A DNA stretch of 64,000 bases, taken from contig CAYJEE010000001.1 of assembly GCA_964369145.1 (NCBI GenBank), positions 2,052 to 66,051 on the forward strand, read 5' to 3'. Both the position numbers and the translations under genes were made by a program. The notes under the pieces are model-generated. The model made no database searches and was not told the origin of the DNA. It saw only the letters and a program-made list of their open reading frames with translations. How positions within the stretch are numbered: the first letter of the stretch is position 1; each line of letters begins with the position of its first letter. Source of the DNA: an uncultured Candidatus Saccharibacteria bacterium (GTDB lineage Bacteria; Patescibacteriota; Minisyncoccia; Phycocordibacterales; DATDWN01). Below are positions 1-64,000 of this stretch, in pieces.

Positions 1-7
1 TTTCGGG

Positions 8-277
8 CTAGTGGGTCATTTCGGGTAGAACCACTTGCCGCAGTTCTTCAATTTGACGGGACAACGCTTCTTCCCGTCTTCCGGCGCCGGTTAAGAGCGC
101 AATGATCATGTCCAGCTTGACGCTATCTCCTCCTTTTCCCGTGAGCACTTGCAGACGGCAGAAATCAGAGATGTTACGGGCGCCAGCGGCAGCGCATGCG
201 CTTTCGATTTGACCAAACTCCTCTTTGCTTACGCGAAAGTTGATGAGTTTATTACGTTGATTTGGTGGGCGGGGCAT
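8..277 (-). CDS. MobC-like / ribbon-helix-helix plasmid mobilisation accessory protein (89 aa), GC-richer than surroundings
   Basis: Motif RNKLINFRVSKEEFGQIESACAAAGARNISDFCR resembles the MobC/RHH relaxosome accessory family; codon GC visibly above window average. Confidence 0.4.
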   Translation of the reverse strand: MPRPPNQRNKLINFRVSKEEFGQIESACAAAGARNISDFCRLQVLTGKGGDSVKLDMIIALLTGAGRREEALSRQIEELRQVVLPEMTH

Positions 278-365
278 AACGGACCTCAGGTCTTAGAATG
301 GTTACTGCTCTGTACTAATTAGTAACATTTACTAGACTTAAAGTCAAGTTTGTTGTAAATAAATA

Positions 366-396
366 GTTTAAAACCGGCCCTAAGGCCGGTTTTTGT
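366..396 (-). terminator. hairpin accggccctaaggccggt with flanking T/A tracts (bidirectional terminator shape)
   Basis: perfect 7-bp GC stem with T-run on both strands. Confidence 0.5.
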
Positions 397-568
397 CGAG
401 TTTCTTTGATATTGCACCAAGTTTTTCCGATAGGTCGGCCAAGTAGATGCAGGCTATACCTAGTGCAAGGAATACACCGAGACCGAGTGCGGCTGGTTCG
501 TGTTTTTCAGCGTATACCTTAAACATCCAGCCGCTGATAATTGACATAATGAATCCGATCAAGAACAT
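380..568 (-). CDS. small hydrophobic membrane protein (62 aa)
   Basis: ORF with two predicted TM stretches; no homology recognised. Confidence 0.3.
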   Translation of the reverse strand: MFLIGFIMSIISGWMFKVYAEKHEPAALGLGVFLALGIACIYLADLSEKLGAISKKLDKNRP

Positions 569-1866
569 TGAAATTCTCCCACTTTTATAGTATAATACTT
601 CATATGACTCGTCAATCCCTTATCGACACAATCAAAAAATTCCCAGAGACACCTGGTGTCTACTTTTTTCGACGTACAAAAGGGACCTCGAGTGATATTT
701 TGTATATCGGCAAAGCAACTTCTCTCCGCGACCGAGTGCGAAGCTACTTTTCAAACGATATTGCCGTCACTCGAGGTCCAAAAATTGTCGGCATGCTCGA
801 AGAATGTACAGAGATCACGTTTGAGAAAACAGACTCTGTGCTCGAAGCACTTCTTCTCGAAGCGCACCTGATTAAAAAATATCAGCCAGAATACAATACA
901 AAAGAAAAGGATAATAAGAGTTTTTATTATGTCGTCATAACCAAAGAAGATTTCCCTCGAGTGCTTTTGGTACGTGGAAGAGACATTCTCGTCGGTGCTC
1001 TCGGTGGAAAAAAGAAAAACGACTATACAATCGCGCATTCATTTGGCCCATTTCCATCAGGGCAGACGCTTCGCGATGCACTCGGTCTCATCCGCAAGAT
1101 TTTCCCTTTTCGCGACAAATGCGTACCGTGCGTAGGGGGGAAGTGTAAACCATGTTTCAACCGACAGATCGGTCTCTGTCCTGGTGTGTGTACAGGAGAA
1201 ATATCAATAGAAGACTACAATACAGCAATCAAACATATTGTACGCTTTTTCAATGGTGAGAAAAAAGCAATTCTTAAAGATTTGGAAAAGCAGATGAAGC
1301 TCCTCGCCAAAGCACAAAAGTTTGAAGAGGCAGGAGCACTAAAGAAACAAATATTTGCACTGACTCATATTCACGATGTATCACTTATAAAAGAAGAAAG
1401 CTTCGAAGCAAAAGCTCCGAGTGGTTTCCGTATTGAGTCGTACGATATCGCACACATGTCAGGACAAAACATGGTAGGTGTCATGACGGTACTTGAAGAC
1501 GGGCAGATAGAAAAAGGGGAGTATCGAAAATTTAAAATACAGCACAATACAGGAGCAGATGATACAAAGGCTCTGAAAGAAGTGATTACCCGTCGACTCG
1601 GGCACAATGAATGGCGTTTGCCAAACTTGATCGTAGTAGACGGGGGAGTCGCTCAAAAAAAAGCGATAGAAAAAGTGCTTCAGGAAAACATGGTGGCGAT
1701 TCCGGTAGTTTCTGTAGTGAAAGATGAACGACATAAGCCGAAGGAAATCCTCGGGGACAAAAAGTATCTGTCATATGAGAAGGAAATTTTGCTTTCAAAT
1801 GCAGAAGCACATCGATATGCAATCAGCTTCCATAAAACGTTGAGAAATAAAGGGATGCGGGGGTAG
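568..1866 (+). CDS. uvrC: UvrC-like excinuclease (GIY-YIG domain, Cys-rich region, UvrBC-like segment, RNase H-like endonuclease part); lacks C-terminal HhH region
   Basis: GVYFFRR..ILYIGKATSLRDRVRSYF is a GIY-YIG motif; Cys cluster CVPCVGGKCKPCF; 432 aa versus about 600 for canonical UvrC. Confidence 0.75.
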   Translation: MKFSHFYSIILHMTRQSLIDTIKKFPETPGVYFFRRTKGTSSDILYIGKATSLRDRVRSYFSNDIAVTRGPKIVGMLEECTEITFEKTDSVLEALLLEAHLIKKYQPEYNTKEKDNKSFYYVVITKEDFPRVLLVRGRDILVGALGGKKKNDYTIAHSFGPFPSGQTLRDALGLIRKIFPFRDKCVPCVGGKCKPCFNRQIGLCPGVCTGEISIEDYNTAIKHIVRFFNGEKKAILKDLEKQMKLLAKAQKFEEAGALKKQIFALTHIHDVSLIKEESFEAKAPSGFRIESYDIAHMSGQNMVGVMTVLEDGQIEKGEYRKFKIQHNTGADDTKALKEVITRRLGHNEWRLPNLIVVDGGVAQKKAIEKVLQENMVAIPVVSVVKDERHKPKEILGDKKYLSYEKEILLSNAEAHRYAISFHKTLRNKGMRG

Positions 1867-2134
1867 TTGACAAGATTTCTATACTATGCTATTATATATA
1901 CAGTCAGGCGAAAGAAGCCTGAAGTTCCTGGAAAAACTTTTCCCGCCCCATATCCTCACACACATCCTCCAGTAAACCCCCGACAGCATTTTTCTGCTTT
2001 GTATCTGCTCGCAAAAAGTTTTTCGTATTTGTATCCCGCGCCTCTGGTGCGGGATTTCTTTTTATATACTTCGAAACAAAAAAATGAAAGGGTAAACTAT
2101 ACAGAGCACTTGGTACGCATGATATAATCTATTC

Positions 2135-3106
2135 ATGAATACATCATCACCGATCAGAGTTGCAGTACTACGCGGAGGTCCTTCTGCAGAATACGATGTC
2201 TCATTGCGCACCGGAAGTGAAGTGTTGAAACATTTACCTCCTACATACAAAGGAATTGATATTTTAATTGATAAAGATGGTGTGTGGCATATGAACGGTA
2301 CACCAAAATCTCCTGATAAAATTTTCCCGCACATCGATATTGTGTGGAATGCACTCCATGGGAACTATGGTGAAGATGGGAAAATCCAACATATACTCGA
2401 AATGCATGGTATCCCACACACTGGTTCACCGGTATTGCCGAGTGCTCTGGGTGTAAATAAAATATTATCTAAAAACATTTTTGCAAAATACGGTATCCGT
2501 ACGCCTCACTCTATAGCTTTACACAAAGATGAGATGTCGAATGCAAAGATTCATGAAATCTTTACAACACTCCCGCATCCTGCAATCGTAAAACCAGCTT
2601 CAGGAGGATCATCGCTTGGGGTAAAAGTTGTGCAGACGATTCCCGAGCTCATCGCAGCGCTTGAAGAGGCTTTTGCATATGGAGAAAAAGTGGTGGTAGA
2701 AGAATACATCACTGGACGCGAAGCTACGTGTGGGATCATCTCAGGTTTTAGAGATGAGAGTTTGTATGCACTCCCCGTGCTTGAGGTAAAAAAGCCAGAA
2801 GGGCACACTCATCACACCTTTGATCATAAAATGGATGGAGGAGTCATGTTTGATCATCAGAGTTTGACCGCACTCGAAAGAGCAGAAGCAAAACGTGTGG
2901 CAATGCTTGCTCATCGCGCACTCGGACTTTCTCATTACTCACGCGCAGACATGATCGTGCATCCACGAAGAGGAGTTTTCCTTTTGGAAGTCAACAGTCA
3001 GCCGAGTCTCAAAGAGGATGGAGCTTTTACTCACGGTCTCGAACATATCGGAAGCTCACTATCTCATTTTCTGGATCATGTGTTGGGAAGAGCAGGGAAG
3101 AAGTAA
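2135..3106 (+). CDS. ddl: D-alanine--D-alanine ligase
   Basis: N-terminal IRVAVLRGGPSAEYDVSLRTG and an ATP-grasp layout typical of Ddl. Confidence 0.85.
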   Translation: MNTSSPIRVAVLRGGPSAEYDVSLRTGSEVLKHLPPTYKGIDILIDKDGVWHMNGTPKSPDKIFPHIDIVWNALHGNYGEDGKIQHILEMHGIPHTGSPVLPSALGVNKILSKNIFAKYGIRTPHSIALHKDEMSNAKIHEIFTTLPHPAIVKPASGGSSLGVKVVQTIPELIAALEEAFAYGEKVVVEEYITGREATCGIISGFRDESLYALPVLEVKKPEGHTHHTFDHKMDGGVMFDHQSLTALERAEAKRVAMLAHRALGLSHYSRADMIVHPRRGVFLLEVNSQPSLKEDGAFTHGLEHIGSSLSHFLDHVLGRAGKK

Positions 3107-3377
3107 TATTTTATAATATATAAAAAATGGCGCCTGCATCGTGCAAACGCCATCTTGTCCTTCGAGGGTTTACACACCCCAGAGGACTGAACTTCTTTCT
3201 GTTAAGGTCATCCGTAACCTCCTTTCAATAAAAGCATATCATATATTAAATTTATTGTCAATATATTGACAAATATTTGATATAGTCTATATTGGTCTCT
3301 TGTGCATATTTGTTTATATGCATAAGAAAGTCCCTGTTTAGGGCCTTACTTAAAAAATGTAAGAAAGGGGTTTCCTC

Positions 3378-4136
3378 TTGAAACTCATAGTTGTTCTTTT
3401 TATCATGCTGTTGGTCTCCAGCACCTCGGCCTTTACTCAGACGCTTTACTCAATCGTTTCGGGTACGACCAACACAAACAACATTTGCGCTGGAGCACTC
3501 GTGTCTGCCTACGGGAATTTCCCGGGGGTATCGGCTCAGTCAGTGAACCAGTCGACCAATGTTGGGGGTCTGCAGGTGCGGGTCAACGGGGTGAATGCTC
3601 CGATGAGCTATGTCTCGCAGGGTCAGATTAACTTTCAAGTGCCGTACGGCACCAGCTCAACTGCCGTCTTTCAGGTGGTTAAGCAGGGGCAAGGACCATG
3701 GTCTTCCCAGACTGTTTCTCGCGGGCTCAGTGCTGCGTGTCTCGGCGGTATGCCTTTCAATGGGCAACCTCTCGTGACCAACGCAATGACTGGCGCGATT
3801 GTGAGCTCTAGTCAACCTGTTGCGACGGGAACATTGCTGACCGTCTGGGTTGCTGGTGGTGGGCAGACAAATCCTGGTCAGTCGACTGGTGTTCCTGCTT
3901 CGGGAGTCGCATGGTATTCGTATCCGGTTTCGGTTACATGCCTTTCCGGATGTTACTCTGGACCAATTTACGTCCAGTACGCAGGTGCTGCACCGGGTTA
4001 TGTTGGGCTTGGGCAGATCACATTCGCTGTTCCTTCGGCCTCTCCTGGAATGCGTTCGTTGAACTTCCAGTCCGTTTATGGCCCTGGCCAAAACGTGGCT
4101 GGTTCCAGTTTTAACCTCTCTGTTACTGTTCAGTAG
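3378..4136 (+). CDS. secreted Gly/Ser/Thr-rich protein, TTG start, GC-richer
   Basis: signal peptide MKLIVVLFIMLLVSSTSAFT; low-complexity composition; higher GC than flanks. Confidence 0.5.
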   Translation: MKLIVVLFIMLLVSSTSAFTQTLYSIVSGTTNTNNICAGALVSAYGNFPGVSAQSVNQSTNVGGLQVRVNGVNAPMSYVSQGQINFQVPYGTSSTAVFQVVKQGQGPWSSQTVSRGLSAACLGGMPFNGQPLVTNAMTGAIVSSSQPVATGTLLTVWVAGGGQTNPGQSTGVPASGVAWYSYPVSVTCLSGCYSGPIYVQYAGAAPGYVGLGQITFAVPSASPGMRSLNFQSVYGPGQNVAGSSFNLSVTVQ

Positions 4137-4282
4137 CGAGTGAGGTAGAAAAAAATTCATAGTTACTTTCTAGTTGCTATGAACCCCGCGACGCAGTGTC
4201 GCGGGATTACCAAGTAAACATTGTTCTTTTGTTTCAGATCGTCCGCGCCGTTGTGCGTGGATTTTTCGTTGTAAAAATTTAA

Positions 4283-4651
4283 TTACAATGTAAACAAATA
4301 TATTCCCATGATAATAGCGATGATGCCGTAGATCATAAAAAATCGTTTTGATTTTTTAATTGCTATTTCACTGAGGAGTTGTGGTGCAAAGATGTATACG
4401 AGTCCTTTGAGTCCGACAAGCCATGCAAATGCAGTCACTATTGTTCTCCATGTTCCATCCCAGATATTATATTGGATGAGGTACATTGAGGAGAGAAAGA
4501 TGAGAATAACGCCCGTGAGGTAGATAATCGCCGGGTGATCAAAGAAATCTTTTAAAAGATGGGGGATACTCTTTCGTCTAAAGATCATAAAAAACCCGCT
4601 CATGATTAAATATACTGAAAGAATTTTTAATGTAATCAATGTGGTGTCCAT
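4283..4651 (-). CDS. membrane protein, 4 TM (122 aa)
   Basis: hydrophobic ORF with good coding look; no family recognised. Confidence 0.45.
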   Translation of the reverse strand: MDTTLITLKILSVYLIMSGFFMIFRRKSIPHLLKDFFDHPAIIYLTGVILIFLSSMYLIQYNIWDGTWRTIVTAFAWLVGLKGLVYIFAPQLLSEIAIKKSKRFFMIYGIIAIIMGIYLFTL

Positions 4652-4803
4652 ACTATATGTTTAGCTATTAATATACTAATTGTATACCTGGTCGAGGTTA
4701 ATACAAATAAGCTGTTATTGATGTTGGGTAGTATTATACATTTTGATAACAGAAAACCCGTCCACCGAAGCAGAGGGTAATCTGCTCCAGTCGACGGGTG
4801 TGA

Positions 4804-5436
4804 CTAGAAGAACGAGTAGCGTATCCCGATACCGGGATAGCTGTTACCGGTCACATGGTGACCGATGATGCCGAACGATACTGGGCTGTTGCGAGTTGGT
4901 TTTACCATCAGCCAGTACTCGCCATACCCAGAACCATCGGGGAAGAAACGGCGGTAGCCTTCTCCCCATACCTCAATACTCTTCACTTTCTTTGAGTTTG
5001 TTGCACCGCCGACCAAAATGTTGTTGGGACGAATCCCAATAAATCGAGGTAGGGCAGTGACAAACAATCCAGCGAGGGGCTTTCTTAGTTTCGGGATGGC
5101 TTCAGTGACGTTAATCCGAGGACCGACCTGAAAGAAGCCGAGGTTGTGGGTAGGGAACCCTCCTGTCTCGGTTTGGACCGAGAACCATTTCATTTTTTGG
5201 TGTGGTGGTGTATACCACACCAAATGGTTGGTGAACGGCTTTTCTCCCGGCGCGGATTCGACGAATCCGAATCCGTTGATTTTTCCTCTCGAGGTGTTCA
5301 CACCCCAAGCGTATTGGGGGTAGAGCATTGGGCCCCGCGGTGTTGCGAAGCCTTCGGCCCAGGCATGGACGAAGGTTTTTGGTGCTTCCTGGGCGAATAC
5401 AGCCACACAGGCGAGTAATACTATGATTGCTTTCAA
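4804..5436 (-). CDS. secreted beta-rich protein ending in ...GIGIRYSFF (C-terminal Phe, OMP-like signature)
   Basis: signal peptide MKAIIVLLACVAVFAQ; alternating aromatic/hydrophilic strands; terminal F. Confidence 0.45.
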   Translation of the reverse strand: MKAIIVLLACVAVFAQEAPKTFVHAWAEGFATPRGPMLYPQYAWGVNTSRGKINGFGFVESAPGEKPFTNHLVWYTPPHQKMKWFSVQTETGGFPTHNLGFFQVGPRINVTEAIPKLRKPLAGLFVTALPRFIGIRPNNILVGGATNSKKVKSIEVWGEGYRRFFPDGSGYGEYWLMVKPTRNSPVSFGIIGHHVTGNSYPGIGIRYSFF

Positions 5437-5514
5437 AATCAGGTCTCCTGCATTTATTTATATAGGAAAATTGGGGGGTGTCAATGTGGGGCTATATAAC
5501 TTTAAATCCAATCA

Positions 5515-5560
5515 GTTCGAGTCCTGATGCGAGCAATCCCCATTGCTCGCTTAGGGTCCA
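5515..5560 (+). repeat. inverted partial copy of the tRNA-Ala 3' portion (T-arm GTTCGAGTCCTG + acceptor TAGGGTCCA) interrupted by a 25-nt hairpin insert
   Basis: sequence identity to the reverse complement of 5596-5626 except for the GCGAGCAATCCCCATTGCTCGC insertion. Confidence 0.55.
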
Positions 5561-5595
5561 CAATAAAAAAGACGCCTCTCGGCGCTTTTTTATTG
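5561..5595. terminator. bidirectional terminator caataaaaaag-acgcc-tctc-ggcgc-ttttttattg
   Basis: palindromic A/T-flanked GC hairpin between convergent tRNA copy and tRNA-Ala. Confidence 0.5.
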
Positions 5596-5668
5596 TGGAC
5601 CCTACAGGACTCGAACCTGCCACCCCATCATTGCAAATGATGTGCTCTACCAGATGAGCTAAGGGCCC
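5596..5668 (-). tRNA. tRNA-Ala (anticodon TGC), 73 nt, G3:U70 present, CCA not encoded
   Basis: Reverse complement GGGCCCTTAGCTCATCTGGTAGAGCACATCATTTGCAATGATGGGGTGGCAGGTTCGAGTCCTGTAGGGTCCA folds as a cloverleaf; anticodon loop TTTGCAA. Confidence 0.9.
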
Positions 5669-5982
5669 GTTGTGTTATATTTTGTCGTAAACGATATCTA
5701 ATTGCAAATGATGGTCACTGATATTTTTCTGGTGAAAAATTCAGCGACCCCACCTCGGCTCGTCAGCCTCCGGTCTTGCGAAGTGATAAAATCACTTCTC
5801 ACTCCACCAGATGAGCTAAGGGCCCGTTGTGTTATATTTTGTCGTAAACGATATCTAATTGCAAATGATGGTCACTGATATTTTTCTGGTGAAAAATTCA
5901 GCGACCCCACCTCGGCTCGTCAGCCTCCGGTCTTGCGAAGTGATAAAATCACTTCTCACTCCACCAGATGAGCTAAGGGCCC
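5649..5982. repeat. 157-bp tandem direct repeat, 2.1 copies; each unit = first 20 nt of tRNA-Ala gene + 137-bp identical spacer
   Basis: accagatgagctaagggccc recurs at 5649, 5806 and 5963; the two spacers are identical as far as compared. Confidence 0.85.
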
Positions 5983-6104
5983 AATATCAATACCTTTATA
6001 TATTACCAAAACTATCTTAAAAATCAATGTCTATAATAATATTGTTGACATTATGCTTATATACTGTATGGTAATTCTAGATTGAAATCGAAAGGAAATA
6101 GAGG

Positions 6105-6563
6105 ATGAAAATTGAAGTGCATGTGGCGAGGATGGAACTCTACACTGATGGAGAGGTTAAGGTCGTTCAGGCCGAGGGTCCGACATACGAAGAGGCCTGT
6201 CAGGCACTGGTTCAGGAACTGAAAAATTATTTTCAACACCGTGTCTGTATTGGGGAGGTTGCAACTTCGGCAAGAGAACATGTGAAGATGATCCTTCCGG
6301 CGCGGCATCTTGTGGATTTTCCAGAAGAAATTCCTGAAGGTCACCAGCTTTTGATTTTTGAACGGGTTGACTATACTGGCCCGTATTCCTGGAATCTCTA
6401 CGTGCTTCCCTTTGGTGAGTATACAATCGCAAACCAAAAGGTGGTTCTTTCTCAAAATTACCCAACAAAAATCAGTAGCAACCATCACGTTAAATATTCA
6501 CTTCCTCAGGAAACTCGAGAATGGCTGGGTGGTGAGTGGCAGTACGTCGACAGTACTGACTAA
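6105..6563 (+). CDS. hypothetical protein (152 aa), GC-richer, SD-like agagg upstream
   Basis: clean ORF followed by hairpin+T terminator at about 6577-6612. Confidence 0.45.
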   Translation: MKIEVHVARMELYTDGEVKVVQAEGPTYEEACQALVQELKNYFQHRVCIGEVATSAREHVKMILPARHLVDFPEEIPEGHQLLIFERVDYTGPYSWNLYVLPFGEYTIANQKVVLSQNYPTKISSNHHVKYSLPQETREWLGGEWQYVDSTD

Positions 6564-6829
6564 TCGATGCTTTTCTAAGAGCCCGACACAGAACACCGTG
6601 CTGGGCTTTTTACTTGCATTACTAAGAGTGTATGGTATTATTTAAGTGTCGGATTGCTCTTTTACAGGTAGCCAAACGGAACCTCGTTTCTTCTTTTTCG
6701 ATCAATTTTGGTCGCAAGGGAAGAGAGGGGCGCTTGGCAATTAGTCAGCCTGCTGTGTGTCGCCACAGTAGATTGCTCTTCTCAAACCGAGAAATCTTAT
6801 GAAAATATTCCAAGTATTTTCGTTAGGCT

Positions 6830-7018
6830 TACTGATTGTCATGCTTAAGTTCCTGGTACCCGAGTTATTCTCTGGATTCCAGAACACGCTCCTCGTGTTC
6901 TTTAGTACCATCCAGGGAATACTGACCTTAAGTCAGTCGTCCATGACCGCCGGTTTTCTCCCGGCTGTCCCGTAGTAATACACAGAAACCAGATTGAGAT
7001 TCTATATCTCTCTGGTTT
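6830..7018 (+). promoter_or_regulatory. highly structured about 190-nt leader ending in a hairpin+TTTTTT terminator abutting the start codon (candidate riboswitch/attenuator)
   Basis: serial perfect hairpins (ctggattccag; agaacacg-ctcct-cgtgttct; ctgac-cttaa-gtcag; gccgg..ccggc) then ccagattgaga..tctctctgg + tttttt at 6985-7018. Confidence 0.3.
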
Positions 7019-7037
7019 TTTGCTTTATACTATATAT

Positions 7038-7478
7038 ATGATTCACGCACTAGATTTCTTTATTATTAGAGTGTGTCGCAGACTTGCAGAACCCCTTTCT
7101 CGTTTTGGTTTGTTTACAGTCTTTTTTTGGTTTGGTATTCTCAAGGTTATCGATCTTTCTCCGGCGAGTCCTTTGGTCCAGTCTCTCTTTGAGACTACTG
7201 TGCCTATCGTTCCATTTTCTGTATTTATCGTACTCTTTGGTTTGTTTGAAATGTTGATCGGTGTGATGTTTCTCGTACGCGGTGCGGAGCGTGCTGTGCT
7301 CCCACTTTTGTTTCTCCATATGGTCACCACTATTCTCCCGCTTTTTCTAATTACTTCTGCCACCTGGTCTGGCTTCATGGTACCCACTCTCGAAGGTCAG
7401 TACATTATTAAAAATATTCTCATTATCGCACTTGCAATCGGTATTGCAGCACACCTGCATCCACTTAAAAAAGTTTAG
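7038..7478 (+). CDS. small 4-TM membrane protein (ATG at 7038 preferred over TTG at 7020)
   Basis: hydrophobic profile; preceded by the structured leader. Confidence 0.5.
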   Translation: MIHALDFFIIRVCRRLAEPLSRFGLFTVFFWFGILKVIDLSPASPLVQSLFETTVPIVPFSVFIVLFGLFEMLIGVMFLVRGAERAVLPLLFLHMVTTILPLFLITSATWSGFMVPTLEGQYIIKNILIIALAIGIAAHLHPLKKV

Positions 7479-8158
7479 TTGAACCGGTGTGTAATGAGGG
7501 TCCACAGTCCAACAAATCCGTCCCTTGCACGGATTTTTTTGCCTTCATGTTCAGTTCGAGGGTTGTAGGGGATTTGTATTTCTTTAATGTGTTGGTGTCG
7601 CCGGAGCAGTTTTGCGGTAATCTCGGCTTCAATTTCAAAACCATTTCTTTTCAAATCTAGACTCTGTGCGAGATCTCGAGGTACGATCTTGTAGCAGGTA
7701 TAAATATCAAAAAGTCTACTTCCATAGAGAAGGTTGCATGTGTGAGAAAGGATTGCATTTGCAATACGGTTCCAGATGTATCCCAGATTTCGTGAGCGCT
7801 TGCCATATACAACAGTCTGAGAGTCTTTGATTGAATCCCAGAGCATACGAAGCACCGCAGGGCTGTATTCAAGATCTGCATCTTGGATTGCAATGTAATC
7901 GCCAACAGATGCTGTGATACCTCGACGGATTGCATTACCTTTACCTTTGTTCTTTGTTTCTCTGATTATTTGCGTTTGAGAATTTTTTAAACCCTCAGTT
8001 ATTTTTCCGGTGCCATCAGTTGACCCATCGTCGACGACAATAATTTCATATGATGCATCCGTAAAAGCCTCTCGTACATTTTTTACGACAGAAGCCAAAG
8101 TGTTTTCTTCGTTGTATGCAGGGATGATGATAGAAAGCTTCATAGCGTCATTGTACAC
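7475..8158 (-). CDS. family 2 glycosyltransferase (dolichyl-phosphate/polyprenyl-phosphate sugar transferase-like)
   Basis: LSIIIPAYNEE...EIIVVDDGSTDGT is the GT-A DxD region. Confidence 0.8.
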   Translation of the reverse strand: MYNDAMKLSIIIPAYNEENTLASVVKNVREAFTDASYEIIVVDDGSTDGTGKITEGLKNSQTQIIRETKNKGKGNAIRRGITASVGDYIAIQDADLEYSPAVLRMLWDSIKDSQTVVYGKRSRNLGYIWNRIANAILSHTCNLLYGSRLFDIYTCYKIVPRDLAQSLDLKRNGFEIEAEITAKLLRRHQHIKEIQIPYNPRTEHEGKKIRARDGFVGLWTLITHRFN

Positions 8159-9707
8159 TAAACATACTTTGAGGAAGCTCGTACTGTGTGATCAGTGTAG
8201 TATTTTTTTCAGTGCGTTTGAGGAAGATGATGGTAAAGTCGTCAACATAGACCGGTGCCCACCCTGGATTTTTAATGAGCGAAATAAGAAATTGCTGTGC
8301 CCACGGAGTGCTATCAAGTCGGTAGAACCAGACTGCATTAAAATTATATTCTTTTGATTTTTCTTCCCACACCGCAGGGTTTTCTTGCATCGGTTTGTAG
8401 GTGTCGAAGAAAAATGACTCTGGGTACACCTCTGGTCTGTTGTCGACAAACACTCGCTCTTTGCTTTCAGGAGTAAAGAGGGTGAAGATGAGGAGCCCGC
8501 CGATGTCATAGTTTGAAAAGAAGGGTCCGTTAATATTGTTTTTTTGTACAAAAAGTGCAGAGTCTGCATTGCGAGGATAGAGTCCAAAGCCCCATCGAGA
8601 AGAGCCTAGAAGACGGTCGTTGAACCGGACACAAATAACACAAAGAAGGAAAAAAGAAAGAAAGAGTGAAGCGATGAGTCTGTTCTGTCGCGTATCATCG
8701 TCGGTTGTGGGTGTGAAAAGTGTAGCGAGGAGGTGGGCGAGAAAAGGGAGCAATACAAGGCCGAAAAGTGAGAGGTGTCTAATGCCAAAAAAGCTGAGTC
8801 CTCCAAATGCAAGTGTCATGATACCGAGTGCAAACGGAAATGTTTTGAATTCTTTTTGAATAAAGAAAACGAGACTGGTAATGACTGCGATGAGTGCAGA
8901 GAGCTTCCACCACAAAAAGTTTGGATTGATAAAATTGAGTTTCTGTAGAAACGTGATTGATTGGTTTTCGGCTACCATGTATCCATAATTTTCAAAAATT
9001 CGGAAAGGATAGAGTGCGCCAGAAAGTCCATAAGGACTCACGAGTAGTCCGAGAGCACAAAAGAGTGTGAGTGAGAAAAATACTTTCACTTTCTCCCAGT
9101 CTTTTTGGATGAGACCTTCGCAGAGAAATGTGCCGACGATAAGCGGAGCAAAGATTGCATAGATATGGAGGTTGATCCAGAGTACAGAAAGTAAAGGGAG
9201 GAAGTAAAGGTATTGCTTTTTGAGTTTATTTTCAGAAAATCGAACAAGAAGAAAAATAAATACGGCGATAAAAAGATAGCTTAGGCCTTCAGGGCGAATC
9301 TCGCTTCGTTCGGCGATAAGTGGTATGAGAAAAAGAGATAAAGGAATACTTATAAAAAGAGGTGTGCTTCTGGAGATGAGGAAAAAGATGGCAAGAAACG
9401 CAGCGATGAGTGTGAGGATGTATGCGAGCGAGAGTCCAGTCCATCCAAAAAAGCTATACGTCAGATAGGCGATAATGCCGTATCCCCAGTGATGGTTGAT
9501 AAATGTATAGTCGGGAAACGTAAAAGAAAAAAAGTTGGTGTGGAGGAGTGCGGAGCGAGAAACTCCGTATTCGGTGGCATGCAAAAAAACATCACCGTTT
9601 TTAATATGTCGCCCGATATCTGCTGCAGGGAGATTGATTTTTTGAACTAAAAATAATCCAAGAAAACCAGAAAGAATTAGCGCGGCAACGAAGATGCTCT
9701 TTTTCAT
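8148..9707 (-). CDS. polytopic membrane protein, GT-C-like (ArnT/PMT/YfhO-type) partner of the GT2
   Basis: more than 10 TM segments; overlaps the GT2 stop by about 10 nt, suggesting an operon. Confidence 0.5.
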   Translation of the reverse strand: MKKSIFVAALILSGFLGLFLVQKINLPAADIGRHIKNGDVFLHATEYGVSRSALLHTNFFSFTFPDYTFINHHWGYGIIAYLTYSFFGWTGLSLAYILTLIAAFLAIFFLISRSTPLFISIPLSLFLIPLIAERSEIRPEGLSYLFIAVFIFLLVRFSENKLKKQYLYFLPLLSVLWINLHIYAIFAPLIVGTFLCEGLIQKDWEKVKVFFSLTLFCALGLLVSPYGLSGALYPFRIFENYGYMVAENQSITFLQKLNFINPNFLWWKLSALIAVITSLVFFIQKEFKTFPFALGIMTLAFGGLSFFGIRHLSLFGLVLLPFLAHLLATLFTPTTDDDTRQNRLIASLFLSFFLLCVICVRFNDRLLGSSRWGFGLYPRNADSALFVQKNNINGPFFSNYDIGGLLIFTLFTPESKERVFVDNRPEVYPESFFFDTYKPMQENPAVWEEKSKEYNFNAVWFYRLDSTPWAQQFLISLIKNPGWAPVYVDDFTIIFLKRTEKNTTLITQYELPQSMFSVQ

Positions 9708-9745
9708 ACACTATAGTATACAAATAATTTGCTATACTTACACTC

Positions 9746-10942
9746 ATGCATACACCTACACAGATTATAATTTTCGGCATTACTGGAGATCTTTCGCAAA
9801 AGAAAATTCTTCCGTCTCTTTTTAGTTTGTATGTAGAAGGACTGCTTCCAAAAAAGCTTGTACTCACTGGTTTTTCTCGGCGGGATTTTTCGAAAAGTGA
9901 TATAGAAGACTTCGTGCGTGGTGTGTTGCCCGAGCATGAAAAAAAAGAAGACTTTGTCAAACTTTTTTCATATGTGCAAGGGGATTTTTCTTCGATTGAT
10001 TCATATATGAAGCTACTCGAGCGAGTAGATGCTCACGATATCGACTTTATGCAATGCTCCAACAAGCTCTACTACCTTTCTGTCTCGCCACAGTACTACG
10101 AACATATTTTCCGACTACTCAAAGACTCTGGTCTCAGTTTCCCGTGTGGTGGAGATTTAGGTTGGGCGCGCATTTTGGTAGAAAAACCATTTGGCTCACA
10201 CAAGGAATCTGCAGAGGCACTGAACCTGCTTGTCGAAGAGCTCTTCCAAGAACAACAGGTGTATCGTATCGACCACTACATGGCGAAGACATCGCTCCAA
10301 AATATTATTGAATTTCGAAAAGGAGATGAATATAAAGATAAATGGAATAGTGAGTATATAAAAGAAATTAAGATTGATCTGCTCGAGACTGCAACGGTAG
10401 AAAATAGGGGAGAGTTTTACGATTCACTTGGTGTGGTGTATGACGTAGGGCAAAATCATATACTGCAAATGATTGCTCTGGCACTGCGAGACATCGAGAC
10501 AAACGAGGCTCCAGAAGCTATCGTGCATGCGAGAGAAAAAGTACTCGACTCATTGTCTGTCGATACGGAAAGTGCTCACCGGGGCCAATATGAGGGCTAC
10601 CGGGCACATAAGGGGGTCAGCCAGAGTTCTGAGACTGAAACGTATATAGATATTACATTGCACTCGAGCTTACCTCATTTTGTCGGTGTGCCAATATGGG
10701 TACGATCAGGAAAAGCACAACTACGATCTTTTACTGCAGTGACTGTGCTGTGGAAAAATGGAACTGAAACAGTCTTTGAAACTCCTGCATCCGAGAGTAC
10801 TGGAGCATACAAAAAAGTCCTCCTTGACTGTATGAACGGCGATCAGAGCGTCTTTACATCTGGTCGGGAAGTAGAACTCGGGTGGAAAATTGCGGAAGAG
10901 ATGAAGAGGGTGATACAGCAAAAAATACTTGACATTTATTAA
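9746..10942 (+). CDS. zwf: glucose-6-phosphate 1-dehydrogenase (short form, 398 aa)
   Basis: GITGDLSQKK Rossmann start, EKPFG motif, RIDHYMAK signature. Confidence 0.8.
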   Translation: MHTPTQIIIFGITGDLSQKKILPSLFSLYVEGLLPKKLVLTGFSRRDFSKSDIEDFVRGVLPEHEKKEDFVKLFSYVQGDFSSIDSYMKLLERVDAHDIDFMQCSNKLYYLSVSPQYYEHIFRLLKDSGLSFPCGGDLGWARILVEKPFGSHKESAEALNLLVEELFQEQQVYRIDHYMAKTSLQNIIEFRKGDEYKDKWNSEYIKEIKIDLLETATVENRGEFYDSLGVVYDVGQNHILQMIALALRDIETNEAPEAIVHAREKVLDSLSVDTESAHRGQYEGYRAHKGVSQSSETETYIDITLHSSLPHFVGVPIWVRSGKAQLRSFTAVTVLWKNGTETVFETPASESTGAYKKVLLDCMNGDQSVFTSGREVELGWKIAEEMKRVIQQKILDIY

Positions 10943-10973
10943 TTTAAATGTCATCCTGAATTAAGGAGAAGAT

Positions 10974-11207
10974 ATGAAAAAGCAGACGAAAACCATTCAG
11001 TTTTTCCGTGAAAGACCGAATGGTAATGTGGAGTGGTCAGTGTCGAACCCGGTTGATGGTAGGGGGCAGTGGTATACCGTTACAGATAGCAATCTGGCGT
11101 CATTAAAGGCCAATTTACTAATCAGAAGGAAAGGTGCTGAAGAGAGAGTGGCTTCTTTAAGAGCAGACCTTAGAATTTTAAGAGAAATCAAAGGAAAAAA
11201 AAGTTAA
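10974..11207 (+). CDS. small hypothetical protein (77 aa) with strong AAGGAG SD
   Basis: SD aaggag 8 nt upstream; followed by a long hairpin terminator. Confidence 0.45.
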   Translation: MKKQTKTIQFFRERPNGNVEWSVSNPVDGRGQWYTVTDSNLASLKANLLIRRKGAEERVASLRADLRILREIKGKKS

Positions 11208-11264
11208 CCGCCACTTCGGCGACGAACCAAAATTCGTCACCAGGAAGTGGCGGATTTTGTTTTG
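11208..11264 (+). terminator. long hairpin ccgccacttc...gaagtggcgg + T tract
   Basis: 10-bp outer stem with nested inner stem, then attttgttttg. Confidence 0.6.
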
Positions 11265-11456
11265 TAAAAATAATCACGGGTATTCCGCCCCCACTTCACT
11301 CTCAAAGCTTTTTCACATGCAAGTTTTTAGGAGCCTTGCACAGGAGTTTAGAAAATTAAGACTGTATTCGGTCTATAATTTTCTTGAACGACGAGCAGTT
11401 CGCTAGCCCAGCAGGGCTAGATAGATTGCTCATAAAAACTTGTGTGGGAGAAAGCT

Positions 11457-12269
11457 CTATAAATACTTCTCTATATTTTTCTTATGCTCCTCATACGTCC
11501 TCGCACAGTGAATTCTTCTCTTTTTGTCGTGAAGGTAAAACATACAACTTGTTTTCTGAGGGTTGTATGCTGCCTCGAGTGCTGCTAGTCCTGGGTTTGC
11601 AATCGCGGTTGGCGGAAGACTTTTGTTTTTGTAAGTGTTGTACGGTGAGATAATAAACTTGTCCTCGGATTTTACCTGTGGCCACCAGAGATCTTCGTCA
11701 CCTTTTGCATACTGGAGGGTCGCATCCATTTGAAGCTTCATACCGGCGAAAATACGGTTCCAGATAATGCCGGAGATCAGGCGCATATCACTTTTTCCAC
11801 CAGCTTCTCGTTGAATAATCGAAGCGACGATAAGTGCAGTGTCTTCATTTAAAATCTGACTGGTTTTTCCTTTTTTAATCTGACTTGTTTTTTTGTCATA
11901 GGTCGAGATCATGAGCTTACTCACATCCTTCGGCTCTGCATCTTTCATGATCATGTAGTTCTGAGGAAAGTAAAAACCTTCAGAGGTTTCTTTGCCGAGT
12001 GCGATATGTGCATTGAGGAATTCTGCTTTTTCTTTATCATCCCAGCCGAGTTTGTTTCCTACTGACTCTGCGACTTGTTCTTTGCGCCAACCTTCTTGAA
12101 CATAGATTATGCGCACCGAAGGGTTGGCGAGATTTTGATAAAAAGAAAGTGATGCGAGTTCAGAAAAGGGTATGTTGAAATGATGGAGGAGGTATCCGAG
12201 TGCAATGAGTGGAACAAACGGGACAACCATAAAGTATGGAACTTTTTTGAGTCTAAAGAATCGTTTCAT
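11457..12269 (-). CDS. mltG: MltG/YceG-like endolytic transglycosylase (paralog 1)
   Basis: C-terminal ...NTYKNKSLPPTAIANPGLAALEAA... and N-terminal TM anchor. Confidence 0.7.
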   Translation of the reverse strand: MKRFFRLKKVPYFMVVPFVPLIALGYLLHHFNIPFSELASLSFYQNLANPSVRIIYVQEGWRKEQVAESVGNKLGWDDKEKAEFLNAHIALGKETSEGFYFPQNYMIMKDAEPKDVSKLMISTYDKKTSQIKKGKTSQILNEDTALIVASIIQREAGGKSDMRLISGIIWNRIFAGMKLQMDATLQYAKGDEDLWWPQVKSEDKFIISPYNTYKNKSLPPTAIANPGLAALEAAYNPQKTSCMFYLHDKKRRIHCARTYEEHKKNIEKYL

Positions 12270-12311
12270 GACTTTGAAATATTACATTAATTATAGTATA
12301 GTGGTGCACAT

Positions 12312-12542
12312 ATGTCACTAAAAAATTTTTTCCTTAAAAAAATGCTTGCGTCGAAAATGAAAGGTGTGCCACAAGAAGAGCAAGATAAAATATTTAATAT
12401 GATTGAAAAAAATCCAGATCTTTTTCAGAAGATTGGTACTGAAGTGCAAGAAAAAATGCAAAAAGAAGGGAAGGATCAGATGACCGCAGCGATGGAAGTG
12501 ATGCAGAAACATAAGGACCAACTCCAGGGCCTCATGAAGTAA
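12312..12542 (+). CDS. small Lys/Glu/Met-rich hypothetical protein (76 aa)
   Basis: ORF only. Confidence 0.35.
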   Translation: MSLKNFFLKKMLASKMKGVPQEEQDKIFNMIEKNPDLFQKIGTEVQEKMQKEGKDQMTAAMEVMQKHKDQLQGLMK

Positions 12543-12663
12543 AACTTCCACATTTGGCCAATCTCATCGGCTAAAATCTAGGAACGGTCCTCAACGTACG
12601 ACGTGTACGTCTCCGGTCCCTTCCCAGATTTTATCCGCGACCTTGTCTCAAATCTGAAAGTTT
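12543..12663 (+). repeat. about 120-nt conserved structured intergenic element, copy 1
   Basis: about 85% identical to 32984-33115; contains the acgtac-loop-gtacgt hairpin; stem changes are compensatory between copies. Confidence 0.6.
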
Positions 12664-12763
12664 ATAAATCTCTAGAAAAACGTATGTTTTAAGCTCTGAT
12701 AAAATACCACTCTTGAACCGAGTGATTTTTTATATCCGAATGTGCTATCCACAGCAAATTTTG

Positions 12764-12795
12764 TTGACGGTGAACGTGTGTTCACCTATGATAAT
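12764..12795 (+). promoter_or_regulatory. sigma70-like promoter (TTGACG-17-TATGAT) with Cheo-like LexA box GGTGAACGTGTGTTCACC in the spacer
   Basis: GAAC-N4-GTTC palindrome at 12769-12786 matches the CGAACRNRYGTTYC core 12/14. Confidence 0.55.
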
Positions 12796-12829
12796 GATAT
12801 ACAAGAAACGCATAATAATTATTAAAACC

Positions 12830-13039
12830 ATGAGTAAACAACATTTTGAAAAAGCATTACGAGACGAACTTGAAGTATTAAATGAGACGATTGATCGAAA
12901 GATTATCAAAGGTCTTTCGTACGCAGCTGAAGCTCGTCGTCACAAAACGATTCTTTCTCAAATACTCGAGATACGACGTCGAGAGACACGGTCTGGTTGG
13001 TTTTCTCGCTCATTTGGGTTTACTTCATTTATATTCTAA
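12830..13039 (+). CDS. small helical protein (69 aa) with hydrophobic C-terminus, translationally coupled to lexA (TAATG overlap)
   Basis: ATG at 12830; its stop TAA overlaps the lexA ATG at 13039. Confidence 0.4.
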   Translation: MSKQHFEKALRDELEVLNETIDRKIIKGLSYAAEARRHKTILSQILEIRRRETRSGWFSRSFGFTSFIF

Positions 13040-13602
13040 TGAATTCATACAAAGATAAAATTTTTGCTTTTTACGGTCGGCATAAACGGATGCCAAACTA
13101 TCAAGAAATCATGGATCTTGTTGGTTTCAAATCCAAGAATGCAGTCTACAAACTCATCAACAAACTCATCGATGAGGGTGTAGTGACCAAAGATGCAAAA
13201 GGTAAGCTTGCCCCGACAAAAGCTTTCGATGAAATACCTCTCTTGGGTCTCGTCGAAGCGGGGTTTCCGACTACAGCTGAAGAAGAAAAACTTGAAACAT
13301 TGTCGCTCGACAACTATCTCATCAAACACAAAGAGTCTACATACCTTTTGGAAGTCAAAGGTGACTCGATGATCGACGAAGGGATTAAAGAAGGTGACCT
13401 TGTTATCGTGGAGCGCCGAGGCGATGCAAAAGAAGGGGATATTGTGATTGCAGAAGTCGATGGTGGATGGACGATGAAATACTACAAGAAAAAAGGTAAT
13501 CAAATATACCTCATGCCCGCCAACAAAAACTACAAACCCATCTATCCAGAATACGATCTCAAGATTGCAGCAATTGTGAAGGGGGTAATACGGAAGTATT
13601 AA
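13039..13602 (+). CDS. lexA: LexA-like repressor (wHTH + S24 peptidase)
   Basis: VKGDSM Ser nucleophile and downstream Lys (TMKYYKKKG); N-terminal wHTH IMDLVGFKSKNAVYKLINKLIDEGVV. Confidence 0.8.
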   Translation: MNSYKDKIFAFYGRHKRMPNYQEIMDLVGFKSKNAVYKLINKLIDEGVVTKDAKGKLAPTKAFDEIPLLGLVEAGFPTTAEEEKLETLSLDNYLIKHKESTYLLEVKGDSMIDEGIKEGDLVIVERRGDAKEGDIVIAEVDGGWTMKYYKKKGNQIYLMPANKNYKPIYPEYDLKIAAIVKGVIRKY

Positions 13603-13678
13603 AAGCATTATGCAAAAAATGCATATTACAAAGCCAAAGGGACTCCTTGCGGAGCCCTTAAGCGATACATTTATAGCA

Positions 13679-13758
13679 ACTAGTTCCCAAATGGAACTAG
13701 TTGTTCTGTCATTAAAACCAGATATGTGCATTTTAACTATCCGGAAATTCCGGATAGT
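13679..13758. promoter_or_regulatory. two adjacent perfect 25-bp palindromes aactaGTTCCcaaatGGAACtagtt and aactaTCCGGaaattCCGGAtagtt
   Basis: identical outer arms, different inner 5-bp stems, 5-nt loops; 55 bp apart downstream of lexA. Confidence 0.4.
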
Positions 13759-13920
13759 TAAAGAATAAACAAGACAACCCTCCTTTCGGAAGATTGCCCT
13801 TGGATTGTAGTACCCTTACAGTTATTAAAAACCATAAGACTTACTTAGTATAAATGATTTTTTTATGTTTGCCCATTAAAGGGCGAGGCCGAAGCCACTT
13901 ATAAGACAAGTATATCAAAC

Positions 13921-13970
13921 TATGTAAAAAGTTAAAACCCGCCACGAAGCAATTTCTTGCTTCGGGCGGG
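13921..13970 (-). terminator. hairpin cccgcc-a-cgaagcaa...ttgcttcg-ggcggg + T-rich tail on minus strand
   Basis: 14-bp stem; ends the 13987-14244 minus gene. Confidence 0.6.
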
Positions 13971-13986
13971 TATCGGAAATGAACAA

Positions 13987-14244
13987 TCAGGTCTGAATTG
14001 GAGAGAATCCAATCTTTCTCTTTGCGGGTTTTATTAACTTGCTTAGATGAGCTCTTATGTCCGTAAAGGGAGAGTCGAGGGCGAAGTCGGCAAATTCCGT
14101 GAATTGCTCGATATTCAATCCATATTCCCTCGCTCCGTCCTCAAGCCATGTATGAAGTTTCTTGGAATCTTCTGGGGGTTTACTCGTCCATACTACTCGC
14201 CGAGCAATCGCAAGGGCAATCTTATCACGTTCTTCTTCTGTCAT
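13987..14244 (-). CDS. small hypothetical protein (85 aa)
   Basis: ORF with terminator. Confidence 0.4.
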   Translation of the reverse strand: MTEEERDKIALAIARRVVWTSKPPEDSKKLHTWLEDGAREYGLNIEQFTEFADFALDSPFTDIRAHLSKLIKPAKRKIGFSPIQT

Positions 14245-14329
14245 TTTTCACCTTATAATATAAGAACATATTTAAACATAAATAGCAATAGCTTTAAAAA
14301 AACTATTTTTTATGCAATAATGTTTTTCT

Positions 14330-15427
14330 ATGTCACTTTCTATCGGAATTGTGGGGTTGCCGAATGTCGGGAAATCGACGCTTTTTAATGCGTTGACTAA
14401 AAAGTCTGTGCCCGCGGAAAACTATCCGTTTTGTACGATCGACCCATCTGTGGGGGTAGTACCAGTGCCTGATGAGAGACTCTACAAGCTTGCTGATTTT
14501 TCTAAAACCCAAAAAACATTGCCTGCGGTTGTGGAATTTGTGGATATTGCAGGTCTCGTAAAGGGGGCTTCGACTGGAGAAGGATTGGGAAATAAATTTT
14601 TGCAGAATATCCGAGAGGTAGACGCGATCCTTCAGGTGGTGCGTATTTTTGAGGATGTAAATGTGATTCATGTGCACAATGAAGTGAACCCTCTGTCTGA
14701 TATTGAAGTGATCAACCTCGAACTCGTGCTTGCAGACCAGGAGACTGTCGCAAAGCGTATTTCAAATGTACAAAAAGATGTTAAAAAAGGTGATAAGGAA
14801 GCAATCTTTGAAGCAGAAGTGCTCGAACGAGCAAAAGCACAGCTTGAGCTTGGAAAACTTCTCAACCAGCTCGAACTCACAGAAAAAGAAGCGCTTGCGC
14901 TCAAAGGTCTTCACTTGCTGACCATGAAGCCAATCATGTATGGGCTCAACAAAAAAGCGGGGAATAAAAACCTCGATGAAATGAATGATGAGCGATACAA
15001 AAAACTTATTGCATTTTTCGAAGAACAAAAAGCACAGTATGTGATTATCGATGCGGGTATTGAACATGAACTCAAAGATTTGGAGGGAGACGACAAAGAG
15101 CTTTTCAGAACTGAGCTTGGTGGAAAAACTGATGGTATCGATGAACTGATCAAAGCAGGCTACGCTCTTTTGGATTTGATTACCTACTTCACAACCGGAG
15201 AAAAAGAAACTCGTGCATGGACTATTAAAAAAGGCTGGACTGCGCCGCTCGCAGGTACTGCAATCCACACTGACTTTAAAGACAAGTTTATCAGAGCTGA
15301 AGTAGTCTTTTGGAAAGATTTGCTTGACTCAGGCTCATATGGAGCTGCTCGTGAAAAAGGTCTTGTTCGTACTGAAGGGAAAGAATATATTGTGAAAGAC
15401 GGTGATGTGATTGAGTTCCGTATCTAG
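14330..15427 (+). CDS. ychF: ribosome-binding ATPase YchF (Obg-family GTPase + TGS domain)
   Basis: GIVGLPNVGKSTLFNALT P-loop; C-terminal TGS. Confidence 0.9.
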   Translation: MSLSIGIVGLPNVGKSTLFNALTKKSVPAENYPFCTIDPSVGVVPVPDERLYKLADFSKTQKTLPAVVEFVDIAGLVKGASTGEGLGNKFLQNIREVDAILQVVRIFEDVNVIHVHNEVNPLSDIEVINLELVLADQETVAKRISNVQKDVKKGDKEAIFEAEVLERAKAQLELGKLLNQLELTEKEALALKGLHLLTMKPIMYGLNKKAGNKNLDEMNDERYKKLIAFFEEQKAQYVIIDAGIEHELKDLEGDDKELFRTELGGKTDGIDELIKAGYALLDLITYFTTGEKETRAWTIKKGWTAPLAGTAIHTDFKDKFIRAEVVFWKDLLDSGSYGAAREKGLVRTEGKEYIVKDGDVIEFRI

Positions 15428-15473
15428 CTGGAAAGTGTGGTATAATAGGTTAGTTACTCATTAATATCACTCT

Positions 15474-16400
15474 ATGGAACCAAACACACAACCACGTTCT
15501 CACGCGAAAGATGTTTTCTTGAATCTCGCTTCAATGGTTACGCTATACGCATCTGCAGCTGCATTGCTTAATCTTTTGTTTTCAATAATTAATAAAGTAT
15601 ATCCACAGACATTGGGATATTACTATTCACCGTCAATTAGTCTACCTGTCGCAACACTTATTATTGTATTTCCGCTCTACATCCTCTTTATGTGGCTTAT
15701 TGAAAAGGATCTTGCGAGCTCAATCGAAGGTCGGATGTCCGGTATTCGAAAATGGCTCATCTATATCACTCTCTTTGTTTCAGGAGGATTGATTGTGGGG
15801 GATTTGGTGACAGTTCTTTATTATTTCCTCGATGGTCAAGATATCACTGCGGGATTTTTGCTTAAAATCTTGAGTATTATTGTAGTGGCTGGTGCAGTGT
15901 TTGGATACTACATCACTGATGCTCGAAATAAACTAACATCTACAATGAGAAAAAGTGCAACGATTGTATCTGTACTTTTTGCTCTGGCGGCAATTATTGT
16001 TGGCTTTTCAGTTATTGGAAGTCCTCAGTCACAGCGACTCATGAAATACGATCAGCAGAAATTCTCTGAGTTACAGATGCTTTCAGGTCAGGTGCGTGAG
16101 TACTATCAGAAATCAAATACTCTACCTCAAACTCTCACTGAGCTTGCTCAAGGTTTCTCATATCCTCTTGCTACAGTAGATTCTCAGTCGGGTACATCAT
16201 ATGTGTACAAGATTATTAATGCAAATACATTTGAGCTTTGTTCGACATTCAATTTCGATGCTGATATGTCGGTGACACGACCCACATACTATTATTCCGA
16301 AGATCCACTCAATACGTCAGTGTGGAATACATACAAAGCAGGAGAATACTGCTTTACACAAACTGTTTCAAATAATCCAATACAAAAACCAACAAATTAG
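15474..16400 (+). CDS. polytopic membrane protein with C-terminal soluble domain
   Basis: 5-6 TM then a Cys-containing tail. Confidence 0.45.
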   Translation: MEPNTQPRSHAKDVFLNLASMVTLYASAAALLNLLFSIINKVYPQTLGYYYSPSISLPVATLIIVFPLYILFMWLIEKDLASSIEGRMSGIRKWLIYITLFVSGGLIVGDLVTVLYYFLDGQDITAGFLLKILSIIVVAGAVFGYYITDARNKLTSTMRKSATIVSVLFALAAIIVGFSVIGSPQSQRLMKYDQQKFSELQMLSGQVREYYQKSNTLPQTLTELAQGFSYPLATVDSQSGTSYVYKIINANTFELCSTFNFDADMSVTRPTYYYSEDPLNTSVWNTYKAGEYCFTQTVSNNPIQKPTN

Positions 16401-16475
16401 AACGATTAAAAACACCTCGACATGCATCGAGGTGTTTTTGCAAAATGTATTTTTCTGTTGTACTATATTATCACT

Positions 16476-19079
16476 ATGAAGCGATACAATCACACCGCAA
16501 TTGAGAAAAAATGGCAGAAAGAATGGAAAAAGAAAAAAGTGTATCGTACGGAAAGTGACTCTAAGAAGAAAAAAGAATACGTGCTTGATATGTTCCCGTA
16601 TCCTTCGGGAGCAGGGCTCCATGTAGGGCATCCAAAGGGGTATATCGGATCAGATGTGTATGCTCGTATGAAGCGCATGCAGGGTTTCAATGTGCTCCAT
16701 CCGATGGGATACGACGCATTTGGTCTCCCTGCTGAACAATACGCAATCGCACACAAGATTCATCCTCGCAAAGCGGTACTTGAAAATGTAAAAACATTTG
16801 AGAGTCAACTTTCTATTATTGGTCTTTCATATGATTGGGACAGAAAAGTAAATACAACAGACCCTGAATACTACCGATGGACTCAGTGGATTTTCTTACA
16901 GATCTACAATTCATGGTATGACGTATCAAAAAACAAAGCACAGTCGATTGAACGTTTGATTAAACAATTTAAAAAAGAAGGAAATGCCAATGTGAATGCT
17001 GTGTGTGATGAACATACTCCAGTATTTACTGCTGTAGAATGGAACATAAAAAGTGCAAAAGAACAGCAGGATATTCTCATGAAATATCGGCTTGCATATG
17101 AGGGGTATGCTGAGGTGAATTGGTGTCCAGAGCTCGGTACAGTGCTTGCAAACGACGAAGTGGTAGATGGTCCTGATGGAAAACCTGTTTCAGAACGAGG
17201 GGGATATCCGGTAGAGAAAAAGCAGATGCGTCAGTGGTTTATGCGGATCACCGCGTATGCAGAGAGACTCCTTTCAGGACTCGATACGATCAACTGGTCT
17301 GATAGTGTAAAAGAAATCCAGAAAAATTGGATTGGGAAGTCAGAGGGGGCGGAGATCAAATTTCAAATTTCAAATTCTAAATTTCAAAATAATTTAGGAG
17401 AAATAGCTGTGTTTACAACACGAGCGGACACACTTTTCGGCGCGACATATATTGTGCTTGCACCCGAACATCCACTCGTCGGAAAACTTTCTTCTCATAT
17501 TGAAAATATCGGAGAGGTAACAGAATACAAAGCTACAGTTGCGAACAAACCGATTGAACTTCGTACAGACGGTAGCAAAGAAAAAACTGGAATAGAACTC
17601 AAAGGTATATGTGCAACAAACCCGGCTACAGGTGAACAGATTCCTGTGTGGATTGCAGACTACGTGCTCGCTTCATATGGTACGGGGGCAGTGATGGCAG
17701 TGCCAGCACACGATGATCGGGATTTTGAATTTGCACAAAAATATAATTTGCCAATCATATCGGTCATTGATTCACAGAATAACATTCTGGAAAAAGCATG
17801 CACTGAAGAAGGTATCCTCCATAATTGTGGAGAATTTTCTGGTATGACCAGTGTGCATGCAAAAAAAGCGATAACAGAAAAAGTCGGAGGAAAAATTGTT
17901 ACGAAGTATAAAATGCGCAATGCGATTTTTGCTCGTCAGCGATATTGGGGCGAGCCGATACCATTGTGGACAGATGCAGATGGAATTATTCATTCTGTGG
18001 ATGAAAAGAAACTCCCGCTCACACTTCCAAACGTAACATCGTATGAACCGACAGGTACCGGCGAGTCTCCACTTGCGAGTGTACCCCTCTGGACTAAAAA
18101 AGGATTTGAGACCAATACAATGCCAGGATGGGCAGGGTCTTCATGGTACTTTTTGCGCTACATGGATCCTAAAAATAAAAAAGAAATTGCATCGAAAAAA
18201 GCACTTTCATACTGGGGGCAAGTCGATATGTATGTGGGAGGTGCAGAGCATGCGACAGGGCACCTCTTGTATGCACGATTCTGGAATAAATTCCTGAAAG
18301 ATATCGGTATTGTAAAACATGAAGAGCCGTTTAAAACACTTCGCAATCAAGGTATGATTGGTGGCGCTGATGGGCGAAAAATGTCAAAGCGCTGGGGTAA
18401 TGTGGTAAATCCTGATGATGTGGTGAAGACCTATGGGGCAGATACACTCCGTGTGTATGAGATGTTCATGGGTCCATTTGAAGCGGGTCTCCCATGGAAT
18501 ACCGAAAATATTATTGGTTCACGAAGATTTGTGGAACGAGTATGGAGACTGGGCGAGAAAATCAAAAATCAAACATCAAAAATTGCACATACAGAAGAAA
18601 ATAAAAAAGTAGAAACCGTTATCCATAAGACAATACAAAAAGTCACAAACGATATTCAGAATTTTGCGTTTAATACTGCAATATCAAGTCTGATGATTGC
18701 ACTCAATGAACTAGAAAAAAACACTACAGAGACGCAGGTGTACGTACAGAGAAAAGATTTTGAACTATTTCTAAAATTGCTCCATCCATTTGCTCCACAC
18801 GTTACCGAAGAGATATGGAAAGAGTTGGGAAATAAGACGACTTTGGTAAAAGAGATGTGGCCAAAAGCTGACGTGAAGAAAATCAAAGAAACACAGGTAA
18901 CTATTGCGGTCCAGATCAATGGAAAAACACGAGGAGAAGCTATAATCGGGGTAGATAGTGAAGAAAAAGATGTGCTTTTGTTGGTCTATAAAAACCAGGA
19001 TATCACTAAATGGATTGGGGATAAAGAGCTTAAAAAAGTGATTTATGTCAAAAATAGGTTGATAAATATAGTTATTTAA
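16476..19079 (+). CDS. leuS: leucyl-tRNA synthetase
   Basis: HVGHPKGYIGSDVYARMKR (HIGH region), KMSKRWGN (KMSKS); start moved to the MKRYNHTAIEKKW Met. Confidence 0.9.
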   Translation: MKRYNHTAIEKKWQKEWKKKKVYRTESDSKKKKEYVLDMFPYPSGAGLHVGHPKGYIGSDVYARMKRMQGFNVLHPMGYDAFGLPAEQYAIAHKIHPRKAVLENVKTFESQLSIIGLSYDWDRKVNTTDPEYYRWTQWIFLQIYNSWYDVSKNKAQSIERLIKQFKKEGNANVNAVCDEHTPVFTAVEWNIKSAKEQQDILMKYRLAYEGYAEVNWCPELGTVLANDEVVDGPDGKPVSERGGYPVEKKQMRQWFMRITAYAERLLSGLDTINWSDSVKEIQKNWIGKSEGAEIKFQISNSKFQNNLGEIAVFTTRADTLFGATYIVLAPEHPLVGKLSSHIENIGEVTEYKATVANKPIELRTDGSKEKTGIELKGICATNPATGEQIPVWIADYVLASYGTGAVMAVPAHDDRDFEFAQKYNLPIISVIDSQNNILEKACTEEGILHNCGEFSGMTSVHAKKAITEKVGGKIVTKYKMRNAIFARQRYWGEPIPLWTDADGIIHSVDEKKLPLTLPNVTSYEPTGTGESPLASVPLWTKKGFETNTMPGWAGSSWYFLRYMDPKNKKEIASKKALSYWGQVDMYVGGAEHATGHLLYARFWNKFLKDIGIVKHEEPFKTLRNQGMIGGADGRKMSKRWGNVVNPDDVVKTYGADTLRVYEMFMGPFEAGLPWNTENIIGSRRFVERVWRLGEKIKNQTSKIAHTEENKKVETVIHKTIQKVTNDIQNFAFNTAISSLMIALNELEKNTTETQVYVQRKDFELFLKLLHPFAPHVTEEIWKELGNKTTLVKEMWPKADVKKIKETQVTIAVQINGKTRGEAIIGVDSEEKDVLLLVYKNQDITKWIGDKELKKVIYVKNRLINIVI

Positions 19080-19178
19080 GGTGTGGTGTAATTTGCTTGA
19101 CGTTTGCCTCTAAAAATGATACAAATAGAGTACTCTATACCACTTTTTAACCACATTATTTACTTTAAACATACGTTT

Positions 19179-20216
19179 ATGAGCGAAAAAACAATTATTA
19201 CATTCAAACCAAAGCAAGTTTCAAAGCGCCTTATCGGTGTACTTTCTCCTCGTGCGCAGGATGTGATTATTGGACGTTATGGACTTGGTGCTGATACCAA
19301 GCGTATGACTCTCGAAGCTATCGGAAAAAAGTACAAAATCACCCGAGAGCGAGTGCGACAAATCGAAAACTACTCTATTGCAAACATTCGTAAGTCAAAA
19401 GAGTATGAGACAGAGAAAGTGGCTTTTGGTGAACTCAAAACTATCGTCAAAGTACTTGGTGGAATGGTCTCTGAAGAAGATTTGCTCAAACATGTGTCAA
19501 AAGACAAAAGTACACAAAATCACGTACACTTCCTTCTCGTAGTAGGTGAAGAGTTTACAAAAGAAAAAGAGGATCCAGAGTTTAAACACCGATGGCATGT
19601 AGACAAAGATTTGTCTAAAAAGATTCACGAATCACTTCGAAAACTCTATGAAAACATGGAAGATGATCAGATTCTTCCAGAATCTCAAATGATCGAAGCG
19701 TTTCTCGAACACCTCAAAGATGTTGCGACTGAATACAAGAACGAAGAAATCCTCCGACGATGGCTTTCAATTTCAAAAACAATCAATAAAAATCCACTGG
19801 GTGAATGGGGTAAAGCAGATTCTCCAAACATCAACACAAAAGGTATGCGAGACTATGCATTTCTCGTGATCCGACGACATGGCTCACCAATTCACTTCCG
19901 TGAAGTAGCAAAACTTATCGGTGAACTCTTTGGTAAAAAAGCTCACGTCGCTACAACTCACAACGAACTCATCAAAGATCCACGGTTTGTACTCGTCGGA
20001 CGAGGACTCTACGCACTTTCTGAATGGGGTTATATGTCAGGTGTTGTCAAAGACGTGATCAAAGGTGTGCTCGAGAAGAATGGTCCACTTACAAAAGAAA
20101 AGATTATCGAGAAGGTGATGAAAGAACGATATGTGAAAGAAAACACTATCATGGTAAATCTCCAGAACACAAAACTTTTTAAGAAGACTAAGGACGGAAA
20201 GTATTCAATCGCTTAA
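19179..20216 (+). CDS. protein with N-terminal sigma-70 region-4-like HTH and long C-terminal extension
   Basis: LSPRAQDVIIGRYGL...LEAIGKKYKITRERVRQIE resembles sigma region 4.2. Confidence 0.45.
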   Translation: MSEKTIITFKPKQVSKRLIGVLSPRAQDVIIGRYGLGADTKRMTLEAIGKKYKITRERVRQIENYSIANIRKSKEYETEKVAFGELKTIVKVLGGMVSEEDLLKHVSKDKSTQNHVHFLLVVGEEFTKEKEDPEFKHRWHVDKDLSKKIHESLRKLYENMEDDQILPESQMIEAFLEHLKDVATEYKNEEILRRWLSISKTINKNPLGEWGKADSPNINTKGMRDYAFLVIRRHGSPIHFREVAKLIGELFGKKAHVATTHNELIKDPRFVLVGRGLYALSEWGYMSGVVKDVIKGVLEKNGPLTKEKIIEKVMKERYVKENTIMVNLQNTKLFKKTKDGKYSIA

Positions 20217-20424
20217 AATTGTAAAATTACTTCATCTACTCGACTTTATTTTCTTAAGAGTGTAGCGACTTAGAAAATAAGAAGTACCCTTGTGGTATTG
20301 TTGCGATTCAAATTTGTTCACTCACCGTACGAGAAGTACGGCTCGTTTACAAACTTTTCTGCTTCGCGTATCTAAGGTAATTCTGAGAATTTTATTAAGT
20401 TGACTATATCTAATGATAAAATAA

Positions 20425-20460
20425 AAAGAAATATCGCCTTGGCGGTATTTCTTTTTATTT
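20425..20460 (+). terminator. hairpin gaaatatcgcc-ttg-gcggtatttc + T tract
   Basis: intrinsic terminator shape. Confidence 0.55.
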
Positions 20461-20473
20461 GTATACTTAATAC

Positions 20474-21709
20474 ATGGATTTTTCTTTGTTTACCCAACTT
20501 ATCAATACCGCTGGAGTAGCACTCGTATTTAAGGTTATTCTTTTTACAGCTCCAGTATGGCTTACTCTTTTATTAGGTTTGTCGTTGTGGAATATGTGGC
20601 TTGTATATAAGCGTGCACTGTATTTTGCAGGTCTATCTACGGTACTTCTTGAGGTGCGTCTTCCGAAAGAGATTTTTAAGTCACCAAAAGCTATGGAGTT
20701 TTTGTTTACTGCTTTGTGGCAGACAGGTGGAGAAGGTACGTGGTTTGATGTGTATTGGAAAGGTCAGACAAGACCATGGTATTCATTTGAGCTCTGTGCA
20801 ATCGATGGTAAACTTCACTTTTTCATCTGGACTCAAAAGAAATTTAAAAACATGATTGAGGCAAACTTGTATTCTCAGTACCCAGGCATTGAAATACATG
20901 AAGTCTCGGATTACACTCCTGCAGTTTCTTATGATCCTGACACACACAATGCATTTACTGCTGAGTTTGCCTTGACTAAAGCAGATCCTTTTCCAATCAA
21001 GACCTATGTTGACTACGGTATGGACAAAGATCCAAAAGAAGAGTTTAAGATTGATCCGATGACACCATTGGTAGAATTTCTCGCATCAAGTATGGGTGCA
21101 GGGCATAATGCATGGATACAAATCATCGCTCGTGCACACAAAGCAGAAGAGTGGGATCCGGTGAAAAAAGCGCTTGTTGATGAACGGTGGGCAAAAGGTG
21201 CAGAAAAAGAAGTGGAGGCGATACGTGCCAAAACAAAACCGAAAGAGCCGGGGGAGCAAGCTCGAAGATTGACCAAAGTCGAAGAAGATATTATTGTCGC
21301 ACTTCAGCGTAGCGTTACAAAACCAGGCTTTGATGTAGGTATCAGAGCTGTCTACATTGCACCAAAAGATATTTTTAGTCCCACAATTGGTGCAGGTATT
21401 GTAGCGGGTATGAGAAATTATAATTCAGGAGAATTGAATGGTTTTAAAGCGGTGCGCAACCCAGATGCGACAGTAAACTATCCATGGCAGTTTATGAAGA
21501 TAAAAAAGAAGAACCCTTTAAAACTTGAGATGATAGATGCATACAAACATCGAGGATATTTCTACAATGAATTCAAAGCACCTCATTTTGTATTAAACAC
21601 TGAAGAGCTTGCAACCATTTTCCATCTTCCTGGAGGAGTGGCTACTACACCTGCATTTGACCGAATCGGATCAAAGAAGGCAGAGGCCCCATCTAACCTT
21701 CCTCTGTAA
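20474..21709 (+). CDS. membrane-anchored hypothetical protein (411 aa)
   Basis: N-terminal TM pair and a large soluble domain. Confidence 0.45.
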   Translation: MDFSLFTQLINTAGVALVFKVILFTAPVWLTLLLGLSLWNMWLVYKRALYFAGLSTVLLEVRLPKEIFKSPKAMEFLFTALWQTGGEGTWFDVYWKGQTRPWYSFELCAIDGKLHFFIWTQKKFKNMIEANLYSQYPGIEIHEVSDYTPAVSYDPDTHNAFTAEFALTKADPFPIKTYVDYGMDKDPKEEFKIDPMTPLVEFLASSMGAGHNAWIQIIARAHKAEEWDPVKKALVDERWAKGAEKEVEAIRAKTKPKEPGEQARRLTKVEEDIIVALQRSVTKPGFDVGIRAVYIAPKDIFSPTIGAGIVAGMRNYNSGELNGFKAVRNPDATVNYPWQFMKIKKKNPLKLEMIDAYKHRGYFYNEFKAPHFVLNTEELATIFHLPGGVATTPAFDRIGSKKAEAPSNLPL

Positions 21710-21712
21710 TCT

Positions 21713-22732
21713 ATGGACGAAATACATACACAAACAGAAGAACAAAAAGAGACTCTTTTACTCGAAGAGCCGTCTTTTTTTCATACGTACAAACGAGTCT
21801 TTTTGTCAGCACTTATCGCTTTGTGTGCATTGAGTGTGGTGGTGTATGTATCCGTGTGGAGAACTCCAGGAGATTTCCCTGTGCACACTGTCGTTACAGT
21901 AAAAACAGGTGAGAGTTTGGAAGTTGTCACCCAAAAATTCACAACACTGCGGTTGATCCGTTCACCGTTTGTGTTTCGAAGTTTGGTGATTTTACTTGGT
22001 GGAGAAAAAAAGGTAACTGCGGGAGATTATTTGTTGACTGACCGGGAAAGCCCGCTTACGTTGGCGTGGCGTATTATGGAAGGTAAGTTTGGTATGGAAC
22101 CCATAAAAGTGACAATACCTGAAGGGCTAAATAATGAAGAAATTTCTGCTATTCTTGGTAAAAAATTAGTAGTATTTGATAAGGTATCTTTTGAAAGAGA
22201 AGCAGTCAAAAGAGAAGGGTATTTGTTTCCTGATACATACTTTTTTCCACCTACAGCAAAACCAGAAGAAGTGATTGGTCGTATGGAGGATAACTTTACA
22301 GAAAAAATAAAAAGTCTCGAAGCTGATATTCAAGCATTTGGTAAGTCGTTGTCTGATGTGGTGATTATGGCATCGATTCTTGAAGGTGAAGCGAAAGATA
22401 CTGAGTCGAGACGTATCGTAGCGGGGATTTTGTGGAAAAGAATTTCAATCGGTATGCCGCTTCAGGTGGATGCAACGTTTAAATATATTAATGGAAAGGA
22501 TAGTTCTACTCTTACGCTTGAAGATTTAAAGACGGATTCTGCATACAATACATATACAAATAGAGGGCTTCCACCAACACCGATCAATAATCCAGGAATA
22601 GATGCGCTTTTGGCTGCAGTAAATCCAATCAAAACAGATTATTTGTATTTTCTTACAGGTAAAGATGGGAAAATGTATTATGCAAAAACTTTTGAACAGC
22701 ATAAAGTTAATAAGCAGAAGTATTTGAAGTAA
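21713..22732 (+). CDS. mltG: MltG/YceG-like endolytic transglycosylase (paralog 2)
   Basis: ...NTYTNRGLPPTPINNPGIDALLAAVNP...; same architecture as 11457-12269. Confidence 0.75.
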   Translation: MDEIHTQTEEQKETLLLEEPSFFHTYKRVFLSALIALCALSVVVYVSVWRTPGDFPVHTVVTVKTGESLEVVTQKFTTLRLIRSPFVFRSLVILLGGEKKVTAGDYLLTDRESPLTLAWRIMEGKFGMEPIKVTIPEGLNNEEISAILGKKLVVFDKVSFEREAVKREGYLFPDTYFFPPTAKPEEVIGRMEDNFTEKIKSLEADIQAFGKSLSDVVIMASILEGEAKDTESRRIVAGILWKRISIGMPLQVDATFKYINGKDSSTLTLEDLKTDSAYNTYTNRGLPPTPINNPGIDALLAAVNPIKTDYLYFLTGKDGKMYYAKTFEQHKVNKQKYLK

Positions 22733-22881
22733 ATTTTCAAACCCTTACATATGTTTTTTGGAGCACGCATAAATTTCTGCTGAAATTTTGCTCAGTCTCG
22801 GCTACCCGCCTTGCGAAGTCTCCAAAAAATATATGTAAGGGTTTTCTGGCTACTTACTATAAGTATGCTATAAATAAAGTA

Positions 22882-23991
22882 ATGCAAAAGAAAACTAAGG
22901 TTTTTGTGGGGGTTTCTGGGGGAGTGGATAGCTCTGTTGCTTTGGCATTGCTTCAGAAAGACGGATATGACGTTACGGGGGTGTTTTTGAAGGTCTGGAG
23001 CCCTGATTTTCTTCCGTGTGAGTGGCGAGATGAACGTCGCAGTGCGATGCGAGTCTGTGCCCATCTTGGTGTTCCATTTGTAACTCTTGATTGTGAAAAA
23101 GAATACAAAGATATGGTGGTTGACTATATGCTATCTGAGTACAAGGCAGGGCGCACCCCAAACCCTGATGTATTTTGTAATAAATATGTAAAGTTTGGTG
23201 TGTTTTTGAAAAAGGCCCTTGAACTTGGGGCAGACTATGTGGCGACCGGACATTATGCGCAAATTTCCGAAGGTGTTTCCTCGGGATCACACGATGTAAC
23301 TCCTCGGGAAATTTGCTTACTTGAAGCAGAAGACAAAGATAAAGATCAGTCATACTTTCTTTCACAGCTCGGACAACATGAGCTTTCACATGCATTGTTT
23401 CCAATTGGTCATCTTAAAAAAAGCGATGTGCGAAAAATCGCAGCACAACTCAACTTGCCGACGGCAGAGAAAAAAGACAGCCAAGGGTTGTGTTTTATCG
23501 GCAAGGTGGATATGAAAGAATTTCTCAAGCATTACATTGAGACAAAGCCAGGAAATGTACTCGACACGTCAGCAAATATAATCGGCACTCATGATGGTGC
23601 AGAGTTGTATACTATCGGCGAGCGTCACGGCTTTACGGTGACAGAAAAGACAGACCACGATGTGCCTTTGTTTGTGGTATCAAAAAATGTAGAAAAAAAC
23701 ACAATCACCGTCAGCCCTAGGGGTACCCTAGGGCCTGAAGTTTCCCCTAAGTCCAACATAGGGGAAATTGGATTAAGTGGTATGCATTGGACTTCAGGTG
23801 AAGAGGTGGATTTGAGTAAAACATACGGAGTGCGGTTTCGATATCGACAAGAAAAAGTGGACTCAACGATCATAAAAAAAGGTGAAGGGTACGCAATACA
23901 GCCAAGCAGAACTCAGGATGATATTGCCTCCGGGCAAATTGCGGTGATTTATGATGGAGGTGTGTGTGTTGGTGCCGGAGTTGTTATATAA
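22882..23991 (+). CDS. mnmA: tRNA 2-thiouridylase MnmA
   Basis: VGVSGGVDSSVALALL PP-loop; contains an in-frame insertion carrying the CCCTAGGGGTACCCTAGGG palindrome. Confidence 0.85.
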   Translation: MQKKTKVFVGVSGGVDSSVALALLQKDGYDVTGVFLKVWSPDFLPCEWRDERRSAMRVCAHLGVPFVTLDCEKEYKDMVVDYMLSEYKAGRTPNPDVFCNKYVKFGVFLKKALELGADYVATGHYAQISEGVSSGSHDVTPREICLLEAEDKDKDQSYFLSQLGQHELSHALFPIGHLKKSDVRKIAAQLNLPTAEKKDSQGLCFIGKVDMKEFLKHYIETKPGNVLDTSANIIGTHDGAELYTIGERHGFTVTEKTDHDVPLFVVSKNVEKNTITVSPRGTLGPEVSPKSNIGEIGLSGMHWTSGEEVDLSKTYGVRFRYRQEKVDSTIIKKGEGYAIQPSRTQDDIASGQIAVIYDGGVCVGAGVVI

Positions 23992-24015
23992 TTGAAAAAG
24001 AAGGAGGTTCACTAA

Positions 24016-24204
24016 ATGATAACCGGACGAGAAAGAAAGTTTCGAAGAAAGATAAAAAAACTTTCCAAGGAAGAAGAGCGAGCTCGAGATGAACGTTTTC
24101 GTGAAGCGGTTGCTCGACTGGAAGCTGATCCAGAATACATTGCATTACAGGCTGCTTGCCGAAGAGCTGATGAAAGAGGGCCTAATGTTAAATGTACCGT
24201 TTAG
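24016..24204 (+). CDS. small basic protein (62 aa)
   Basis: Arg/Lys-rich ORF with its own terminator at 24212-24250. Confidence 0.4.
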   Translation: MITGRERKFRRKIKKLSKEEERARDERFREAVARLEADPEYIALQAACRRADERGPNVKCTV

Positions 24205-24211
24205 GTGCAGA

Positions 24212-24250
24212 AGGAGGGTGCGTTGTACACGCCCCTCTTTTGTTTTTTCG
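24212..24250 (+). terminator. hairpin gagggtgcg..cgcccctc + ttttgttttttc
   Basis: intrinsic terminator shape. Confidence 0.55.
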
Positions 24251-24271
24251 TAAAAATTTTGTGATAATACA

Positions 24272-25099
24272 GTGATGGATATTCTTATTACAAAAGCGGA
24301 TGGTACAAAAGAAAAATTCGATGTTTCAAAGCTCGAAGGGTCTCTTAAGAGAGCAGGAGCAAATTCTAAAGTCGTTTCAGATATTATTGCTACTGTAGAA
24401 AAAGATTTGTTTGAAGGTGTTACGACCAAAGAAATCTATCATCATGCATTTGACCTTCTAAAAAAAGAGGAGAAACCGATTGCACTCAAGTACTCACTCA
24501 AACGAGCGATTATGGAGCTCGGGCCGTCTGGTTTTCCGTTTGAAAAATTTATTGCAGAAATATTTAAATACAAAGGCTACACAGCAGAGACAGGGAAGAT
24601 AGTCAAAGGTTTTTGTGTGGAGCATGAAGTGGATGTGGTGGCGTGGAATAAAGAAAAACTAGTGATGTGTGAAGCAAAATTTCACAACGACCCCGGTATG
24701 AAATCTGATCTTAAAGTTGCTCTCTATGTAAAAGCGCGTTTTGATGATTTGCGAAAAATGACTTTTAAATACGGAAAGGAGCGCAGGCTTGATGAAGGAT
24801 GGCTCGTAACAAATACAAAGTTTTCTTCGACTGCAATCGAGTATGGATCGTGCCAAGGTGGACTCATTATGGTGGGATGGAACTATCCTCCTCGAGGCAA
24901 TCTCCATGATCTCGTCCTGGAAGCAAAGCTACATCCGGTGACGTGCCTCACTTCACTAACAGGTCGAGAAAAGAAATTTCTACTCCAGCAAGGTTTGGTG
25001 CTCTGTAAATCAATCCTCGAAAACCCTGGACTCCTGCCACTAATGGGACTTTCACCAGTGAAGGCAAAGAAGGTGCTTGAAGAAATTGAAATGTTGTAA
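24272..25099 (+). CDS. ATP-cone domain fused to Mrr-like (type IV restriction endonuclease fold) domain
   Basis: N-terminal ILITKADGTKEKFDVSKL (ATP-cone); central FEKFIAEIFKYKGY...VDVVAW (Mrr catalytic core layout). Confidence 0.65.
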   Translation: MMDILITKADGTKEKFDVSKLEGSLKRAGANSKVVSDIIATVEKDLFEGVTTKEIYHHAFDLLKKEEKPIALKYSLKRAIMELGPSGFPFEKFIAEIFKYKGYTAETGKIVKGFCVEHEVDVVAWNKEKLVMCEAKFHNDPGMKSDLKVALYVKARFDDLRKMTFKYGKERRLDEGWLVTNTKFSSTAIEYGSCQGGLIMVGWNYPPRGNLHDLVLEAKLHPVTCLTSLTGREKKFLLQQGLVLCKSILENPGLLPLMGLSPVKAKKVLEEIEML

Positions 25100-25111
25100 A
25101 TTATAAAAGAA

Positions 25112-25139
25112 AAAAGCGCAGCCGGTAGGCTGCGCTTTT
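25112..25139. terminator. perfect bidirectional terminator aaaagcgcagcc-ggta-ggctgcgctttt
   Basis: between convergent genes. Confidence 0.7.
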
Positions 25140-25159
25140 GATTTGTATCCTTACTTTGG

Positions 25160-26899
25160 TTAGATAAGGATTTGTTGTTTTTCGACATATTCCATGTAGA
25201 GACCTGATTTCTCTAAGAGTTCTCGGTGAGTTCCTGTTGCGGCAATCTCACCGCGATCATTAAGAACAATAATCCGGTCCACTCCTTGTATTGTCGAGAG
25301 ACGATGGGTGATTATGATGGTAGTTCGTCCTAAACACACCTCGTTGATGGTTGCTTGGACATAAGCTTCAGTGATGGCATCCAGGGCTGATGTTGGTTCA
25401 TCAAGCACTAGTATCTTTGCATCACTTGCAAGAGCTCTGGCAATAGCAATTCGTTGCTTTTCCCCTCCACTGAGTCGATTACCCATTTCACCAACTTGGG
25501 TCAAGAGACCTTTGCTGAATTTTGAGAGATCGAGTTTGACAGAGGCACAGAGCTTCAGGAGTTTTTCTTGTGAAAGAGGTGCTGGTGCTCCCATGTTGAT
25601 GTTGTCTTCTATGGTCATTTCCATTGTCAGACAACCTTGATCAACCAATGCAATGTGGCTCCGTAAATCATGGATGTCCACTGCACAGAGATCATGACCG
25701 TCGATTTGAACAACACCGGCCGTCGGATCGTAAGCTCTCACCAGGAGACTTAAGATTGTACTTTTGCCGGAGCCAGAAGCGCCGACAATCGCAACCTTTT
25801 CTCCCACATGAACATGGAAGGAGATATCCCTGAGAACTGGAGTTGAATCCATTTCGCCTTCCTCTGCAGGATAACTAAACGAAACATGTTTGAATTCAAT
25901 GAATCCTGCAACCTTTTCAAGACGAACAGGGTGAGGGATTTCATGTATTGCAGGTGAAGTGTTTATGAGATCGAGAAACCTTTCGGCTGAGGTCGATTCA
26001 ATTAAAGCATTTTGGTATTTCTCACCCAAGGCTTCGATTTTCTCGAATACCTGCTCCCACCACATTCGTGCTGTTACCAGCTCGCCCGCAGTAAGTTTGT
26101 TTTCGTAGTACAAGTAGATGCAGGTGACCATGGCAATATACTTACTGGCAACAAGAATCATGTACATCAGCTCATTTCGCACAGCGATATATGTGTTCGT
26201 TGCTTTCGATACTTCCACTGATTGCTGGTAGATTTTTCGGTACCTTTCTCTCATTGCGTCCTCTTTCGAAAACGCTTTTACCAGAGGCGCACCTGCAAGT
26301 AGGTCGCCACGTTGTTTTGATGAAACCAAGTCTTTCTTCTGACGGAGCTTGATTCGCGGGACGTACTTTTTGCGCATGTGCCATACAGTCAGTCCATAAA
26401 CCAAGAGCCCAGTCATAATAATGAGACCGACAGGTAGATGAAGGCTAAGAAGAATAACAATGGTGATTATTACTCGACTGATTACGGGAGCGATATCTGT
26501 AACCAGTAAGGTCGCTAGCGTTTGTAGTGAGTGCTCCCCGGTTGAAATTATCTCTCGGGACATTCCACTACTCATTTCCTTTAATTGACCGATTGAAAAC
26601 AAGAAGTACTGATTAATCGTCTTCATCCGTAGGTATTCCTGAATAGGGAACCAGACTTTGTTGAGGTTCACCTTTTGGCGTAACAGACGGATTACAGACC
26701 TTGAGACGCCAATCGCGGGGTCCAAGGATGCAATCGCTACAACTAGCCAAATATTTTGGCGTTTAACCATTGCGTCCATCATTATTCCTAACACAAAAGG
26801 GAAGGCCATGCCTAAAAGAGACATGACAAAATTGAGGCTGACGAGGGCGGCAACACTTAGTTTGTGGTTGCCAAAAATCATAACAATGTACTTGAGCAC
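25160..26899 (-). CDS. ABC transporter, fused permease/ATPase (MsbA-like exporter)
   Basis: Walker A GASGSGKST, signature LSGGEKQRIAIARAL. Confidence 0.85.
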   Translation of the reverse strand: MLKYIVMIFGNHKLSVAALVSLNFVMSLLGMAFPFVLGIMMDAMVKRQNIWLVVAIASLDPAIGVSRSVIRLLRQKVNLNKVWFPIQEYLRMKTINQYFLFSIGQLKEMSSGMSREIISTGEHSLQTLATLLVTDIAPVISRVIITIVILLSLHLPVGLIIMTGLLVYGLTVWHMRKKYVPRIKLRQKKDLVSSKQRGDLLAGAPLVKAFSKEDAMRERYRKIYQQSVEVSKATNTYIAVRNELMYMILVASKYIAMVTCIYLYYENKLTAGELVTARMWWEQVFEKIEALGEKYQNALIESTSAERFLDLINTSPAIHEIPHPVRLEKVAGFIEFKHVSFSYPAEEGEMDSTPVLRDISFHVHVGEKVAIVGASGSGKSTILSLLVRAYDPTAGVVQIDGHDLCAVDIHDLRSHIALVDQGCLTMEMTIEDNINMGAPAPLSQEKLLKLCASVKLDLSKFSKGLLTQVGEMGNRLSGGEKQRIAIARALASDAKILVLDEPTSALDAITEAYVQATINEVCLGRTTIIITHRLSTIQGVDRIIVLNDRGEIAATGTHRELLEKSGLYMEYVEKQQILI

Positions 26900-27012
26900 A
26901 CGGTTCTCCTGAAGTAAGTGATGTCAAAAAACTAGAATTAGTCCGCCTGTATTATAGCACACTATATATCAATTTGTCAAGTATTTTTATTGTATAATTT
27001 TGGCATAATGGG

Positions 27013-27657
27013 GTGATGAAATCAGCTCAAAAAAAATCGAAAAAAGCCCCAAGGAAAGCCACATCTGGAGACATCAAAAATATCACAAACTTTCTCTTTG
27101 AGGTGGGGATTTTGACCAAGACTCCTCGGAGCGGACTGCACTTTCTAGGTACTGGAGAGCAGTCGGTGGCAGAGCATGTCAATAGAGTGTGCTTTATCGG
27201 CTATATGCTTGCACATCTCGATGGTGAAGCGGACCTTTCAAAAGTCCTCCAGATGTGTCTTTTTCACGACATTACGGAAACACGAATTTCTGACCTCAAC
27301 TATATTCATCAGAAATATGTCGTACGAAAAGAACATGAGGCGATGGTAGATATTTCAAATTCGATTCCATTTGGTGAAAATGTTTTCGCTACACTTGCCG
27401 AGTATGAAAAAAGAGAAAGCAAGGAGTCTTTGATTGTAAAAGATTCTGATAATCTCGAGTGGATCCTTACGCTCAAAGAAGAATTTGATAAAGGAAATGA
27501 GCGAGCATTGAGTTGGATTCTGCCCGCGATCAAAAGACTTAAAACTCCGCATGCTCAAAGTATCGCTAAAGAAATTATGAAGACGGATGCAAATGATTGG
27601 TGGTTTAGTAAGAAAGAGCAAAAAGATTCATGGTGGGTTAATAGAGGAAAAAAGTAA
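27013..27657 (+). CDS. HD-domain phosphohydrolase (YfbR-like 5'-deoxynucleotidase family)
   Basis: H...HD...D motif (LFHDITETRISDLN). Confidence 0.7.
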   Translation: MMKSAQKKSKKAPRKATSGDIKNITNFLFEVGILTKTPRSGLHFLGTGEQSVAEHVNRVCFIGYMLAHLDGEADLSKVLQMCLFHDITETRISDLNYIHQKYVVRKEHEAMVDISNSIPFGENVFATLAEYEKRESKESLIVKDSDNLEWILTLKEEFDKGNERALSWILPAIKRLKTPHAQSIAKEIMKTDANDWWFSKKEQKDSWWVNRGKK

Positions 27658-27662
27658 TATAT

Positions 27663-29477
27663 ATGAAAAAAACTAAAGAATATTTAAATTTTTTAAACGA
27701 CACATACCACAAGCTTCATAAAACATACGAAGATTTTTTTTGGCTTTCGTACATGGGTGATCACTCGATAGACGCAAAAAAAGATGAGGCGCTGGCTTCA
27801 ATCGATGCTTTTAAGGCAAATAAGGAGCATCTTGAAACTGTAGAAAAATTAATAAAGGAAACAAAGGGTCCGCTTAAGGCGCGTCTTGCGCAGTGGCAGA
27901 GATTTTTTAATCAATATCACACTCCTGCTGAGGCGGTGCCTTTAAAAAAGGAAATTGATGAACTTGAAACATTGATCAATAAAAAACATGGAGAAAGAAC
28001 GGAAGGGTATGTAGATCCGTATACAAAAAAGTTTGTAGAGGTTTCTTCTGTTCAGATGGGATCAATGATACGAACAAATCCTGATGAGAAAATCCGCAAA
28101 GCGTGTTTTGAGGGAAAAGAAAAATTGGCTACAGACTCGTTGAGCGAGTATATAAAACTAGTTACCCTTCGCAATCAGTATGCACGGATTCTTGGTTATA
28201 CAGATTTTTATGATTTCAAAGTCAAAAAAGAAGATGGAATGACAAAGAAAGAATTGTTTGGAATTTTTGATTCTATTTACGATAAAACAAAATACGCACG
28301 AAAAGATATTATAAAACTTGAAAAGACAATGCCAGGGCTTCGTAAGCCGTGGAATTTTGGCTATATGCTCGCTGGGGATTTTACAAAGGAAGAGGATCCG
28401 TATTTCCAGTTTGATGAAGCATTGATGCGATGGGGGAGATCATTTGCAGCAATGGGGATTGATTTTAAAGAAGGGAAGCTACAGCTCGATCTGTTGGATA
28501 GAAAAGGGAAGTGGAACAACGGCTTTTGTCATTGGCCTGACTTGGTCAAATATGAAGGTACAAAAAGAATACCAGGAAGCTCAAACTTTACCTGTACTGT
28601 GGTTATGGGACAGGTTGGCTCAGGAGAAATGGGGTACAACACTCTTTTTCATGAAGGAGGTCACGCTGCACACTTGCTAAATTCTGTTCAAAAAGATGTG
28701 TGTCTCAATCATGAGTACCCTCCGATGTCGAATGCTCTCGCTGAGACTCATAGTATGTTTCTCGATACTATGTATGGAGGTATTGAGTGGCAGACTCGAT
28801 ATGCAAAAAATGCAAAAGGTGAAGCGTACCCTTTCGAACTTTTTGAGAAAATGGTCCGAAAGCTTCATGTACTACGTCCACTTGATTTAAATGGGATCAT
28901 TGCTGTGTCTGTATTCGAAAAAGAAATCTACGAGACTAAAAAACTAACTCCAGAAAAAGTGATCAGTATTGCACATAAAAATTTCAAAAAATATTTTGAG
29001 CGATCAGAAGACTCACTTATGCTTCTCAATGTGCCTCATATTTACGGATGGGATTCTTCCGGCTCATATCATGGGTATGGACTTGCAACTCTCGCGCTCT
29101 CACAATGGAGAAAATATTTCTTTAAAAAGTACGGGTATATTGTCGACAATCCAAAAGTGGGGAAAGAAATGGAAAAGGTATGGAAACTTGGGTCGTTAAA
29201 AACATTTAATGAGTTTGTAAAAATTATTACCGGTGAAAAACTAAAACCAACTGCGTATTTGGAACATATGACTGCTTCTATTCCACAAATACTAAAGGGC
29301 GCACAAGAAAAAATTGCTCGTCTTAAAAAGGTAAAGGAGTATACAAAAAAAGTAGATTTGAAGGCTTCGATTTCAATGGTTCACGGTAAAGATGAGATTT
29401 GTAATAACAAGAAAAGTTTTGAAGATATGGCAGAGAAATATAAAGCGTGGCTCAAAACCCAATCTATTCAAAAATAG
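27663..29477 (+). CDS. pepF: M3-family oligoendopeptidase (PepF-like)
   Basis: HEGGH zinc motif (LFHEGGHAAHLL) and size. Confidence 0.75.
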   Translation: MKKTKEYLNFLNDTYHKLHKTYEDFFWLSYMGDHSIDAKKDEALASIDAFKANKEHLETVEKLIKETKGPLKARLAQWQRFFNQYHTPAEAVPLKKEIDELETLINKKHGERTEGYVDPYTKKFVEVSSVQMGSMIRTNPDEKIRKACFEGKEKLATDSLSEYIKLVTLRNQYARILGYTDFYDFKVKKEDGMTKKELFGIFDSIYDKTKYARKDIIKLEKTMPGLRKPWNFGYMLAGDFTKEEDPYFQFDEALMRWGRSFAAMGIDFKEGKLQLDLLDRKGKWNNGFCHWPDLVKYEGTKRIPGSSNFTCTVVMGQVGSGEMGYNTLFHEGGHAAHLLNSVQKDVCLNHEYPPMSNALAETHSMFLDTMYGGIEWQTRYAKNAKGEAYPFELFEKMVRKLHVLRPLDLNGIIAVSVFEKEIYETKKLTPEKVISIAHKNFKKYFERSEDSLMLLNVPHIYGWDSSGSYHGYGLATLALSQWRKYFFKKYGYIVDNPKVGKEMEKVWKLGSLKTFNEFVKIITGEKLKPTAYLEHMTASIPQILKGAQEKIARLKKVKEYTKKVDLKASISMVHGKDEICNNKKSFEDMAEKYKAWLKTQSIQK

Positions 29478-29567
29478 TTGAAAACTTATTTCCGGAAAAA
29501 AGAAAAAGTAGAAACAAAAATCCGCTTCTCCAGGGCGGATTTTGTCCGTCTGAAGAAGCGGTTTGGT

Positions 29568-30149
29568 TTATTCACCTTTGAAGTAGGTGAAGCGAAGACC
29601 GAGCAGGGCATTGGTGCGCCCTTTCTCGTCCCAGGTAATAGTGGGACGTATAGAAGGTGTCCACCTGCCGATTGGGTTTAGACGATATTCTGCCCGCACG
29701 CCGTGACCAAGGAAGGCCTGGCTGTGGGTGCCGACAGACCAACGTTCGCTGAGTTTTACGTCAGTCAGGGTAAGATACCAGTAACCAGTCACCCCTTTGT
29801 CTTCGTAGATGACGAAGACGTAGCACCGACCCTTATTGGCGTACAGGTATGACCCAATACGCATTTTGCTGGTGGTCTGCTCAACTCCGCCACCGACTCC
29901 GACTTGGAGCCAGCTTGTGGGTTTGGCATAACCACCCACGTAGGCTTGACGATAGTTTGTTCCTATCTGCCCCCAGCCAAAGAGGCCAGTGTGTTTGGTG
30001 AGGCTTTGTTGTGCCCACACCGTATTTGTCTGGCTGTCTGCCCCTGCACTTTTGAAGGTGCTGTACGATTCAGTAAAAATGAATGTCTCAGCGTTTGTTT
30101 TTTGGCAAAAAAACAAACAAAAAACGAACAAGAATATGAAGGTTCGCAT
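29568..30149 (-). CDS. secreted beta-barrel-like protein (193 aa)
   Basis: signal peptide; amphipathic beta pattern ...LLGLRFTYF. Confidence 0.4.
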   Translation of the reverse strand: MRTFIFLFVFCLFFCQKTNAETFIFTESYSTFKSAGADSQTNTVWAQQSLTKHTGLFGWGQIGTNYRQAYVGGYAKPTSWLQVGVGGGVEQTTSKMRIGSYLYANKGRCYVFVIYEDKGVTGYWYLTLTDVKLSERWSVGTHSQAFLGHGVRAEYRLNPIGRWTPSIRPTITWDEKGRTNALLGLRFTYFKGE

Positions 30150-30233
30150 GGGTTCTCCGTGTATTATAATAGCATATATAATGTGTACTTGTCAAGTTTT
30201 TGGTTCATCTAAACTATATGGTAAACTAAAGTC

Positions 30234-30656
30234 ATGTGGATACTTTATGCACTTATCTCAGCGCTTTTTGCAGGCATGGTGGCGGTCTTTGGAAAGCTTG
30301 GGCTTAAGAATATTGATTCGACTCTTGCGACTACAGTGCGCTCATTTATCATGGCGGGGTTTCTCGGGGTGACCGCTCTTGCACTGAAAAAGTTTCAAGG
30401 TTTTTCACTTTCAACATTTACGGGGCGTGAGTGGGCGTATATTGCACTCTCTGGTGTAGCGGGAGCACTCTCATGGCTCTTTTACTTCGTGGCACTCAAA
30501 AATGGAACTGCGGTGACTGTCTCTGCGATCGACCGATTGAGTATTGTCTTTGTGCTCGTATTTGCAGCACTCTTTTTAGGCGAAGGGTTTACCTTGTGGA
30601 AAGTGGTGGGTGTGCTCTGTATTGCACTTGGTGCTTTCTTGACTACTTTGAAATAG
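30234..30656 (+). CDS. EamA-like (DMT superfamily) small transporter
   Basis: 4-TM EamA-type pattern. Confidence 0.55.
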   Translation: MWILYALISALFAGMVAVFGKLGLKNIDSTLATTVRSFIMAGFLGVTALALKKFQGFSLSTFTGREWAYIALSGVAGALSWLFYFVALKNGTAVTVSAIDRLSIVFVLVFAALFLGEGFTLWKVVGVLCIALGAFLTTLK

Positions 30657-30966
30657 GTTGTATGATGTATATAGATGTTTTATCGAGCCAGGAAGTATCT
30701 AGAGGCTGCTCTACTGTGGGTAGCTTTTATTCTTGTTTTGAGCTTTGCATTTTCGGTGATTGTGCCTAATTTTTTACGTGCTAAGCTTGAAGCTAGCGGG
30801 AAAAACTTCAGGGTCCGCTTTGAGCGGATTTGCAAGAGGATCATTCGGTACCTCGAGTCCGAGCCGTTCGCGTATCGGATGTAGGTTGTAGTGTTAGCGC
30901 ATCTCGTGAATAACGAGGTGCGCTTTAAATTTCCTATGCTACTATTAATTATGAAAGGAGCTCTTT

Positions 30967-31149
30967 GTGGCAAATACCAATGAAGAAATTGAAAAAGAGG
31001 TTGAAAGGCCTGAACCTCTTACCTCTCAGGAAATCGACCAGGTGATTGCTAACAGTGCACATCTCTGGCGTACTCGCAAACCATTAAAGAAAGAAAGTGG
31101 TATTCCAAGGAAACCAAGGGACGTTCGCGCTTTTGTGCATGATTTCTGA
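30967..31149 (+). CDS. small hypothetical protein (60 aa)
   Basis: ORF followed by a strong terminator. Confidence 0.3.
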   Translation: MANTNEEIEKEVERPEPLTSQEIDQVIANSAHLWRTRKPLKKESGIPRKPRDVRAFVHDF

Positions 31150-31175
31150 GGGGCGGTTCGCCGCCCTTTTTTTTA
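31148..31175 (+). terminator. gaggggcggttcgccgccc + tttttttt
   Basis: intrinsic terminator. Confidence 0.7.
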
Positions 31176-31201
31176 TACTCAAAATATGGCATATTGTGTA
31201 T

Positions 31202-32983
31202 ATGAAATCATCAGAAATTCGTGCGAGATTTTTAAACTTTTTTAAGGAACGAGGTCATGCAGTCTTGCCGTCGGCTTCACTCCTGCCTGAAAATGACCCT
31301 TCAGTGCTTTTCAACACTGCTGGTATGCAACCGCTTGTGCCGTATCTCCTTGGAGAAAAGCATCCTCTCGGAACACGCCTCGCAAATATCCAAAAATGTG
31401 TCCGCACCGGAGATATTGACGAGATTGGCGACAACACTCACGCTACATTTTTTGAAATGATGGGTAACTGGTCTCTCGGCGACTATTTCAAAAAAGATGC
31501 AATACAGTGGAGCTTTGAGCTACTTACTAACAAAGAAATTGGTTTTGGTCTTGACCCACAGCGTCTCTACGTGACTTGCTTTGAAGGAAACGAGGACGCA
31601 CCAAAAGACACTGAATCTGCTGAAATCTGGAAAGGTATTTTTGATGCTACAGGAGTAACTGGCGAGCGTATCTACTTTCTGCCTGCAAATAAGAACTGGT
31701 GGAGTGCAGGGGAGAATGGCCCATGTGGTCCAGACACTGAAATGTTTTACGACCTGACCGGTACATACACTTCTGGTATGACAAAAGAAGCGTACCTCGC
31801 AGCTGACGACAAACAAGAAGTGGTAGAAATCTGGAATGATGTGTTTATGGAATACCTCAAGAAAGATGGGAAGGTGGTAGGGAAGCTCGCATCACAAAAC
31901 GTGGATACAGGCTCTGGTTTTGAGCGTGTGACAGCAGTACTTCAAGGTAAGAACAATATTTTCGATACGGATATTTTTGCCCCTCTAATGGAAGCTATTG
32001 GGGTGTATGGTATTACAGACTTACGAGCTAAACGTATTATTGCTGATCATATCCGAACTTCAGTGTTTATGATTGCAGACGGTGTTTTACCGTCGAATAC
32101 GGATCAAGGGTATATTCTTAGACGCTTATTGCGAAGAGCAATTTTTCAAGCTTACAATTTTCATCGAGGTCATAACACCAATTTATACATACTCACAGAT
32201 GTGGTGACTGATATGTATAAGGATTCTTACCCGGACTTAAAACAGAATGAACAAAAGATTAGAGATGTAATTAAAGACGAGGAAGAGAAATTTAAAAAGA
32301 CTATAGAACAAGGTACAAAGGAATTTGAGAAAATTTCTAAACAAGATATTTCAGGAAAAGATGCTTTTATTCTTTTTTCTACGTTTGGTTTTCCATTTGA
32401 TCTCACTAAAGAACTCGCTCTTGCGAAGGGTCTCTCTGTTGACGAAGCTACGTTTAAAGAAGAATTTGCAAAACACCAGGATCTTTCACGAGCAGGAAGT
32501 GAACAAAAATTTAAAGGAGGACTCGCTGGTACCGGAGAAGTAGAAACTCGGTACCATACTGCCACTCATTTGCTCCATCAGGCTCTTCGAGATGTGCTCG
32601 GTCCTACAGTAAGCCAAAAAGGCTCAAATATCACCGCAGAGCGACTACGCTTTGACTTCACACACCCACAAAAGATGACTGATGAAGAAAAGAAAAAAGT
32701 GGAAGATATTGTCAATGGAAAAATACAGGCAAAACTTCCGATGCAAAAAGTAGTGATGAAAAAAGAAGATGCAGAAAAGACCGGCGCGCTTCACTTCTTT
32801 GGCGACAAATACGGAGATGAGGTGTCTGTCTACTTTATCGGAGACTCGATCGACTCTGCATACTCAAAAGAATTTTGTGGAGGACCTCATGTGACAAATG
32901 TGGGAGAACTCGGAACTTTCAAAATATCGAAAGAAGAAGCTGTATCCGCCGGTGTCCGACGTATTAAGGCGGTACTGACATAG
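31202..32983 (+). CDS. alaS: alanyl-tRNA synthetase, short form (catalytic + editing domains, no C-Ala domain)
   Basis: class II core; editing HxxxH (HTATHLLHQALRDVLG) and CxxxH (CGGPHV); about 593 aa. Confidence 0.85.
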   Translation: MKSSEIRARFLNFFKERGHAVLPSASLLPENDPSVLFNTAGMQPLVPYLLGEKHPLGTRLANIQKCVRTGDIDEIGDNTHATFFEMMGNWSLGDYFKKDAIQWSFELLTNKEIGFGLDPQRLYVTCFEGNEDAPKDTESAEIWKGIFDATGVTGERIYFLPANKNWWSAGENGPCGPDTEMFYDLTGTYTSGMTKEAYLAADDKQEVVEIWNDVFMEYLKKDGKVVGKLASQNVDTGSGFERVTAVLQGKNNIFDTDIFAPLMEAIGVYGITDLRAKRIIADHIRTSVFMIADGVLPSNTDQGYILRRLLRRAIFQAYNFHRGHNTNLYILTDVVTDMYKDSYPDLKQNEQKIRDVIKDEEEKFKKTIEQGTKEFEKISKQDISGKDAFILFSTFGFPFDLTKELALAKGLSVDEATFKEEFAKHQDLSRAGSEQKFKGGLAGTGEVETRYHTATHLLHQALRDVLGPTVSQKGSNITAERLRFDFTHPQKMTDEEKKKVEDIVNGKIQAKLPMQKVVMKKEDAEKTGALHFFGDKYGDEVSVYFIGDSIDSAYSKEFCGGPHVTNVGELGTFKISKEEAVSAGVRRIKAVLT

Positions 32984-33115
32984 AACTTCCATATTTGGCC
33001 AATCTCATCGACTAAAATTCAGAAATGGTCCTCAACGTACCATTAAGTACGTCTCCGGTCCCTTCCTGAATTTTATCCGCGACCTTGACTCAAATCTGAA
33101 AGTTTTAATAGTGCT
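32984..33115 (+). repeat. about 120-nt conserved structured intergenic element, copy 2
   Basis: see copy 1; directly after the alaS stop. Confidence 0.6.
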
Positions 33116-33162
33116 TGTTTTTGTACAATAATATAAAAATAAAATTGTGTTATAATAAGCAT

Positions 33163-34371
33163 ATGTTATTTCGCTCATCGGACAAAAAAGGAGATGTCTG
33201 TCTTGTGCTCGATATCGGCAATGCTTCACTTGCGGGCTCTTTTGTGCTTTTTGAGCAAGGCAAGCTCCCGCAAGCGCTGTATACTATTCGCGTACCGCTT
33301 TCTATCGACGAGCATCCTCACTCAGAAAAATTGCATATCATACTCGAATCTGAGCTCGAAGAGGTGCTTCATACGCTCCATACAAAAGGTTTTGAACATG
33401 CGTATTTTAAAGATCATGAAAAAACGATACACAAAGTGCTCTGTGTGTATGCGTCTCCATGGTATGTATCAAAAACAAAGAAAGTGCACGTTTCAAATCA
33501 GAAACCTTTTTTTGTCACGAAACCTTTTCTCGATGATGTGCTGACTAAAGAGGCAAATTTGTTTGAACAAGAGCTTGCATCTGGTACGTACGGTGAAGAA
33601 TTTAAATCAGGGATTGTGTTGATGGAAAAAACTATTGTTGATGCACGGATCAACGGGTATTCGATCGATAATCCTGTCGGACAAAAGACAACCGAATGTG
33701 ACATCGTGATGTATCTCGGTATCGGATCGGCTCCGGTCGTCGATATGGTGCAGGGTTTGATCACTCGACATTTTCCATACACCGCACAAGATATTATTTC
33801 TCACACCTTTCCGCTCGTCGTACAGACTGCACTTCAGAAAATCGTACCTCATGAAAAAAACTATATCCTGTGTGATATAACCGGTGAAGTGACCGATATG
33901 ACATGCGTGAGTGACGGTGTGGTAAAAAACACAACATCATTTCCTTCAGGAAAATTCTTTTTGATTAGAAAATTAATGCAGAATCTCGGTGTCCCAGCTG
34001 AAGTAGCTCAGTCATTCCTCCATTTATGGCAGACCGGTAATGCTCAAGAAGACATAGAAACAAAAATACAAGAAGCATTGCTCGATGTTGAGCGTGAGTG
34101 GTCTATTTATCTCGAGGATGCTCTCTCTCATCTCGGTGACATACGATCATTGCCTCAAAAAGTGTACATAACAGCAGATTCTGATGTGGTGCATGTCTTC
34201 ATGGATTTTTTAAAGGTATCAAAAATAGATATGACTGCGTTGTGGAGAAAGGGTCTTTTGGTTGGGTATATTGGAGAAGAGATGCTTACTCGATTTTACA
34301 ATTCTCCAAATCACCTCACTTTTGATGAATGTATCGCACTCGACTCAATTTTTTTGGGAGTTTTCCAGTAG
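33163..34371 (+). CDS. actin-fold ATPase of the FtsA/PilM family
   Basis: VLDIGNASLAG start and ILCDITGEVTDMTCVSDGVV...SFPSGKFF resemble FtsA nucleotide-binding segments. Confidence 0.5.
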   Translation: MLFRSSDKKGDVCLVLDIGNASLAGSFVLFEQGKLPQALYTIRVPLSIDEHPHSEKLHIILESELEEVLHTLHTKGFEHAYFKDHEKTIHKVLCVYASPWYVSKTKKVHVSNQKPFFVTKPFLDDVLTKEANLFEQELASGTYGEEFKSGIVLMEKTIVDARINGYSIDNPVGQKTTECDIVMYLGIGSAPVVDMVQGLITRHFPYTAQDIISHTFPLVVQTALQKIVPHEKNYILCDITGEVTDMTCVSDGVVKNTTSFPSGKFFLIRKLMQNLGVPAEVAQSFLHLWQTGNAQEDIETKIQEALLDVEREWSIYLEDALSHLGDIRSLPQKVYITADSDVVHVFMDFLKVSKIDMTALWRKGLLVGYIGEEMLTRFYNSPNHLTFDECIALDSIFLGVFQ

Positions 34372-34445
34372 TCTGTGCATAAGTTATCCGTTGCATATAT
34401 ACAAGATTTCTTGGTATTATATAAGCATATAAAGTACACAGGTAT

Positions 34446-35867
34446 ATGAAAAAAAATATTGTACAAGACGTTGTATTTCCTAAACGTTCTATTAGAGAGG
34501 TAGAGCTTCCTTCTCGGAAAAAAGAAAGTTCATTTACCGCACCAGTACAAAAAACTATTTCAAAACCTGAACCAACTCCTACCACAAGGCCAGTTGTCGC
34601 ACCAGATCCGTTTGTTGAAGATGGAGAAGATACCGTACTTCATCGTCGGATTCCTACACAGTCTCGTCCTCCATATACATTTGACTACAACAACGATATC
34701 CCTGCACCAAAAGAATCAAGAATTGGCCTCTGGGTCTCAATCGCTTTGTTTATTGTCGCACTTGGGTTTGGAGTTTCAGCTCTTTTTGTGTCGGCCGAAG
34801 TTTCTATACAACCAAAAACACAAAGTGTACCGATTAATACAGCACTGACTGCACTCAAGGATCGTCCTGCAGGAGAGTTTGGATATCAAGTAGTATCTGT
34901 CTCATCTTCGGTTGAGCGTACTGTACCTGCAGGCGCAGCTCAAAAGGTAGATAAAAAAGCAACAGGGACTATTATTATTTACAATAATGCAACAGAAGCA
35001 CCTCAAAAATTAATTGCAAATACTCGGTTCGAGTCAAATGACGGCAAAATCTTCCGTATTGCAAATGCGATTTCAATACCTGGACGTAAGACAGAAAATG
35101 GCAAGACTGTACCAGGGAGTGTAGAAGCAGTCGTCACCGCAGATCAGCCAGGGGATACATATAACCTCGGATTGGTTGATTTTACAGTACCAGGTCTCAA
35201 AGGTGACCCTCGATATACCACAATCTATGCTCGATCAAAAGCACCAATGACCGGAGGTTTTTCAGGTGAAATGAAAGTTATCGATCCAAATCTCGAAAAA
35301 GTAACTCAAAAAGAACTCGAAATAGAACTCAAGGATATTCTTAAAAAAGACATTGCATCCCAGATTCCTGTAAACTTTATCCTTTTTTCTGATGCACTTT
35401 CATATGAAATTGAAGCGGTATCACAAAAGAGTACAGCCGAAGGTGACGTTGCGGTACTTACGGTAAAAGGTACTGCTCATGCGCTTATTTTTGACCGAGA
35501 TCTTCTCTCAAAGTCAATCATGGATACTCTCAAAGATTCTGTCGTTACTGATGGGCAGCTCGTATCTGTGACCAATCTAGAAAAACTCACCTTTGTGCTC
35601 ACAGGCAACAGTGTGATCCGTCAAAATACCACAACCCCGGTTACATTTACCCTCAGTGGTGACGCCCAAATTGAATGGTTATATGATGAATCTATCCTAA
35701 AAAATGACCTTTTGGGCATTAAAAAATCAGACCTCGCGTCTCTACTACAAGCAAAATACCCCTCTATTGAAAGTGCTCGAGTGAAGATACGACCGGTGTG
35801 GAAACGGTCATTTCCAATCGATCCAAGCAAGGTTACTCTTATAAAACTAACACCTCTAGAGAGGTAG
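34446..35867 (+). CDS. bitopic membrane protein with Pro-rich cytoplasmic N-terminus and large extracytoplasmic domain
   Basis: single TM at about aa 100; FtsA-like neighbour suggests a divisome or pilus partner. Confidence 0.45.
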   Translation: MKKNIVQDVVFPKRSIREVELPSRKKESSFTAPVQKTISKPEPTPTTRPVVAPDPFVEDGEDTVLHRRIPTQSRPPYTFDYNNDIPAPKESRIGLWVSIALFIVALGFGVSALFVSAEVSIQPKTQSVPINTALTALKDRPAGEFGYQVVSVSSSVERTVPAGAAQKVDKKATGTIIIYNNATEAPQKLIANTRFESNDGKIFRIANAISIPGRKTENGKTVPGSVEAVVTADQPGDTYNLGLVDFTVPGLKGDPRYTTIYARSKAPMTGGFSGEMKVIDPNLEKVTQKELEIELKDILKKDIASQIPVNFILFSDALSYEIEAVSQKSTAEGDVAVLTVKGTAHALIFDRDLLSKSIMDTLKDSVVTDGQLVSVTNLEKLTFVLTGNSVIRQNTTTPVTFTLSGDAQIEWLYDESILKNDLLGIKKSDLASLLQAKYPSIESARVKIRPVWKRSFPIDPSKVTLIKLTPLER

Positions 35868-35931
35868 GATAGGGCCCTATTGACTCAAAGGCCCGTCTTC
35901 TGCTACAATACTACCCATTGATTGAAAAGTA

Positions 35932-36153
35932 ATGCACAACCAAGAAAAAAAGGATCTTAGTGTTTCAGGAATCGTCATAGAAGCTCTCCCAAATACTTTT
36001 TTTAGAGTACGGAGAGACGATACGGGCGAGGAAATGCTTACATATCTCTCAGGTAAAATGCGCTTGCATCGAATCAGAGTTTTGGTTGGAGACAAGGTGG
36101 TTGTAGAGCTTGAGCCGTATGGAGGCAAAGGTCGCATCACCAAACGAACATAA
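35932..36153 (+). CDS. infA: translation initiation factor IF-1
   Basis: GIVIEALPNTFFRVRRDD...GKMRLHRIRVLVGDKV. Confidence 0.9.
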   Translation: MHNQEKKDLSVSGIVIEALPNTFFRVRRDDTGEEMLTYLSGKMRLHRIRVLVGDKVVVELEPYGGKGRITKRT

Positions 36154-36171
36154 TTTTTTAAAATATTTATC

Positions 36172-36288
36172 ATGAAAGTCAAAGCATCAGTTAAAAAGAG
36201 ATGTGCTCACTGCCAAGTAGTCCGACGAAAGGGTTATGTGTATGTGGTGTGCAAATCTAATGCTCGACATAAACAACGACAAGGTTAA
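36172..36288 (+). CDS. rpmJ: ribosomal protein L36 (38 aa; below the ORF-track size cutoff)
   Basis: [38 protein letters not shown]. Confidence 0.85.
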
Positions 36289-36293
36289 TTTTT

Positions 36294-36674
36294 ATGCGAA
36301 TACTCGGTATAACAATCCCAGATGAAAAACGACTCGAAGTAGGGCTTACAGTGCTCTACGGTATTGGACGTCCTCTTGCTAAAACAATCCTCAAAAGTGC
36401 AAAGGTTGATTTTGGTATGAAAGCAAAAGATCTTACTGTCGAACAAGAAAACGCAATCCGAAAAGAAGTTGAAGCCAACAAAATCGAAGGAGATTTGAAA
36501 CGAGAAGTCGCATCAAACATTAAACGACTTAAAGATATAAAATCTCTCCGAGGTTCACGACATCAGCGAGGACTTCCGTCTCGAGGACAGCGTACAAAAA
36601 CTAACTCTCGAACACGACGAGGAAATGTACGAAAGACCATGGGTACGGGACGACGTGCAGCCGACAAGAAATAA
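36294..36674 (+). CDS. rpsM: ribosomal protein S13
   Basis: MRILGITIPDEKRLEVGLTVLYGIG. Confidence 0.9.
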   Translation: MRILGITIPDEKRLEVGLTVLYGIGRPLAKTILKSAKVDFGMKAKDLTVEQENAIRKEVEANKIEGDLKREVASNIKRLKDIKSLRGSRHQRGLPSRGQRTKTNSRTRRGNVRKTMGTGRRAADKK

Positions 36675-36817
36675 AAATTCCAAATTATGAACTATCTCAT
36701 CTTCTAAAATTTTAAAAATATTTTCCGCCGTAGCACTCAGTACGTCTACAAATATTTCCAAAATTTTATAAACGATCTAGCTCAAATTTGAAACTTTTAA
36801 AAAAATCAACAATTACA

Positions 36818-37249
36818 ATGGGAAAGAAAAAAATCGCAACAGCAAAAGATAGTGGGGGAGATGGAGGAAAATCTTCAAATGTTCCTTCTGTATCTAAAAA
36901 GAAGGTTGATGTAGGTCAGCTTTTTGTTCAGTCTACATACAACAATACGATTCTTGTACTCACTGATAGTAAAGGTAATGTGCTCGCACAGTCTTCTTCA
37001 GGAGCGCTTGGGTTTAAAGGTGCAAAAAAAGGAACTCCGTTTGCAGCAGCAAAGGTAGGTGAGATTCTCGGTGCAAAAGCTGGTGTAATGGGAATGAAAG
37101 AAGTATCTGTTGTTGTAAAAGGTGTGGGTTCTGGACGAGAGTCAAGTATCCGAGGCTTTATTGCAAAAGGTATTACAATTACATCAATTAAAGATGTGAC
37201 ACCAGTTCCATTTAACGGACCAAAACCTAAAAAACCACGACGAGTATAA
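36818..37249 (+). CDS. rpsK: ribosomal protein S11
   Basis: start moved to the MGKKKIATAK Met; ...ITSIKDVTPVPFNGPKPKK. Confidence 0.85.
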   Translation: MGKKKIATAKDSGGDGGKSSNVPSVSKKKVDVGQLFVQSTYNNTILVLTDSKGNVLAQSSSGALGFKGAKKGTPFAAAKVGEILGAKAGVMGMKEVSVVVKGVGSGRESSIRGFIAKGITITSIKDVTPVPFNGPKPKKPRRV

Positions 37250-37260
37250 TTTAAAATAAT

Positions 37261-37872
37261 ATGATTACTGGACCAAAATACAAAATTGCACGAAAACTTG
37301 GAGCCCCTGTGTTTGAAAAAACACAAACTCAAAAATACGCTCAACACCTTGAGCGTAAATCTCGTGTGAAAAAAAGTTTTGCTAAGCCAAAGTCAGAGTA
37401 TGCATTTCAACACAACGAAAAGCAAAAAGCTCGAATGGTATACGGTGTTTCAGAAAAACAATTTTCAAACTACGTAAAAACAGCGATTGAAAAGAAAGCA
37501 TCAAAAGCAGTAGGAGCTATCTACGAAGCGCTCGAGCTTCGACTCGACAATGCAGTTGCTCGTCTCGGTCTTGCTACTACACGACTTGCAGCGCGACAGA
37601 TGGTGTCACACGGACACATCACTGTAAATGGTACTAAAGTAACTATCCCTTCATACAAACTTTCATTGGGAGATGTGATCTCAATTCGAAAGGGAAGTGT
37701 TGAAAAACCTCTCTTTGCATCATTTGATGAACGTTTCAAAAGCCTTACAGTGCCTGCATGGTTGTCGTTTGATCCAAATGCGAAAACTGCGACAGTACAA
37801 GGTATGCCAAAAATGGAGCAAGGAAATACACTGTTTGACCTCGGAGCTGTGGTTGAATTCTACAGCAGATAA
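37261..37872 (+). CDS. rpsD: ribosomal protein S4
   Basis: S4 domain ...LDNAVARLGLATTRLAARQMVSHGHI. Confidence 0.9.
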   Translation: MITGPKYKIARKLGAPVFEKTQTQKYAQHLERKSRVKKSFAKPKSEYAFQHNEKQKARMVYGVSEKQFSNYVKTAIEKKASKAVGAIYEALELRLDNAVARLGLATTRLAARQMVSHGHITVNGTKVTIPSYKLSLGDVISIRKGSVEKPLFASFDERFKSLTVPAWLSFDPNAKTATVQGMPKMEQGNTLFDLGAVVEFYSR

Positions 37873-37943
37873 TATACAGCATATACGGTTGAAAATTTAT
37901 ATAAATAATGTATAATTTATAAACCAATTTTTAATAAAACATC

Positions 37944-38909
37944 ATGTCTGATTACACAATTGTATTACCATCAAAACCACGAATCGTCTCTGAAGAGAAG
38001 TTTTCTGGTGTCTATGAAATCGACGGTCTTTACCCAGGATACGGTCATACACTCGGTAACTCACTTCGACGTATCATCCTTTCGTCTCTTCCTGGTGCAG
38101 CGATCACATCAGTAAAGATTGCTGGTGCAGCACATGAATTTTCTGTACTTTCTGGTGTAAAAGAAGACGTGATTACTATTCTTTTGAACCTCAAACAAGT
38201 TCGAATGGCATTGACTTCAGATGAACCTCAGACAGTTACACTCAAAGTAAAGGGTGTTAAAAATGTAACAGCAGCTGATATCAAAGTATCTGGTCAGGTT
38301 GAAATCCTTACTCCAGAGCAACACATCGCTACACTGACAGATAAAAACTCAGAAATTGATATTGAAATCACTGTAGAAAAAGGTCTTGGTTTTGTAACTA
38401 AAGATGTACGAGAGAAAAATCGAGTAGATATCGGATCTATTGCAGTCGACTCTATCTTTACACCGATTCGACGAGTGAGTTATGAAGTAGAAAATATGCG
38501 AGTAGGTGACCGAACAGACTTCAACCGACTCCGAATCGCTATCTCAACAGATGGTACTCTTTCTCCTAAAGACGCTCTCGAACGATCAATCGAAATCATG
38601 ATCAACCAGCTCAAAGCGATTGTTGGTTTCAAAGAAGAGGAAGAACTTCCTGTGTCTAAAAATGTAGCAATCGATGAAGCAAGTGCGGGAGCTAAAAAAG
38701 AGGATGATGAAGATTTTCTTAAGACACGAATTGAAAACCTCGATCTCTCAGTGCGAACACTCAATGCACTTTCAAATGCAAACATCCGAACAGTAGGAGG
38801 TCTTGCTCGCAAGAAGGAGGAGGATATCCTCGAAATCGAAGGTATGGGAGCAAAAGGAGTATCTGAAATCAAGAAAGCTCTCGGAGAACACGGCATCACT
38901 TTAAAATAG
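37944..38909 (+). CDS. rpoA: RNA polymerase alpha subunit
   Basis: N-terminal dimerisation domain and alpha-CTD. Confidence 0.9.
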   Translation: MSDYTIVLPSKPRIVSEEKFSGVYEIDGLYPGYGHTLGNSLRRIILSSLPGAAITSVKIAGAAHEFSVLSGVKEDVITILLNLKQVRMALTSDEPQTVTLKVKGVKNVTAADIKVSGQVEILTPEQHIATLTDKNSEIDIEITVEKGLGFVTKDVREKNRVDIGSIAVDSIFTPIRRVSYEVENMRVGDRTDFNRLRIAISTDGTLSPKDALERSIEIMINQLKAIVGFKEEEELPVSKNVAIDEASAGAKKEDDEDFLKTRIENLDLSVRTLNALSNANIRTVGGLARKKEEDILEIEGMGAKGVSEIKKALGEHGITLK

Positions 38910-38939
38910 TCAACAGAGAATAGTCATTAGACAAAAATT

Positions 38940-39287
38940 ATGAACCACCACAAAGCAAACAGAAAATTCGGACGAGTTACAAAAGTACGAAACGCACTCA
39001 TGAAGTCGCTCGCACGCTCTTTGGTGTTGGAGGGTAAAATCAAGACTACTGATGCAAAAGCTCGAGAACTTCGACCATACGCAGAAAAAATCATTACTCA
39101 GGGTAAACTTGGTACACTTGCTTCACGACGACTCATCATCGCAAAGATAGGTGCTGATGGTGCCGAGAAAGTAGTAAAAGAAGTATCTCCTCGATACACT
39201 TCACGTGCAGGAGGGTATACTCGTATTACAAAGTTGCCAAGACGCTCTGGGGATGGTAGTCTAATGGCCTATATCGAATTAGTATAA
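38940..39287 (+). CDS. rplQ: ribosomal protein L17
   Basis: MNHHKANRKFGR... Confidence 0.9.
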   Translation: MNHHKANRKFGRVTKVRNALMKSLARSLVLEGKIKTTDAKARELRPYAEKIITQGKLGTLASRRLIIAKIGADGAEKVVKEVSPRYTSRAGGYTRITKLPRRSGDGSLMAYIELV

Positions 39288-39291
39288 ACCT

Positions 39292-39636
39292 ATGAAATAC
39301 ACACTCGACGCAGAAAACAAAAAACTCGGACGAATTGCAACAGAAATTGCAGTGCTTTTGATGGGTAAAAACAAAATCGATTTTGCTCGTAATGCTATGC
39401 CTGACGATCAGGTAGAAGTAAAAAATGCTTCAAAACTTTCAATAACTGACAAAAAAGCAGAAAGTACTGTATACAAAAACTATTCTGGATACCCAGGTGG
39501 TCTCACTATCAAACCTCTTTCAAAGGTTGCAGCAGAGCGAGGATACGCAGAAGCGCTCCGACGGACAGTTTCTGGAATGCTCCCAAAAAACAAACTTCGA
39601 GCACGAATGCTTAAGAATTTAACAATACACGAATAG
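39292..39636 (+). CDS. rplM: ribosomal protein L13
   Basis: ...KKLGRIATEIAVLLMGK...MLPKNKL. Confidence 0.85.
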   Translation: MKYTLDAENKKLGRIATEIAVLLMGKNKIDFARNAMPDDQVEVKNASKLSITDKKAESTVYKNYSGYPGGLTIKPLSKVAAERGYAEALRRTVSGMLPKNKLRARMLKNLTIHE

Positions 39637-39639
39637 AAT

Positions 39640-40044
39640 ATGGAAGATACAAAATCAGCAAAATACATAGAGGCAGTAGGACGACGCAAAACAGCAGTGG
39701 CGCGTGTTCGACTCACACCTGCATCTAAGAACTCTTTCCAGATCAACGAAAAAGATTTGGACTCATATTTTCCTACAGAAGAGATGCGACTGATCGTAAC
39801 TTCAGCAGTGAAGGAGGCAAAAGCGGGAACTTATAAAGTATCTGCAAAGCTTATCGGTGGAGGTATCCACTCACAGTCAGAAGCTCTCCGACATGCTATC
39901 TCACGAGCACTCGTAAAAGAAGATCCTCATACTCGAGGAGCTCTCAAGAAAGCAGGGATGCTCAAACGAGATCCACGAGCTAAAGAGCGACGAAAATTCG
40001 GTCTCAAGAAAGCGCGAAAGTCACCTCAGTGGTCAAAACGATAA
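39640..40044 (+). CDS. rpsI: ribosomal protein S9
   Basis: ...GRRKTAVARVRL...GGGIHSQSEALRHAISRAL... Confidence 0.9.
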   Translation: MEDTKSAKYIEAVGRRKTAVARVRLTPASKNSFQINEKDLDSYFPTEEMRLIVTSAVKEAKAGTYKVSAKLIGGGIHSQSEALRHAISRALVKEDPHTRGALKKAGMLKRDPRAKERRKFGLKKARKSPQWSKR

Positions 40045-40045
40045 T

Positions 40046-40074
40046 AAAAAAATCCCCATCTTGGGGATTTTTTT
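40046..40074 (+). terminator. aaaaaatccccatcttggggattttttt
   Basis: perfect terminator after rpsI. Confidence 0.7.
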
Positions 40075-40240
40075 AATGTTTGCATTTTTTTGTCCAAGAT
40101 CTATAATATATATCACAACCATAGATAAAACCCATCACCAAAAATTGCATCCTGCGTCGGTATCCGGCGAGGTGCGGATATCAATTGATATCACGAAAGA
40201 TGGTACCTCGCTCACTGAGCCTAGTGTAACTGCCGTTGTT

Positions 40241-40276
40241 GTAAAATGATCTCTTGAGAGATCATTTTACTTTTTG
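40241..40276 (+). promoter_or_regulatory. perfect 30-bp palindrome gtaaaatgatctct-tg-agagatcattttac + T run, about 75 bp upstream of grpE
   Basis: 14-bp perfect arms; a second hairpin after the rpsI terminator. Confidence 0.45.
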
Positions 40277-40346
40277 TATAAAAGTTTTTTATTGGAAAAT
40301 ATTAAGGTCTTTGATTTTATAAAATTTTCGAGTATAATCCACTCGT

Positions 40347-40982
40347 ATGAATGACGATCAACTAAAAAAAGATTTAGAAGAATCACTCGAAGATGCAGAA
40401 AATTCCCCTAGCCCAGGCCTAGGGGAAGATGAATCTAGTGAGGATGTAGATGATATTGTGTTTGAGGATAATACAGAGGTAACGGGAGCGGATTTTAATA
40501 AAAAATACAGTGCGCTCAAAGGGAAAGTAAAAGAGCTCGAAGCGAAAGCGACAGAATACCTCAATGGATGGCAGAGAGATAAAGCGGATTTTATAAACCT
40601 TCGAAAAAAAGATGAGGAGATGAAGAAAGGGATAGTCTCTCTTGCAAAAGAGGATTTGATCACTGAGCTCATCCCTGTACTCGATAGCTTTGAGTCTGCA
40701 ATGAAAAACAAAGAAGCATGGGAGAAGGTGGATGCAAACTGGAGGGTAGGGGTGGAGTACATTGCAAGCCAGCTTAACCAGACGCTTGAAAACAATGGTT
40801 TGAAGAAAGTGTACCCATTGGGCCAACCCTTCGATCATACTCGCGATGAGGCTATCGAAATGCTCCCTACAGAGGATAAGAGTAAAGATGGGGTAGTGGT
40901 GGAAGTAGTCCAAACCGGCTACATGTTTGGTGACCGTCTCGTGCGACCACCAAAGGTTAAAGTTGGTGAATATAATGTATAA
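40347..40982 (+). CDS. grpE: nucleotide exchange factor GrpE
   Basis: coiled-coil then ...LDSFESAMKN... and C-terminal beta domain. Confidence 0.85.
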   Translation: MNDDQLKKDLEESLEDAENSPSPGLGEDESSEDVDDIVFEDNTEVTGADFNKKYSALKGKVKELEAKATEYLNGWQRDKADFINLRKKDEEMKKGIVSLAKEDLITELIPVLDSFESAMKNKEAWEKVDANWRVGVEYIASQLNQTLENNGLKKVYPLGQPFDHTRDEAIEMLPTEDKSKDGVVVEVVQTGYMFGDRLVRPPKVKVGEYNV

Positions 40983-41030
40983 AACTTGCATAAAAATCAA
41001 AAGATATTATAATAGTTAACATGTTAAGTA

Positions 41031-41090
41031 TCCGTATTGCATTTCATTCGTAACCATTCGTAGATTCGCATTATTCGTTAATTCGTATAT
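41031..41090 (+). promoter_or_regulatory. five tandem degenerate 8-10-bp repeats (ATTCGTA core) immediately upstream of dnaK
   Basis: cores at 41046, 41056, 41064, 41073 and 41081. Confidence 0.35.
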
Positions 41091-41097
41091 TACACAT

Positions 41098-43002
41098 ATG
41101 TCTAAAATTATAGGTATCGATCTTGGAACAACAAACTCAGCCGTCGCAGTCATGGAAGTAGGTGCTCCAAAAATCCTTGAAAACACAGAGGGTGCACGTA
41201 CCACTCCGTCTATTGTCGCTGTTTCAAAAACAGGTGAGCGTCTCGTGGGACTTCTCGCAAAGCGACAAGCAGTGACCAACCCAAAGAACACTATCTTTGG
41301 TATCAAGCGATTCATCGGTCACTCATATGACGATGCTGCAGTACAGAAAGATAAGGGTATTGTGCCGTATGAAATGTCAAAAGCTCCCTCTGGAGGCGTA
41401 CTTGTCACACTCAATGGAAAACAATATTCTCCAGAAGAAGTGTCAGCGATGATCATTTCAAAACTCAAAGCAGATGCAGAAGCAAAGCTTGGTGAGAAAG
41501 TGACTCAGGCTATCATCACCGTACCTGCGTATTTCAACGACACTCAGCGAAAAGCAACAAAAGACGCAGGAGCAATCGCAGGACTCGAAGTGTTGCGTAT
41601 CATCAACGAACCGACAGCAGCAGCGCTCGCGTACGGTTTCGACAAAAATCGAAAAGATGAAAAAATCGTAGTCTTTGACTTCGGAGGAGGTACCTTCGAC
41701 GTTTCAGTACTCGAAGTGGACGTGGATGAAGTCGGTGGAGATATCAAGGTGAAAGCAACAGACGGAGACTCACACTTGGGAGGTAAAGATATCGACCAGA
41801 AAATCATCAACTTTTTGGCGGATGAATTTAAAAAAGAATCAGGTATCGATGTACGTAACGACGCACTCGCACTCCAGCGTCTCGATGAGGCAGCAGAAAA
41901 GGCAAAAATCGAGCTCTCTTCAGCACAGGAGTCAGAAGTAAATATTCCATTTATCACTTCAGACTCATCTGGTCCACGACACCTCTTGGTAAAAATCACT
42001 CGAGCAAAACTCGAAGAACTCGCGGATGAATTTATCGAGCGAGCAATGCAGATCACAAAACGAGCGATGGAAGCATCGGGCTTTGACAAGTCTGCGATCA
42101 ATGAAGTAATCCTCGTTGGAGGTCAGACTCGAATGCCAAAAATGGCTGAGCGAGTGAAAGAATTTTTCAACAAAGAGCCAAACAAATCTATCAACCCAGA
42201 CGAAGTGGTAGCACTCGGTGCTGCGATCCAGGGAGGTATCCTTTCTGGAGATGTAAAAGACGTGCTCCTGCTCGATGTGATCCCACTCTCACTTGGTATT
42301 GAGACAATGGGAAATGTGTCTACAAAACTCATTGAACGAAACACCACAATCCCTGCATCTAAATCTCAGGTATTTTCTACTGCAGCGGACAACCAAACAT
42401 CTGTAGAGATTCATATCACCCAAGGTGAACGAGCGATGGCAGCAGACAACAAGTCTCTCGGTCGCTTTATCCTCGATGGTATCCCACCAGCGCCACGTGG
42501 TATGCCACAAGTAGAAGTGACTTTCGATGTGGATGCAAACGGAATACTTTCAGTAAAAGCAAAAGACAAAGCGACAAACAAAGAGCAGTCGATCCGTATC
42601 GAAGCACGCTCAGGACTTTCAAAAGAAGATATCGAACGAATGCAGAAAGACGCTGAAGCTCATGCTGCTGATGATCAGAAAAAGCGAGACCTCGCTGAGG
42701 CGAAAAATATTGCAGAGCAGATGACGTACACTGCAGAAAAAGCACTCAAAGACAATGGAGATAAAGTAAGTACAGAAATTAAAGAAGGTGTGGAAGCAAA
42801 AATTGCAGAACTCAAGACAGCGAAAGATGGCACTGATATTGAAGCAATGAAAAAAGCGACAGAAGCACTCTCAACTGAAATGTCTAAAATAGGAGAAGCG
42901 ATGAGTAAAGCGTCTCCTGAACAACCTGCAGGTGAAGCTCCAAAAACTGAAGGAGAAAATGTAAGAGAAGCAGAATTTGAAGAGAAAAAAGAGAATAATT
43001 AA
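41098..43002 (+). CDS. dnaK: chaperone DnaK (Hsp70)
   Basis: [14 protein letters not shown]..., [12 protein letters not shown]... Confidence 0.95.
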
Positions 43003-43031
43003 TTTAATTTTAGAACGTCCTCGCCTTTTAT

Positions 43032-43130
43032 CAAACAAAACACAATTTTCTCTGCCTCCCGCTAATTCCCTCTGGTCACCCCTGAGTACAGGGGCAGGCG
43101 CTCACGGCTAGAGAAAATTGTTGTTGTTTG
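43032..43130. repeat. 22-bp inverted repeat arms enclosing an internal cccctg-agta-cagggg hairpin
   Basis: caaacaaaacacaattttctct versus agagaaaattgttgttgtttg. Confidence 0.4.
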
Positions 43131-43232
43131 AAATAAAAGCCTGCGAATGTTCAAAAAGTTAAATCAATTATTCTTTAGTGATAGGTAGGAAAAAGACCGG
43201 GAGCGTGTGCTCACCGGTCTTTGGTCTCCGCT

Positions 43233-43526
43233 TCATACAGTTTGGAAGTGATCCTGGTAGAATCTTCCAACAAGATCTTCCGGTGCTTCCAGAGTATCGC
43301 CTTTAGGTAAAGAATCTTTCGTGATGTATTCTGTATCACGCGATCCTTTAACTAATACAGCAATATACTCCGTATCGCCCTTCGTTAGTGTCCAGCTTTT
43401 GGTCGAGCCGGTTTTCGATAACCAGCCTGACCTAGTCAAGAAAAGGTAAACTTCTGTCTCGGTGATGAAACTACCGTACAAAGAAGCTCCGTTTAGCCGT
43501 ACAAAATACATGCAGACCTCCTCCAT
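43233..43526 (-). CDS. hypothetical protein (97 aa)
   Basis: ORF only, between dnaK and dnaJ on the opposite strand. Confidence 0.3.
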
Positions 43527-43570
43527 TAACCCTACTTGAATTTACAGGTACGTCAAGTATACTATCAATC

Positions 43571-44659
43571 ATGGCAAACAAAGACTATTATCAAATTCTT
43601 GGTGTTCAAAAAGGCGCATCAAAAGACGAAATTAAAAAAGCGTTTCGTACGCTCGCGCACAAATATCACCCTGACAAAGGCGGTGATGCAGAAAAGTTTA
43701 AAGAAATAAACGAAGCGTATGGAGTGCTTTCAGATGACAAAAAGAAAGCGACGTATGACCAGTATGGCTCTGCAGATGCGGGAGCAGGCTTCGGTGGTGG
43801 CAATCCATTTGGTGGAGGAGCAGGCTTCGGTGGTTTTGATTTCTCTGGATTCCAGCAAGGAGGCCAAGGTGGTGGTTTTGAATTCGATATGGGAGACCTT
43901 TTTGGTGATATGTTTGGAGGAGGGAGACAGTCGCGAGCACCGCGAGGCTCTGATATCCAAGTAGACCTCGAACTTTCTTTTGAAGACGCAGTCTTCGGTA
44001 CAGAACATACATTTTCTCTCAACAAAACATCAGTCTGTGATCATTGTGGAGGCAACGGAGCTGAAAAAGGAAGTGATCTCACGACATGTTCTACCTGTGA
44101 CGGAAAAGGAAAGGTGAAAGAAATTAAAAGTACTATTTTTGGACAGTTTGAGTCTGCAGCAGTCTGTCGCACCTGTCATGGAAAAGGTAAGGTACCAAAG
44201 GTGAAATGCTCTGTATGTAAAGGTCACGGAGTGCACCGCAAACCTACAGAAATAAAAGTAAAAATCCCTGCAGGAATAAATGCAGGTGAGATGGTGCGTC
44301 TCTCTGGTGGAGGAGAAGCTGTCGAAGGTGGGGCATCCGGAGATCTCTATATCCGCATGCACATAAAAAAGCATCCATACTTTTCAAAAGTCGATCACAA
44401 TCTCGTAATGGACAAGAAAATCAAACTCACTGATGCACTTTTAGGTACAAGCTACGATATTAAAACTCTTGATGGAGATATTTCACTGAAAATACCCGAA
44501 GGCATCCAGCATGGAGAAGTTCTCAAGATTAAAGGTAAGGGTGTGCCGTATGACGGATCAAAACGTGGTGATATTTTAGTACGAGTACTGATCGATATTC
44601 CGAAACTCTCACGAAACAGTCGAAAGCTCATCGAAGAACTAAAAAAGGAAGGTATCTAA
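43571..44659 (+). CDS. dnaJ: chaperone DnaJ
   Basis: J domain HPD (KYHPDKGG), G/F region, 4x CxxCxGxG zinc fingers. Confidence 0.9.
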
Positions 44660-44733
44660 ACTCCGCCCTAGGGTACCCCTTTGGCGGATTACATACATAT
44701 CCACAAGGATAAATAAGAAAATTTGATATACTT

Positions 44734-45195
44734 ATGAGTATGAATTTTCCTACAGATGTTCTTGTGATTGTTGGTATAGTAGTCGTCGGTACCTTTTTTA
44801 CTTTTTTCTTTGGAAAGAGTAGGGGAGTGACAGCGATCCTCTCGCTTTTCGGTGCAATACCTTTGTTCCAAGCTTTTCCTTTTACCACCAAACTCACCGT
44901 AGCGACTGGCGCACTCCCACAAGCACTCAATGTAGTTGGTATATTTTTAGTGTTTGTTATCTTTTTGTATTTTTTACTTGATCGATATGTAGTGGGGGAT
45001 TTTGTGGAGGGTAATTTTTTCAAATCAGTGCTTATGGGTATTGCATTTACTGCAGTTATACTTGCTCTTGTTTATTTTGTTCTCCCATTTGATGCGATCT
45101 ATGATTTCAAACCAAACATCGACCAGTGGTTTTCTGGTAACTTTGGGCTTTTCTGGTGGATCCTCGCTCCACTTGTGATTATTTTCTTTATGTAG
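44734..45195 (+). CDS. membrane protein (153 aa)
   Basis: 4 TM segments. Confidence 0.4.
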   Translation: MSMNFPTDVLVIVGIVVVGTFFTFFFGKSRGVTAILSLFGAIPLFQAFPFTTKLTVATGALPQALNVVGIFLVFVIFLYFLLDRYVVGDFVEGNFFKSVLMGIAFTAVILALVYFVLPFDAIYDFKPNIDQWFSGNFGLFWWILAPLVIIFFM

Positions 45196-45275
45196 GTGTT
45201 GACATGCTTATTCCTTATAGTAGCATTATAAATGGACGCTCTTCTGGGCGTACTATTAAGGTAGAAGGTGTAAAT

Positions 45276-45488
45276 ATGAATAACAGCAATGTCCCTTTCC
45301 TTGTCCGAGATGACGACTTCCGAAAGTCTTCTTGGTCAAAGAATAACCCGAAGACGTGTGTACTGGTTGCCAAAAAACCAGAAGGTGTCGCTCTTCGCGA
45401 CAGTAAAGATCCCGACAAGAAGACACTTTTCTTCAATCATGAAGAGTGGGATGCGTTCCTTGCTGGTGTTAAAGGGGGTGAGTTTTAA
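45276..45488 (+). CDS. DUF397-family small protein (70 aa), orphan
   Basis: FRKSSWS...CVLVAK.PEGVALRDSKDP...FF..EEWDAFLAGVKGGEF matches the actinobacterial DUF397 consensus; aaggtg SD-like upstream. Confidence 0.55.
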   Translation: MNNSNVPFLVRDDDFRKSSWSKNNPKTCVLVAKKPEGVALRDSKDPDKKTLFFNHEEWDAFLAGVKGGEF

Positions 45489-45568
45489 ACCACTCTCTTG
45501 CGATAATACGGGCAAGTCAAAAACTTGTCCGTATTTACTTATTCTAAATACCTATCAAACATCATTTT

Positions 45569-46051
45569 ATGAAAAAATTTTTATACATTATACCTGGATG
45601 GGAAGAAACCTGTCGGCGTAAACCCTACAAACAATTGAAAATTGTTGCAGAAAAAAAAGGTTACAAAGTGGTATCTATAAAAGTCGATTGGAAGAAACCC
45701 TTATCTGGTCAGCTTTTTGTTGTAGAAAAAGAAGCAATTGTTTTTGGTTTTTCTCTTGGCGCTATACTAGGATGGCTTGTGGCACAAAAGTACCCTTGCA
45801 AACATTTAATTTTAGCATCTATGACTCCGCATAGCAGTTTCAAAGATCCTAAAATTAAAAAACTATTGATTGAAATAACTGGCGCTACGTTTGTCTTTGA
45901 TATCAATGCTAATCTTAAGAAAAATCATCGAGCAGAAAATCAAACTATAATTTACGGGGATCAGGAAGAAGAAAAAGCTGATATTTTAGTTACCAACACT
46001 CAACATGAACTTACCTCTAACTATATAAAGGTAATTGAGAAGCTTTTGTAA
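45569..46051 (+). CDS. small alpha/beta-hydrolase-fold protein
   Basis: GFSLG nucleophile elbow. Confidence 0.45.
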   Translation: MKKFLYIIPGWEETCRRKPYKQLKIVAEKKGYKVVSIKVDWKKPLSGQLFVVEKEAIVFGFSLGAILGWLVAQKYPCKHLILASMTPHSSFKDPKIKKLLIEITGATFVFDINANLKKNHRAENQTIIYGDQEEEKADILVTNTQHELTSNYIKVIEKLL

Positions 46052-46256
46052 GAATTATAGGTCAAATAACTTGGCAATTTTAAAGTATTTTTCAGAGGGT
46101 TTCTAGAAATGGCTCAATAAAGCCATTTATTTTAGTGTTTGTAAAGTCAATAGAATAACTGTGGATAACTATTGACAATTTTTTAAAAAGGGTTAGAGTT
46201 TACATCAGATAGGGACACAGATCCCTCAACATTTCTTTCATAAGGAGTGGAAAGCC

Positions 46257-47090
46257 ATGCGCCCCACCAATCGTTTTGCGATCGTTACTTTTTTGGTTGC
46301 TTTGATGTTCTGTGCAACCACGCCCGCAACCGCCCAGTTTTTGCCCGGTAACGAACCAGTTGGGGTTTACCCCCAACCCGGACCCTACCAGAACCCCGTC
46401 GCGGTGAGTCTCGTCGAAAATGGGGGCACTGTTGCCCTCAAGGTCCAACTGACCTACAGCCGTACCTGCATCGGGATATACTCCGCGTTCGTCCAGCTCG
46501 AAAGGGAGGTGTCCGGCAATTGGATTGGGCAAGGCGCTCAGGTACCGGTCCAGCTCGGACGTTTCGGCCGAGGTCCACTCGACAAAACACTCCGTACGGC
46601 GGCGGTCTTCACTCCGCCAGATGGAGGAGGGTTTGCGACCGGTGACTACAGGCTCAAGATCTCACCCTGGCTCTTTACGGGTGACGGGTGCCCGGTGTCG
46701 CAATACATAACCCACATCGAAACCCCTTTTCTCCACATCGGCGCCGGCTTCAACGGCAGGCTGTCGAGTGTGGGAAAAACCAGTATACCATCTCTCAACG
46801 ATGGTAAGCTGGAATTCCAGGCAATTTTGGTTAGTCGTACCAGACTCACCATTTTCCAAGAATTTGGTTCCGAAAAGGTAGTGGGGCTCTCCGAGGACTA
46901 CCCGGCAGGAAACACGAGCATCAAGACGAATCTCCATCCGGAATTTCGTCCTGGTCTGCCCATTAAGGTGCATATCCTTGATCTGGAGTCTGGCGACTCG
47001 ACCGTCGCCACGCTCTTCGAGCCAGCACCGAATGTTCGTTTTAATGCCATCCCTCGGAATACCGAGGGTGGCCAACCGGAGTGGCAATAG
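46257..47090 (+). CDS. secreted hypothetical protein, GC-richer, strong AAGGAG SD
   Basis: signal peptide ...LVALMFCATTPATAQ; TTGACA-N16-TAGAGT promoter-like and AAGGAG 8 nt upstream. Confidence 0.5.
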   Translation: MRPTNRFAIVTFLVALMFCATTPATAQFLPGNEPVGVYPQPGPYQNPVAVSLVENGGTVALKVQLTYSRTCIGIYSAFVQLEREVSGNWIGQGAQVPVQLGRFGRGPLDKTLRTAAVFTPPDGGGFATGDYRLKISPWLFTGDGCPVSQYITHIETPFLHIGAGFNGRLSSVGKTSIPSLNDGKLEFQAILVSRTRLTIFQEFGSEKVVGLSEDYPAGNTSIKTNLHPEFRPGLPIKVHILDLESGDSTVATLFEPAPNVRFNAIPRNTEGGQPEWQ

Positions 47091-47216
47091 CCACTCCACA
47101 ACAATACAGCCGCCATACCCCTCGAGGTCGTGGCGGCTTTTACCATATATAAATTCTTTATCCACACTTTTTGATTTTACACAGTATTGTTTTTTTCTCT
47201 GTGATATAATTTCTTC

Positions 47217-47723
47217 ATGGAAACAACTAAAAAGTCACTTTTAATTTTTCTCGGTTTACTAATTGTTGGAGGGAGTGCGTACGGTACATTTTATCTTTTA
47301 AAAAAATATATTAGTCGCACAGAGAATGAACCACTCGTAACCATGGATCAGCCAGCAAGCTCGACACCTGTTATTTCTGGTTTTGAACAGAATTTGCACA
47401 ACGAGGTTCCGTCAGTGTTACCAAAAGATGTATTGTTTGAAAAAAATGTGACCGTCGTGGAAAGCTTTACAGTGAAAAATGCTCCTGGTACACAATATAC
47501 ATATAGGTATATCTCAAAACTTTCTTTTGGGGAAAACTATTCTTATTTTTTTAAAACACTTCGTAATGCTGGCTGGGAAACAAAAACTGTCACTCGTACT
47601 GATAACGACTGGTTTATGTTTTTTGCTAAACCAAAGCAAGAGTTGAATATTTCATATTCTTTTAATAAAGAAACGAAGGTAGGTATTATAGATATTACAT
47701 TCTTACAGAAAAACAATGAATAA
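47217..47723 (+). CDS. membrane-anchored hypothetical protein
   Basis: N-terminal TM anchor. Confidence 0.4.
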   Translation: METTKKSLLIFLGLLIVGGSAYGTFYLLKKYISRTENEPLVTMDQPASSTPVISGFEQNLHNEVPSVLPKDVLFEKNVTVVESFTVKNAPGTQYTYRYISKLSFGENYSYFFKTLRNAGWETKTVTRTDNDWFMFFAKPKQELNISYSFNKETKVGIIDITFLQKNNE

Positions 47724-50478
47724 AAAATTATATGTACATTTTTTTGTTTTCAGTTTATTTTTGTTTTTTTTGATTGGATTTAAAACAGTCAGTGCTCAGG
47801 TTTGTGTCTCTGAGTGTACATCCGGTTTCGGAAGTTGTAGTTTTGTTTCAATGGGAAGTGGAGCTGCTTCTTGTGGTGGGGCAGAGTCATGTTCTACAGA
47901 TTATACATATACTAATTCAGGAGGTTCACTTTGTACTGTTACTAAATGTGCATGTGCAAATCAAGTTGTGCAAGGTACGTCATTTACAAGTTGTTCCGGA
48001 AGTAATGCGGGAAATGATTTGAGATGTCAGTTTGGTGGTGGATTTTGTCAGGCAAGTTTAGGTCCCGGTGTTAGATATTACACTGAATGTTTAAATAGTG
48101 GGGGAGGAGGTGGAAGTGGAGGTAGTGCATGTAATGGTAACGGTTTTTGCGATAACGGAGAATCGACCTTGTCTTGTCCCTCTGAATGTCCTCAACCAAA
48201 TTCTTACTTTGATCTCTCTGTAAGCCCCGGAACACGCTCTATTCTCAATGGCAATACTACAAATTTTACACTTACCCTCACACCTACAAACTCAATCACA
48301 ACAGGTCTAGGTGATGAAAGAGCAGTGGGGACATATGTACTACCTACACCAATACCAGGATGTCCTACTGGTGCGACATGTACATACTCAGGAGGCAATA
48401 CCATGACAGTAACTCAGGATACGACTGGCGGCGGTGTTGATTTTGCTGTACCAGCGACAAAAACTGTTCTCGTCGCTGCTTCAACTGTCATACCAAACAC
48501 ATACACACTTACTTTTTCTGCAGTTAACGCCTCAAATCAAACAAAAACAGCTGTCGCAAATCTTATCGTCAGTGCAGGAGTCAACAACGCATCTTGTTCG
48601 TCTATCACCCCGTCGAAAACTGCCGTAACTGCAGGTGAAGTGTTTAGTGCGACAGTGACGATGCAAAACAACGGAACAACTGTCTGGTCTCCAAACGATA
48701 TGCGAAACGACATCGCAGGAGTAAACAATTACCATGTCACAGTATCACCGTGGGCAGCGACATGGAATTATGGTCGTGATGATGTTTCTACAAATGTGGC
48801 TCCCGGAGGATCATTTACATTTACCGTACCGCTCACTGCGCCAGCGACGGCGGGTACATACAATCTCTCTACTCAGATGATCCAAGAAGGCGTGCAGTGG
48901 TTTGGTGCTTTATGTAACGCAGGAAATATTACCGTATCAGCTATCCCTGCTCCGACCGTGACTATGACCGCTCCTGCAGAAGTACAGCTCAACAATCCTT
49001 TTGTTGTTTCTTGGACATCAACAAATGCAGTGAGCGTTATACCAGGATCATCTATCGTTCCTCCTGCGGGATGTACGATGAGTCCTGCGGGCGCGCTCAC
49101 ACTCAATGATTCCCGAACAGTGACTTGTACTACTGTTGGTTCTAAGTATTTTCAAATCGCTGTAATGAATGGTGCAGGTACACAAGCAATAGATGGAAAG
49201 GCTGTAAATATCACCGCGCCCGCAGCACTGACACCTCCGACGAATCTTTCTTTGTCATGTAGTGGAGGTTTTGTAAATGCAAGTTGGAATTATACCAATG
49301 GATGGAGTACATACTATCTCCGAGCAAATCCCGCTGCAGATGATTGGACATGGCCTTCTGCTATTCAGGAAAACGTAGGTGTAGGTTCTTCATATAGTTT
49401 TCCTGCTGTTGTTGGACAGACCTATCATGTATGGGTGCACACGAGAAATCCTGCGGATGGTTCTTGGAGTGCAGCAGTAGATGGCAATGTGTTCTGTCCA
49501 AATACCGCAACGACAGGTACACTTACACCTGCAAATCCATCCTGTGTGATCGCTTCTGGAGCAAGTAGCTGTACAGTCAATCTTTCTTGGACAACTACCA
49601 ATCCTATTGGTACATCCGCAATTACTGCGGTTGGGATGACGAATGTAAACGGAAACTCAGGTACCAATGTAGCTTTCACAGTACCATATAGTAGTCGAAT
49701 ATTTTATCTCTACAACAACGCTATATTGCTCGCAACAAGTAATGCAACAGCAAGCTGTACAGGAGGAACTGCATGGAATGGTACAGCCTGTGCACCAACT
49801 GGAGGTGGTGGGGGAACATCATCTATTATCGGAAGAGTGTGTAAAGACGACAGTGGAAATGGTGTATGTGATGGTGGAGAAATTTATATACGAGATATTT
49901 CACTTGCGCCATGTACGATCACATCGTCTCCTCAAAGTGGCTTCTCTGTAAACTATTCAGGTCCAGAAAATGGAACAGCATTGATCAATGAATGTAGTCC
50001 AACCAGTGGGTTTCCTCGGTATTCAAAAGCATCTCTTGGTGCGGGCACATATAGCGTAAGTCTTATTCCGCCTGCTGGCTGGGTCACTACAGGATGTGTA
50101 CAAAGTGCAAGTAATGTATTTTCAAACTGTGCATCTGTCGGCACTGGATCAGTTACTGTTGCTGTGGGAGGTATTGAAAATGTGACGTTTGCTGTTAGAC
50201 CCCCTGTAGCTGTAAATTACTCTGTCACAGTCAACAAAACAGTAGGCGGGACAGTTACGAGTACTGACAATTTGATTAATTGTGGTGGTACGTGTTCTCG
50301 TCAGTATGCAGAAGGTTCTACGGTAACACTACAGGCAACACCTCTCTCTGTTCAGTGGAGATTTGCAGGATGGAGTGGTGCGTGTACAGGTACAGGTAAC
50401 TGCGTGCTCACAGTAGATGGCAACAAGTCTGTTACTGCCTCATTTAAACCTCGATCGCTCCTCTATCAAGAATTTTAA
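47716..50478 (+). CDS. giant secreted Cys/Thr/Gly-rich surface protein with C-terminal InlB-B-repeat-like domain
   Basis: signal peptide; Cys-rich N-module; C-terminus ...GGTVTSTD..INCGGTCSRQYAEGSTVTLQATP..WRFAGWSGACTGTGNCVLTV... Confidence 0.55.
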   Translation: MNKKLYVHFFVFSLFLFFLIGFKTVSAQVCVSECTSGFGSCSFVSMGSGAASCGGAESCSTDYTYTNSGGSLCTVTKCACANQVVQGTSFTSCSGSNAGNDLRCQFGGGFCQASLGPGVRYYTECLNSGGGGGSGGSACNGNGFCDNGESTLSCPSECPQPNSYFDLSVSPGTRSILNGNTTNFTLTLTPTNSITTGLGDERAVGTYVLPTPIPGCPTGATCTYSGGNTMTVTQDTTGGGVDFAVPATKTVLVAASTVIPNTYTLTFSAVNASNQTKTAVANLIVSAGVNNASCSSITPSKTAVTAGEVFSATVTMQNNGTTVWSPNDMRNDIAGVNNYHVTVSPWAATWNYGRDDVSTNVAPGGSFTFTVPLTAPATAGTYNLSTQMIQEGVQWFGALCNAGNITVSAIPAPTVTMTAPAEVQLNNPFVVSWTSTNAVSVIPGSSIVPPAGCTMSPAGALTLNDSRTVTCTTVGSKYFQIAVMNGAGTQAIDGKAVNITAPAALTPPTNLSLSCSGGFVNASWNYTNGWSTYYLRANPAADDWTWPSAIQENVGVGSSYSFPAVVGQTYHVWVHTRNPADGSWSAAVDGNVFCPNTATTGTLTPANPSCVIASGASSCTVNLSWTTTNPIGTSAITAVGMTNVNGNSGTNVAFTVPYSSRIFYLYNNAILLATSNATASCTGGTAWNGTACAPTGGGGGTSSIIGRVCKDDSGNGVCDGGEIYIRDISLAPCTITSSPQSGFSVNYSGPENGTALINECSPTSGFPRYSKASLGAGTYSVSLIPPAGWVTTGCVQSASNVFSNCASVGTGSVTVAVGGIENVTFAVRPPVAVNYSVTVNKTVGGTVTSTDNLINCGGTCSRQYAEGSTVTLQATPLSVQWRFAGWSGACTGTGNCVLTVDGNKSVTASFKPRSLLYQEF

Positions 50479-50691
50479 GGGGTACATGAGAGAAGAAAAA
50501 TAGTTTAAATTTTGAAATATACAGAGACGACCTAAAAAGGTCGTTTTTTGTTGCATATCACTTTTTTGGGGTAGGGGAGGTTTCATACCAATATGGCTTT
50601 ATAGAGCCATATTATTTGTGATTTACAAAAAAAGTACTTGACAGAAAGGGTAGGGGTGTGCTAGAGTATTAGGGAACTCAAACGTTATGTA

Positions 50692-51240
50692 TTGGGTTTT
50701 TTCTTTAGGGTTAAACCACCCTTTATTCCAGACACGTCAGAATTACTACTTAAAAAACATCTTATTTTAAACTTTACTGCTATTAGTTTGTTTATGGTCT
50801 TCTCGACTGTTGCTGGAGTTCATACTCCAGTCACCGTTACAGAAATTCCCCAGACAGAGATTCAGATAAAAAGTGAAAATCTCAAAAAAGAGAATATTGC
50901 AAAGAAAATGTCGACCGAAGAGTATGTGAGAAATCACTTCTCGGACACACCTATCCTTGCTGAAATCGCACGATGTGAGTCTCAGTTTCGTCAGTTTGAT
51001 AAAAAGACTGGTGAAGTATTGCGAGGTGTAGTAAATAACAAAGATGTGGGAGTGATGCAGGTCAACGAGTATTATCACTTGGAGACTGCAGAAAAAGCCA
51101 ACATCAACATCTATACACTCGAAGGAAACCTTGAATACGCCCGAAAGCTCTATAAGCAATTCGGTACCGATCCATGGAATTCATCGAAACCTTGTTGGGG
51201 TAAACATCTACAACAGCTCGCTGTTGAAGTGAAAGCCTAA
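50692..51240 (+). CDS. secreted protein with transglycosylase/Rpf-like lysozyme-fold domain
   Basis: ARCESQF...VGVMQVNEYYH...; signal/TM at N-terminus. Confidence 0.45.
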   Translation: MGFFFRVKPPFIPDTSELLLKKHLILNFTAISLFMVFSTVAGVHTPVTVTEIPQTEIQIKSENLKKENIAKKMSTEEYVRNHFSDTPILAEIARCESQFRQFDKKTGEVLRGVVNNKDVGVMQVNEYYHLETAEKANINIYTLEGNLEYARKLYKQFGTDPWNSSKPCWGKHLQQLAVEVKA

Positions 51241-51343
51241 TACAAACTTAAAACAAAAGCTCCTGTAATGGGAGTTTTTGTTTTGTATAAAAATATCCCC
51301 ACCAAAGGATTTTGCTCGGGTGGGGAAATACGAAGAGGGATAT

Positions 51344-51823
51344 TCATCCTTGTTTCTTTAGGAGTTCTCGAATTACGTGATGGAGCTGGGTAAACCCATC
51401 AAGTCCCTTTTGCACAATACGAACCATAGGATCCTTCAGGATCTCATTGGGAAGTTCTTCTCCCAGCTCGCCGTTTCTGTGGGTGTGGATGATGATGGGG
51501 ATATAGCACCCATCTTCACGAAGTTTATTGATCAAGTGTACAGATGTTCCGTTCATATAGAGAGGGTCGCATTGGTTCAAGGATGGGATCTGCGCGACAA
51601 TTCTTTCATATGCATCACCACACTCAGGATCATCCAGTGAAGGGTCCGTAAGAGGAAAATCGTATTCCATTACCAAGACCCTTAGATCCGGTTTGGCCGG
51701 TAGGAAATCTGCAAGTGTGTAATACACGTCAACAGATGCATCAAAGGCTTTTCTTAGAGCCTCTGCAATCTGTAATGCTTCACCAGGAAGAAAGTTGTCA
51801 ATAACCGCAATTTTTATGTTCAT
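51344..51823 (-). CDS. hypothetical protein with flavodoxin/receiver-like fold (no phospho-Asp signature)
   Basis: MNIKIAVIDN start with GGAG SD; alternating beta-alpha pattern. Confidence 0.4.
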   Translation of the reverse strand: MNIKIAVIDNFLPGEALQIAEALRKAFDASVDVYYTLADFLPAKPDLRVLVMEYDFPLTDPSLDDPECGDAYERIVAQIPSLNQCDPLYMNGTSVHLINKLREDGCYIPIIIHTHRNGELGEELPNEILKDPMVRIVQKGLDGFTQLHHVIRELLKKQG

Positions 51824-51860
51824 GGTTGCTCCTAAGTTATTTATAGCATTTAGGAGACCA

Positions 51861-52010
51861 AAGTAAAGCATGTCGCACTACAAGAGTACTAATGTATTAC
51901 TAAGGCCCCTATGCAGGGGACCTAAGTAATACATGTCGCACCACAAGAGTACTAGTTAGTATCTAACGAGGGGATGAACCCCTCGAAGATACTAATGTCG
52001 CACAATATAT
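51861..52010. repeat. about 63-bp tandem degenerate repeat (2.5 units), each unit = AAGTAA..CATGTCGCAC.ACAAGAGTACTA motif + GC hairpin (CCCCT..AGGGG or GAGGGG..CCCCTC)
   Basis: units start at 51861, 51924 and 51986. Confidence 0.5.
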
Positions 52011-52175
52011 CTTTTGTACATGCTCGTACGAGGAGGCTTGGGCTTTTAATTGAATCATTTAAAATTTTAGAATCCCAAATTGATATATTTATATAAAAAA
52101 ATTCCCACTCTCCCCTTGAGGTAGGATTCATTTTTGTTTCTCTTTTTATATACCTTTTTTACTTTTATCTCTTAT

Positions 52176-52225
52176 TTTACTTCTCTTTAAAAATCCATAT
52201 TCCCAGTAGGGAAGTCCCCTGCCCT
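52176..52225 (+). promoter_or_regulatory. 48-bp element tttacttct(c)tttaaaaatcc(a)tattcccagtagggaagtcccctgccct, copy A
   Basis: near-identical to 55631-55678 (copy B). Confidence 0.6.
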
Positions 52226-52268
52226 TTTTCTCCATTCTTCTTATTAATTTGATATAATATATGTCTAT

Positions 52269-55200
52269 ATGATACGTAGAGTTATATTAAAATTATTTTT
52301 GGTAACAAGTACTTTTATGTTTTGCTGCGGGATTACATTTCCGTACGTTGGTGTACTAGAAGCTGCAGATGCGCTGATTATTTCTAATATTGGAGTAGAT
52401 AGTGTTTCCTACACATCTGTGCGTATTCAATGGAATACAGATATACCCGCTTCATTGTCTCGAGTAAAATATGACACTGTAGCAACAGAAGAGCCATTTA
52501 CAAACGGTACAGCTAACAAACTTAGTAATACTAGTACAATTCATGGATATACTCTTGGTGGTCTTGCGCCAAATACACTTTACAATTTTAAAGTGTGTTC
52601 AACGGTAAATTCAATCGAAACATGTAGCCCCACTCAGAATTTCACTACAACAGCTGCACCTTCAAATCGTTTTTCTCCGCCAACACTTCCAAACTCTGCT
52701 ACGTTGTCTTCTATGCCTACGATAAACGGTACTACACACACTGTAGCAGCTGATTGTAGTGATTTGCAGATAAAAATAAATACTGCCGCAGCAACGTCCG
52801 GCTCATTGAATCATCAAATTCTTATTCCTCCTACTGCTCTTTGTAAAGGTAATTATGAGCTTCCGTCTCGAGCTGGTACGGGTTGGATTGTAGTCCGTTC
52901 TGCGGCAAGTGATGCCCAGCTTCCTCCGGAAGGTACCCGTGTAGGCCTTAGTTATGCGCCTGTTATGCCCACTATTTACGGGCTAGTTGAAGGTGAGACA
53001 CATTTACAATCAACTATTTTTACAGAGAATCCAACTTCTAAATGGAGATTTGTTGGTGTTCAGATTAAAGGAAGTGCAGGGCGACGTGGATCAGCGGTTC
53101 ATCTTGGACGCGGAGTATCAACAGATATCATTTTTGATAGAGATATTTTTGATATATCAGGGGATACTACATATACCGTAAGAAATGAAGGTGTCCGCAA
53201 TATTGTTGCACATTCATATATCCATCATGTAAAAACAGGCTCTCTCGCAGTGGCAATTGGTCTGACGAACTCACAATATGCTCTGATTGATAACAACTAT
53301 ATCAATGCTCCTGGTATTAGCATTTTTGGTGAAGAAGGAGGAGGAAATCTACCGCCAGCTTCGGATATTACAATCACTCGAAACTTTTTTGAATGGGATA
53401 GTGTGAACAAAACAAATACAATAGTAAGACATCAATTAGAATTTAAATCAGGGGAAAGAATTCTCATTAGGGGTAATATCTTTAAAGACTCATGGACTGG
53501 CGGAATTACTGGTGGCATGGCACAAGTAATACTTTTCTTTCCAAGAGCAGGTTGGAGTGGTTCCATACGAAATTCATTAAATTATATTGCTGACGTGACT
53601 ATAAAAGATAATGTTCTTATTAATACTGCTGGCGGAATTGGCTTAGTTGGATCTGAATCGGCTGGAGTAGCTTCTGACGTAGCTTCAACTAAACGTTTTC
53701 TCATTAAGAACAATATTTTTTATAAGTTAAATGGTTATAATGGCGCTCCCGGTAATGCAGTAGCAGGATCTCCTTTTTATATTGCAGGAGCAATTGAAGA
53801 TGTAGTGATTGATCACAATACGATATATGATCCAAGAGGACTGTTTCCTGCTACTATTTGGTTTCTTGAAAACGTGGGTGCTGGTTTAAAATTAACCAAT
53901 AACATTATTACACAAAATTATACGAGTAGTATTGGTGGCTTTTACAAAAATACAGATTATCCAGGTCAGCTTCCAGTAGTAACGAACGGTAGCGCGTTTT
54001 CAACAATTGGCGGATCAGTGCGTGCAGCACCAAATGTAGACCCTACTCTTTTGGTACAAGGTAATCTTATTCTTCCTGGGGTTACTGACACTAGCTCAGA
54101 ATCAGCGTACTCAAATCCTTCTTCTTTCTATTCTCTTGCGAGCTGTACTACCTACTGGTCTGGCTTTACAAATAATGCTTGTGCGGGTAATATTTCTACG
54201 CTTACAGCAAACTCAGTAACTGCATCAGTTGGTTTTGCTAATACGTCTACATTCTCTGGTTTATATTTAGCATCTGGTCCATACAAAAATAGTGCTTCGG
54301 ATGGAGCAGATCCTGGAGTTGATATAAATAATTTAAATGCTCAAGTATCAAATACTATGACCGGCGGTTATGTTCCCCCTCCCCCCTCCGACACCACTCC
54401 CCCTGTCTTTTCTAATATTTCAGCCGGCACAATCACCACTGACTCAGTGATGGTCACCTGGACAACAAACGAATCCTCTGACACTCAGGTAGAATACGGA
54501 CTCACTGCAAGCTATGGTTCGTCTTCAACATTAAATGCAACACTCGGATCATCTCACAGCGTACCCCTTACATCACTGACTCCAAACACCCTATATCATT
54601 ATCGTGTAAAATCTAGAGACGGTGCAGGCAACCAAGCGATTTCCGCAGATCAAACCTTCACAACACGTGCTGTCGTAGCGACAGTGGTAGATCCGACATT
54701 AAATGTAGTCACAAAAGATTTCGGTAGTCTTCCGGTTGGTTCATCTACTCAACCATTCATGTTTTCAATCAACAATCCAAACAGTTCTTTTGTTGGAGTC
54801 AGTGCTGTGGCAGTAACGGGTGATTTTTCAATCACTACAAACTACTGTACTTCCGGTATGCAACCTTCTACTCACTGTGACATATATGTTGCTTTTAACC
54901 CCTCTACAAGTGGAACACGAACAGGTACTCTCATCATCACTCTTACAGGTGCTTCTACAAACACACTCTCTGTCACACTTGCCGGTACAGGAACAGCAGT
55001 CAACACACCAGAAGACCCTCCAATCCTTCCTCCACCTCCAGTTATCACACCCCCTCCTGTAGTCACTCCTCCTATCATTCCTCCTCCTCAAAAGATACCT
55101 CCACCAGGAATCATCATCACCAAAACTCTTGCTCGAGGAATGACTTCTCCCGAGATTATCATTCTTCAAACCCATCTCAAACAAATTGGTTTGTTTGAGA

Positions 55201-55601
55201 ACTCAATACAGACAAGCAACTACTTTGGTCCGGCAACAGAAAGAGCGGTTAAACTCTATCAAGCATCTAAAGGAATCGAGCAGACTGGTATCGTCGGCCC
55301 ACTAACACGAGGAAGCTTAGCTGGATCATCGACTCCACCACAAACTGTTACTTCTCAAGTACTTCCTACAACTGTATACATCGGTGTGAAGCATTCTGAT
55401 GTAGTGAAGTTACAAAATATTCTCAAGAGACTTGGTTTCTTCCCACAGAATGTTGATTCTTCAGGATACTTTGGCCCTACCACAAAAAAAGCGGTGCAGG
55501 CATTCCAGAGACAATACACTATTGCCTCAAGTGGTACTGAAAATACCACTGGGTACGGTATGGTGGGAAAGAAAACGTGGGCTAAGCTTTTAGGTTTGTA
55601 A
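52269..55601 (+). CDS. cell-wall-anchored surface enzyme: Fn3-like N-terminus, right-handed beta-helix (pectate-lyase-like) domain, Fn3, Pro-rich linker, two PG_binding_1 domains
   Basis: parallel beta-helix repeats; Fn3 with ...TPNTLYHYRVKSRD...; C-terminal PG-binding repeats. Confidence 0.65.
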   Translation: MIRRVILKLFLVTSTFMFCCGITFPYVGVLEAADALIISNIGVDSVSYTSVRIQWNTDIPASLSRVKYDTVATEEPFTNGTANKLSNTSTIHGYTLGGLAPNTLYNFKVCSTVNSIETCSPTQNFTTTAAPSNRFSPPTLPNSATLSSMPTINGTTHTVAADCSDLQIKINTAAATSGSLNHQILIPPTALCKGNYELPSRAGTGWIVVRSAASDAQLPPEGTRVGLSYAPVMPTIYGLVEGETHLQSTIFTENPTSKWRFVGVQIKGSAGRRGSAVHLGRGVSTDIIFDRDIFDISGDTTYTVRNEGVRNIVAHSYIHHVKTGSLAVAIGLTNSQYALIDNNYINAPGISIFGEEGGGNLPPASDITITRNFFEWDSVNKTNTIVRHQLEFKSGERILIRGNIFKDSWTGGITGGMAQVILFFPRAGWSGSIRNSLNYIADVTIKDNVLINTAGGIGLVGSESAGVASDVASTKRFLIKNNIFYKLNGYNGAPGNAVAGSPFYIAGAIEDVVIDHNTIYDPRGLFPATIWFLENVGAGLKLTNNIITQNYTSSIGGFYKNTDYPGQLPVVTNGSAFSTIGGSVRAAPNVDPTLLVQGNLILPGVTDTSSESAYSNPSSFYSLASCTTYWSGFTNNACAGNISTLTANSVTASVGFANTSTFSGLYLASGPYKNSASDGADPGVDINNLNAQVSNTMTGGYVPPPPSDTTPPVFSNISAGTITTDSVMVTWTTNESSDTQVEYGLTASYGSSSTLNATLGSSHSVPLTSLTPNTLYHYRVKSRDGAGNQAISADQTFTTRAVVATVVDPTLNVVTKDFGSLPVGSSTQPFMFSINNPNSSFVGVSAVAVTGDFSITTNYCTSGMQPSTHCDIYVAFNPSTSGTRTGTLIITLTGASTNTLSVTLAGTGTAVNTPEDPPILPPPPVITPPPVVTPPIIPPPQKIPPPGIIITKTLARGMTSPEIIILQTHLKQIGLFENSIQTSNYFGPATERAVKLYQASKGIEQTGIVGPLTRGSLAGSSTPPQTVTSQVLPTTVYIGVKHSDVVKLQNILKRLGFFPQNVDSSGYFGPTTKKAVQAFQRQYTIASSGTENTTGYGMVGKKTWAKLLGL
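55099..55601 (+). repeat. left copy of a ~503-bp inverted duplication (C-terminal 164 codons + stop of the surface protein; encoded aa 100% identical to the right copy)
   Basis: encoded aa identical to the gene 58255-60561 C-terminus; antisense translations 55355-55549 and 58217-58501 are also identical (64 aa); nt identity compared directly only in part. Confidence 0.85.
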
Positions 55602-55630
55602 TTCTGGATTATTTGTGACCTTAGATCATC

Positions 55631-55678
55631 TTTACTTCTTTAAAAATCCCTATTCCCAGTAGGGAAGTCCCCTGCCCT
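55631..55678 (+). promoter_or_regulatory. 48-bp element copy B, followed directly by TATAAT, upstream of the ECF sigma gene
   Basis: ...cccctgccctataatag. Confidence 0.6.
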
Positions 55679-55739
55679 ATAATAGATTGTTCGCTATAAA
55701 TTATTAAAAGGTACTATTGCAATATTCTATATTTGATGT

Positions 55740-56330
55740 ATGGTTTGTACCAGAGGAACCATTATGGAACCTGATATTTTGACTGTTTTACCAATAGTCG
55801 ACAAGTTGGTACGAGTGCTTACACGGGATTATCCACCGTGGGTGCGTGAGGGTTATTTCGACGATATGGTGCAGGTGGCCAGAATACGGATACTTGCACG
55901 TATTGGTACATATGATCCATCGAAGGCGCCGTTGAATCATTTCTTGACTCTGCACACACGTTGGGCGATTCGCGAGTACCTTAGAAGTAAGGAGTTCATT
56001 TTTGATCGATTCGTGCCGATTAGAGGCGGAGAATTCGATGGCATCGATTCCGAAGGAGTTGATGTTGTGGATACCAATGCGTGTACCGAACTGCGCCTAG
56101 TTGGACATAGCAGGATTGCGGAGGTGCTTCAGCACCTACAAGATTCTGTAAGTGAAAAACAATGGAAAGCAGTTAAGTTGTACTACTTTGAAGAAAAAAC
56201 TCATGCTGAAATTGCAGGCATTCTCGGATTGTCTGTTGGATATGTTAGAGAAATTATTTCTCGTTCCCTCAATATCTTTCGCGAAAAGCTTTTTTCGTTA
56301 AGAATAGATTCAGCACGTCATGTGCTGTAA
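55740..56330 (+). CDS. ECF-type sigma-70 family factor (regions 2 and 4)
   Basis: region 2 YFDDMVQVARIRILARIGTYDPSKAPLNHFL..; region 4 EKTHAEIAGILGLSVGYVREIISRSL. Confidence 0.7.
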   Translation: MVCTRGTIMEPDILTVLPIVDKLVRVLTRDYPPWVREGYFDDMVQVARIRILARIGTYDPSKAPLNHFLTLHTRWAIREYLRSKEFIFDRFVPIRGGEFDGIDSEGVDVVDTNACTELRLVGHSRIAEVLQHLQDSVSEKQWKAVKLYYFEEKTHAEIAGILGLSVGYVREIISRSLNIFREKLFSLRIDSARHVL

Positions 56331-56359
56331 ATGAGATAGAGAACAACAGGGGGTGTGAT

Positions 56360-56959
56360 GTGGTGATTTTTGTCGTAAAAGGTCAGGAAGTAAATGACTT
56401 CCAGATTACGGGAATTTGTCATGTGCTCACTGAAGCGAAGCACAGAGTGATACGTGGCACAATGCAAATGCTCATTAGTGATTGCGGGAGGTCAAGAGTT
56501 GAGTGTGTCATCATTGTCAATGACCGCAGAACTGAACAAACTTTTCAGTTGATTTTGCAGGCGGTATCGACCTCCTGCAGTTCAGTTATTGTGCTCACAA
56601 CCAAGATACAGAAAATGGAAGCTGCGAGTCTGGATGTGCTTCCAAAGAGAGTGTCTGTTCTAAAGATGGATACACCGGCTGAGAAGCTCTTGCTCGTACT
56701 GCAACTCTGCAACACACATCAGGTGATTCATCCTGATGTTGTGAAGCAAGTCACTGTTCCTGAACAGGTCGGGTTTACACCAAGAGAGCGAGAAATTTTT
56801 TCACTTCTCGTAGATCCATCTTATACACAAAGAGATATCGCTGGGTTACTTCACATCTCAGAAAGCACCATGAATACGCATGCAACCAGCATAAACAAAA
56901 AATTACGGATACCGGGTGGAAGACTGCATCTTATACAGAGGTACAGCACCAAGCCGTAG
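56360..56959 (+). CDS. LuxR/GerE-family HTH regulator with degenerate receiver-like N-domain
   Basis: C-terminal TPREREIFSLLVDPSYTQRDIAGLLHISESTMNTHATSINKKL; N-domain lacks the DD/D/K phospho-relay residues. Confidence 0.6.
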   Translation: MVIFVVKGQEVNDFQITGICHVLTEAKHRVIRGTMQMLISDCGRSRVECVIIVNDRRTEQTFQLILQAVSTSCSSVIVLTTKIQKMEAASLDVLPKRVSVLKMDTPAEKLLLVLQLCNTHQVIHPDVVKQVTVPEQVGFTPREREIFSLLVDPSYTQRDIAGLLHISESTMNTHATSINKKLRIPGGRLHLIQRYSTKP

Positions 56960-57008
56960 CAACCAAGTTCTGTTTCAAAAAAGGCCCTCGATCGTGAGGG
57001 TCTTTCCT

Positions 57009-58253
57009 TTACACATTTTTCCCTGCAACATACCCAGTCGTCCAACAGAGCTGCAATGAAAAGCCTCCAGAAGGTCTGTCTATATGGATCATGTCTCCCG
57101 TAAGGAAAAGATTATCGATTTTTGTAGATTGCATGGTCTTTGTATCAATCTCACGAATATCCACTCCGCCATCAGCAACCACCGCTTTGTCGAATCCAAG
57201 GAGGCCCAAAATTGACACAGGAAGAGCTTTGAGAAGCCTAGTGATATCTTTACGCATCTCTTTGGTCACACTATGCGTCTTTATTTCAGGATCGATATGT
57301 GGCAAGAGTGAGAGGATTACACGACCAGTTCCATGAGGTGCGATGTCACTAAACACATTTTTAAATGCTTTATTTTTATGTACATCAAATATCTTGATAA
57401 TATACTTTTCAAGCGTCCCCTGATCTTTGTCTGGATAGGTGTCGATATGAAGTGTAACAAGACCCTTGTGTAAAAGATCCGCTACTTCTTTTGCAGTATT
57501 GAGTATAAGGGGGCCAGAGAGTCCAAAATGAGTACACAAAACTTTCCCTTTTTTAGTAAATGCTTTCGTACCATCTACAAAAAAGGAAAGTTTCACTGGA
57601 TGCTCGAGAGAACCGAGAGAAATTCCCGCGAGTTCTTTGACCCACGCTTCTTCGACTATAATTGGCACGATAGTCGGTGTCGGTTCGTGTATAGTGTGTC
57701 CGAGGTTGCCCAGCCAGCCGAATCCGTCACCAGTTGATCCTGTCTCGGGATGAGAGAGTCCACCAGTAGCTATCACCACAGACTCCCCTTCATACACACC
57801 TTTTTTTGTAACAACCTTTGAAATTTTTTTATCGGTAATTTCCAGTTTAACTACAGGGTTATCAGTCATCACAGTCACATTGTGTTCTTTTAAAAATTTC
57901 ACCAACACATCACATACATCAGAGGCTTTTTCTGATTTTGGAAATGCACGTTTTCGAGCTTCTACAAAAAGGGGGAGTCCCCTACCCTCAAAAAATTCAA
58001 AGGTTTCATTCACACCAAATACAGAAAATGGAGAATATAAAAAATCTTTTCCTGATTTGTAATGTGAGAGAAGTGCATGAATATCGTATTCTGCATTTGT
58101 GATGTTGCAACGTCCACCACCGGTGATACGCAACTTTTCTCCGAGTTTTTTATTTTTTTCAAGCAAAAGCACGCGTTTTCCACGCGCCCCCGCGACTCCG
58201 GCAGCCATCATCCCAGATGCTCCCCCACCGATTACGATTACGTCGTAGTTCAT
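57009..58253 (-). CDS. HI0933/BaiN-family FAD-dependent flavoprotein
   Basis: MNYDVIVIGGGASGMMAAG...GGGRCNITN. Confidence 0.8.
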   Translation of the reverse strand: MNYDVIVIGGGASGMMAAGVAGARGKRVLLLEKNKKLGEKLRITGGGRCNITNAEYDIHALLSHYKSGKDFLYSPFSVFGVNETFEFFEGRGLPLFVEARKRAFPKSEKASDVCDVLVKFLKEHNVTVMTDNPVVKLEITDKKISKVVTKKGVYEGESVVIATGGLSHPETGSTGDGFGWLGNLGHTIHEPTPTIVPIIVEEAWVKELAGISLGSLEHPVKLSFFVDGTKAFTKKGKVLCTHFGLSGPLILNTAKEVADLLHKGLVTLHIDTYPDKDQGTLEKYIIKIFDVHKNKAFKNVFSDIAPHGTGRVILSLLPHIDPEIKTHSVTKEMRKDITRLLKALPVSILGLLGFDKAVVADGGVDIREIDTKTMQSTKIDNLFLTGDMIHIDRPSGGFSLQLCWTTGYVAGKNV

Positions 58254-58254
58254 A

Positions 58255-58757
58255 TTACAAACCTAAAAGTTTAGCCCACGTTTTCTTTCCCACCATACCG
58301 TACCCAGTGGTATTTTCAGTACCACTTGAGGCAATAGTGTATTGTCTCTGGAATGCCTGCACCGCTTTTTTTGTGGTAGGGCCAAAGTATCCTGAAGAAT
58401 CAACATTCTGTGGGAAGAAACCAAGTCTCTTGAGAATATTTTGTAACTTCACTACATCAGAATGCTTCACACCGATGTATACAGTTGTAGGAAGTACTTG
58501 AGAAGTAACAGTTTGTGGTGGAGTCGATGATCCAGCTAAGCTTCCTCGTGTTAGTGGGCCGACGATACCAGTCTGCTCGATTCCTTTAGATGCTTGATAG
58601 AGTTTAACCGCTCTTTCTGTTGCCGGACCAAAGTAGTTGCTTGTCTGTATTGAGTTCTCAAACAAACCAATTTGTTTGAGATGGGTTTGAAGAATGATAA
58701 TCTCGGGAGAAGTCATTCCTCGAGCAAGAGTTTTGGTGATGATGATTCCTGGTGGAG
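58255..58757 (-). repeat. right copy of the ~503-bp inverted duplication
   Basis: see left copy. Confidence 0.85.
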
Positions 58758-60561
58758 TCGGTACAACCGGAGAGATTATTGTCGTCGTTGCTAAAGGTGC
58801 TGGAGGTACAACAACTGGAGGAACAATGATGGGAAGTGGGTCAATAGGAGGTATAATAGATCCCCCGCCACCGCCTCCCCCTCCTCCACCACCTCCACCG
58901 CCGCTCACAACTGTAGCAAGTGTAGTAAATGTTGTATTAGGTGAAGTGATGAGGTTACCTGATGCATCTCTACTCTTCACACGATAGTGATACACCGTAT
59001 TTGGCGAGAGATTGATGAGAAATGCTGTATGAGAAGTATTGAGTGACTCATTGAGAGTACTTACACTTCCGTATTGATCTGTTATACCGTATTCTACCTG
59101 TGAGCTTGCAGATTCACTGGTTGTCCATGAAACTGTGACGGATGTTTGAGTGATACCTGAACTCGCTAAGGATGAAATTATTGGAGGGGTACTATCGGGA
59201 ACTGTTCTCCATTCTACATACTTTTGACTCCATCTATAGTTTTGAGAATACTGTTTTCCACCAGTACCTACTCCACCCAAATATGCTCCAGCAACTCCTG
59301 AATTAAAAATTTTATCTCCTCGGATACGATAAACAACATCTCCAGTTTGTCGATAGACCCAACCATACAGAGGAGCAATAAGTAGGTTAAGATCGGGTGC
59401 GGGAGCACCTTGTATATAAGTGGTTGTATCGACATAACGAAAAGCTTGGCCGTTCTCATCCCAATGAGTGAGCCATAATTCGTCGGCAGCCAACTTTAGT
59501 AGCGGAGGAATTCTAGGATCCGCTGTTAAATCCCAATACTCAATCAGTGCTTCAGCAGAAAGTGCAACCATAAATGGTTGTACATAATTAGCATTTTTAC
59601 TTACAAACCATTGGTCAAAATGACCAATTACTATCTCTGCAATATCTTGAAGAGTAGGTTTCCTAGCTAGACCCACACGCTCTGCTGCAATATTAACTTC
59701 TAATGCATAAGCCAATTCTCTCGAATTTTCCCAACTTACAGCAAAACCAACATTTTGAAGACTTGCATACGCACTATTTTCTCGCATGAGGTTAAGAGCA
59801 TCTTTTGACAACGTGTCACCAGTCCGTTCAAAATTCATAGCCAAACCTTGAGGAAAATACCGCCAACCGGGAATTCCTCCATTTGCATTTATAACGTATG
59901 GTCTGTATAAACTTTGTATTAAAAGTGCGCAATCATCCCAACTTGGATCATGTGTGTAATCTGCTATTTGATAAAATACTCTGATGCCATCGTAATACCA
60001 CGCAGCACCCTCCCATATAGAAGTCACCTCAACAGGATCACAATGCATTAAACCAAAATGAGTCATGTTATTTTCCCATGTAGAAAGGCTTGAGAGAGAT
60101 GTGTTAGATGGAAATACATCTTTAACTATTTGTGCTGGAATAGGGTTGACAGTAATATCATAGACAACACTCCGGACAACTCCGCTTTGACTGGTATATG
60201 TGATGGTAATTGGGTATGTTCCCGTGGGAGTATTTGTCGTAGTTATTATCTTTAATGAAGTTATACTACTAATATTATATAAATATGTTCCACAACAATA
60301 CTTAACCATATCCGGGTAAGTCGCTGTCATTCCTGTCGCAAGTCCACTCACTGAAGGTGTGACTGGTTCATCAACCCCACTTATAAGAGATGATGCTAAA
60401 ACAATAGCTATTGAATTACCTTTAACCACACTATGTGGACCAAAAGCTGTTAGTGTAAATTGTGGAGGTTCGTTTATTTGTGCGTGGATAGTATTACTCA
60501 GTATAAAAAACAATACTATTCCGACAAACATCAAAATTGTAAATAGCGAGTACTTTCTCAT
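58255..60561 (-). CDS. cell-wall-anchored surface enzyme 2: signal peptide, alpha/alpha-toroid-like (polysaccharide lyase/GH-like) domain, Fn3, poly-Gly/Pro linker, two PG_binding_1 domains
   Basis: distinct N-terminal catalytic region; Fn3 ...SPNTVYHYRVKSRD...; GGGGGGGGGGGGGG linker; C-terminal 164 aa identical to the 52269-55601 product. Confidence 0.65.
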   Translation of the reverse strand: MRKYSLFTILMFVGIVLFFILSNTIHAQINEPPQFTLTAFGPHSVVKGNSIAIVLASSLISGVDEPVTPSVSGLATGMTATYPDMVKYCCGTYLYNISSITSLKIITTTNTPTGTYPITITYTSQSGVVRSVVYDITVNPIPAQIVKDVFPSNTSLSSLSTWENNMTHFGLMHCDPVEVTSIWEGAAWYYDGIRVFYQIADYTHDPSWDDCALLIQSLYRPYVINANGGIPGWRYFPQGLAMNFERTGDTLSKDALNLMRENSAYASLQNVGFAVSWENSRELAYALEVNIAAERVGLARKPTLQDIAEIVIGHFDQWFVSKNANYVQPFMVALSAEALIEYWDLTADPRIPPLLKLAADELWLTHWDENGQAFRYVDTTTYIQGAPAPDLNLLIAPLYGWVYRQTGDVVYRIRGDKIFNSGVAGAYLGGVGTGGKQYSQNYRWSQKYVEWRTVPDSTPPIISSLASSGITQTSVTVSWTTSESASSQVEYGITDQYGSVSTLNESLNTSHTAFLINLSPNTVYHYRVKSRDASGNLITSPNTTFTTLATVVSGGGGGGGGGGGGGGSIIPPIDPLPIIVPPVVVPPAPLATTTIISPVVPTPPGIIITKTLARGMTSPEIIILQTHLKQIGLFENSIQTSNYFGPATERAVKLYQASKGIEQTGIVGPLTRGSLAGSSTPPQTVTSQVLPTTVYIGVKHSDVVKLQNILKRLGFFPQNVDSSGYFGPTTKKAVQAFQRQYTIASSGTENTTGYGMVGKKTWAKLLGL

Positions 60562-60662
60562 TGTGTTGCTTTATAGTTTTATGGCGAAGTAAGGGCTGTA
60601 TAATTACTTTTCACTAACCTACTTAAGTTTAGCATTTATTTTGATGCAATAGAACGCAAACC

Positions 60663-60713
60663 ACCATCATCCCAGACGCTCCCCCACCGATTACGATTAC
60701 GTCGTAGTTCATA
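60663..60713 (-). pseudogene. 51-bp duplicate of the flavoprotein gene 5' end (MNYDVIVIGGGASGMM..), one mismatch, no continuing ORF
   Basis: ccatcatcccaga(c/t)gctcccccaccgattacgattacgtcgtagttcat matches 58203-58253. Confidence 0.6.
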
Positions 60714-60807
60714 AGTGTAAACTATACCATACATACTTATATAAATATTTAGACAATATGGGGTATTTGTACACCTATCGTATTTTTTAAAATAATGTGG
60801 TATACTA

Positions 60808-61452
60808 TTGTCCATGACATATACCAAAAAGATCGCTTATCTCTGTATGTTCTTAGCCCCGTTTCTGGCTGTGGCCCAAGGACAAGCCTTTTCCACATCA
60901 CTTGGGTACGGAAGTACAGAAAAAAATGAAGTTATCAAGCTTCAGCAATTTCTCGTATCTGAAGGATTACTCGGAACAAACCCAACAGGCAATTACCTTT
61001 CTCTGACCGCAAACGCTGTAAAAGCATTCCAAAAAAGTCAGAACATTCAAGCGACTGGTTATTTCGGCCCACTGACCCGCGCAGCAGCGAACCAAAAGTT
61101 TACTGAGCGCAACACTCCCCAAGCATCTGTCTCTGTATCATCTGTGAGCTCAAACAAATCTCTCGCCGCAGCAGTCTTTTTGTCAAACTCTAAAAAAGTA
61201 GAATGGAGTACAGCCAACTACCCATCAAACGTTGGTGTCAATATCAACCTTCTCAAAAAAGTAAATACTTCTCCGGTAACCTACGCATTTGTACGTCAGA
61301 TTGCAAAAGACACACCAAATGACGGACAAGAAGTATGGACACCCACATCAGCCGAGAAGAATCTCGATCTCTATGTTGAAGTGACCTGTTCGACTACATA
61401 TACATTTACAAAAGGCTGTCAGATCTCTCGAGACACTATAAAAGTTCAGTAA
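60808..61452 (+). CDS. secreted PG_binding_1-domain protein
   Basis: signal peptide; ...VIKLQQFLVSEGLL...GYFGPLTRAA. Confidence 0.5.
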   Translation: MSMTYTKKIAYLCMFLAPFLAVAQGQAFSTSLGYGSTEKNEVIKLQQFLVSEGLLGTNPTGNYLSLTANAVKAFQKSQNIQATGYFGPLTRAAANQKFTERNTPQASVSVSSVSSNKSLAAAVFLSNSKKVEWSTANYPSNVGVNINLLKKVNTSPVTYAFVRQIAKDTPNDGQEVWTPTSAEKNLDLYVEVTCSTTYTFTKGCQISRDTIKVQ

Positions 61453-61461
61453 GTACTCTAC

Positions 61462-61857
61462 TTACCAGTTCAGTACTGTGATTGTCAGTTGAACTATTGT
61501 TGCAAATGATACCCAAAGGAGGTATGGGATATTTATTTTTGCTACCCAAGGTACGTATTTTCGTATACTCCACATCGCCCAGACAAGTGTCCCGAGTACG
61601 AGGAGGATATCGATTGACGCAAGTGGTAGATTGACCAAACCAAACTGTATCGGAGTAAACAGAAGATTAAATACAATATTGAGTGCAAATGGTAATGCGA
61701 TTTTTGCTGGCAATTTCTTCTTGAAAAACTGAAAGAAAACATAGCCAAAAGAAATCGCAATCAGGATATAGAGCACAGTCCATACTGGCCCAAAAATCCA
61801 TGAAGGTGGCGCCCAGCTCGGTTTTATCAATTGTGCGTATTGAGTGTAGTTTTGCAT
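61462..61857 (-). CDS. tspO: TspO/MBR-family membrane protein, N-terminally short (131 aa)
   Basis: KPSWAPPSWIFGPVWTVLY signature. Confidence 0.6.
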   Translation of the reverse strand: MQNYTQYAQLIKPSWAPPSWIFGPVWTVLYILIAISFGYVFFQFFKKKLPAKIALPFALNIVFNLLFTPIQFGLVNLPLASIDILLVLGTLVWAMWSIRKYVPWVAKINIPYLLWVSFATIVQLTITVLNW

Positions 61858-61906
61858 AAAAGGTACAAAAAACAGAGGCCACCCTCTGTTTCTATATAAA
61901 TAATAA

Positions 61907-62308
61907 TTATTCAGTAGTTACCCCGTCAAAGTCTGCTTCGTTTGCCATCGCATCAGCTTTTGTGGTGCGGATGATACCGTCTTTGTGATGTGATGGAGCG
62001 TAGATAGTGTAGAACTTTAATGATTCAGAGTCTGAAGTGTTGATCACATTGTGCTCTGTCCCCGCAGGCACGACGATCGCATCTCCGTCTTCTACTTCAT
62101 ATTCAGTCTCACCTACGATTACTTTTCCTTGTCCAGCATCAAATCGGAAAAACTGATCATTTTCTTCATGTACTTCTGATCCGATATCTTCTCCAGGAAG
62201 CAGTGACATGAGGACGAGCTGCATGTGTGTGCCTGTGTAGAGTACGTGTCGAAAGTCTCCATTTTCTTTTGTTAAATCCTCAATGTGTCCAAAGTATCCT
62301 TTTTTCAT
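61907..62308 (-). CDS. cupin-fold protein
   Basis: two-motif cupin pattern; internal Met start preferred. Confidence 0.5.
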   Translation of the reverse strand: MKKGYFGHIEDLTKENGDFRHVLYTGTHMQLVLMSLLPGEDIGSEVHEENDQFFRFDAGQGKVIVGETEYEVEDGDAIVVPAGTEHNVINTSDSESLKFYTIYAPSHHKDGIIRTTKADAMANEADFDGVTTE

Positions 62309-62321
62309 AAATATTATCTTA

Positions 62322-62873
62322 TTATTGCATGAGTAATTCTTTAAATGTAATTGACGCGGGTGCGGTAAATTTTGATTCATCCACAGACCACGAGTCACAG
62401 TCATAATCTCCAATCGTCTCCCCATTGAAACCGATGTATGCAGACGGTGGAGTAGCTTTACCCTCTATCTGAGCACCCCCTTGCGGCGTTTGATTTCGTA
62501 TTTTCATACCTCGATTACCGAGCGCACTTGACCATGTGTATGTATAACCATCTTTGACAATCATCGAACTCTGGATAGTCATCCCTTGAGTCTGTGTGGT
62601 GAAGTCACCACGGATGCGATCCTTGTCGATGAAGACTGTGCCTTTACTCTCAATATTCTCAACGTATTGATTGACGGTACACTGGTACGAACCGCCCTGT
62701 TTCAAGAGTTCGGTGAATGCCATTTTCTTGCCCGCAGGTGCATTATTTTCTGTTTCTGTTGATTCGGTGTTTGTACTGACTACCTCCGGCTTATACACTG
62801 TTTTATAAGTAAAAAATCCTCCCCCGGCAAGTACAAGTACTGCCGCAAATATAATAAATGGTTTTGTAAGCAT
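62322..62873 (-). CDS. secreted/lipoprotein-like hypothetical protein
   Basis: N-terminal TM/signal then soluble domain. Confidence 0.4.
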   Translation of the reverse strand: MLTKPFIIFAAVLVLAGGGFFTYKTVYKPEVVSTNTESTETENNAPAGKKMAFTELLKQGGSYQCTVNQYVENIESKGTVFIDKDRIRGDFTTQTQGMTIQSSMIVKDGYTYTWSSALGNRGMKIRNQTPQGGAQIEGKATPPSAYIGFNGETIGDYDCDSWSVDESKFTAPASITFKELLMQ

Positions 62874-62890
62874 GTATCTAGTATAGCAAA

Positions 62891-63595
62891 TTAAGTCTTC
62901 AAGTAATACTCGAGTGTATACATCCAATCCACATCATCCTCCCCGCTTTCGCGTTTTTGTTTGAGGAGCCATTCGAGATATCCTCGGTCATTATTTACAA
63001 CTTCAGAAAGTGCTTTGTCTTTGTATTTTCCAAAATTAAATTTTTTGTAGAGTGACGGTACGCTCGAAATCTCAATCATTTTTTTAATTGCCAATTCCTC
63101 GTCTCCAGTAGTTTCTTTTACTTTTGCCAAGAGTCGCTCAAACACTGCGTGCAAAACATTTACGTCTCCTTCCGCATCATGCGCATTACCTGGCACATCG
63201 AGGTCGAGATAGTAGCGGAGATACTGGAGATTGTATTCAGGGATCACTCCTGCGCTGTCGAGATGACGAGCAACACGGAGGGTGCAGATAAACTGTGGGA
63301 TTTCCATACCATCTCGCTTGAGCATTTCGAGGTCAAAGAGTGCATTGTGGGCCACCAAAACGCCTGTAGAGAGGAGTTTCTGGAGCTCATCAGCAAAGAT
63401 ACTTCCCGGGAAAGGTTCCTTGTCTACGAGCATTTTGTTGGTGATATGAGTGATACTCATCGACTTCACCGACACCGGTACTGGTGGTTTGAAATACCCC
63501 ACCTTCACTTCATCATCCACCCGATAACAGACCTGACAGAGACGATCTGTTTTTTCAATCCCCGTTGTTTCAGTATCAAGAAAAATTAATTGCAT
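62891..63595 (-). CDS. DnaQ-like DEDDh 3'-5' exonuclease with C-terminal DUF3820-like tail
   Basis: FLDTETTG (Exo I), HNALFDLEML (Exo II), HDAEGDVNVL (Exo III); tail FNFGKYKDKALSEV..YLEWLL. Confidence 0.7.
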   Translation of the reverse strand: MQLIFLDTETTGIEKTDRLCQVCYRVDDEVKVGYFKPPVPVSVKSMSITHITNKMLVDKEPFPGSIFADELQKLLSTGVLVAHNALFDLEMLKRDGMEIPQFICTLRVARHLDSAGVIPEYNLQYLRYYLDLDVPGNAHDAEGDVNVLHAVFERLLAKVKETTGDEELAIKKMIEISSVPSLYKKFNFGKYKDKALSEVVNNDRGYLEWLLKQKRESGEDDVDWMYTLEYYLKT

Positions 63596-63639
63596 GAAGA
63601 TAGTATAGCAAAAATATTCTCATAGGTATGTACACAAAA

Positions 63640-63672
63640 AAGATTAAAGAAAAAAACCACCACCCGCCGGTG
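63640..63672 (-). terminator. minus-strand intrinsic terminator accaccggcgggtggtgg + ttttttt
   Basis: terminates a minus-strand transcript entering from the right edge. Confidence 0.5.
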
Positions 63673-63687
63673 GTCTTTTCCGGTTGG

Positions 63688-63810
63688 TCATGGTTGTGCT
63701 TGTTGCCCGAGGTAGTTAACCTCGAGCTTTTCCCAATTCTTTTCTCCCACTAACACTAACAGCAGGAAGAACAGAATTGCTATAAAAAAATAAAACTGAT
63801 TTTTTTTCAA
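63688..63810 (-). CDS. possible 40-aa hydrophobic peptide (TTG start, AGGAGA SD)
   Basis: AGGAGAtaaaTTG; (M)KKNQFYFFIAILFFLLLVLVGEKNWEKLEVNYLGQQAQP. Confidence 0.25.
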   Translation of the reverse strand: MKKNQFYFFIAILFFLLLVLVGEKNWEKLEVNYLGQQAQP

Positions 63811-64000
63811 TTTATCTCCTTTCTCACCACCTGATGGTAGGTGCATGGTGCAACTGGGTCACCCATCGAGTCGCACTGCAGGCCGAAGCCCTGCAACCGT
63901 CGTTTTGCCGGCTCAGCTTTGTGAACCGGAGCCGGTGTCGAAGTTTTGCCGAAGCTGAAACTCGACCAGTCGATGAGAAGTCTAAACCCTAGTATTGTTG
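63811..64000 (-). ncRNA. candidate structured RNA or riboswitch-like leader (possibly truncated by the window edge)
   Basis: GC-rich nested hairpins; blocks ACTAGGGTT, CTGGTCGAG, CCGG..CACAAAG..CCGG, ACGACGG recall the ykkC/guanidine-I aptamer (from memory, unverified). Confidence 0.2.

Follow-up and report, generated by a model that had tools for sequence, protein, structure and literature searches.

Two unrelated secreted sugar-degrading enzymes, encoded at one locus of an uncultured, ultrasmall bacterium of the CPR/Patescibacteria, carry the same 504-bp anchor block, and this is a case of real, very recent domain shuffling. The locus lies in the window, that is, the whole 64,000-nt stretch of DNA analyzed here, which is part of a MAG. 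The joint reading that we favor, and consider fairly probable, is that a portable anchor was recently copied, that it is native to the family of one enzyme gene (gene A), that the other (gene B) is a chimera, and that both genes are inserted cassettes. The pair is a clean example of a known process, and we make no claim to a new kind of system.

The shared anchor and its two enzymes

A repeat search located two arms of 504 nt each, 2651 nt apart. The left one (arm L, 55099..55602, plus strand) is the 3' end of gene A and comprises a linker tail (PPGIIITK), two PG_binding_1 domains, the TAA stop codon and 1 further nucleotide; the right one (arm R, 58254..58757, minus strand) is the 3' end of gene B. 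By base-by-base comparison and by blastn, 503 of the 504 positions are identical, with a longest identical stretch of 487 nt. The sole difference, a G at 55586 against an A (in the same sense) at its partner position 58270, lies 16 nt from the inner end and is synonymous (Lys, AAG/AAA). Chance is not a plausible cause of a 504-nt match within 64 kb.

An inverted duplication of peptidoglycan-binding C-termini had been proposed in a first-pass annotation of the sequence, and the repeat search, base comparison and blastn all confirm it, with some adjustments. The DNA, given there as about 503 bp and the same in both copies, is nearly identical throughout, but it is 504 nt long and contains one SNP; the peptides are identical as claimed, but over 166 amino acids plus stop and not 164. 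The identity does begin abruptly within the Pro-rich linkers (all nine positions before 55099 are mismatched), but it ends 1 nt past the TAA stop instead of exactly at it. The nucleotide alignment of the two copies that had been suggested as a check, once run, gave the single synonymous difference described above and not scattered ones. The shared block matched PG_binding_1 (PF01471) in two stretches per protein, at 92.5 bits in gene A and 93.7 bits in gene B against a Pfam cut-off of 23, and its nearest PDB sequence match was the PG-binding domain of an ErfK/YbiS-family protein (4lpq).

Gene A (52269..55601, plus strand) encodes 1110 amino acids, arranged as a signal peptide, an Fn3 module, a parallel beta-helix core, another Fn3 module, an Ig-like domain, a Pro-rich linker and the two PG_binding_1 domains. 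The structural model of its core (AF2 pLDDT 85.7) found GH136, PL6, tailspikes and AlgE in Foldseek, alongside a weak GH110 profile match, and supports a right-handed parallel beta-helix of the polysaccharide lyase or hydrolase type. Gene B (58255..60561, minus strand) encodes 768 amino acids, with a signal peptide, an Ig-like domain, an (alpha/alpha)6 toroid core, an Fn3 module, a Gly14 plus Pro-rich linker and the two PG_binding_1 domains. Its modeled core (pLDDT 92.8) matched GH88, GH105, GH76 and AGE epimerases (TMq 0.65 to 3wiw and 0.59 to 4xuv, with AGE epimerases and GH76 similar), supporting an (alpha/alpha)6 fold as in the GH88/GH105 unsaturated uronyl hydrolases. Searches of this core against Pfam and PDB profiles gave no family match, to the GH88/GH105 HMMs included, and PF07470/PF07944 occurred in only a few distant gene B homologues. 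The contrast between a beta-helix and an alpha-toroid catalytic part, drawn at first pass, is thereby supported for both folds by AF2 and Foldseek. The description of the Fn3 modules of the two genes as diverged homologs also holds: they are 55% identical at the protein level and gave no nucleotide-level alignment in blastn. Even the best homologues share only 47% identity with the gene A head and 53% with the gene B head.

The window comes from a MAG, and the 487-nt identical stretch is longer than typical k-mers, so that the join depends on read pairs; the two copies might never have been in one genome, owing either to a wrong join at the repeat or to a contig that runs through two near-isogenic strains with one cassette each. 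Independent support was provided by Logan k=31 contigs (runs ERR4405439, ERR4405441 and ERR4408280), which match the window at 100%: L105 corresponds to 43103-55128, L081 to 55556-58248, and L107/L108 run from 60684. All repeat-related contig ends (four ends in three runs) lie at a distance of exactly 30 nt, either from the edge of a repeat, counted inward, or from a SNP. Thus, L081 starts exactly 30 nt upstream of the SNP at 55586, and L107 and L108 terminate exactly 30 nt into D4b, one of the direct repeats discussed below. Against an artefact we can set this branching of the k=31 assemblies of three runs at exactly the predicted bases, the linkage of the arm-distinguishing SNP to different flanks, and the recurrence of one and the same 2693-nt middle contig in three samples, the middle segment being 100% identical in the Logan contigs, without bubbles. 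L105 runs unbroken through another direct repeat (D5a) into gene A, so that no empty-site (empty-D5) haplotype is visible in that sample. The linkage of each head to its downstream flank over the 487-nt stretch comes from the submitted assembly alone, since k=31 contigs cannot resolve that stretch. Overall, we regard a mis-join or strain chimera as highly improbable, and assembly collapse, an alternative raised at first pass, as very unlikely and effectively refuted.

Two insertions beside a conserved flavoprotein gene

The segment between the arms begins with a gene for a sigma-70/ECF-superfamily factor (55764..56330, plus strand), with a probable start at 55764 (188 aa, Logan gene call; the mechanical ORF start is 55740). 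The product scored 55.7 bits with TIGR02937 (cut-off 42.9) and matched the Pfam r2 and r4 models, which identifies it as ECF-type; neither an ECF subgroup nor an anti-sigma partner emerged. It is followed by a gene for a LuxR/GerE-type HTH protein (56360..56959, plus strand, 199 aa; GerE HTH 32.7 bits), whose N-terminal ~130 aa showed no detectable family and no Response_reg signal in HMM searches, even at E<=10. A bidirectional terminator-like hairpin (56985..57012) separates it from a flavoprotein gene of the HI0933/aminoacetone-oxidase family (57009..58253, minus strand), the conserved core gene of the locus. The HMM results agree with the ECF sigma, LuxR HTH and HI0933 identities first assigned to these 2.65 kb, but lend no support to the pseudo-receiver assigned to the LuxR protein. 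Beyond gene B lie an ancestral divergent promoter (60714-60813) and pg212/pg214, a small PG_binding_1 protein (together 60714..61452, plus strand), with homologues at the same position in L082 and L101.

Related loci place these genes in context. In L082, the nearest sequenced relative (85-93% identical in nucleotide sequence across the region), D5 and D4 each occur once, and gene A, the sigma and LuxR genes, and gene B are all missing; L001/L002 lack the same genes and have a Fic/Doc gene in the slot between flavoprotein and D5. Only the flavoprotein, among the segment genes, is core in these closest relatives (96% amino acid identity to L082, 89% to L001, and about 80% to the outgroups L099/L101), the sigma and LuxR genes being absent from all relatives examined. 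Judged from these sequence comparisons, gene A and gene B are recent insertions.

Direct repeats of ~50 nt flank each of the two genes. Around gene A, the left copy (D5a, 52176..52225; conserved core TAGGGAAGTCCCCT) joins the ancestral left flank, while the right copy (D5b, 55631..55678), which differs from D5a by one mismatch and a 2-nt indel, joins about 40 nt of ancestral right flank. Read on the minus strand, D5b resembles a terminator, with TCCCTACTGGGAATAGGGA followed by TTTTT. Between the first nucleotide after the gene A stop and D5b lies a unique 28-nt stretch, "x" (55603..55630, plus strand), which flanks the gene A cassette on its 3' side. On the gene B side, D4a (58205..58254, minus strand) covers the flavoprotein ORF up to its nucleotide 49, together with the single nucleotide that precedes it; it is located on the flavoprotein body and abuts arm R with a 1-nt overlap. 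Its counterpart D4b (60664..60713, minus strand), a 49/50 duplicate of the flavoprotein 5' end, is found upstream of gene B, on the ancestral promoter/pg212 side. A product of the D4 duplication is a remnant ORF of 27 codons (60630..60713, minus strand; MNYDVIVIGGGASGMM and then 11 novel residues), positioned after the ancestral flavoprotein promoter and ahead of gene B. The direct repeats, this remnant and the comparative context all go beyond the earlier annotation.

D5a and D5b are 98% identical, whereas D5b is only 89.6% identical to L082, implying that the duplication is younger than the split from L082. The inverted repeat differs at 1 of 504 positions and the direct repeats by 2 substitutions and 1 indel in ~100 nt, an age comparison that is statistically weak. 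On inspection, D4 and D5 showed no significant similarity to each other (the 10/12 match seen is expected by chance), and the duplication of two unrelated targets of ~50 nt each is not accounted for by any known enzyme system.

These features suggest that gene A and gene B are lineage-specific single-gene cassettes, placed on both sides of the conserved flavoprotein gene after the split from the nearest sequenced relative, each bracketed by its ~50-nt target duplication. Gene A would have targeted the D5 hairpin element, a conserved feature that lies downstream of the flavoprotein gene; gene B would have targeted the opening 50 nt of the flavoprotein ORF. Because this 5' end was duplicated, the flavoprotein gene is still intact, its ATG 1 nt from the gene B stop codon. 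Since gene A and gene B are convergent, their common 3' block forms the 504-bp inverted repeat around the sigma, LuxR and flavoprotein genes.

Transposable elements are characterized by a transposase gene, terminal inverted repeats and target duplications of 2-14 bp. We rejected this class, the cassettes being single enzyme genes with unrelated ends and duplications of 48-50 nt; the ORFs scanned (~41-64 kb) yielded no transposase or recombinase. The GC content of the cassettes (0.41) is in line with that of the window (0.417). Integrase-mediated, att-type islets present a similar picture, with direct repeats of ~50 nt on both sides of each inserted gene and a target gene whose 5' end is restored by one repeat; however, each "island" is here one gene, the cores of the two repeat pairs are unrelated, and the same scan revealed no integrase. 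Homology-anchored integration could place a foreign single gene beside a homologous anchor, namely the flavoprotein gene, with no transposase involved and with sharp junctions showing 0-3 nt of microhomology, but its classical outcome is an insertion with deletion rather than a ~50-nt target duplication. The copying may have occurred by illegitimate or template-switch joining, or by homology-anchored integration of donor DNA with the flavoprotein gene as the anchor.

Origin of the anchor

In an exhaustive search over 1.84 billion representative proteins, the nearest carriers of the module were P0171 (64-68%), P0175 (57-63%) and P0242 (49%). In these three closest full-length carriers the beta-helix is of the gene A type, and the alignment of P0171 to gene A runs without a break from the Ig-like domain across the linker and on into the module. 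Conversely, the module was present in none of the 119 catalytic homologues of gene B, and PF01471 in none of the top 120 gene B homologues. This distribution indicates that the module is native to the beta-helix family and that gene B is a chimera. The anchor, made of the short linker tail, two PG_binding_1 domains and the stop codon, would thus have been duplicated very recently from the beta-helix surface enzymes, of which gene A is the representative here, and grafted onto an unrelated (alpha/alpha)6-toroid enzyme to give gene B.

A different history could be envisaged from the outgroups L099 and L101, orthologous loci (ExoX 80%, cupin 85%, pg214 64%, flavoprotein about 80%, o182 86%) where a gene A-family beta-helix gene with a C-terminal module lies 9 nt ahead of the flavoprotein gene, with a junction conserved between both. 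Since such a gene directly precedes the flavoprotein gene there, much as the module stop precedes the flavoprotein ATG by 1 nt in the window, arm R could be the older resident copy. It would derive from an old operon of beta-helix plus module and flavoprotein, in which the gene B head displaced the beta-helix head, whereas gene A with arm L would be a relocated or duplicated copy; as a corollary, the isomer with gene A, module and flavoprotein in a row would be ancestral, and inversion across the repeat past or ongoing. However, the slot is empty in the nearest relatives (L082 and L001/L002), and D4b still sits on the ancestral promoter, meaning that promoter and flavoprotein gene were adjacent before gene B arrived, as they are in L082. 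Furthermore, the gene A head is outside the invertible segment and so could not be moved by inversion alone, and the flank "x" retains no relic of a flavoprotein junction, having no significant similarity to the outgroup junctions. We consider such a head replacement rather unlikely.

Inverted repeats within one chromosome are known substrates for gene conversion, and the first-pass annotation had offered conversion as an origin of the identity. In such a history, both genes would have possessed their own diverged anchors, one of which was lately overwritten by homologous recombination. Both linkers are indeed Pro-rich, BLASTP extends the similarity ~12 aa upstream of the identical block, and the single SNP is near one repeat edge. 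Yet no diverged homology is found at the boundaries (nine mismatches out of nine on the left, unrelated sequence on the right), the flanks being unalignable at the nucleotide level on both sides, so that the identical tract is not set within diverged but still alignable homologous sequence. The gene B family, as noted, is devoid of the PG_binding_1 tail (0/119), and on the right the identity stops at the very base that marks the edge of the gene B cassette and of D4a, pointing to a junction-forming event and not to a tract end within homology. As the origin of the repeat, conversion is quite improbable, although it possibly kept the copies identical after their duplication. Modular shuffling of a wall-anchor cassette, the other initial interpretation, is therefore the best reading, over conversion between old paralogues; of the earlier proposals it stands, now with a polarity (gene B as the chimera) and the recent insertion of both genes added, conversion is not favored, assembly collapse is effectively refuted, and the pseudo-receiver is without HMM support.

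Possible inversion and relation to known systems

In the reading based on modular shuffling, the inverted repeat would be a by-product of the insertion history, although homologous recombination could use it as a substrate, whether to convert one copy or to invert the 2.65 kb between the arms. Such an inversion, proposed at first pass as RecA-mediated, is a legitimate possibility given the repeat geometry. A further reading is a programmed or regularly used switch, in which the arms flip the segment and re-pair genes A and B with either the sigma-LuxR unit or the promoter-less flavoprotein gene. In its favor, either orientation puts one unit co-directionally behind each enzyme gene, the flavoprotein gene has no space for its own promoter, and the flipped form would restore the outgroup order, with a beta-helix gene followed by the flavoprotein gene. 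RecA-type inversions between segments of surface-protein genes are also known, as outlined in PMC3666127 and PMC1950947. Nevertheless, no recombinase gene occurs among the ORFs scanned (~41-64 kb), the repeats form the 3' ends of coding regions and do not lie near promoters, leaving the proteins unchanged by flipping, and the repeat, as the by-product of a copy missing from all relatives, offers no sign of conservation. All in all, we find a dedicated switch very doubtful.

Site-specific invertible elements of the Hin/Gin/Fim/shufflon type use inverted sites of about 10-40 bp with an adjacent gene for a serine or tyrosine recombinase. This type was discarded, as the arms are a 504-nt coding sequence and the ORFs from ~41-64 kb contain no recombinase domain. 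Wall-binding modules such as the choline-binding, LysM, SH3b and PG_binding_1 types shuffle among the catalytic heads of bacterial and phage envelope enzymes. The locus resembles these cases in having a self-contained C-terminal module, a flexible linker, unrelated heads and a junction inside the linker. It differs in that the transfer is seen at 99.8% nucleotide identity inside one locus, with an inferable polarity, in that the recipient family (119 members) is otherwise without the module, and in that the copies form an inverted repeat.

With the RecA-type systems the locus shares oppositely oriented genes with a long conserved segment (504 nt at 99.8%), but not the logic of promoter exchange. 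For L. acidophilus slpA/slpB, where repeats likewise flank a chromosomal segment able to invert, the account in PMC3666127 (citing Boot et al. 1996) is that inversion puts the silent gene behind a single active promoter, thereby switching the protein made. Here, the repeats are 3' ends, each gene has an upstream region of its own that lies outside the segment, and inversion would swap only their downstream partners. For the Campylobacter fetus sap genes, PMC1950947 (citing Dworkin and Blaser 1997; Tu et al. 2001) reports inversions, with conserved segments in oppositely oriented surface-protein genes that recombine; the sap repeats are 5', flank a promoter-bearing invertible element and belong to a multigene family. 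In the window the two genes are unrelated to each other, the repeats are at the 3' ends, and no promoter logic applies.

What the sharing of one anchor may achieve is suggested by the predicted function of the module: it would tether the gene A and gene B enzymes alike to peptidoglycan, and the selective benefit may lie in the co-localisation of both enzymes.

Two enzyme genes with one anchor module

A repeat search of the window returned a sole long inverted repeat, with arms of 504 nt each at 55099–55602 (arm L) and 58254–58757 (arm R) and 2651 nt between them. By blastn and by base-by-base comparison the arms were identical at 503/504 positions, the one mismatch, at 55586 (G; partner 58270), being a synonymous Lys AAG/AAA difference located 16 nt from the inner end. 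The inverted duplication that the first-pass annotation had described at the C-termini of two surface enzymes was thus borne out, except that the peptide common to gene A (52269–55601, + strand) and gene B (58255–60561, − strand) comprises 166 aa plus stop, and not 164. The nucleotide-level alignment of both copies, which that annotation had suggested as a check, contains this single synonymous difference and no scattered ones.

The shared peptide contains two PG_binding_1 domains, scoring 92–94 bits against a cut-off of 23. Its outer edge is abrupt, with 9/9 positions before 55099 mismatched despite a Pro-rich linker being encoded in both flanks, and at the inner edge identity ends one base past the TAA stop. 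The Fn3 modules upstream of the arms show 55% protein identity and no DNA-level alignment; we drew no conclusion from them as to an older, larger transfer, since 55% is not above the identity to Fn3 modules of unrelated proteins. Gene B also contains, directly upstream of its Pro-rich linker, 14 glycine codons in a row (58861–58902, residues 554–567, mixed GGN), which read as poly-Pro on the other strand (ORF 58694–58987) and place low-complexity DNA beside the graft junction.

An assembly collapse had been offered as an alternative explanation for the repeat, the window being part of a Patescibacteria MAG. Independent evidence on this point came from Logan assemblies (k = 31) of sequencing runs, which hold the same DNA at 100% identity. 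Contig L105 (ERR4405439) corresponds to 43103–55128 of the window and ends 30 nt inside arm L, while L081, recorded in three samples, spans 55556–58248 and ends 30 nt before the inverted-repeat SNP and 30 nt after a SNP in a direct repeat, D4, that flanks gene B. Two further contigs, L107 (ERR4405439) and L108 (ERR4408280), whose start coordinates were predicted before they were retrieved, both begin at 60684, 30 nt inside the outer D4 copy (D4b). These are exactly the breaks that a de Bruijn graph must show if the repeats and SNPs are real. Because the contigs end at the predicted bases, the raw data from several runs must contain both module copies, each with its own SNP allele and flank, and the collapse is effectively refuted. 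The Logan support stops short of bridging the 487 identical bases, so that the linkage of each head to its downstream flank and the orientation of the middle segment are beyond its reach.

Both genes encode signal-peptide-like N-termini. Sequence and profile searches against the PDB reached no solved catalytic domain for either core, and structure prediction was therefore needed. Confident AlphaFold models built on family alignments (pLDDT 92.8 for gene B residues 136–455 and 85.7 for gene A residues 136–705) predict an (alpha/alpha)6 toroid for gene B, with a best TM-score of 0.65 to a GH88 unsaturated glucuronyl hydrolase and further matches to GH105, GH76 and AGE epimerases in the predicted-structure comparison. 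For gene A they predict a right-handed parallel beta-helix, matching GH136 lacto-N-biosidases, PL6 lyases, tailspikes and the AlgE epimerase. At the level of predicted folds, the beta-helix and alpha-toroid heads named in the first-pass annotation are right. Relatives of the gene B core, at 32–44% identity, also occur on ten predicted viral contigs of IMG/VR (L089–L098), with the anchor module in 0/10; the core family may include phage-borne depolymerase-like enzymes, or these contigs may be misclassified host DNA.

The segment between the arms carries three genes, encoding a sigma-70/ECF-superfamily factor that exceeds the TIGR02937 cut-off and probably starts at 55764, a GerE/LuxR HTH protein and a flavoprotein of the HI0933/aminoacetone-oxidase family. 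The N-terminal 130 aa of the LuxR-type protein matched no family in profile searches, which leaves the pseudo-receiver earlier ascribed to it unsupported. Its gene (56360–56959) apparently encodes only 114 aa in the source NCBI record (P0161), versus 199 aa in the Logan call and the ORF.

Origin of the module and history of the locus

A word-index search with the module gave only three matches, and an exhaustive phmmer search of the 167-aa module against 1.84 billion representative proteins was used instead. No third copy came close to identity. In the nearest full-length carriers, P0171 (64–68%), P0175 (57–63%) and P0242 (49%), the module forms the extreme C-terminus and is accompanied, in 3/3 cases, by a gene A-type beta-helix; the alignment of P0171 with gene A is unbroken, starting at the Ig-like domain, crossing the linker and continuing into the module. 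What these carriers share with gene B is the module alone, plus a generic Fn3 in P0175 and P0242. Exact-protein look-ups of the flavoprotein, gene B and P0121, in an index that does not include the source contig, gave no match. Among homologues of the gene B catalytic core, 0/119 carry the module, and PF01471 is found in 0 of the best 120 matches. The beta-helix heads of the nearest carriers and the lack of the module among gene B homologues argue robustly that the anchor is native to the beta-helix family and that gene B is a chimera. The event accordingly reads as domain accretion, not as homogenisation of two old tails; of the earlier suggestion of gene conversion or modular shuffling, the shuffling is supported in this sharpened form and conversion is disfavoured as the origin. 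Scans for the module found no close relative in JGI metagenome contigs and none in viral contigs, and therefore gave no evidence of a widespread mobile or phage-borne unit.

A scan of species-representative genomes with the flavoprotein, complemented by Logan and NCBI look-ups, yielded five informative relatives, with flavoprotein identities to the window of 96% (L082), 89% (L001/L002), 80% (L101) and 79% (L099). The nearest one, L082, aligns with the window at 85–93% nucleotide identity on both sides, yet is devoid of gene A, sigma, LuxR and gene B. Its flavoprotein start abuts a promoter region common to a divergent small PG_binding_1 gene, and a single D5 element (the repeat that flanks gene A in the window) lies 33 nt past the flavoprotein stop. 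The same four genes are missing from L001/L002, where tspO adjoins the flavoprotein gene directly and a Fic/Doc gene sits between the flavoprotein gene and D5, in the slot taken by sigma–LuxR in the window. This Fic/Doc-like gene (L001 11382–11789, and in L002) encodes 135 aa with the motif HPFTDGNKRTA. The five-relative comparison thus identifies the flavoprotein as the core gene and the remaining features as lineage-specific. A second variable block between 85–93% identical flanks separates the window (45195–48579) from L082 (14929–19379); it holds three small ORFs without Pfam match in the former (45569–46051, 46257–47090 and 47217–47723) and one 796-aa gene in the latter.

In the outgroup loci L099 and L101, a beta-helix-plus-module gene precedes the flavoprotein gene at a distance of 9 nt, in the same direction and with a conserved junction between the two genomes, so a head with module preceding the flavoprotein is an old arrangement here. 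The order in L101 (ExoX, cupin, small PG-binding gene on the other strand, slot gene, flavoprotein) puts its gene exactly in the slot of gene B. Three different heads precede the module in the three genomes (L099, L101 and the window). The more distant carriers P0242, P0162 and P0278 have no adjacent flavoprotein gene.

This outgroup arrangement brings in a rival history, with arm R as the resident copy and its head replaced, and the flipped isomer of the window (gene A–module–flavoprotein) would restore the outgroup order. However, the slot is empty in the nearest relatives, the gene A head lies outside the invertible segment, and the 3′ flank of gene A holds no relic of a flavoprotein junction. 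The first 28–34 nt past the gene A stop (including the unique 28 nt at 55603–55630) was tried as such a relic and was not significant against shuffles. A further objection to head replacement comes from D4b, whose remnant ORF records a promoter directly joined to the flavoprotein before gene B came.

Direct repeats and single-gene cassettes

Each enzyme gene is flanked by short direct repeats, which the first-pass annotation had overlooked: gene A by D5a (52176–52225) and D5b (55631–55678), which differ by one mismatch and a 2-nt indel, and gene B by D4a (58205–58254) and D4b (60664–60713), identical at 49/50 positions. D5a runs on from the ancestral left flank and D5b into about 40 nt of the ancestral right flank; D4b is attached to the ancestral promoter and D4a to the flavoprotein body. 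Each enzyme gene is a single-gene cassette with a target duplication of about 50 nt (52226–55630 for A, 58255–60663 for B), and sigma–LuxR is a third insertion, without repeats. Contig L105 passes D5a into gene A without a branch, so that an empty-site haplotype is not apparent in its sample. Since D5a and D5b are 98% identical, versus only 89.6% between D5b and L082, the D5 duplication postdates the divergence from L082. The ORFs scanned, at about 41–64 kb, yielded no transposase or recombinase domain.

D4 consists of the first 49 nt of the flavoprotein ORF and one upstream base, and the duplication therefore left the flavoprotein gene intact, its ATG now 1 nt past the gene B stop. It also produced a remnant 27-codon ORF (60630–60713, minus strand), in which 11 unrelated residues come after the flavoprotein N-terminus MNYDVIVIGGGASGMM. 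Lying upstream of gene B, on the gene B side of the ancestral flavoprotein promoter, this ORF could serve as a leader ORF of a gene B–flavoprotein transcript. A tandem elsewhere in the window resembles D4 in that a gene 5′ end and its upstream region are duplicated upstream of an intact gene: a 157-nt unit at 5645–5801 and 5802–5958 (99% identical; third partial copy from about 5965, the whole spanning 5645–5983), each unit including the first ~24 nt (CCAGATGAGCTAAGGGCCC) of tRNA-Ala (5595–5668, minus strand).

The D5 core, TAGGGAAGTCCCCT, occurs exactly once in 5/5 relatives (L001/L002 11820–11833, L082 11308–11321, L099 12396–12409, L101 13369–13382), each time downstream of the flavoprotein gene with the orientation unchanged, and twice only in the window (52207–52220 and 55660–55673). 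It is conserved at 14/14 positions though the flavoproteins of those genomes are only 75–96% identical, and on the flavoprotein strand D5 is terminator-like. What lies on its flavoprotein side varies by genome: nothing, a Fic/Doc gene, sigma–LuxR or gene A. D5 may act as a terminator or binding site under strong constraint and at the same time mark an insertion hot spot. We rejected D5 as an ECF-type promoter common to gene A and sigma, because the single copy of the relatives drives nothing and is terminator-like, and likewise an att-like core common to D4 and D5 (CCAT..TCCCAG, 10/12 match), which is at chance level.

Other repeats were seen in the window. Between a 159-aa gene and D5a, ATGTCGCAC occurs three times at ~62-nt spacing (51870, 51933 and 51995, + strand; 0.24 expected by chance) and is also visible in the homologous intergenic region of L001, around 12036; the copies are probably an operator site set for some regulator. 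An intergenic element of ~125 nt, present at 12535–12663 and 32976–33105 (86–93% identical), forms a long imperfect predicted hairpin of 45 pairs, with two adjacent compensatory pairs between copies and no Rfam match, and could represent a small RNA or a MITE/REP-like element. These repeats (~130 nt, 20.4 kb apart) were rejected as island ends, the interval being occupied by housekeeping genes (LeuRS, AlaRS, YchF and an S24/LexA-like protein).

Possible mechanism and significance

The inner edge of the module copy and the edge of the gene B cassette line up to the base (1-nt overlap, T after TAA), and the junctions are sharp, without flanking homology. Single-event histories (a triplication, or a staggered-break inversion giving a-d*-S*-a*-d) can formally yield the repeat pattern but were not adopted; both need extra steps. 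Two routes can be proposed, neither of them known to us to yield regular ~50-nt duplications. Illegitimate or template-switch recombination within the Pro-rich, CCN-rich linker may have joined the module to the gene B head, whether in a donor genome or at the time of installation beside the flavoprotein gene. In the other route, a donor segment comprising head, module and flavoprotein 5′ end could have integrated with the flavoprotein gene as homologous anchor, which would resemble homology-facilitated illegitimate recombination, a concept cited in PMC8116780.

Once the copy had formed, the 504-bp arms could undergo gene conversion, keeping them identical, or reciprocal exchange, inverting the 2.65-kb segment. 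In the submitted assembly, D5b–sigma–LuxR comes after gene A and the promoter-less flavoprotein gene after gene B; an inversion would swap these downstream partners, putting the flavoprotein behind gene A and sigma–LuxR behind gene B, with neither protein changed. The geometry recalls the sap inversions of C. fetus (in references of PMC1950947) and the slpA/slpB locus of L. acidophilus (PMC3666127), where an invertible segment occurs with opposite genes that vary in their N-terminal parts and share a conserved C-terminal wall-binding region. The defining feature of those switches is missing here, however: with repeats at the 3′ ends and promoters beyond the segment, an inversion would be unable to change the choice of protein produced. 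A feature-by-feature comparison set the locus apart from site-specific invertible elements, transposon insertions and integrase islands; it is like the classical modular evolution of wall-anchored enzymes. We consider it improbable that all parts of a fuller scheme hold together, namely that the flavoprotein gene marks a recombination hot spot, that an undescribed mechanism duplicating ~50 nt installs single surface-enzyme genes there with a portable anchor (a constant tail with swappable heads, as the three different heads in the same slot suggest), and that the 504-bp repeat acts as a homologous-recombination switch re-pairing the enzyme genes with sigma/LuxR or the flavoprotein.

The locus adds a well-documented new case of a known evolutionary process, from a phylum that has been little studied, and leaves current concepts unchanged. 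It offers an unusually clean snapshot of ongoing domain shuffling, a wall anchor copied onto an unrelated enzyme with 1 nt of divergence, in which the donor family is identifiable, pre-insertion sites are kept in relatives and the junctions can be read. Concrete hypotheses arise from the target duplications of ~50 nt and from the segment that may be invertible. In CPR/Patescibacteria, reduced genomes rely on surface enzymes for epibiotic life. A beta-helix enzyme (possibly a lyase) and a GH88/105-like toroid enzyme with one anchor would fit two consecutive degradation steps on a uronate-containing polymer at the same wall. The locus illustrates how the CPR surface repertoire can be rebuilt fast while a core gene stays in place, with no apparent part played by classical mobile-element genes.

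What the first reader, a model, noticed from the sequence alone, without database searches (positions are those of the whole stretch)
58203..60713. 51-bp direct duplication of the flavoprotein 5' end flanks surface-enzyme gene 2, an insertion or rearrangement footprint
Seen: the first 51 nt of the HI0933 flavoprotein gene, including the ATG (58203-58253), recur 2460 bp away at 60663-60713 with one mismatch and no continuing ORF. The interval contains exactly gene 2 plus its about 100-bp upstream region. Gene 2 also abuts the flavoprotein ATG with only a 1-nt gap. Inference: gene 2 was inserted as a cassette at the flavoprotein start, or an ancestral arrangement was disrupted by recombination. 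Together with the 503-bp duplication this marks a recombinationally active locus.
Basis: seen in the sequence. Interest (0 to 1): 0.55.

Follow-up and report, generated by a model that had tools for sequence, protein, structure and literature searches.

The report
Relic gene start marks recent insertion
A 50-base copy of the start of a flavoprotein gene is a dead leftover from a recent event that inserted one cell-wall-anchored secreted-enzyme gene into that gene's first codons in an uncultured Patescibacteria genome; this is a clear but fairly ordinary example of how such tiny genomes swap surface genes.

Summary
The repeat is 50 nt (58205-58254 and 60664-60713), 49/50 identical, offset 2459, with zero matches expected by chance. 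The closest relative found (L163, flavoprotein 96% identical) has the predicted empty site: the flavoprotein lies directly next to the PG-binding gene, with no gene 2 and no second 50-mer. R' keeps the native flank; R keeps the gene body. Both copies share a lineage-specific shortened N-terminus (MNY), so the duplication post-dates the split from L163. R' encodes only a 27-codon stump. Independent Logan contigs end exactly k-1 = 30 nt from each distinguishing base, so read data from other runs see the same repeats. The locus holds a second footprint of the same kind: gene 1 is bracketed by a 48-50-nt duplication (D3). The inverted repeat is 503/504 identical. More distant relatives carry other PG-binding-tailed genes 9 nt upstream of the flavoprotein, so this slot is a hot spot. 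There is no transposase, integrase or terminal inverted repeat. The most likely mechanism, which is inferred, is one-sided homologous (single-crossover) integration of a fragment in which gene 2 already abutted the flavoprotein start. Interest is modest.

The parts
58205..58254 (-). R: the functional copy of the 50-nt repeat. It is 1 nt upstream of the ATG plus the first 49 nt of the flavoprotein ORF, and is contiguous with the gene body.
   Evidence: It is identical to L163 over the 43 alignable nt and carries the ancestral T at 58218.
60664..60713 (-). R': the relic copy of the flavoprotein 5' end. It is contiguous with the native upstream intergenic region and carries the derived C at 60677.
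   Evidence: Its right flank is orthologous to the L163 flavoprotein/PGB214 intergenic region.
60629..60712 (-). Stump ORF left by the relic: 16 flavoprotein codons, then 11 unrelated codons, then a stop (MNYDVIVIGGGASGMMVVCVLLHQNKC*).
58255..60663 (-). The inserted segment, 2409 nt: gene 2 plus its 102-nt leader. It is absent from the closest relative.
   Evidence: No homologue of the leader was found in any fetched sequence. There are no terminal inverted repeats.
58255..60561 (-). Gene 2, 768 aa. It has a hydrophobic, signal-peptide-like N-terminal stretch (my reading of the sequence, no predictor run), an enzyme-like core of about 450 aa with no Pfam or PDB match, an FN3/Pur_ac_phosph_N domain, a proline-rich linker and two PG_binding_1 domains.
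57009..58253 (-). HI0933-like/BaiN-type flavoprotein gene, 414 aa and intact. It now lies 1 nt downstream of the gene 2 stop.
60714..60807 (.). Native divergent intergenic region between the old flavoprotein start (now R') and PGB214. It carries extended -10-like boxes for both directions (by eye).
   Evidence: The promoter assignment is an inference; the consensus scan was no better than chance.
60808..61452 (+). PGB214: a small PG_binding_1 protein gene. It is the flavoprotein's neighbour at the empty site in L163.
58254..58757 (-). Right arm of the 504-nt inverted repeat: the 3' module of gene 2 (two PG_binding_1 domains plus the stop plus 1 nt).
   Evidence: 503/504.
55099..55602 (+). Left arm of the inverted repeat: the 3' module of gene 1.
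   Evidence: Logan contig L168 links the G variant at 55586 to the sigma-gene side.
52269..55601 (+). Gene 1, 1110 aa, a PG-binding-tailed surface protein. It is absent from L163, L001, L002 and L081. Gene-1-like genes lie upstream of the flavoprotein in L164 and L167.
52176..52225 (+). D3: left copy of the second flanking duplication (42 nt ungapped, 50 nt gapped). It is colinear with the native left flank.
55631..55678 (+). D3': right copy of the second flanking duplication, downstream of gene 1 and upstream of sig1.
55740..56959 (+). Two sigma-70/LuxR-type regulator genes (sig1 55740-56330, sig2 56360-56959). They are also absent from all the relatives.

Best explanation
R' (60664-60713) is a non-functional relic of the original 5' end of the flavoprotein gene. 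In the lineage of this Patescibacteria genome, after its split from its closest sequenced relative, a 2409-nt segment was inserted 49 nt into the flavoprotein ORF. The segment carries one gene for a secreted, peptidoglycan-anchored enzyme (gene 2) and its 102-nt leader. The event duplicated 50 nt of local sequence (ATG-1 to +49). As a result an intact flavoprotein ORF now starts 1 nt after gene 2's stop, while the old start, still attached to its native promoter region, survives as a 27-codon stump upstream of gene 2. These steps are shown. The following steps are inferred. The flavoprotein has lost its own promoter and is now read as the distal gene of a gene 2-flavoprotein transcript, the organisation that relatives L164 and L167 have with a 9-nt gap. 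The most likely mechanism is one-sided homologous, single-crossover (Campbell-type) integration of a DNA fragment from a close relative in which gene 2 already abutted the flavoprotein start. The 50-mer would then be the stretch of homology carried by that fragment. I put about 0.45 on this sub-mechanism and about 0.25 on a staggered-break or template-switch insertion that duplicates about 50 nt of target. A second event of the same type, a 48-50-nt duplication of D3, placed gene 1 on the other side of the flavoprotein. The two inserted genes share a 3' module that is 503/504 identical, through very recent common origin or gene conversion.
For: The repeat is real and not due to chance. The empty site is seen in the closest relative, L163: a single D3, then 33 nt, then the flavoprotein, then 137 nt, then PGB214, TspO, cupin and exonuclease, with no gene 1, sigma genes, gene 2 or second 5' end. 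The outgroups L001, L002 and L081 also lack gene 1 and the sigma genes. L001 and L002 also lack gene 2; the L081 contig begins inside the flavoprotein, so its upstream slot is unseen. Each repeat copy is contiguous with one native flank: R with the gene body, R' with the orthologous intergenic region. The same holds for D3/D3'. On polarity and age: R and R' share the derived MNYDV start, whereas L163 has MKDNLYDV and the other relatives have longer N-termini. At the one mismatch, R matches L163 and R' is changed. The 2 differences in 92 nt of duplicated sequence compare with 7-15% divergence between the window and L163; P(<=2 differences) is 0.04 at 7% and 0.004 at 10%. The assembly is real: independent Logan contigs L161 and L162 (start at 60684) and L168 (55556-58248) are 100% identical to the window. 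They end exactly 30 nt (k-1 for k=31) from the first base that distinguishes the repeat copies. L161 and L168 are each recorded in 3 samples, with L162 from a further run. A donor-type adjacency exists: PG_binding_1-tailed genes end 9 nt before the flavoprotein start in L164 and L167, colinear with the window across the junction. There is experimental precedent: in E. coli, DNA with one-sided homology integrated mostly by a single crossover of a circularised molecule, leaving a direct duplication of the homologous segment (56 of 60 clones; PMC3240628).
Against: No donor carrying gene 2 was found. The best homologue is 53% identical over the catalytic core only, and the leader matches nothing. 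No donor-derived divergence tract is visible in the flavoprotein next to R. Under a single-crossover model the length of the duplicated homology should vary (109-950 bp in PMC3240628), yet both duplications here are about 50 nt. That fits a fixed-stagger mechanism better. No independent contig spans the leader|R' junction or the R|module junction, so those two joins rest on the source assembly alone. The orientation of the 2.65-kb segment between the 504-nt repeat arms cannot be verified with the contigs available. Co-transcription of gene 2 and the flavoprotein is untested. The consensus promoter scan was uninformative (15 sites found, 15.9 expected).
Confidence: 0.8

Rival explanations
1. 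The insertion was made by a dedicated or repair-based mechanism that duplicates a fixed stretch of about 50 nt of target. This could be staggered nicks about 50 nt apart followed by fill-in, or a replication template switch that re-enters about 50 nt behind the exit point. No donor with a pre-existing gene 2-flavoprotein junction is needed.
For: Two independent single-gene insertions in this locus have almost the same duplication length: R/R' is 50 nt and D3/D3' is 48-50 nt. A similar footprint occurs in a distant relative: L010 has a perfect 40-nt duplication (about 57 nt with the diverged tail) of a gene's 3' end, bracketing a pilin-like gene. The duplicated sequence is strictly local, including lineage-specific codons.
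Against: This reading requires two coincidences. The duplication must start exactly at ATG-1, and the inserted fragment must end exactly at gene 2's stop codon. Both are expected if the junction pre-existed in a donor, as in L164 and L167. No candidate enzyme lies in 29.5-64 kb. There is no junction microhomology. Such repeats are rare in 2.27 Mb of related loci.
Confidence: 0.2
2. Site-specific recombination: gene 2 is a mobilisable cassette that integrated at an att site in the flavoprotein 5' end. R and R' are attL and attR, as for genomic islands in tRNA genes.
For: The topology is the same as an island that rebuilds the end of its target gene and leaves a partial copy at the far end. The slot is occupied by different genes in different relatives.
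Against: No integrase, recombinase or transposase domain was found in any of the 30 ORFs scanned (every ORF of 120 aa or more between 29.5 and 64 kb, including the insert itself). The two duplicated sequences, R and D3, are unrelated to each other. R/R' identity covers the lineage-specific MNY codons and stops sharply at both ends, so the copy was made from local sequence and not brought in as a foreign attP. Relatives with an occupied slot have no flanking repeat. No other copy of gene 2 exists in public data.
Confidence: 0.05
3. Assembly artefact: the contig is a chimera of co-existing strains joined at shared sequence, and no single genome contains both copies.
For: The source is a metagenome-assembled contig (the 79,465-nt NCBI record). 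The stretch 58219-58757 is entirely repeated sequence. The exact gene 2 protein is missing from a collection that holds its neighbours.
Against: Independent Logan assemblies reproduce 55556-58248 and 60684-64000+ at 100% identity. They break exactly k-1 nt into each repeat, which requires two different contexts for the shared 31-mers in those read sets. The leader|R' join shares no k-mer with the flavoprotein body beyond the repeat itself, and R' carries its own SNP 13 nt from that join, so a k-mer chimera cannot create it. Both repeat pairs are direct, each brackets exactly one gene, and the flavoprotein keeps its ancestral orientation to both flanks. That pattern is not expected from a misjoin.
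Confidence: 0.05
4. The second copy is a maintained functional element, such as a shared promoter or leader, or a regulatory upstream ORF for gene 2, and not a footprint.
For: R' still has a start codon and the native upstream region, and could be translated as a 27-codon upstream ORF 68 nt ahead of gene 2.
Against: No relative has a second copy. The sequence is coding sequence of a Rossmann GxGxxG motif, not a regulatory motif. For contrast, L096 shows what a shared upstream motif looks like: it sits in front of two genes, each with a Shine-Dalgarno sequence.
Confidence: 0.03

Closest known systems
Single-crossover (Campbell-type) integration of circularised non-replicating DNA that carries one-sided homology (E. 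coli lacZ system, PMC3240628)
   Same: Heterologous DNA ends up flanked by a direct duplication of the chromosomal segment it shared with the target. Each copy is contiguous with one native flank, and no transposase or site-specific recombinase is needed.
   Different: The experimental duplications were 109-950 bp, whereas this one is 50 nt, near the lower limit for homologous pairing. No donor molecule is known here, and the process has not been demonstrated in Patescibacteria.
Homology-facilitated illegitimate recombination during natural transformation (described in PMC3240628 and papers cited there)
   Same: A one-sided homologous anchor (here the flavoprotein 5' end) lets foreign DNA with no other homology enter the chromosome. 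This suits organisms that take up DNA.
   Different: Classical HFIR deletes recipient sequence between the anchor and the illegitimate joint and does not duplicate it. No microhomology was seen at the leader|R' joint.
Genomic islands and prophages integrated into tRNA or protein-gene ends, with att direct repeats of about 15-60 bp (from my own knowledge)
   Same: One repeat copy rebuilds the intact gene end and the other is a truncated relic at the far end of the insert. The repeat length is similar.
   Different: There is no integrase. The cargo is a single gene. The duplicated sequence is lineage-local rather than an element-borne attP. The target is a 5' end, and the second event in the locus used an unrelated sequence.
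Transposon or IS target-site duplication (from my own knowledge)
   Same: The insert is flanked by a direct duplication of target sequence.
   Different: Those duplications are 2-15 bp, not 50. This insert has no transposase, no terminal inverted repeats and no other copies.
Transformation-induced merodiploidy in Streptococcus pneumoniae (PMC3784515, abstract only)
   Same: Recombination during DNA uptake creates partial duplications in a haploid genome.
   Different: That process makes large tandem duplications between existing repeats, not a 50-nt duplication around a new gene.

Membership tests
Transposon / insertion sequence | A transposase gene inside the inserted segment | tested here: not met
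   The insert holds one ORF. Its only Pfam matches are PG_binding_1, Pur_ac_phosph_N and fn3. Its homologues are enzyme-like surface proteins.
Transposon / insertion sequence | Terminal inverted repeats at the insert ends | tested here: not met
   the inverted local-alignment score of the 60-nt ends was 12.0 against a shuffle mean of 11.7+-1.9 for the gene 2 insert, and 11.0 against 12.7+-2.3 for the gene 1 insert.
Transposon / insertion sequence | A short target-site duplication (2-15 bp) | tested here: not met
   The duplication is 50 nt.
Integrase-mediated island / prophage-type integration | A tyrosine or serine recombinase gene in or beside the element | tested here: not met
   No recombinase domain was found in any of the 30 ORFs scanned, which were all ORFs of 120 aa or more between 29.5 and 64 kb. 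The region 1-29 kb was not scanned.
Integrase-mediated island / prophage-type integration | Direct repeats in which one copy rebuilds the target gene end | tested here: met
   R rebuilds the flavoprotein start, and R' is a truncated copy.
Integrase-mediated island / prophage-type integration | The same element or att core recurs in other genomes | tested here: not met
   No close homologue of gene 2 was found among 5.8 billion proteins. No relative has a second copy of the 5' end.
Single-crossover / homology-facilitated integration | The insert is flanked by a direct duplication of local chromosomal sequence, each copy contiguous with one native flank | tested here: met
   The identity includes the lineage-specific MNY codons.
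Single-crossover / homology-facilitated integration | A donor arrangement with the cargo directly adjacent to the anchor sequence | tested here: inconclusive
   L164 and L167 have PG-binding-tailed genes 9 nt upstream of the flavoprotein. Those genes are gene-1-like, however, and no donor with gene 2 was found.
Single-crossover / homology-facilitated integration | A donor-derived polymorphism tract next to the insert | tested here: inconclusive
   Divergence from L163 is even along the flavoprotein at 3-16 differences per 100 nt, and the first bin is inflated by the N-terminal indel. A conspecific donor would leave no signal.
Integron gene cassette | An IntI integrase and attC/attI recombination sites | tested here: not met
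   No integrase was found in 29.5-64 kb. There is no inverted-repeat structure at the insert ends. The flanking repeat is coding sequence of the target gene.

The most novel reading that the evidence does not exclude
Patescibacteria may possess an undescribed insertion route that places single surface-protein genes into the chromosome with a fixed target duplication of about 50 nt. It could be a staggered-cut enzyme or a stereotyped template-switch during repair of taken-up DNA. This locus would then show two products of it (R/R' at 50 nt, D3/D3' at 48-50 nt), and L010 would show a third (40-57 nt).
Probability: 0.12. Interest if true: 0.6.

Novelty: new member of a known kind. Interest (0 to 1): 0.3.

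Why it matters
This locus is a clean, datable example of how a streamlined, uncultured Patescibacteria genome gains a cell-surface enzyme. An empty-site relative is available, and the broken gene start was left behind as proof of the insertion. The region upstream of one housekeeping-type flavoprotein is a swap site for peptidoglycan-anchored secreted proteins across related genomes. These are the kind of proteins expected to mediate contact with hosts or substrates. The insertion also rewired the flavoprotein's expression: it lost its promoter and now sits behind the new gene. If the roughly 50-nt duplication length proves to be a rule rather than a coincidence, it would point to an unrecognised insertion mechanism in this phylum.

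Tried and rejected
1. Exact look-ups of the flavoprotein, gene 2 and P0121 found no contig.
2. P0039 (1110 aa, the same length as gene 1) is an unrelated FN3-repeat protein in an unrelated context.
3. The metagenome-contig scan with the flavoprotein gave nothing closer than 80%. Only L081 was syntenic, and that contig starts inside the flavoprotein.
4. The gene 2 homology search found no relative above 53% identity, so the source of the cargo stays unknown.
5. The 102-nt leader matches nothing: not the native intergenic region, not gene 1's leader, not the L163, L164 or L167 upstream regions, and no fetched locus.
6. The test for a donor-derived mosaic tract in the flavoprotein showed no step in divergence.
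7. Base composition of the inserts is indistinguishable from the surroundings.
8. The promoter and terminator consensus scans were at chance level: 15 promoter-like sites found against 15.9 expected.
9. D3 as a terminator: it matches the pattern on the minus strand, but its folding energy is no better than shuffles, with z between -0.05 and -1.2. Its function is left open.
10. Rfam and tRNA scans found no RNA gene at either duplicated site.
11. A PDB sequence search with gene 2's core found nothing.
12. The apparent similarity between R and D3 (11 of 15 positions) is not significant, by a by-hand estimate that allows for all offsets.
13. The L096 direct repeat is a shared upstream motif, not a gene-end duplication.
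14. A reading in which the 2.65-kb segment between the 504-nt arms is really inverted was rejected as the historical state. It would turn both flanking repeat pairs into inverted repeats, and it would reverse the flavoprotein relative to both conserved flanks. Flipping in the population is not excluded.


Full report
OBSERVATION. The sequence shows a 50-nt direct repeat at 58205-58254 (R) and 60664-60713 (R'). It is 49/50 identical with a start-to-start distance of 2459 nt. The block is really the base before the ATG plus the first 49 nt of the flavoprotein ORF. With up to 3 mismatches allowed, the pattern occurs exactly twice in the 64-kb window, and none of 100 dinucleotide shuffles gave any match. 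The one mismatch (58218 T / 60677 C) is synonymous (GCA/GCG). R heads an intact 414-aa HI0933-like/BaiN-type flavoprotein at 57009-58253, minus strand. R' runs into unrelated sequence and stops after 27 codons. Between the copies lie gene 2 (58255-60561, minus strand, 768 aa) and a 102-nt leader. Gene 2's TAA is 1 nt from the flavoprotein ATG.

LOCAL ANATOMY. Gene 2 has a hydrophobic, signal-peptide-like N-terminal stretch (my reading of the sequence; no predictor was run). It also has a core of about 450 aa with no Pfam or PDB sequence match but many distant homologues, an FN3/Pur_ac_phosph_N domain, a proline-rich linker and two PG_binding_1 domains. Gene 1 (52269-55601, plus strand, 1110 aa) has a different N-terminal body and the same tail. 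The shared tail is a 504-nt inverted repeat (55099-55602 / 58254-58757). It is 503/504 identical, not perfect: the single difference is a synonymous AAG/AAA at 55586/58270, and similarity vanishes immediately outside both edges. Its end at 58254 coincides with the end of R. Gene 1 is itself bracketed by a direct repeat, D3/D3' (52184-52225 / 55637-55678). This repeat is 41/42 identical and extends to 48-50 nt with one 2-nt gap, at 52176-52225 / 55631-55678. Two sigma-70/LuxR-type genes (55740-56959) lie between D3' and the flavoprotein stop. PGB214 (60808-61452), a small PG_binding_1 protein, is divergent from R' across 94 nt. TspO, cupin and exonuclease genes follow it.

COMPARATIVE EVIDENCE. 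A genome-collection scan found two relatives, L001 and L002, with flavoproteins 89% identical. In both, TspO ends 8 nt before the flavoprotein start, and the D3 region lies a few hundred nt beyond the flavoprotein stop. Gene 1, the sigma genes, gene 2 and PGB214 are all absent. L081 also has D3 next to the flavoprotein 3' end, without gene 1 or the sigma genes. Its contig begins inside the flavoprotein, so its upstream slot is unseen.

Protein searches then led to a much closer relative, L163 (Logan SRR12901024). Its flavoprotein is 96% identical at the amino-acid level and 93% at the nucleotide level, and its flanks are 85-90% identical. Its gene order is: single D3, 33 nt, flavoprotein, 137 nt, PGB214 homologue (85%), TspO, cupin, exonuclease. 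L163 has no gene 2 and no second copy of the flavoprotein start; a search allowing up to 12 substitutions in 60 nt found only the gene itself.

Base-level alignment shows that R' keeps the flank orthologous to the L163 intergenic region, including a shared TTTTAATGTGGTAT box ahead of PGB214. R keeps the gene body. D3 keeps the left flank, which is colinear with L163. D3' keeps the first few bases and a loose resemblance to L163's right flank.

POLARITY AND AGE. Both R and R' begin ATGAACTAC (MNY), whereas L163 has ATGAAAGATAATTTGTAC (MKDNLY). L001, L164, L166 and L167 also have longer N-termini. The duplication therefore copied a sequence that had already changed in the window's own lineage after the split from L163. 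L163 cannot be a derivative that lost gene 2 by recombination between R and R'. At the mismatch, R agrees with L163 and R' is the changed copy. The two duplications together show 2 differences in 92 nt. The window and L163 differ by about 7% in the flavoprotein and 10-15% in the flanks. P(<=2 differences) is 0.04 at 7% and 0.004 at 10%. The three repeat pairs (1/50, 1/42, 1/504) are not significantly different in age.

IS THE ASSEMBLY REAL? The window's proteins trace to one NCBI contig of 79,465 nt. Three Logan contigs assembled independently from public runs match the window at 100% identity. L161 (ERR4405439, recorded in 3 samples) and L162 (ERR4408280) start at 60684. L168 (ERR4405439, recorded in 3 samples) spans 55556-58248. 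Each end lies exactly 30 nt, which is k-1 for k=31, from a base that distinguishes the repeat copies:
- 60684 is 30 nt into the 36-nt exact run 60678-60713.
- 58248 is 30 nt into 58219-58254.
- 55556 is 30 nt beyond the module SNP at 55586.

A genome with only the L163-type arrangement would give one unbroken contig from the flavoprotein into PGB214. The breaks show that the shared 31-mers have two contexts in those read sets. L168 also ties the G variant of the module end to the sigma-gene side. No independent contig spans the leader|R' join or the R|module join. However, a k-mer chimera cannot create the former, because the only shared sequence is the repeat itself and R' carries a private SNP 13 nt from the join. 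I rate an artefact at about 5%. The orientation of 55603-58253 cannot be checked with these data. The assembled orientation is the one in which both repeat pairs are direct, each brackets one gene, and the flavoprotein keeps its ancestral orientation to both flanks.

A HOT SPOT. The slot upstream of the flavoprotein differs between relatives:
- L164 (GCA_054605875.1, flavoprotein 80%) has a 1350-aa PA14/Pur_ac_phosph_N/PG_binding_1 protein ending 9 nt before the flavoprotein start, with the PGB214 homologue divergent upstream.
- L167 (GCA_040384425.1, 79%) has an 893-aa PG_binding_1 protein, also 9 nt upstream.
- L166 (84%) has a 366-aa cellulase-like gene 83 nt upstream.

The L164 and L167 genes are gene-1-like, with tail modules 58% and 65% identical to the window's. 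L164 is colinear with the window at the nucleotide level across the module-flavoprotein junction. Neither carries a relic flavoprotein start. The tight adjacency of a PG-binding-tailed gene followed by the flavoprotein therefore recurs, with different cargo.

MECHANISM. A transposon origin fails on all three of its defining features. The insert has no transposase, no terminal inverted repeats, and a 50-nt rather than 2-15-nt duplication. Site-specific integration fails on several counts:
- None of the 30 ORFs scanned (every ORF of 120 aa or more between 29.5 and 64 kb) has a recombinase domain. That region is core chromosome: ribosomal proteins, RpoA, GrpE/DnaK/DnaJ and AlaRS.
- R and D3 are unrelated sequences.
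- The duplicated block is copied from lineage-local sequence.
- The element occurs nowhere else.

The topology is exactly that of a single crossover between the chromosome and a circularised fragment carrying the cargo plus a short stretch of homology. In an E. coli system this was the dominant outcome, seen in 56 of 60 clones with duplications of 109-950 bp (PMC3240628). This model also explains two features that would otherwise be unlikely: the duplication begins exactly at ATG-1, and the insert ends exactly at gene 2's stop codon. Both follow if the donor already had gene 2 abutting the flavoprotein, as L164 and L167 do with their own genes. Three points count against it. No donor is known. 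There is no divergence step next to R. Both duplications being about 50 nt is a coincidence under this model, and it favours a fixed-stagger or template-switch route. I put about 0.45 on the single-crossover route, about 0.25 on a 50-nt target-duplicating route, and the rest on site-specific, artefact or undetermined explanations. All of these mechanistic steps are inference.

CONSEQUENCES (INFERRED). The native promoter region stays with R' and now reads through a 27-codon stump into gene 2. The flavoprotein has no room for its own promoter and is presumably co-transcribed with gene 2 and translated by re-initiation at TAATATG. This matches the organisation native to L164 and L167. The 503/504 inverted repeat could allow the 2.65-kb segment between the arms to flip. 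Flipping would not change any protein, but it would place the flavoprotein behind gene 1.

VERDICT. This is a recent, real insertion footprint in a variable surface-gene slot of a Patescibacteria genome. It is a new member of a known kind and of modest interest. The main open point is the repeated duplication length of about 50 nt.

Noticed in passing
window 52176-52225 and 55631-55678: Gene 1 is bracketed by its own 48-50-nt direct duplication, D3 (41/42 ungapped). It is single-copy in L163, L001, L002 and L081, just beyond the flavoprotein stop. This is the same kind and size of footprint as the 50-mer around gene 2.
   Followed up: yes
window 55099-55602 / 58254-58757: The 'perfect' 504-nt inverted repeat has one mismatch (55586 G / 58270 T on the plus strand, a synonymous AAG/AAA Lys) and razor-sharp edges. 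It flanks the sigma genes and the flavoprotein, so that segment could invert by homologous recombination.
   Followed up: partly
window 5645-5958 (tRNA-Ala at 5595-5668, minus strand): A 157-nt tandem duplication (99% identical) starts inside tRNA-Ala. A relic copy of the tRNA's first 24 nt plus its upstream region sits at 5802-5958. This is another duplicated gene 5' end in the same genome.
   Followed up: no
window 12535-12663 and 32976-33105: A direct repeat of about 130 nt (86-93% identical) occurs 20.4 kb apart. The second copy starts at the last bases of the alanyl-tRNA synthetase gene. There is no Rfam match.
   Followed up: no
window 51866-52010; L163 8186-8290: Two copies plus a partial third of ATGTCGCACnACAAGAGTACTA are separated by GC-rich hairpins, upstream of the 175-aa ORF at 51344-51871. 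The motif is conserved in relatives, its function is unknown, and it has no Rfam match.
   Followed up: no
window 60617-60635 compared with 58260-58276: The 102-nt leader of gene 2 contains GCTAAACTTAAGTAGGTT, which resembles the last codons of the PG-binding module (GCTAAACTTTTAGGTT). The leader also begins TGGTTTG, like the module's end GGTTTGTAA. The direct end-to-end score is 21 against 12.4+-2.0 in shuffles. This may be a relic of another module-tailed gene upstream of gene 2 in the donor.
   Followed up: partly
L010 7658-7697 and 8706-8745: In a distant relative, a perfect 40-nt duplication (about 57 nt with a diverged tail) of the 3' end of a 122-aa ORF brackets a prepilin-like 216-aa gene and a 100-aa ORF. 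It lies 1.3 kb upstream of that genome's flavoprotein. This is a similar gene-end-duplication footprint.
   Followed up: partly
L164 5861-9913; L167 5310-7991: Gene-1-like PG_binding_1-tailed proteins (1350 and 893 aa) sit 9 nt upstream of the flavoprotein in two more distant relatives. Inverting window 55603-58253 would recreate that gene 1-to-flavoprotein adjacency.
   Followed up: partly
window 58255-60561: The exact gene 2 protein is absent from the 15-billion-protein collection, and the homology search found nothing above 53% identity. Gene 1, sig1, the flavoprotein, TspO and PGB214 from the same 79,465-nt NCBI contig are all present.
   Followed up: partly
L081 position 1 (equivalent to window 58211): A metagenome contig from a relative with an 80%-identical flavoprotein begins 43 nt into the flavoprotein ORF, inside the region equivalent to R. 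This could be a repeat-induced assembly break there too, or a coincidence.
   Followed up: no
window 55740-56959: Two adjacent sigma-70 region 2/4 / LuxR-type regulator genes are lineage-specific and absent from all the relatives examined. They are inserted between D3' and the flavoprotein stop, with a bidirectional terminator-like hairpin at 56985-57012.
   Followed up: partly
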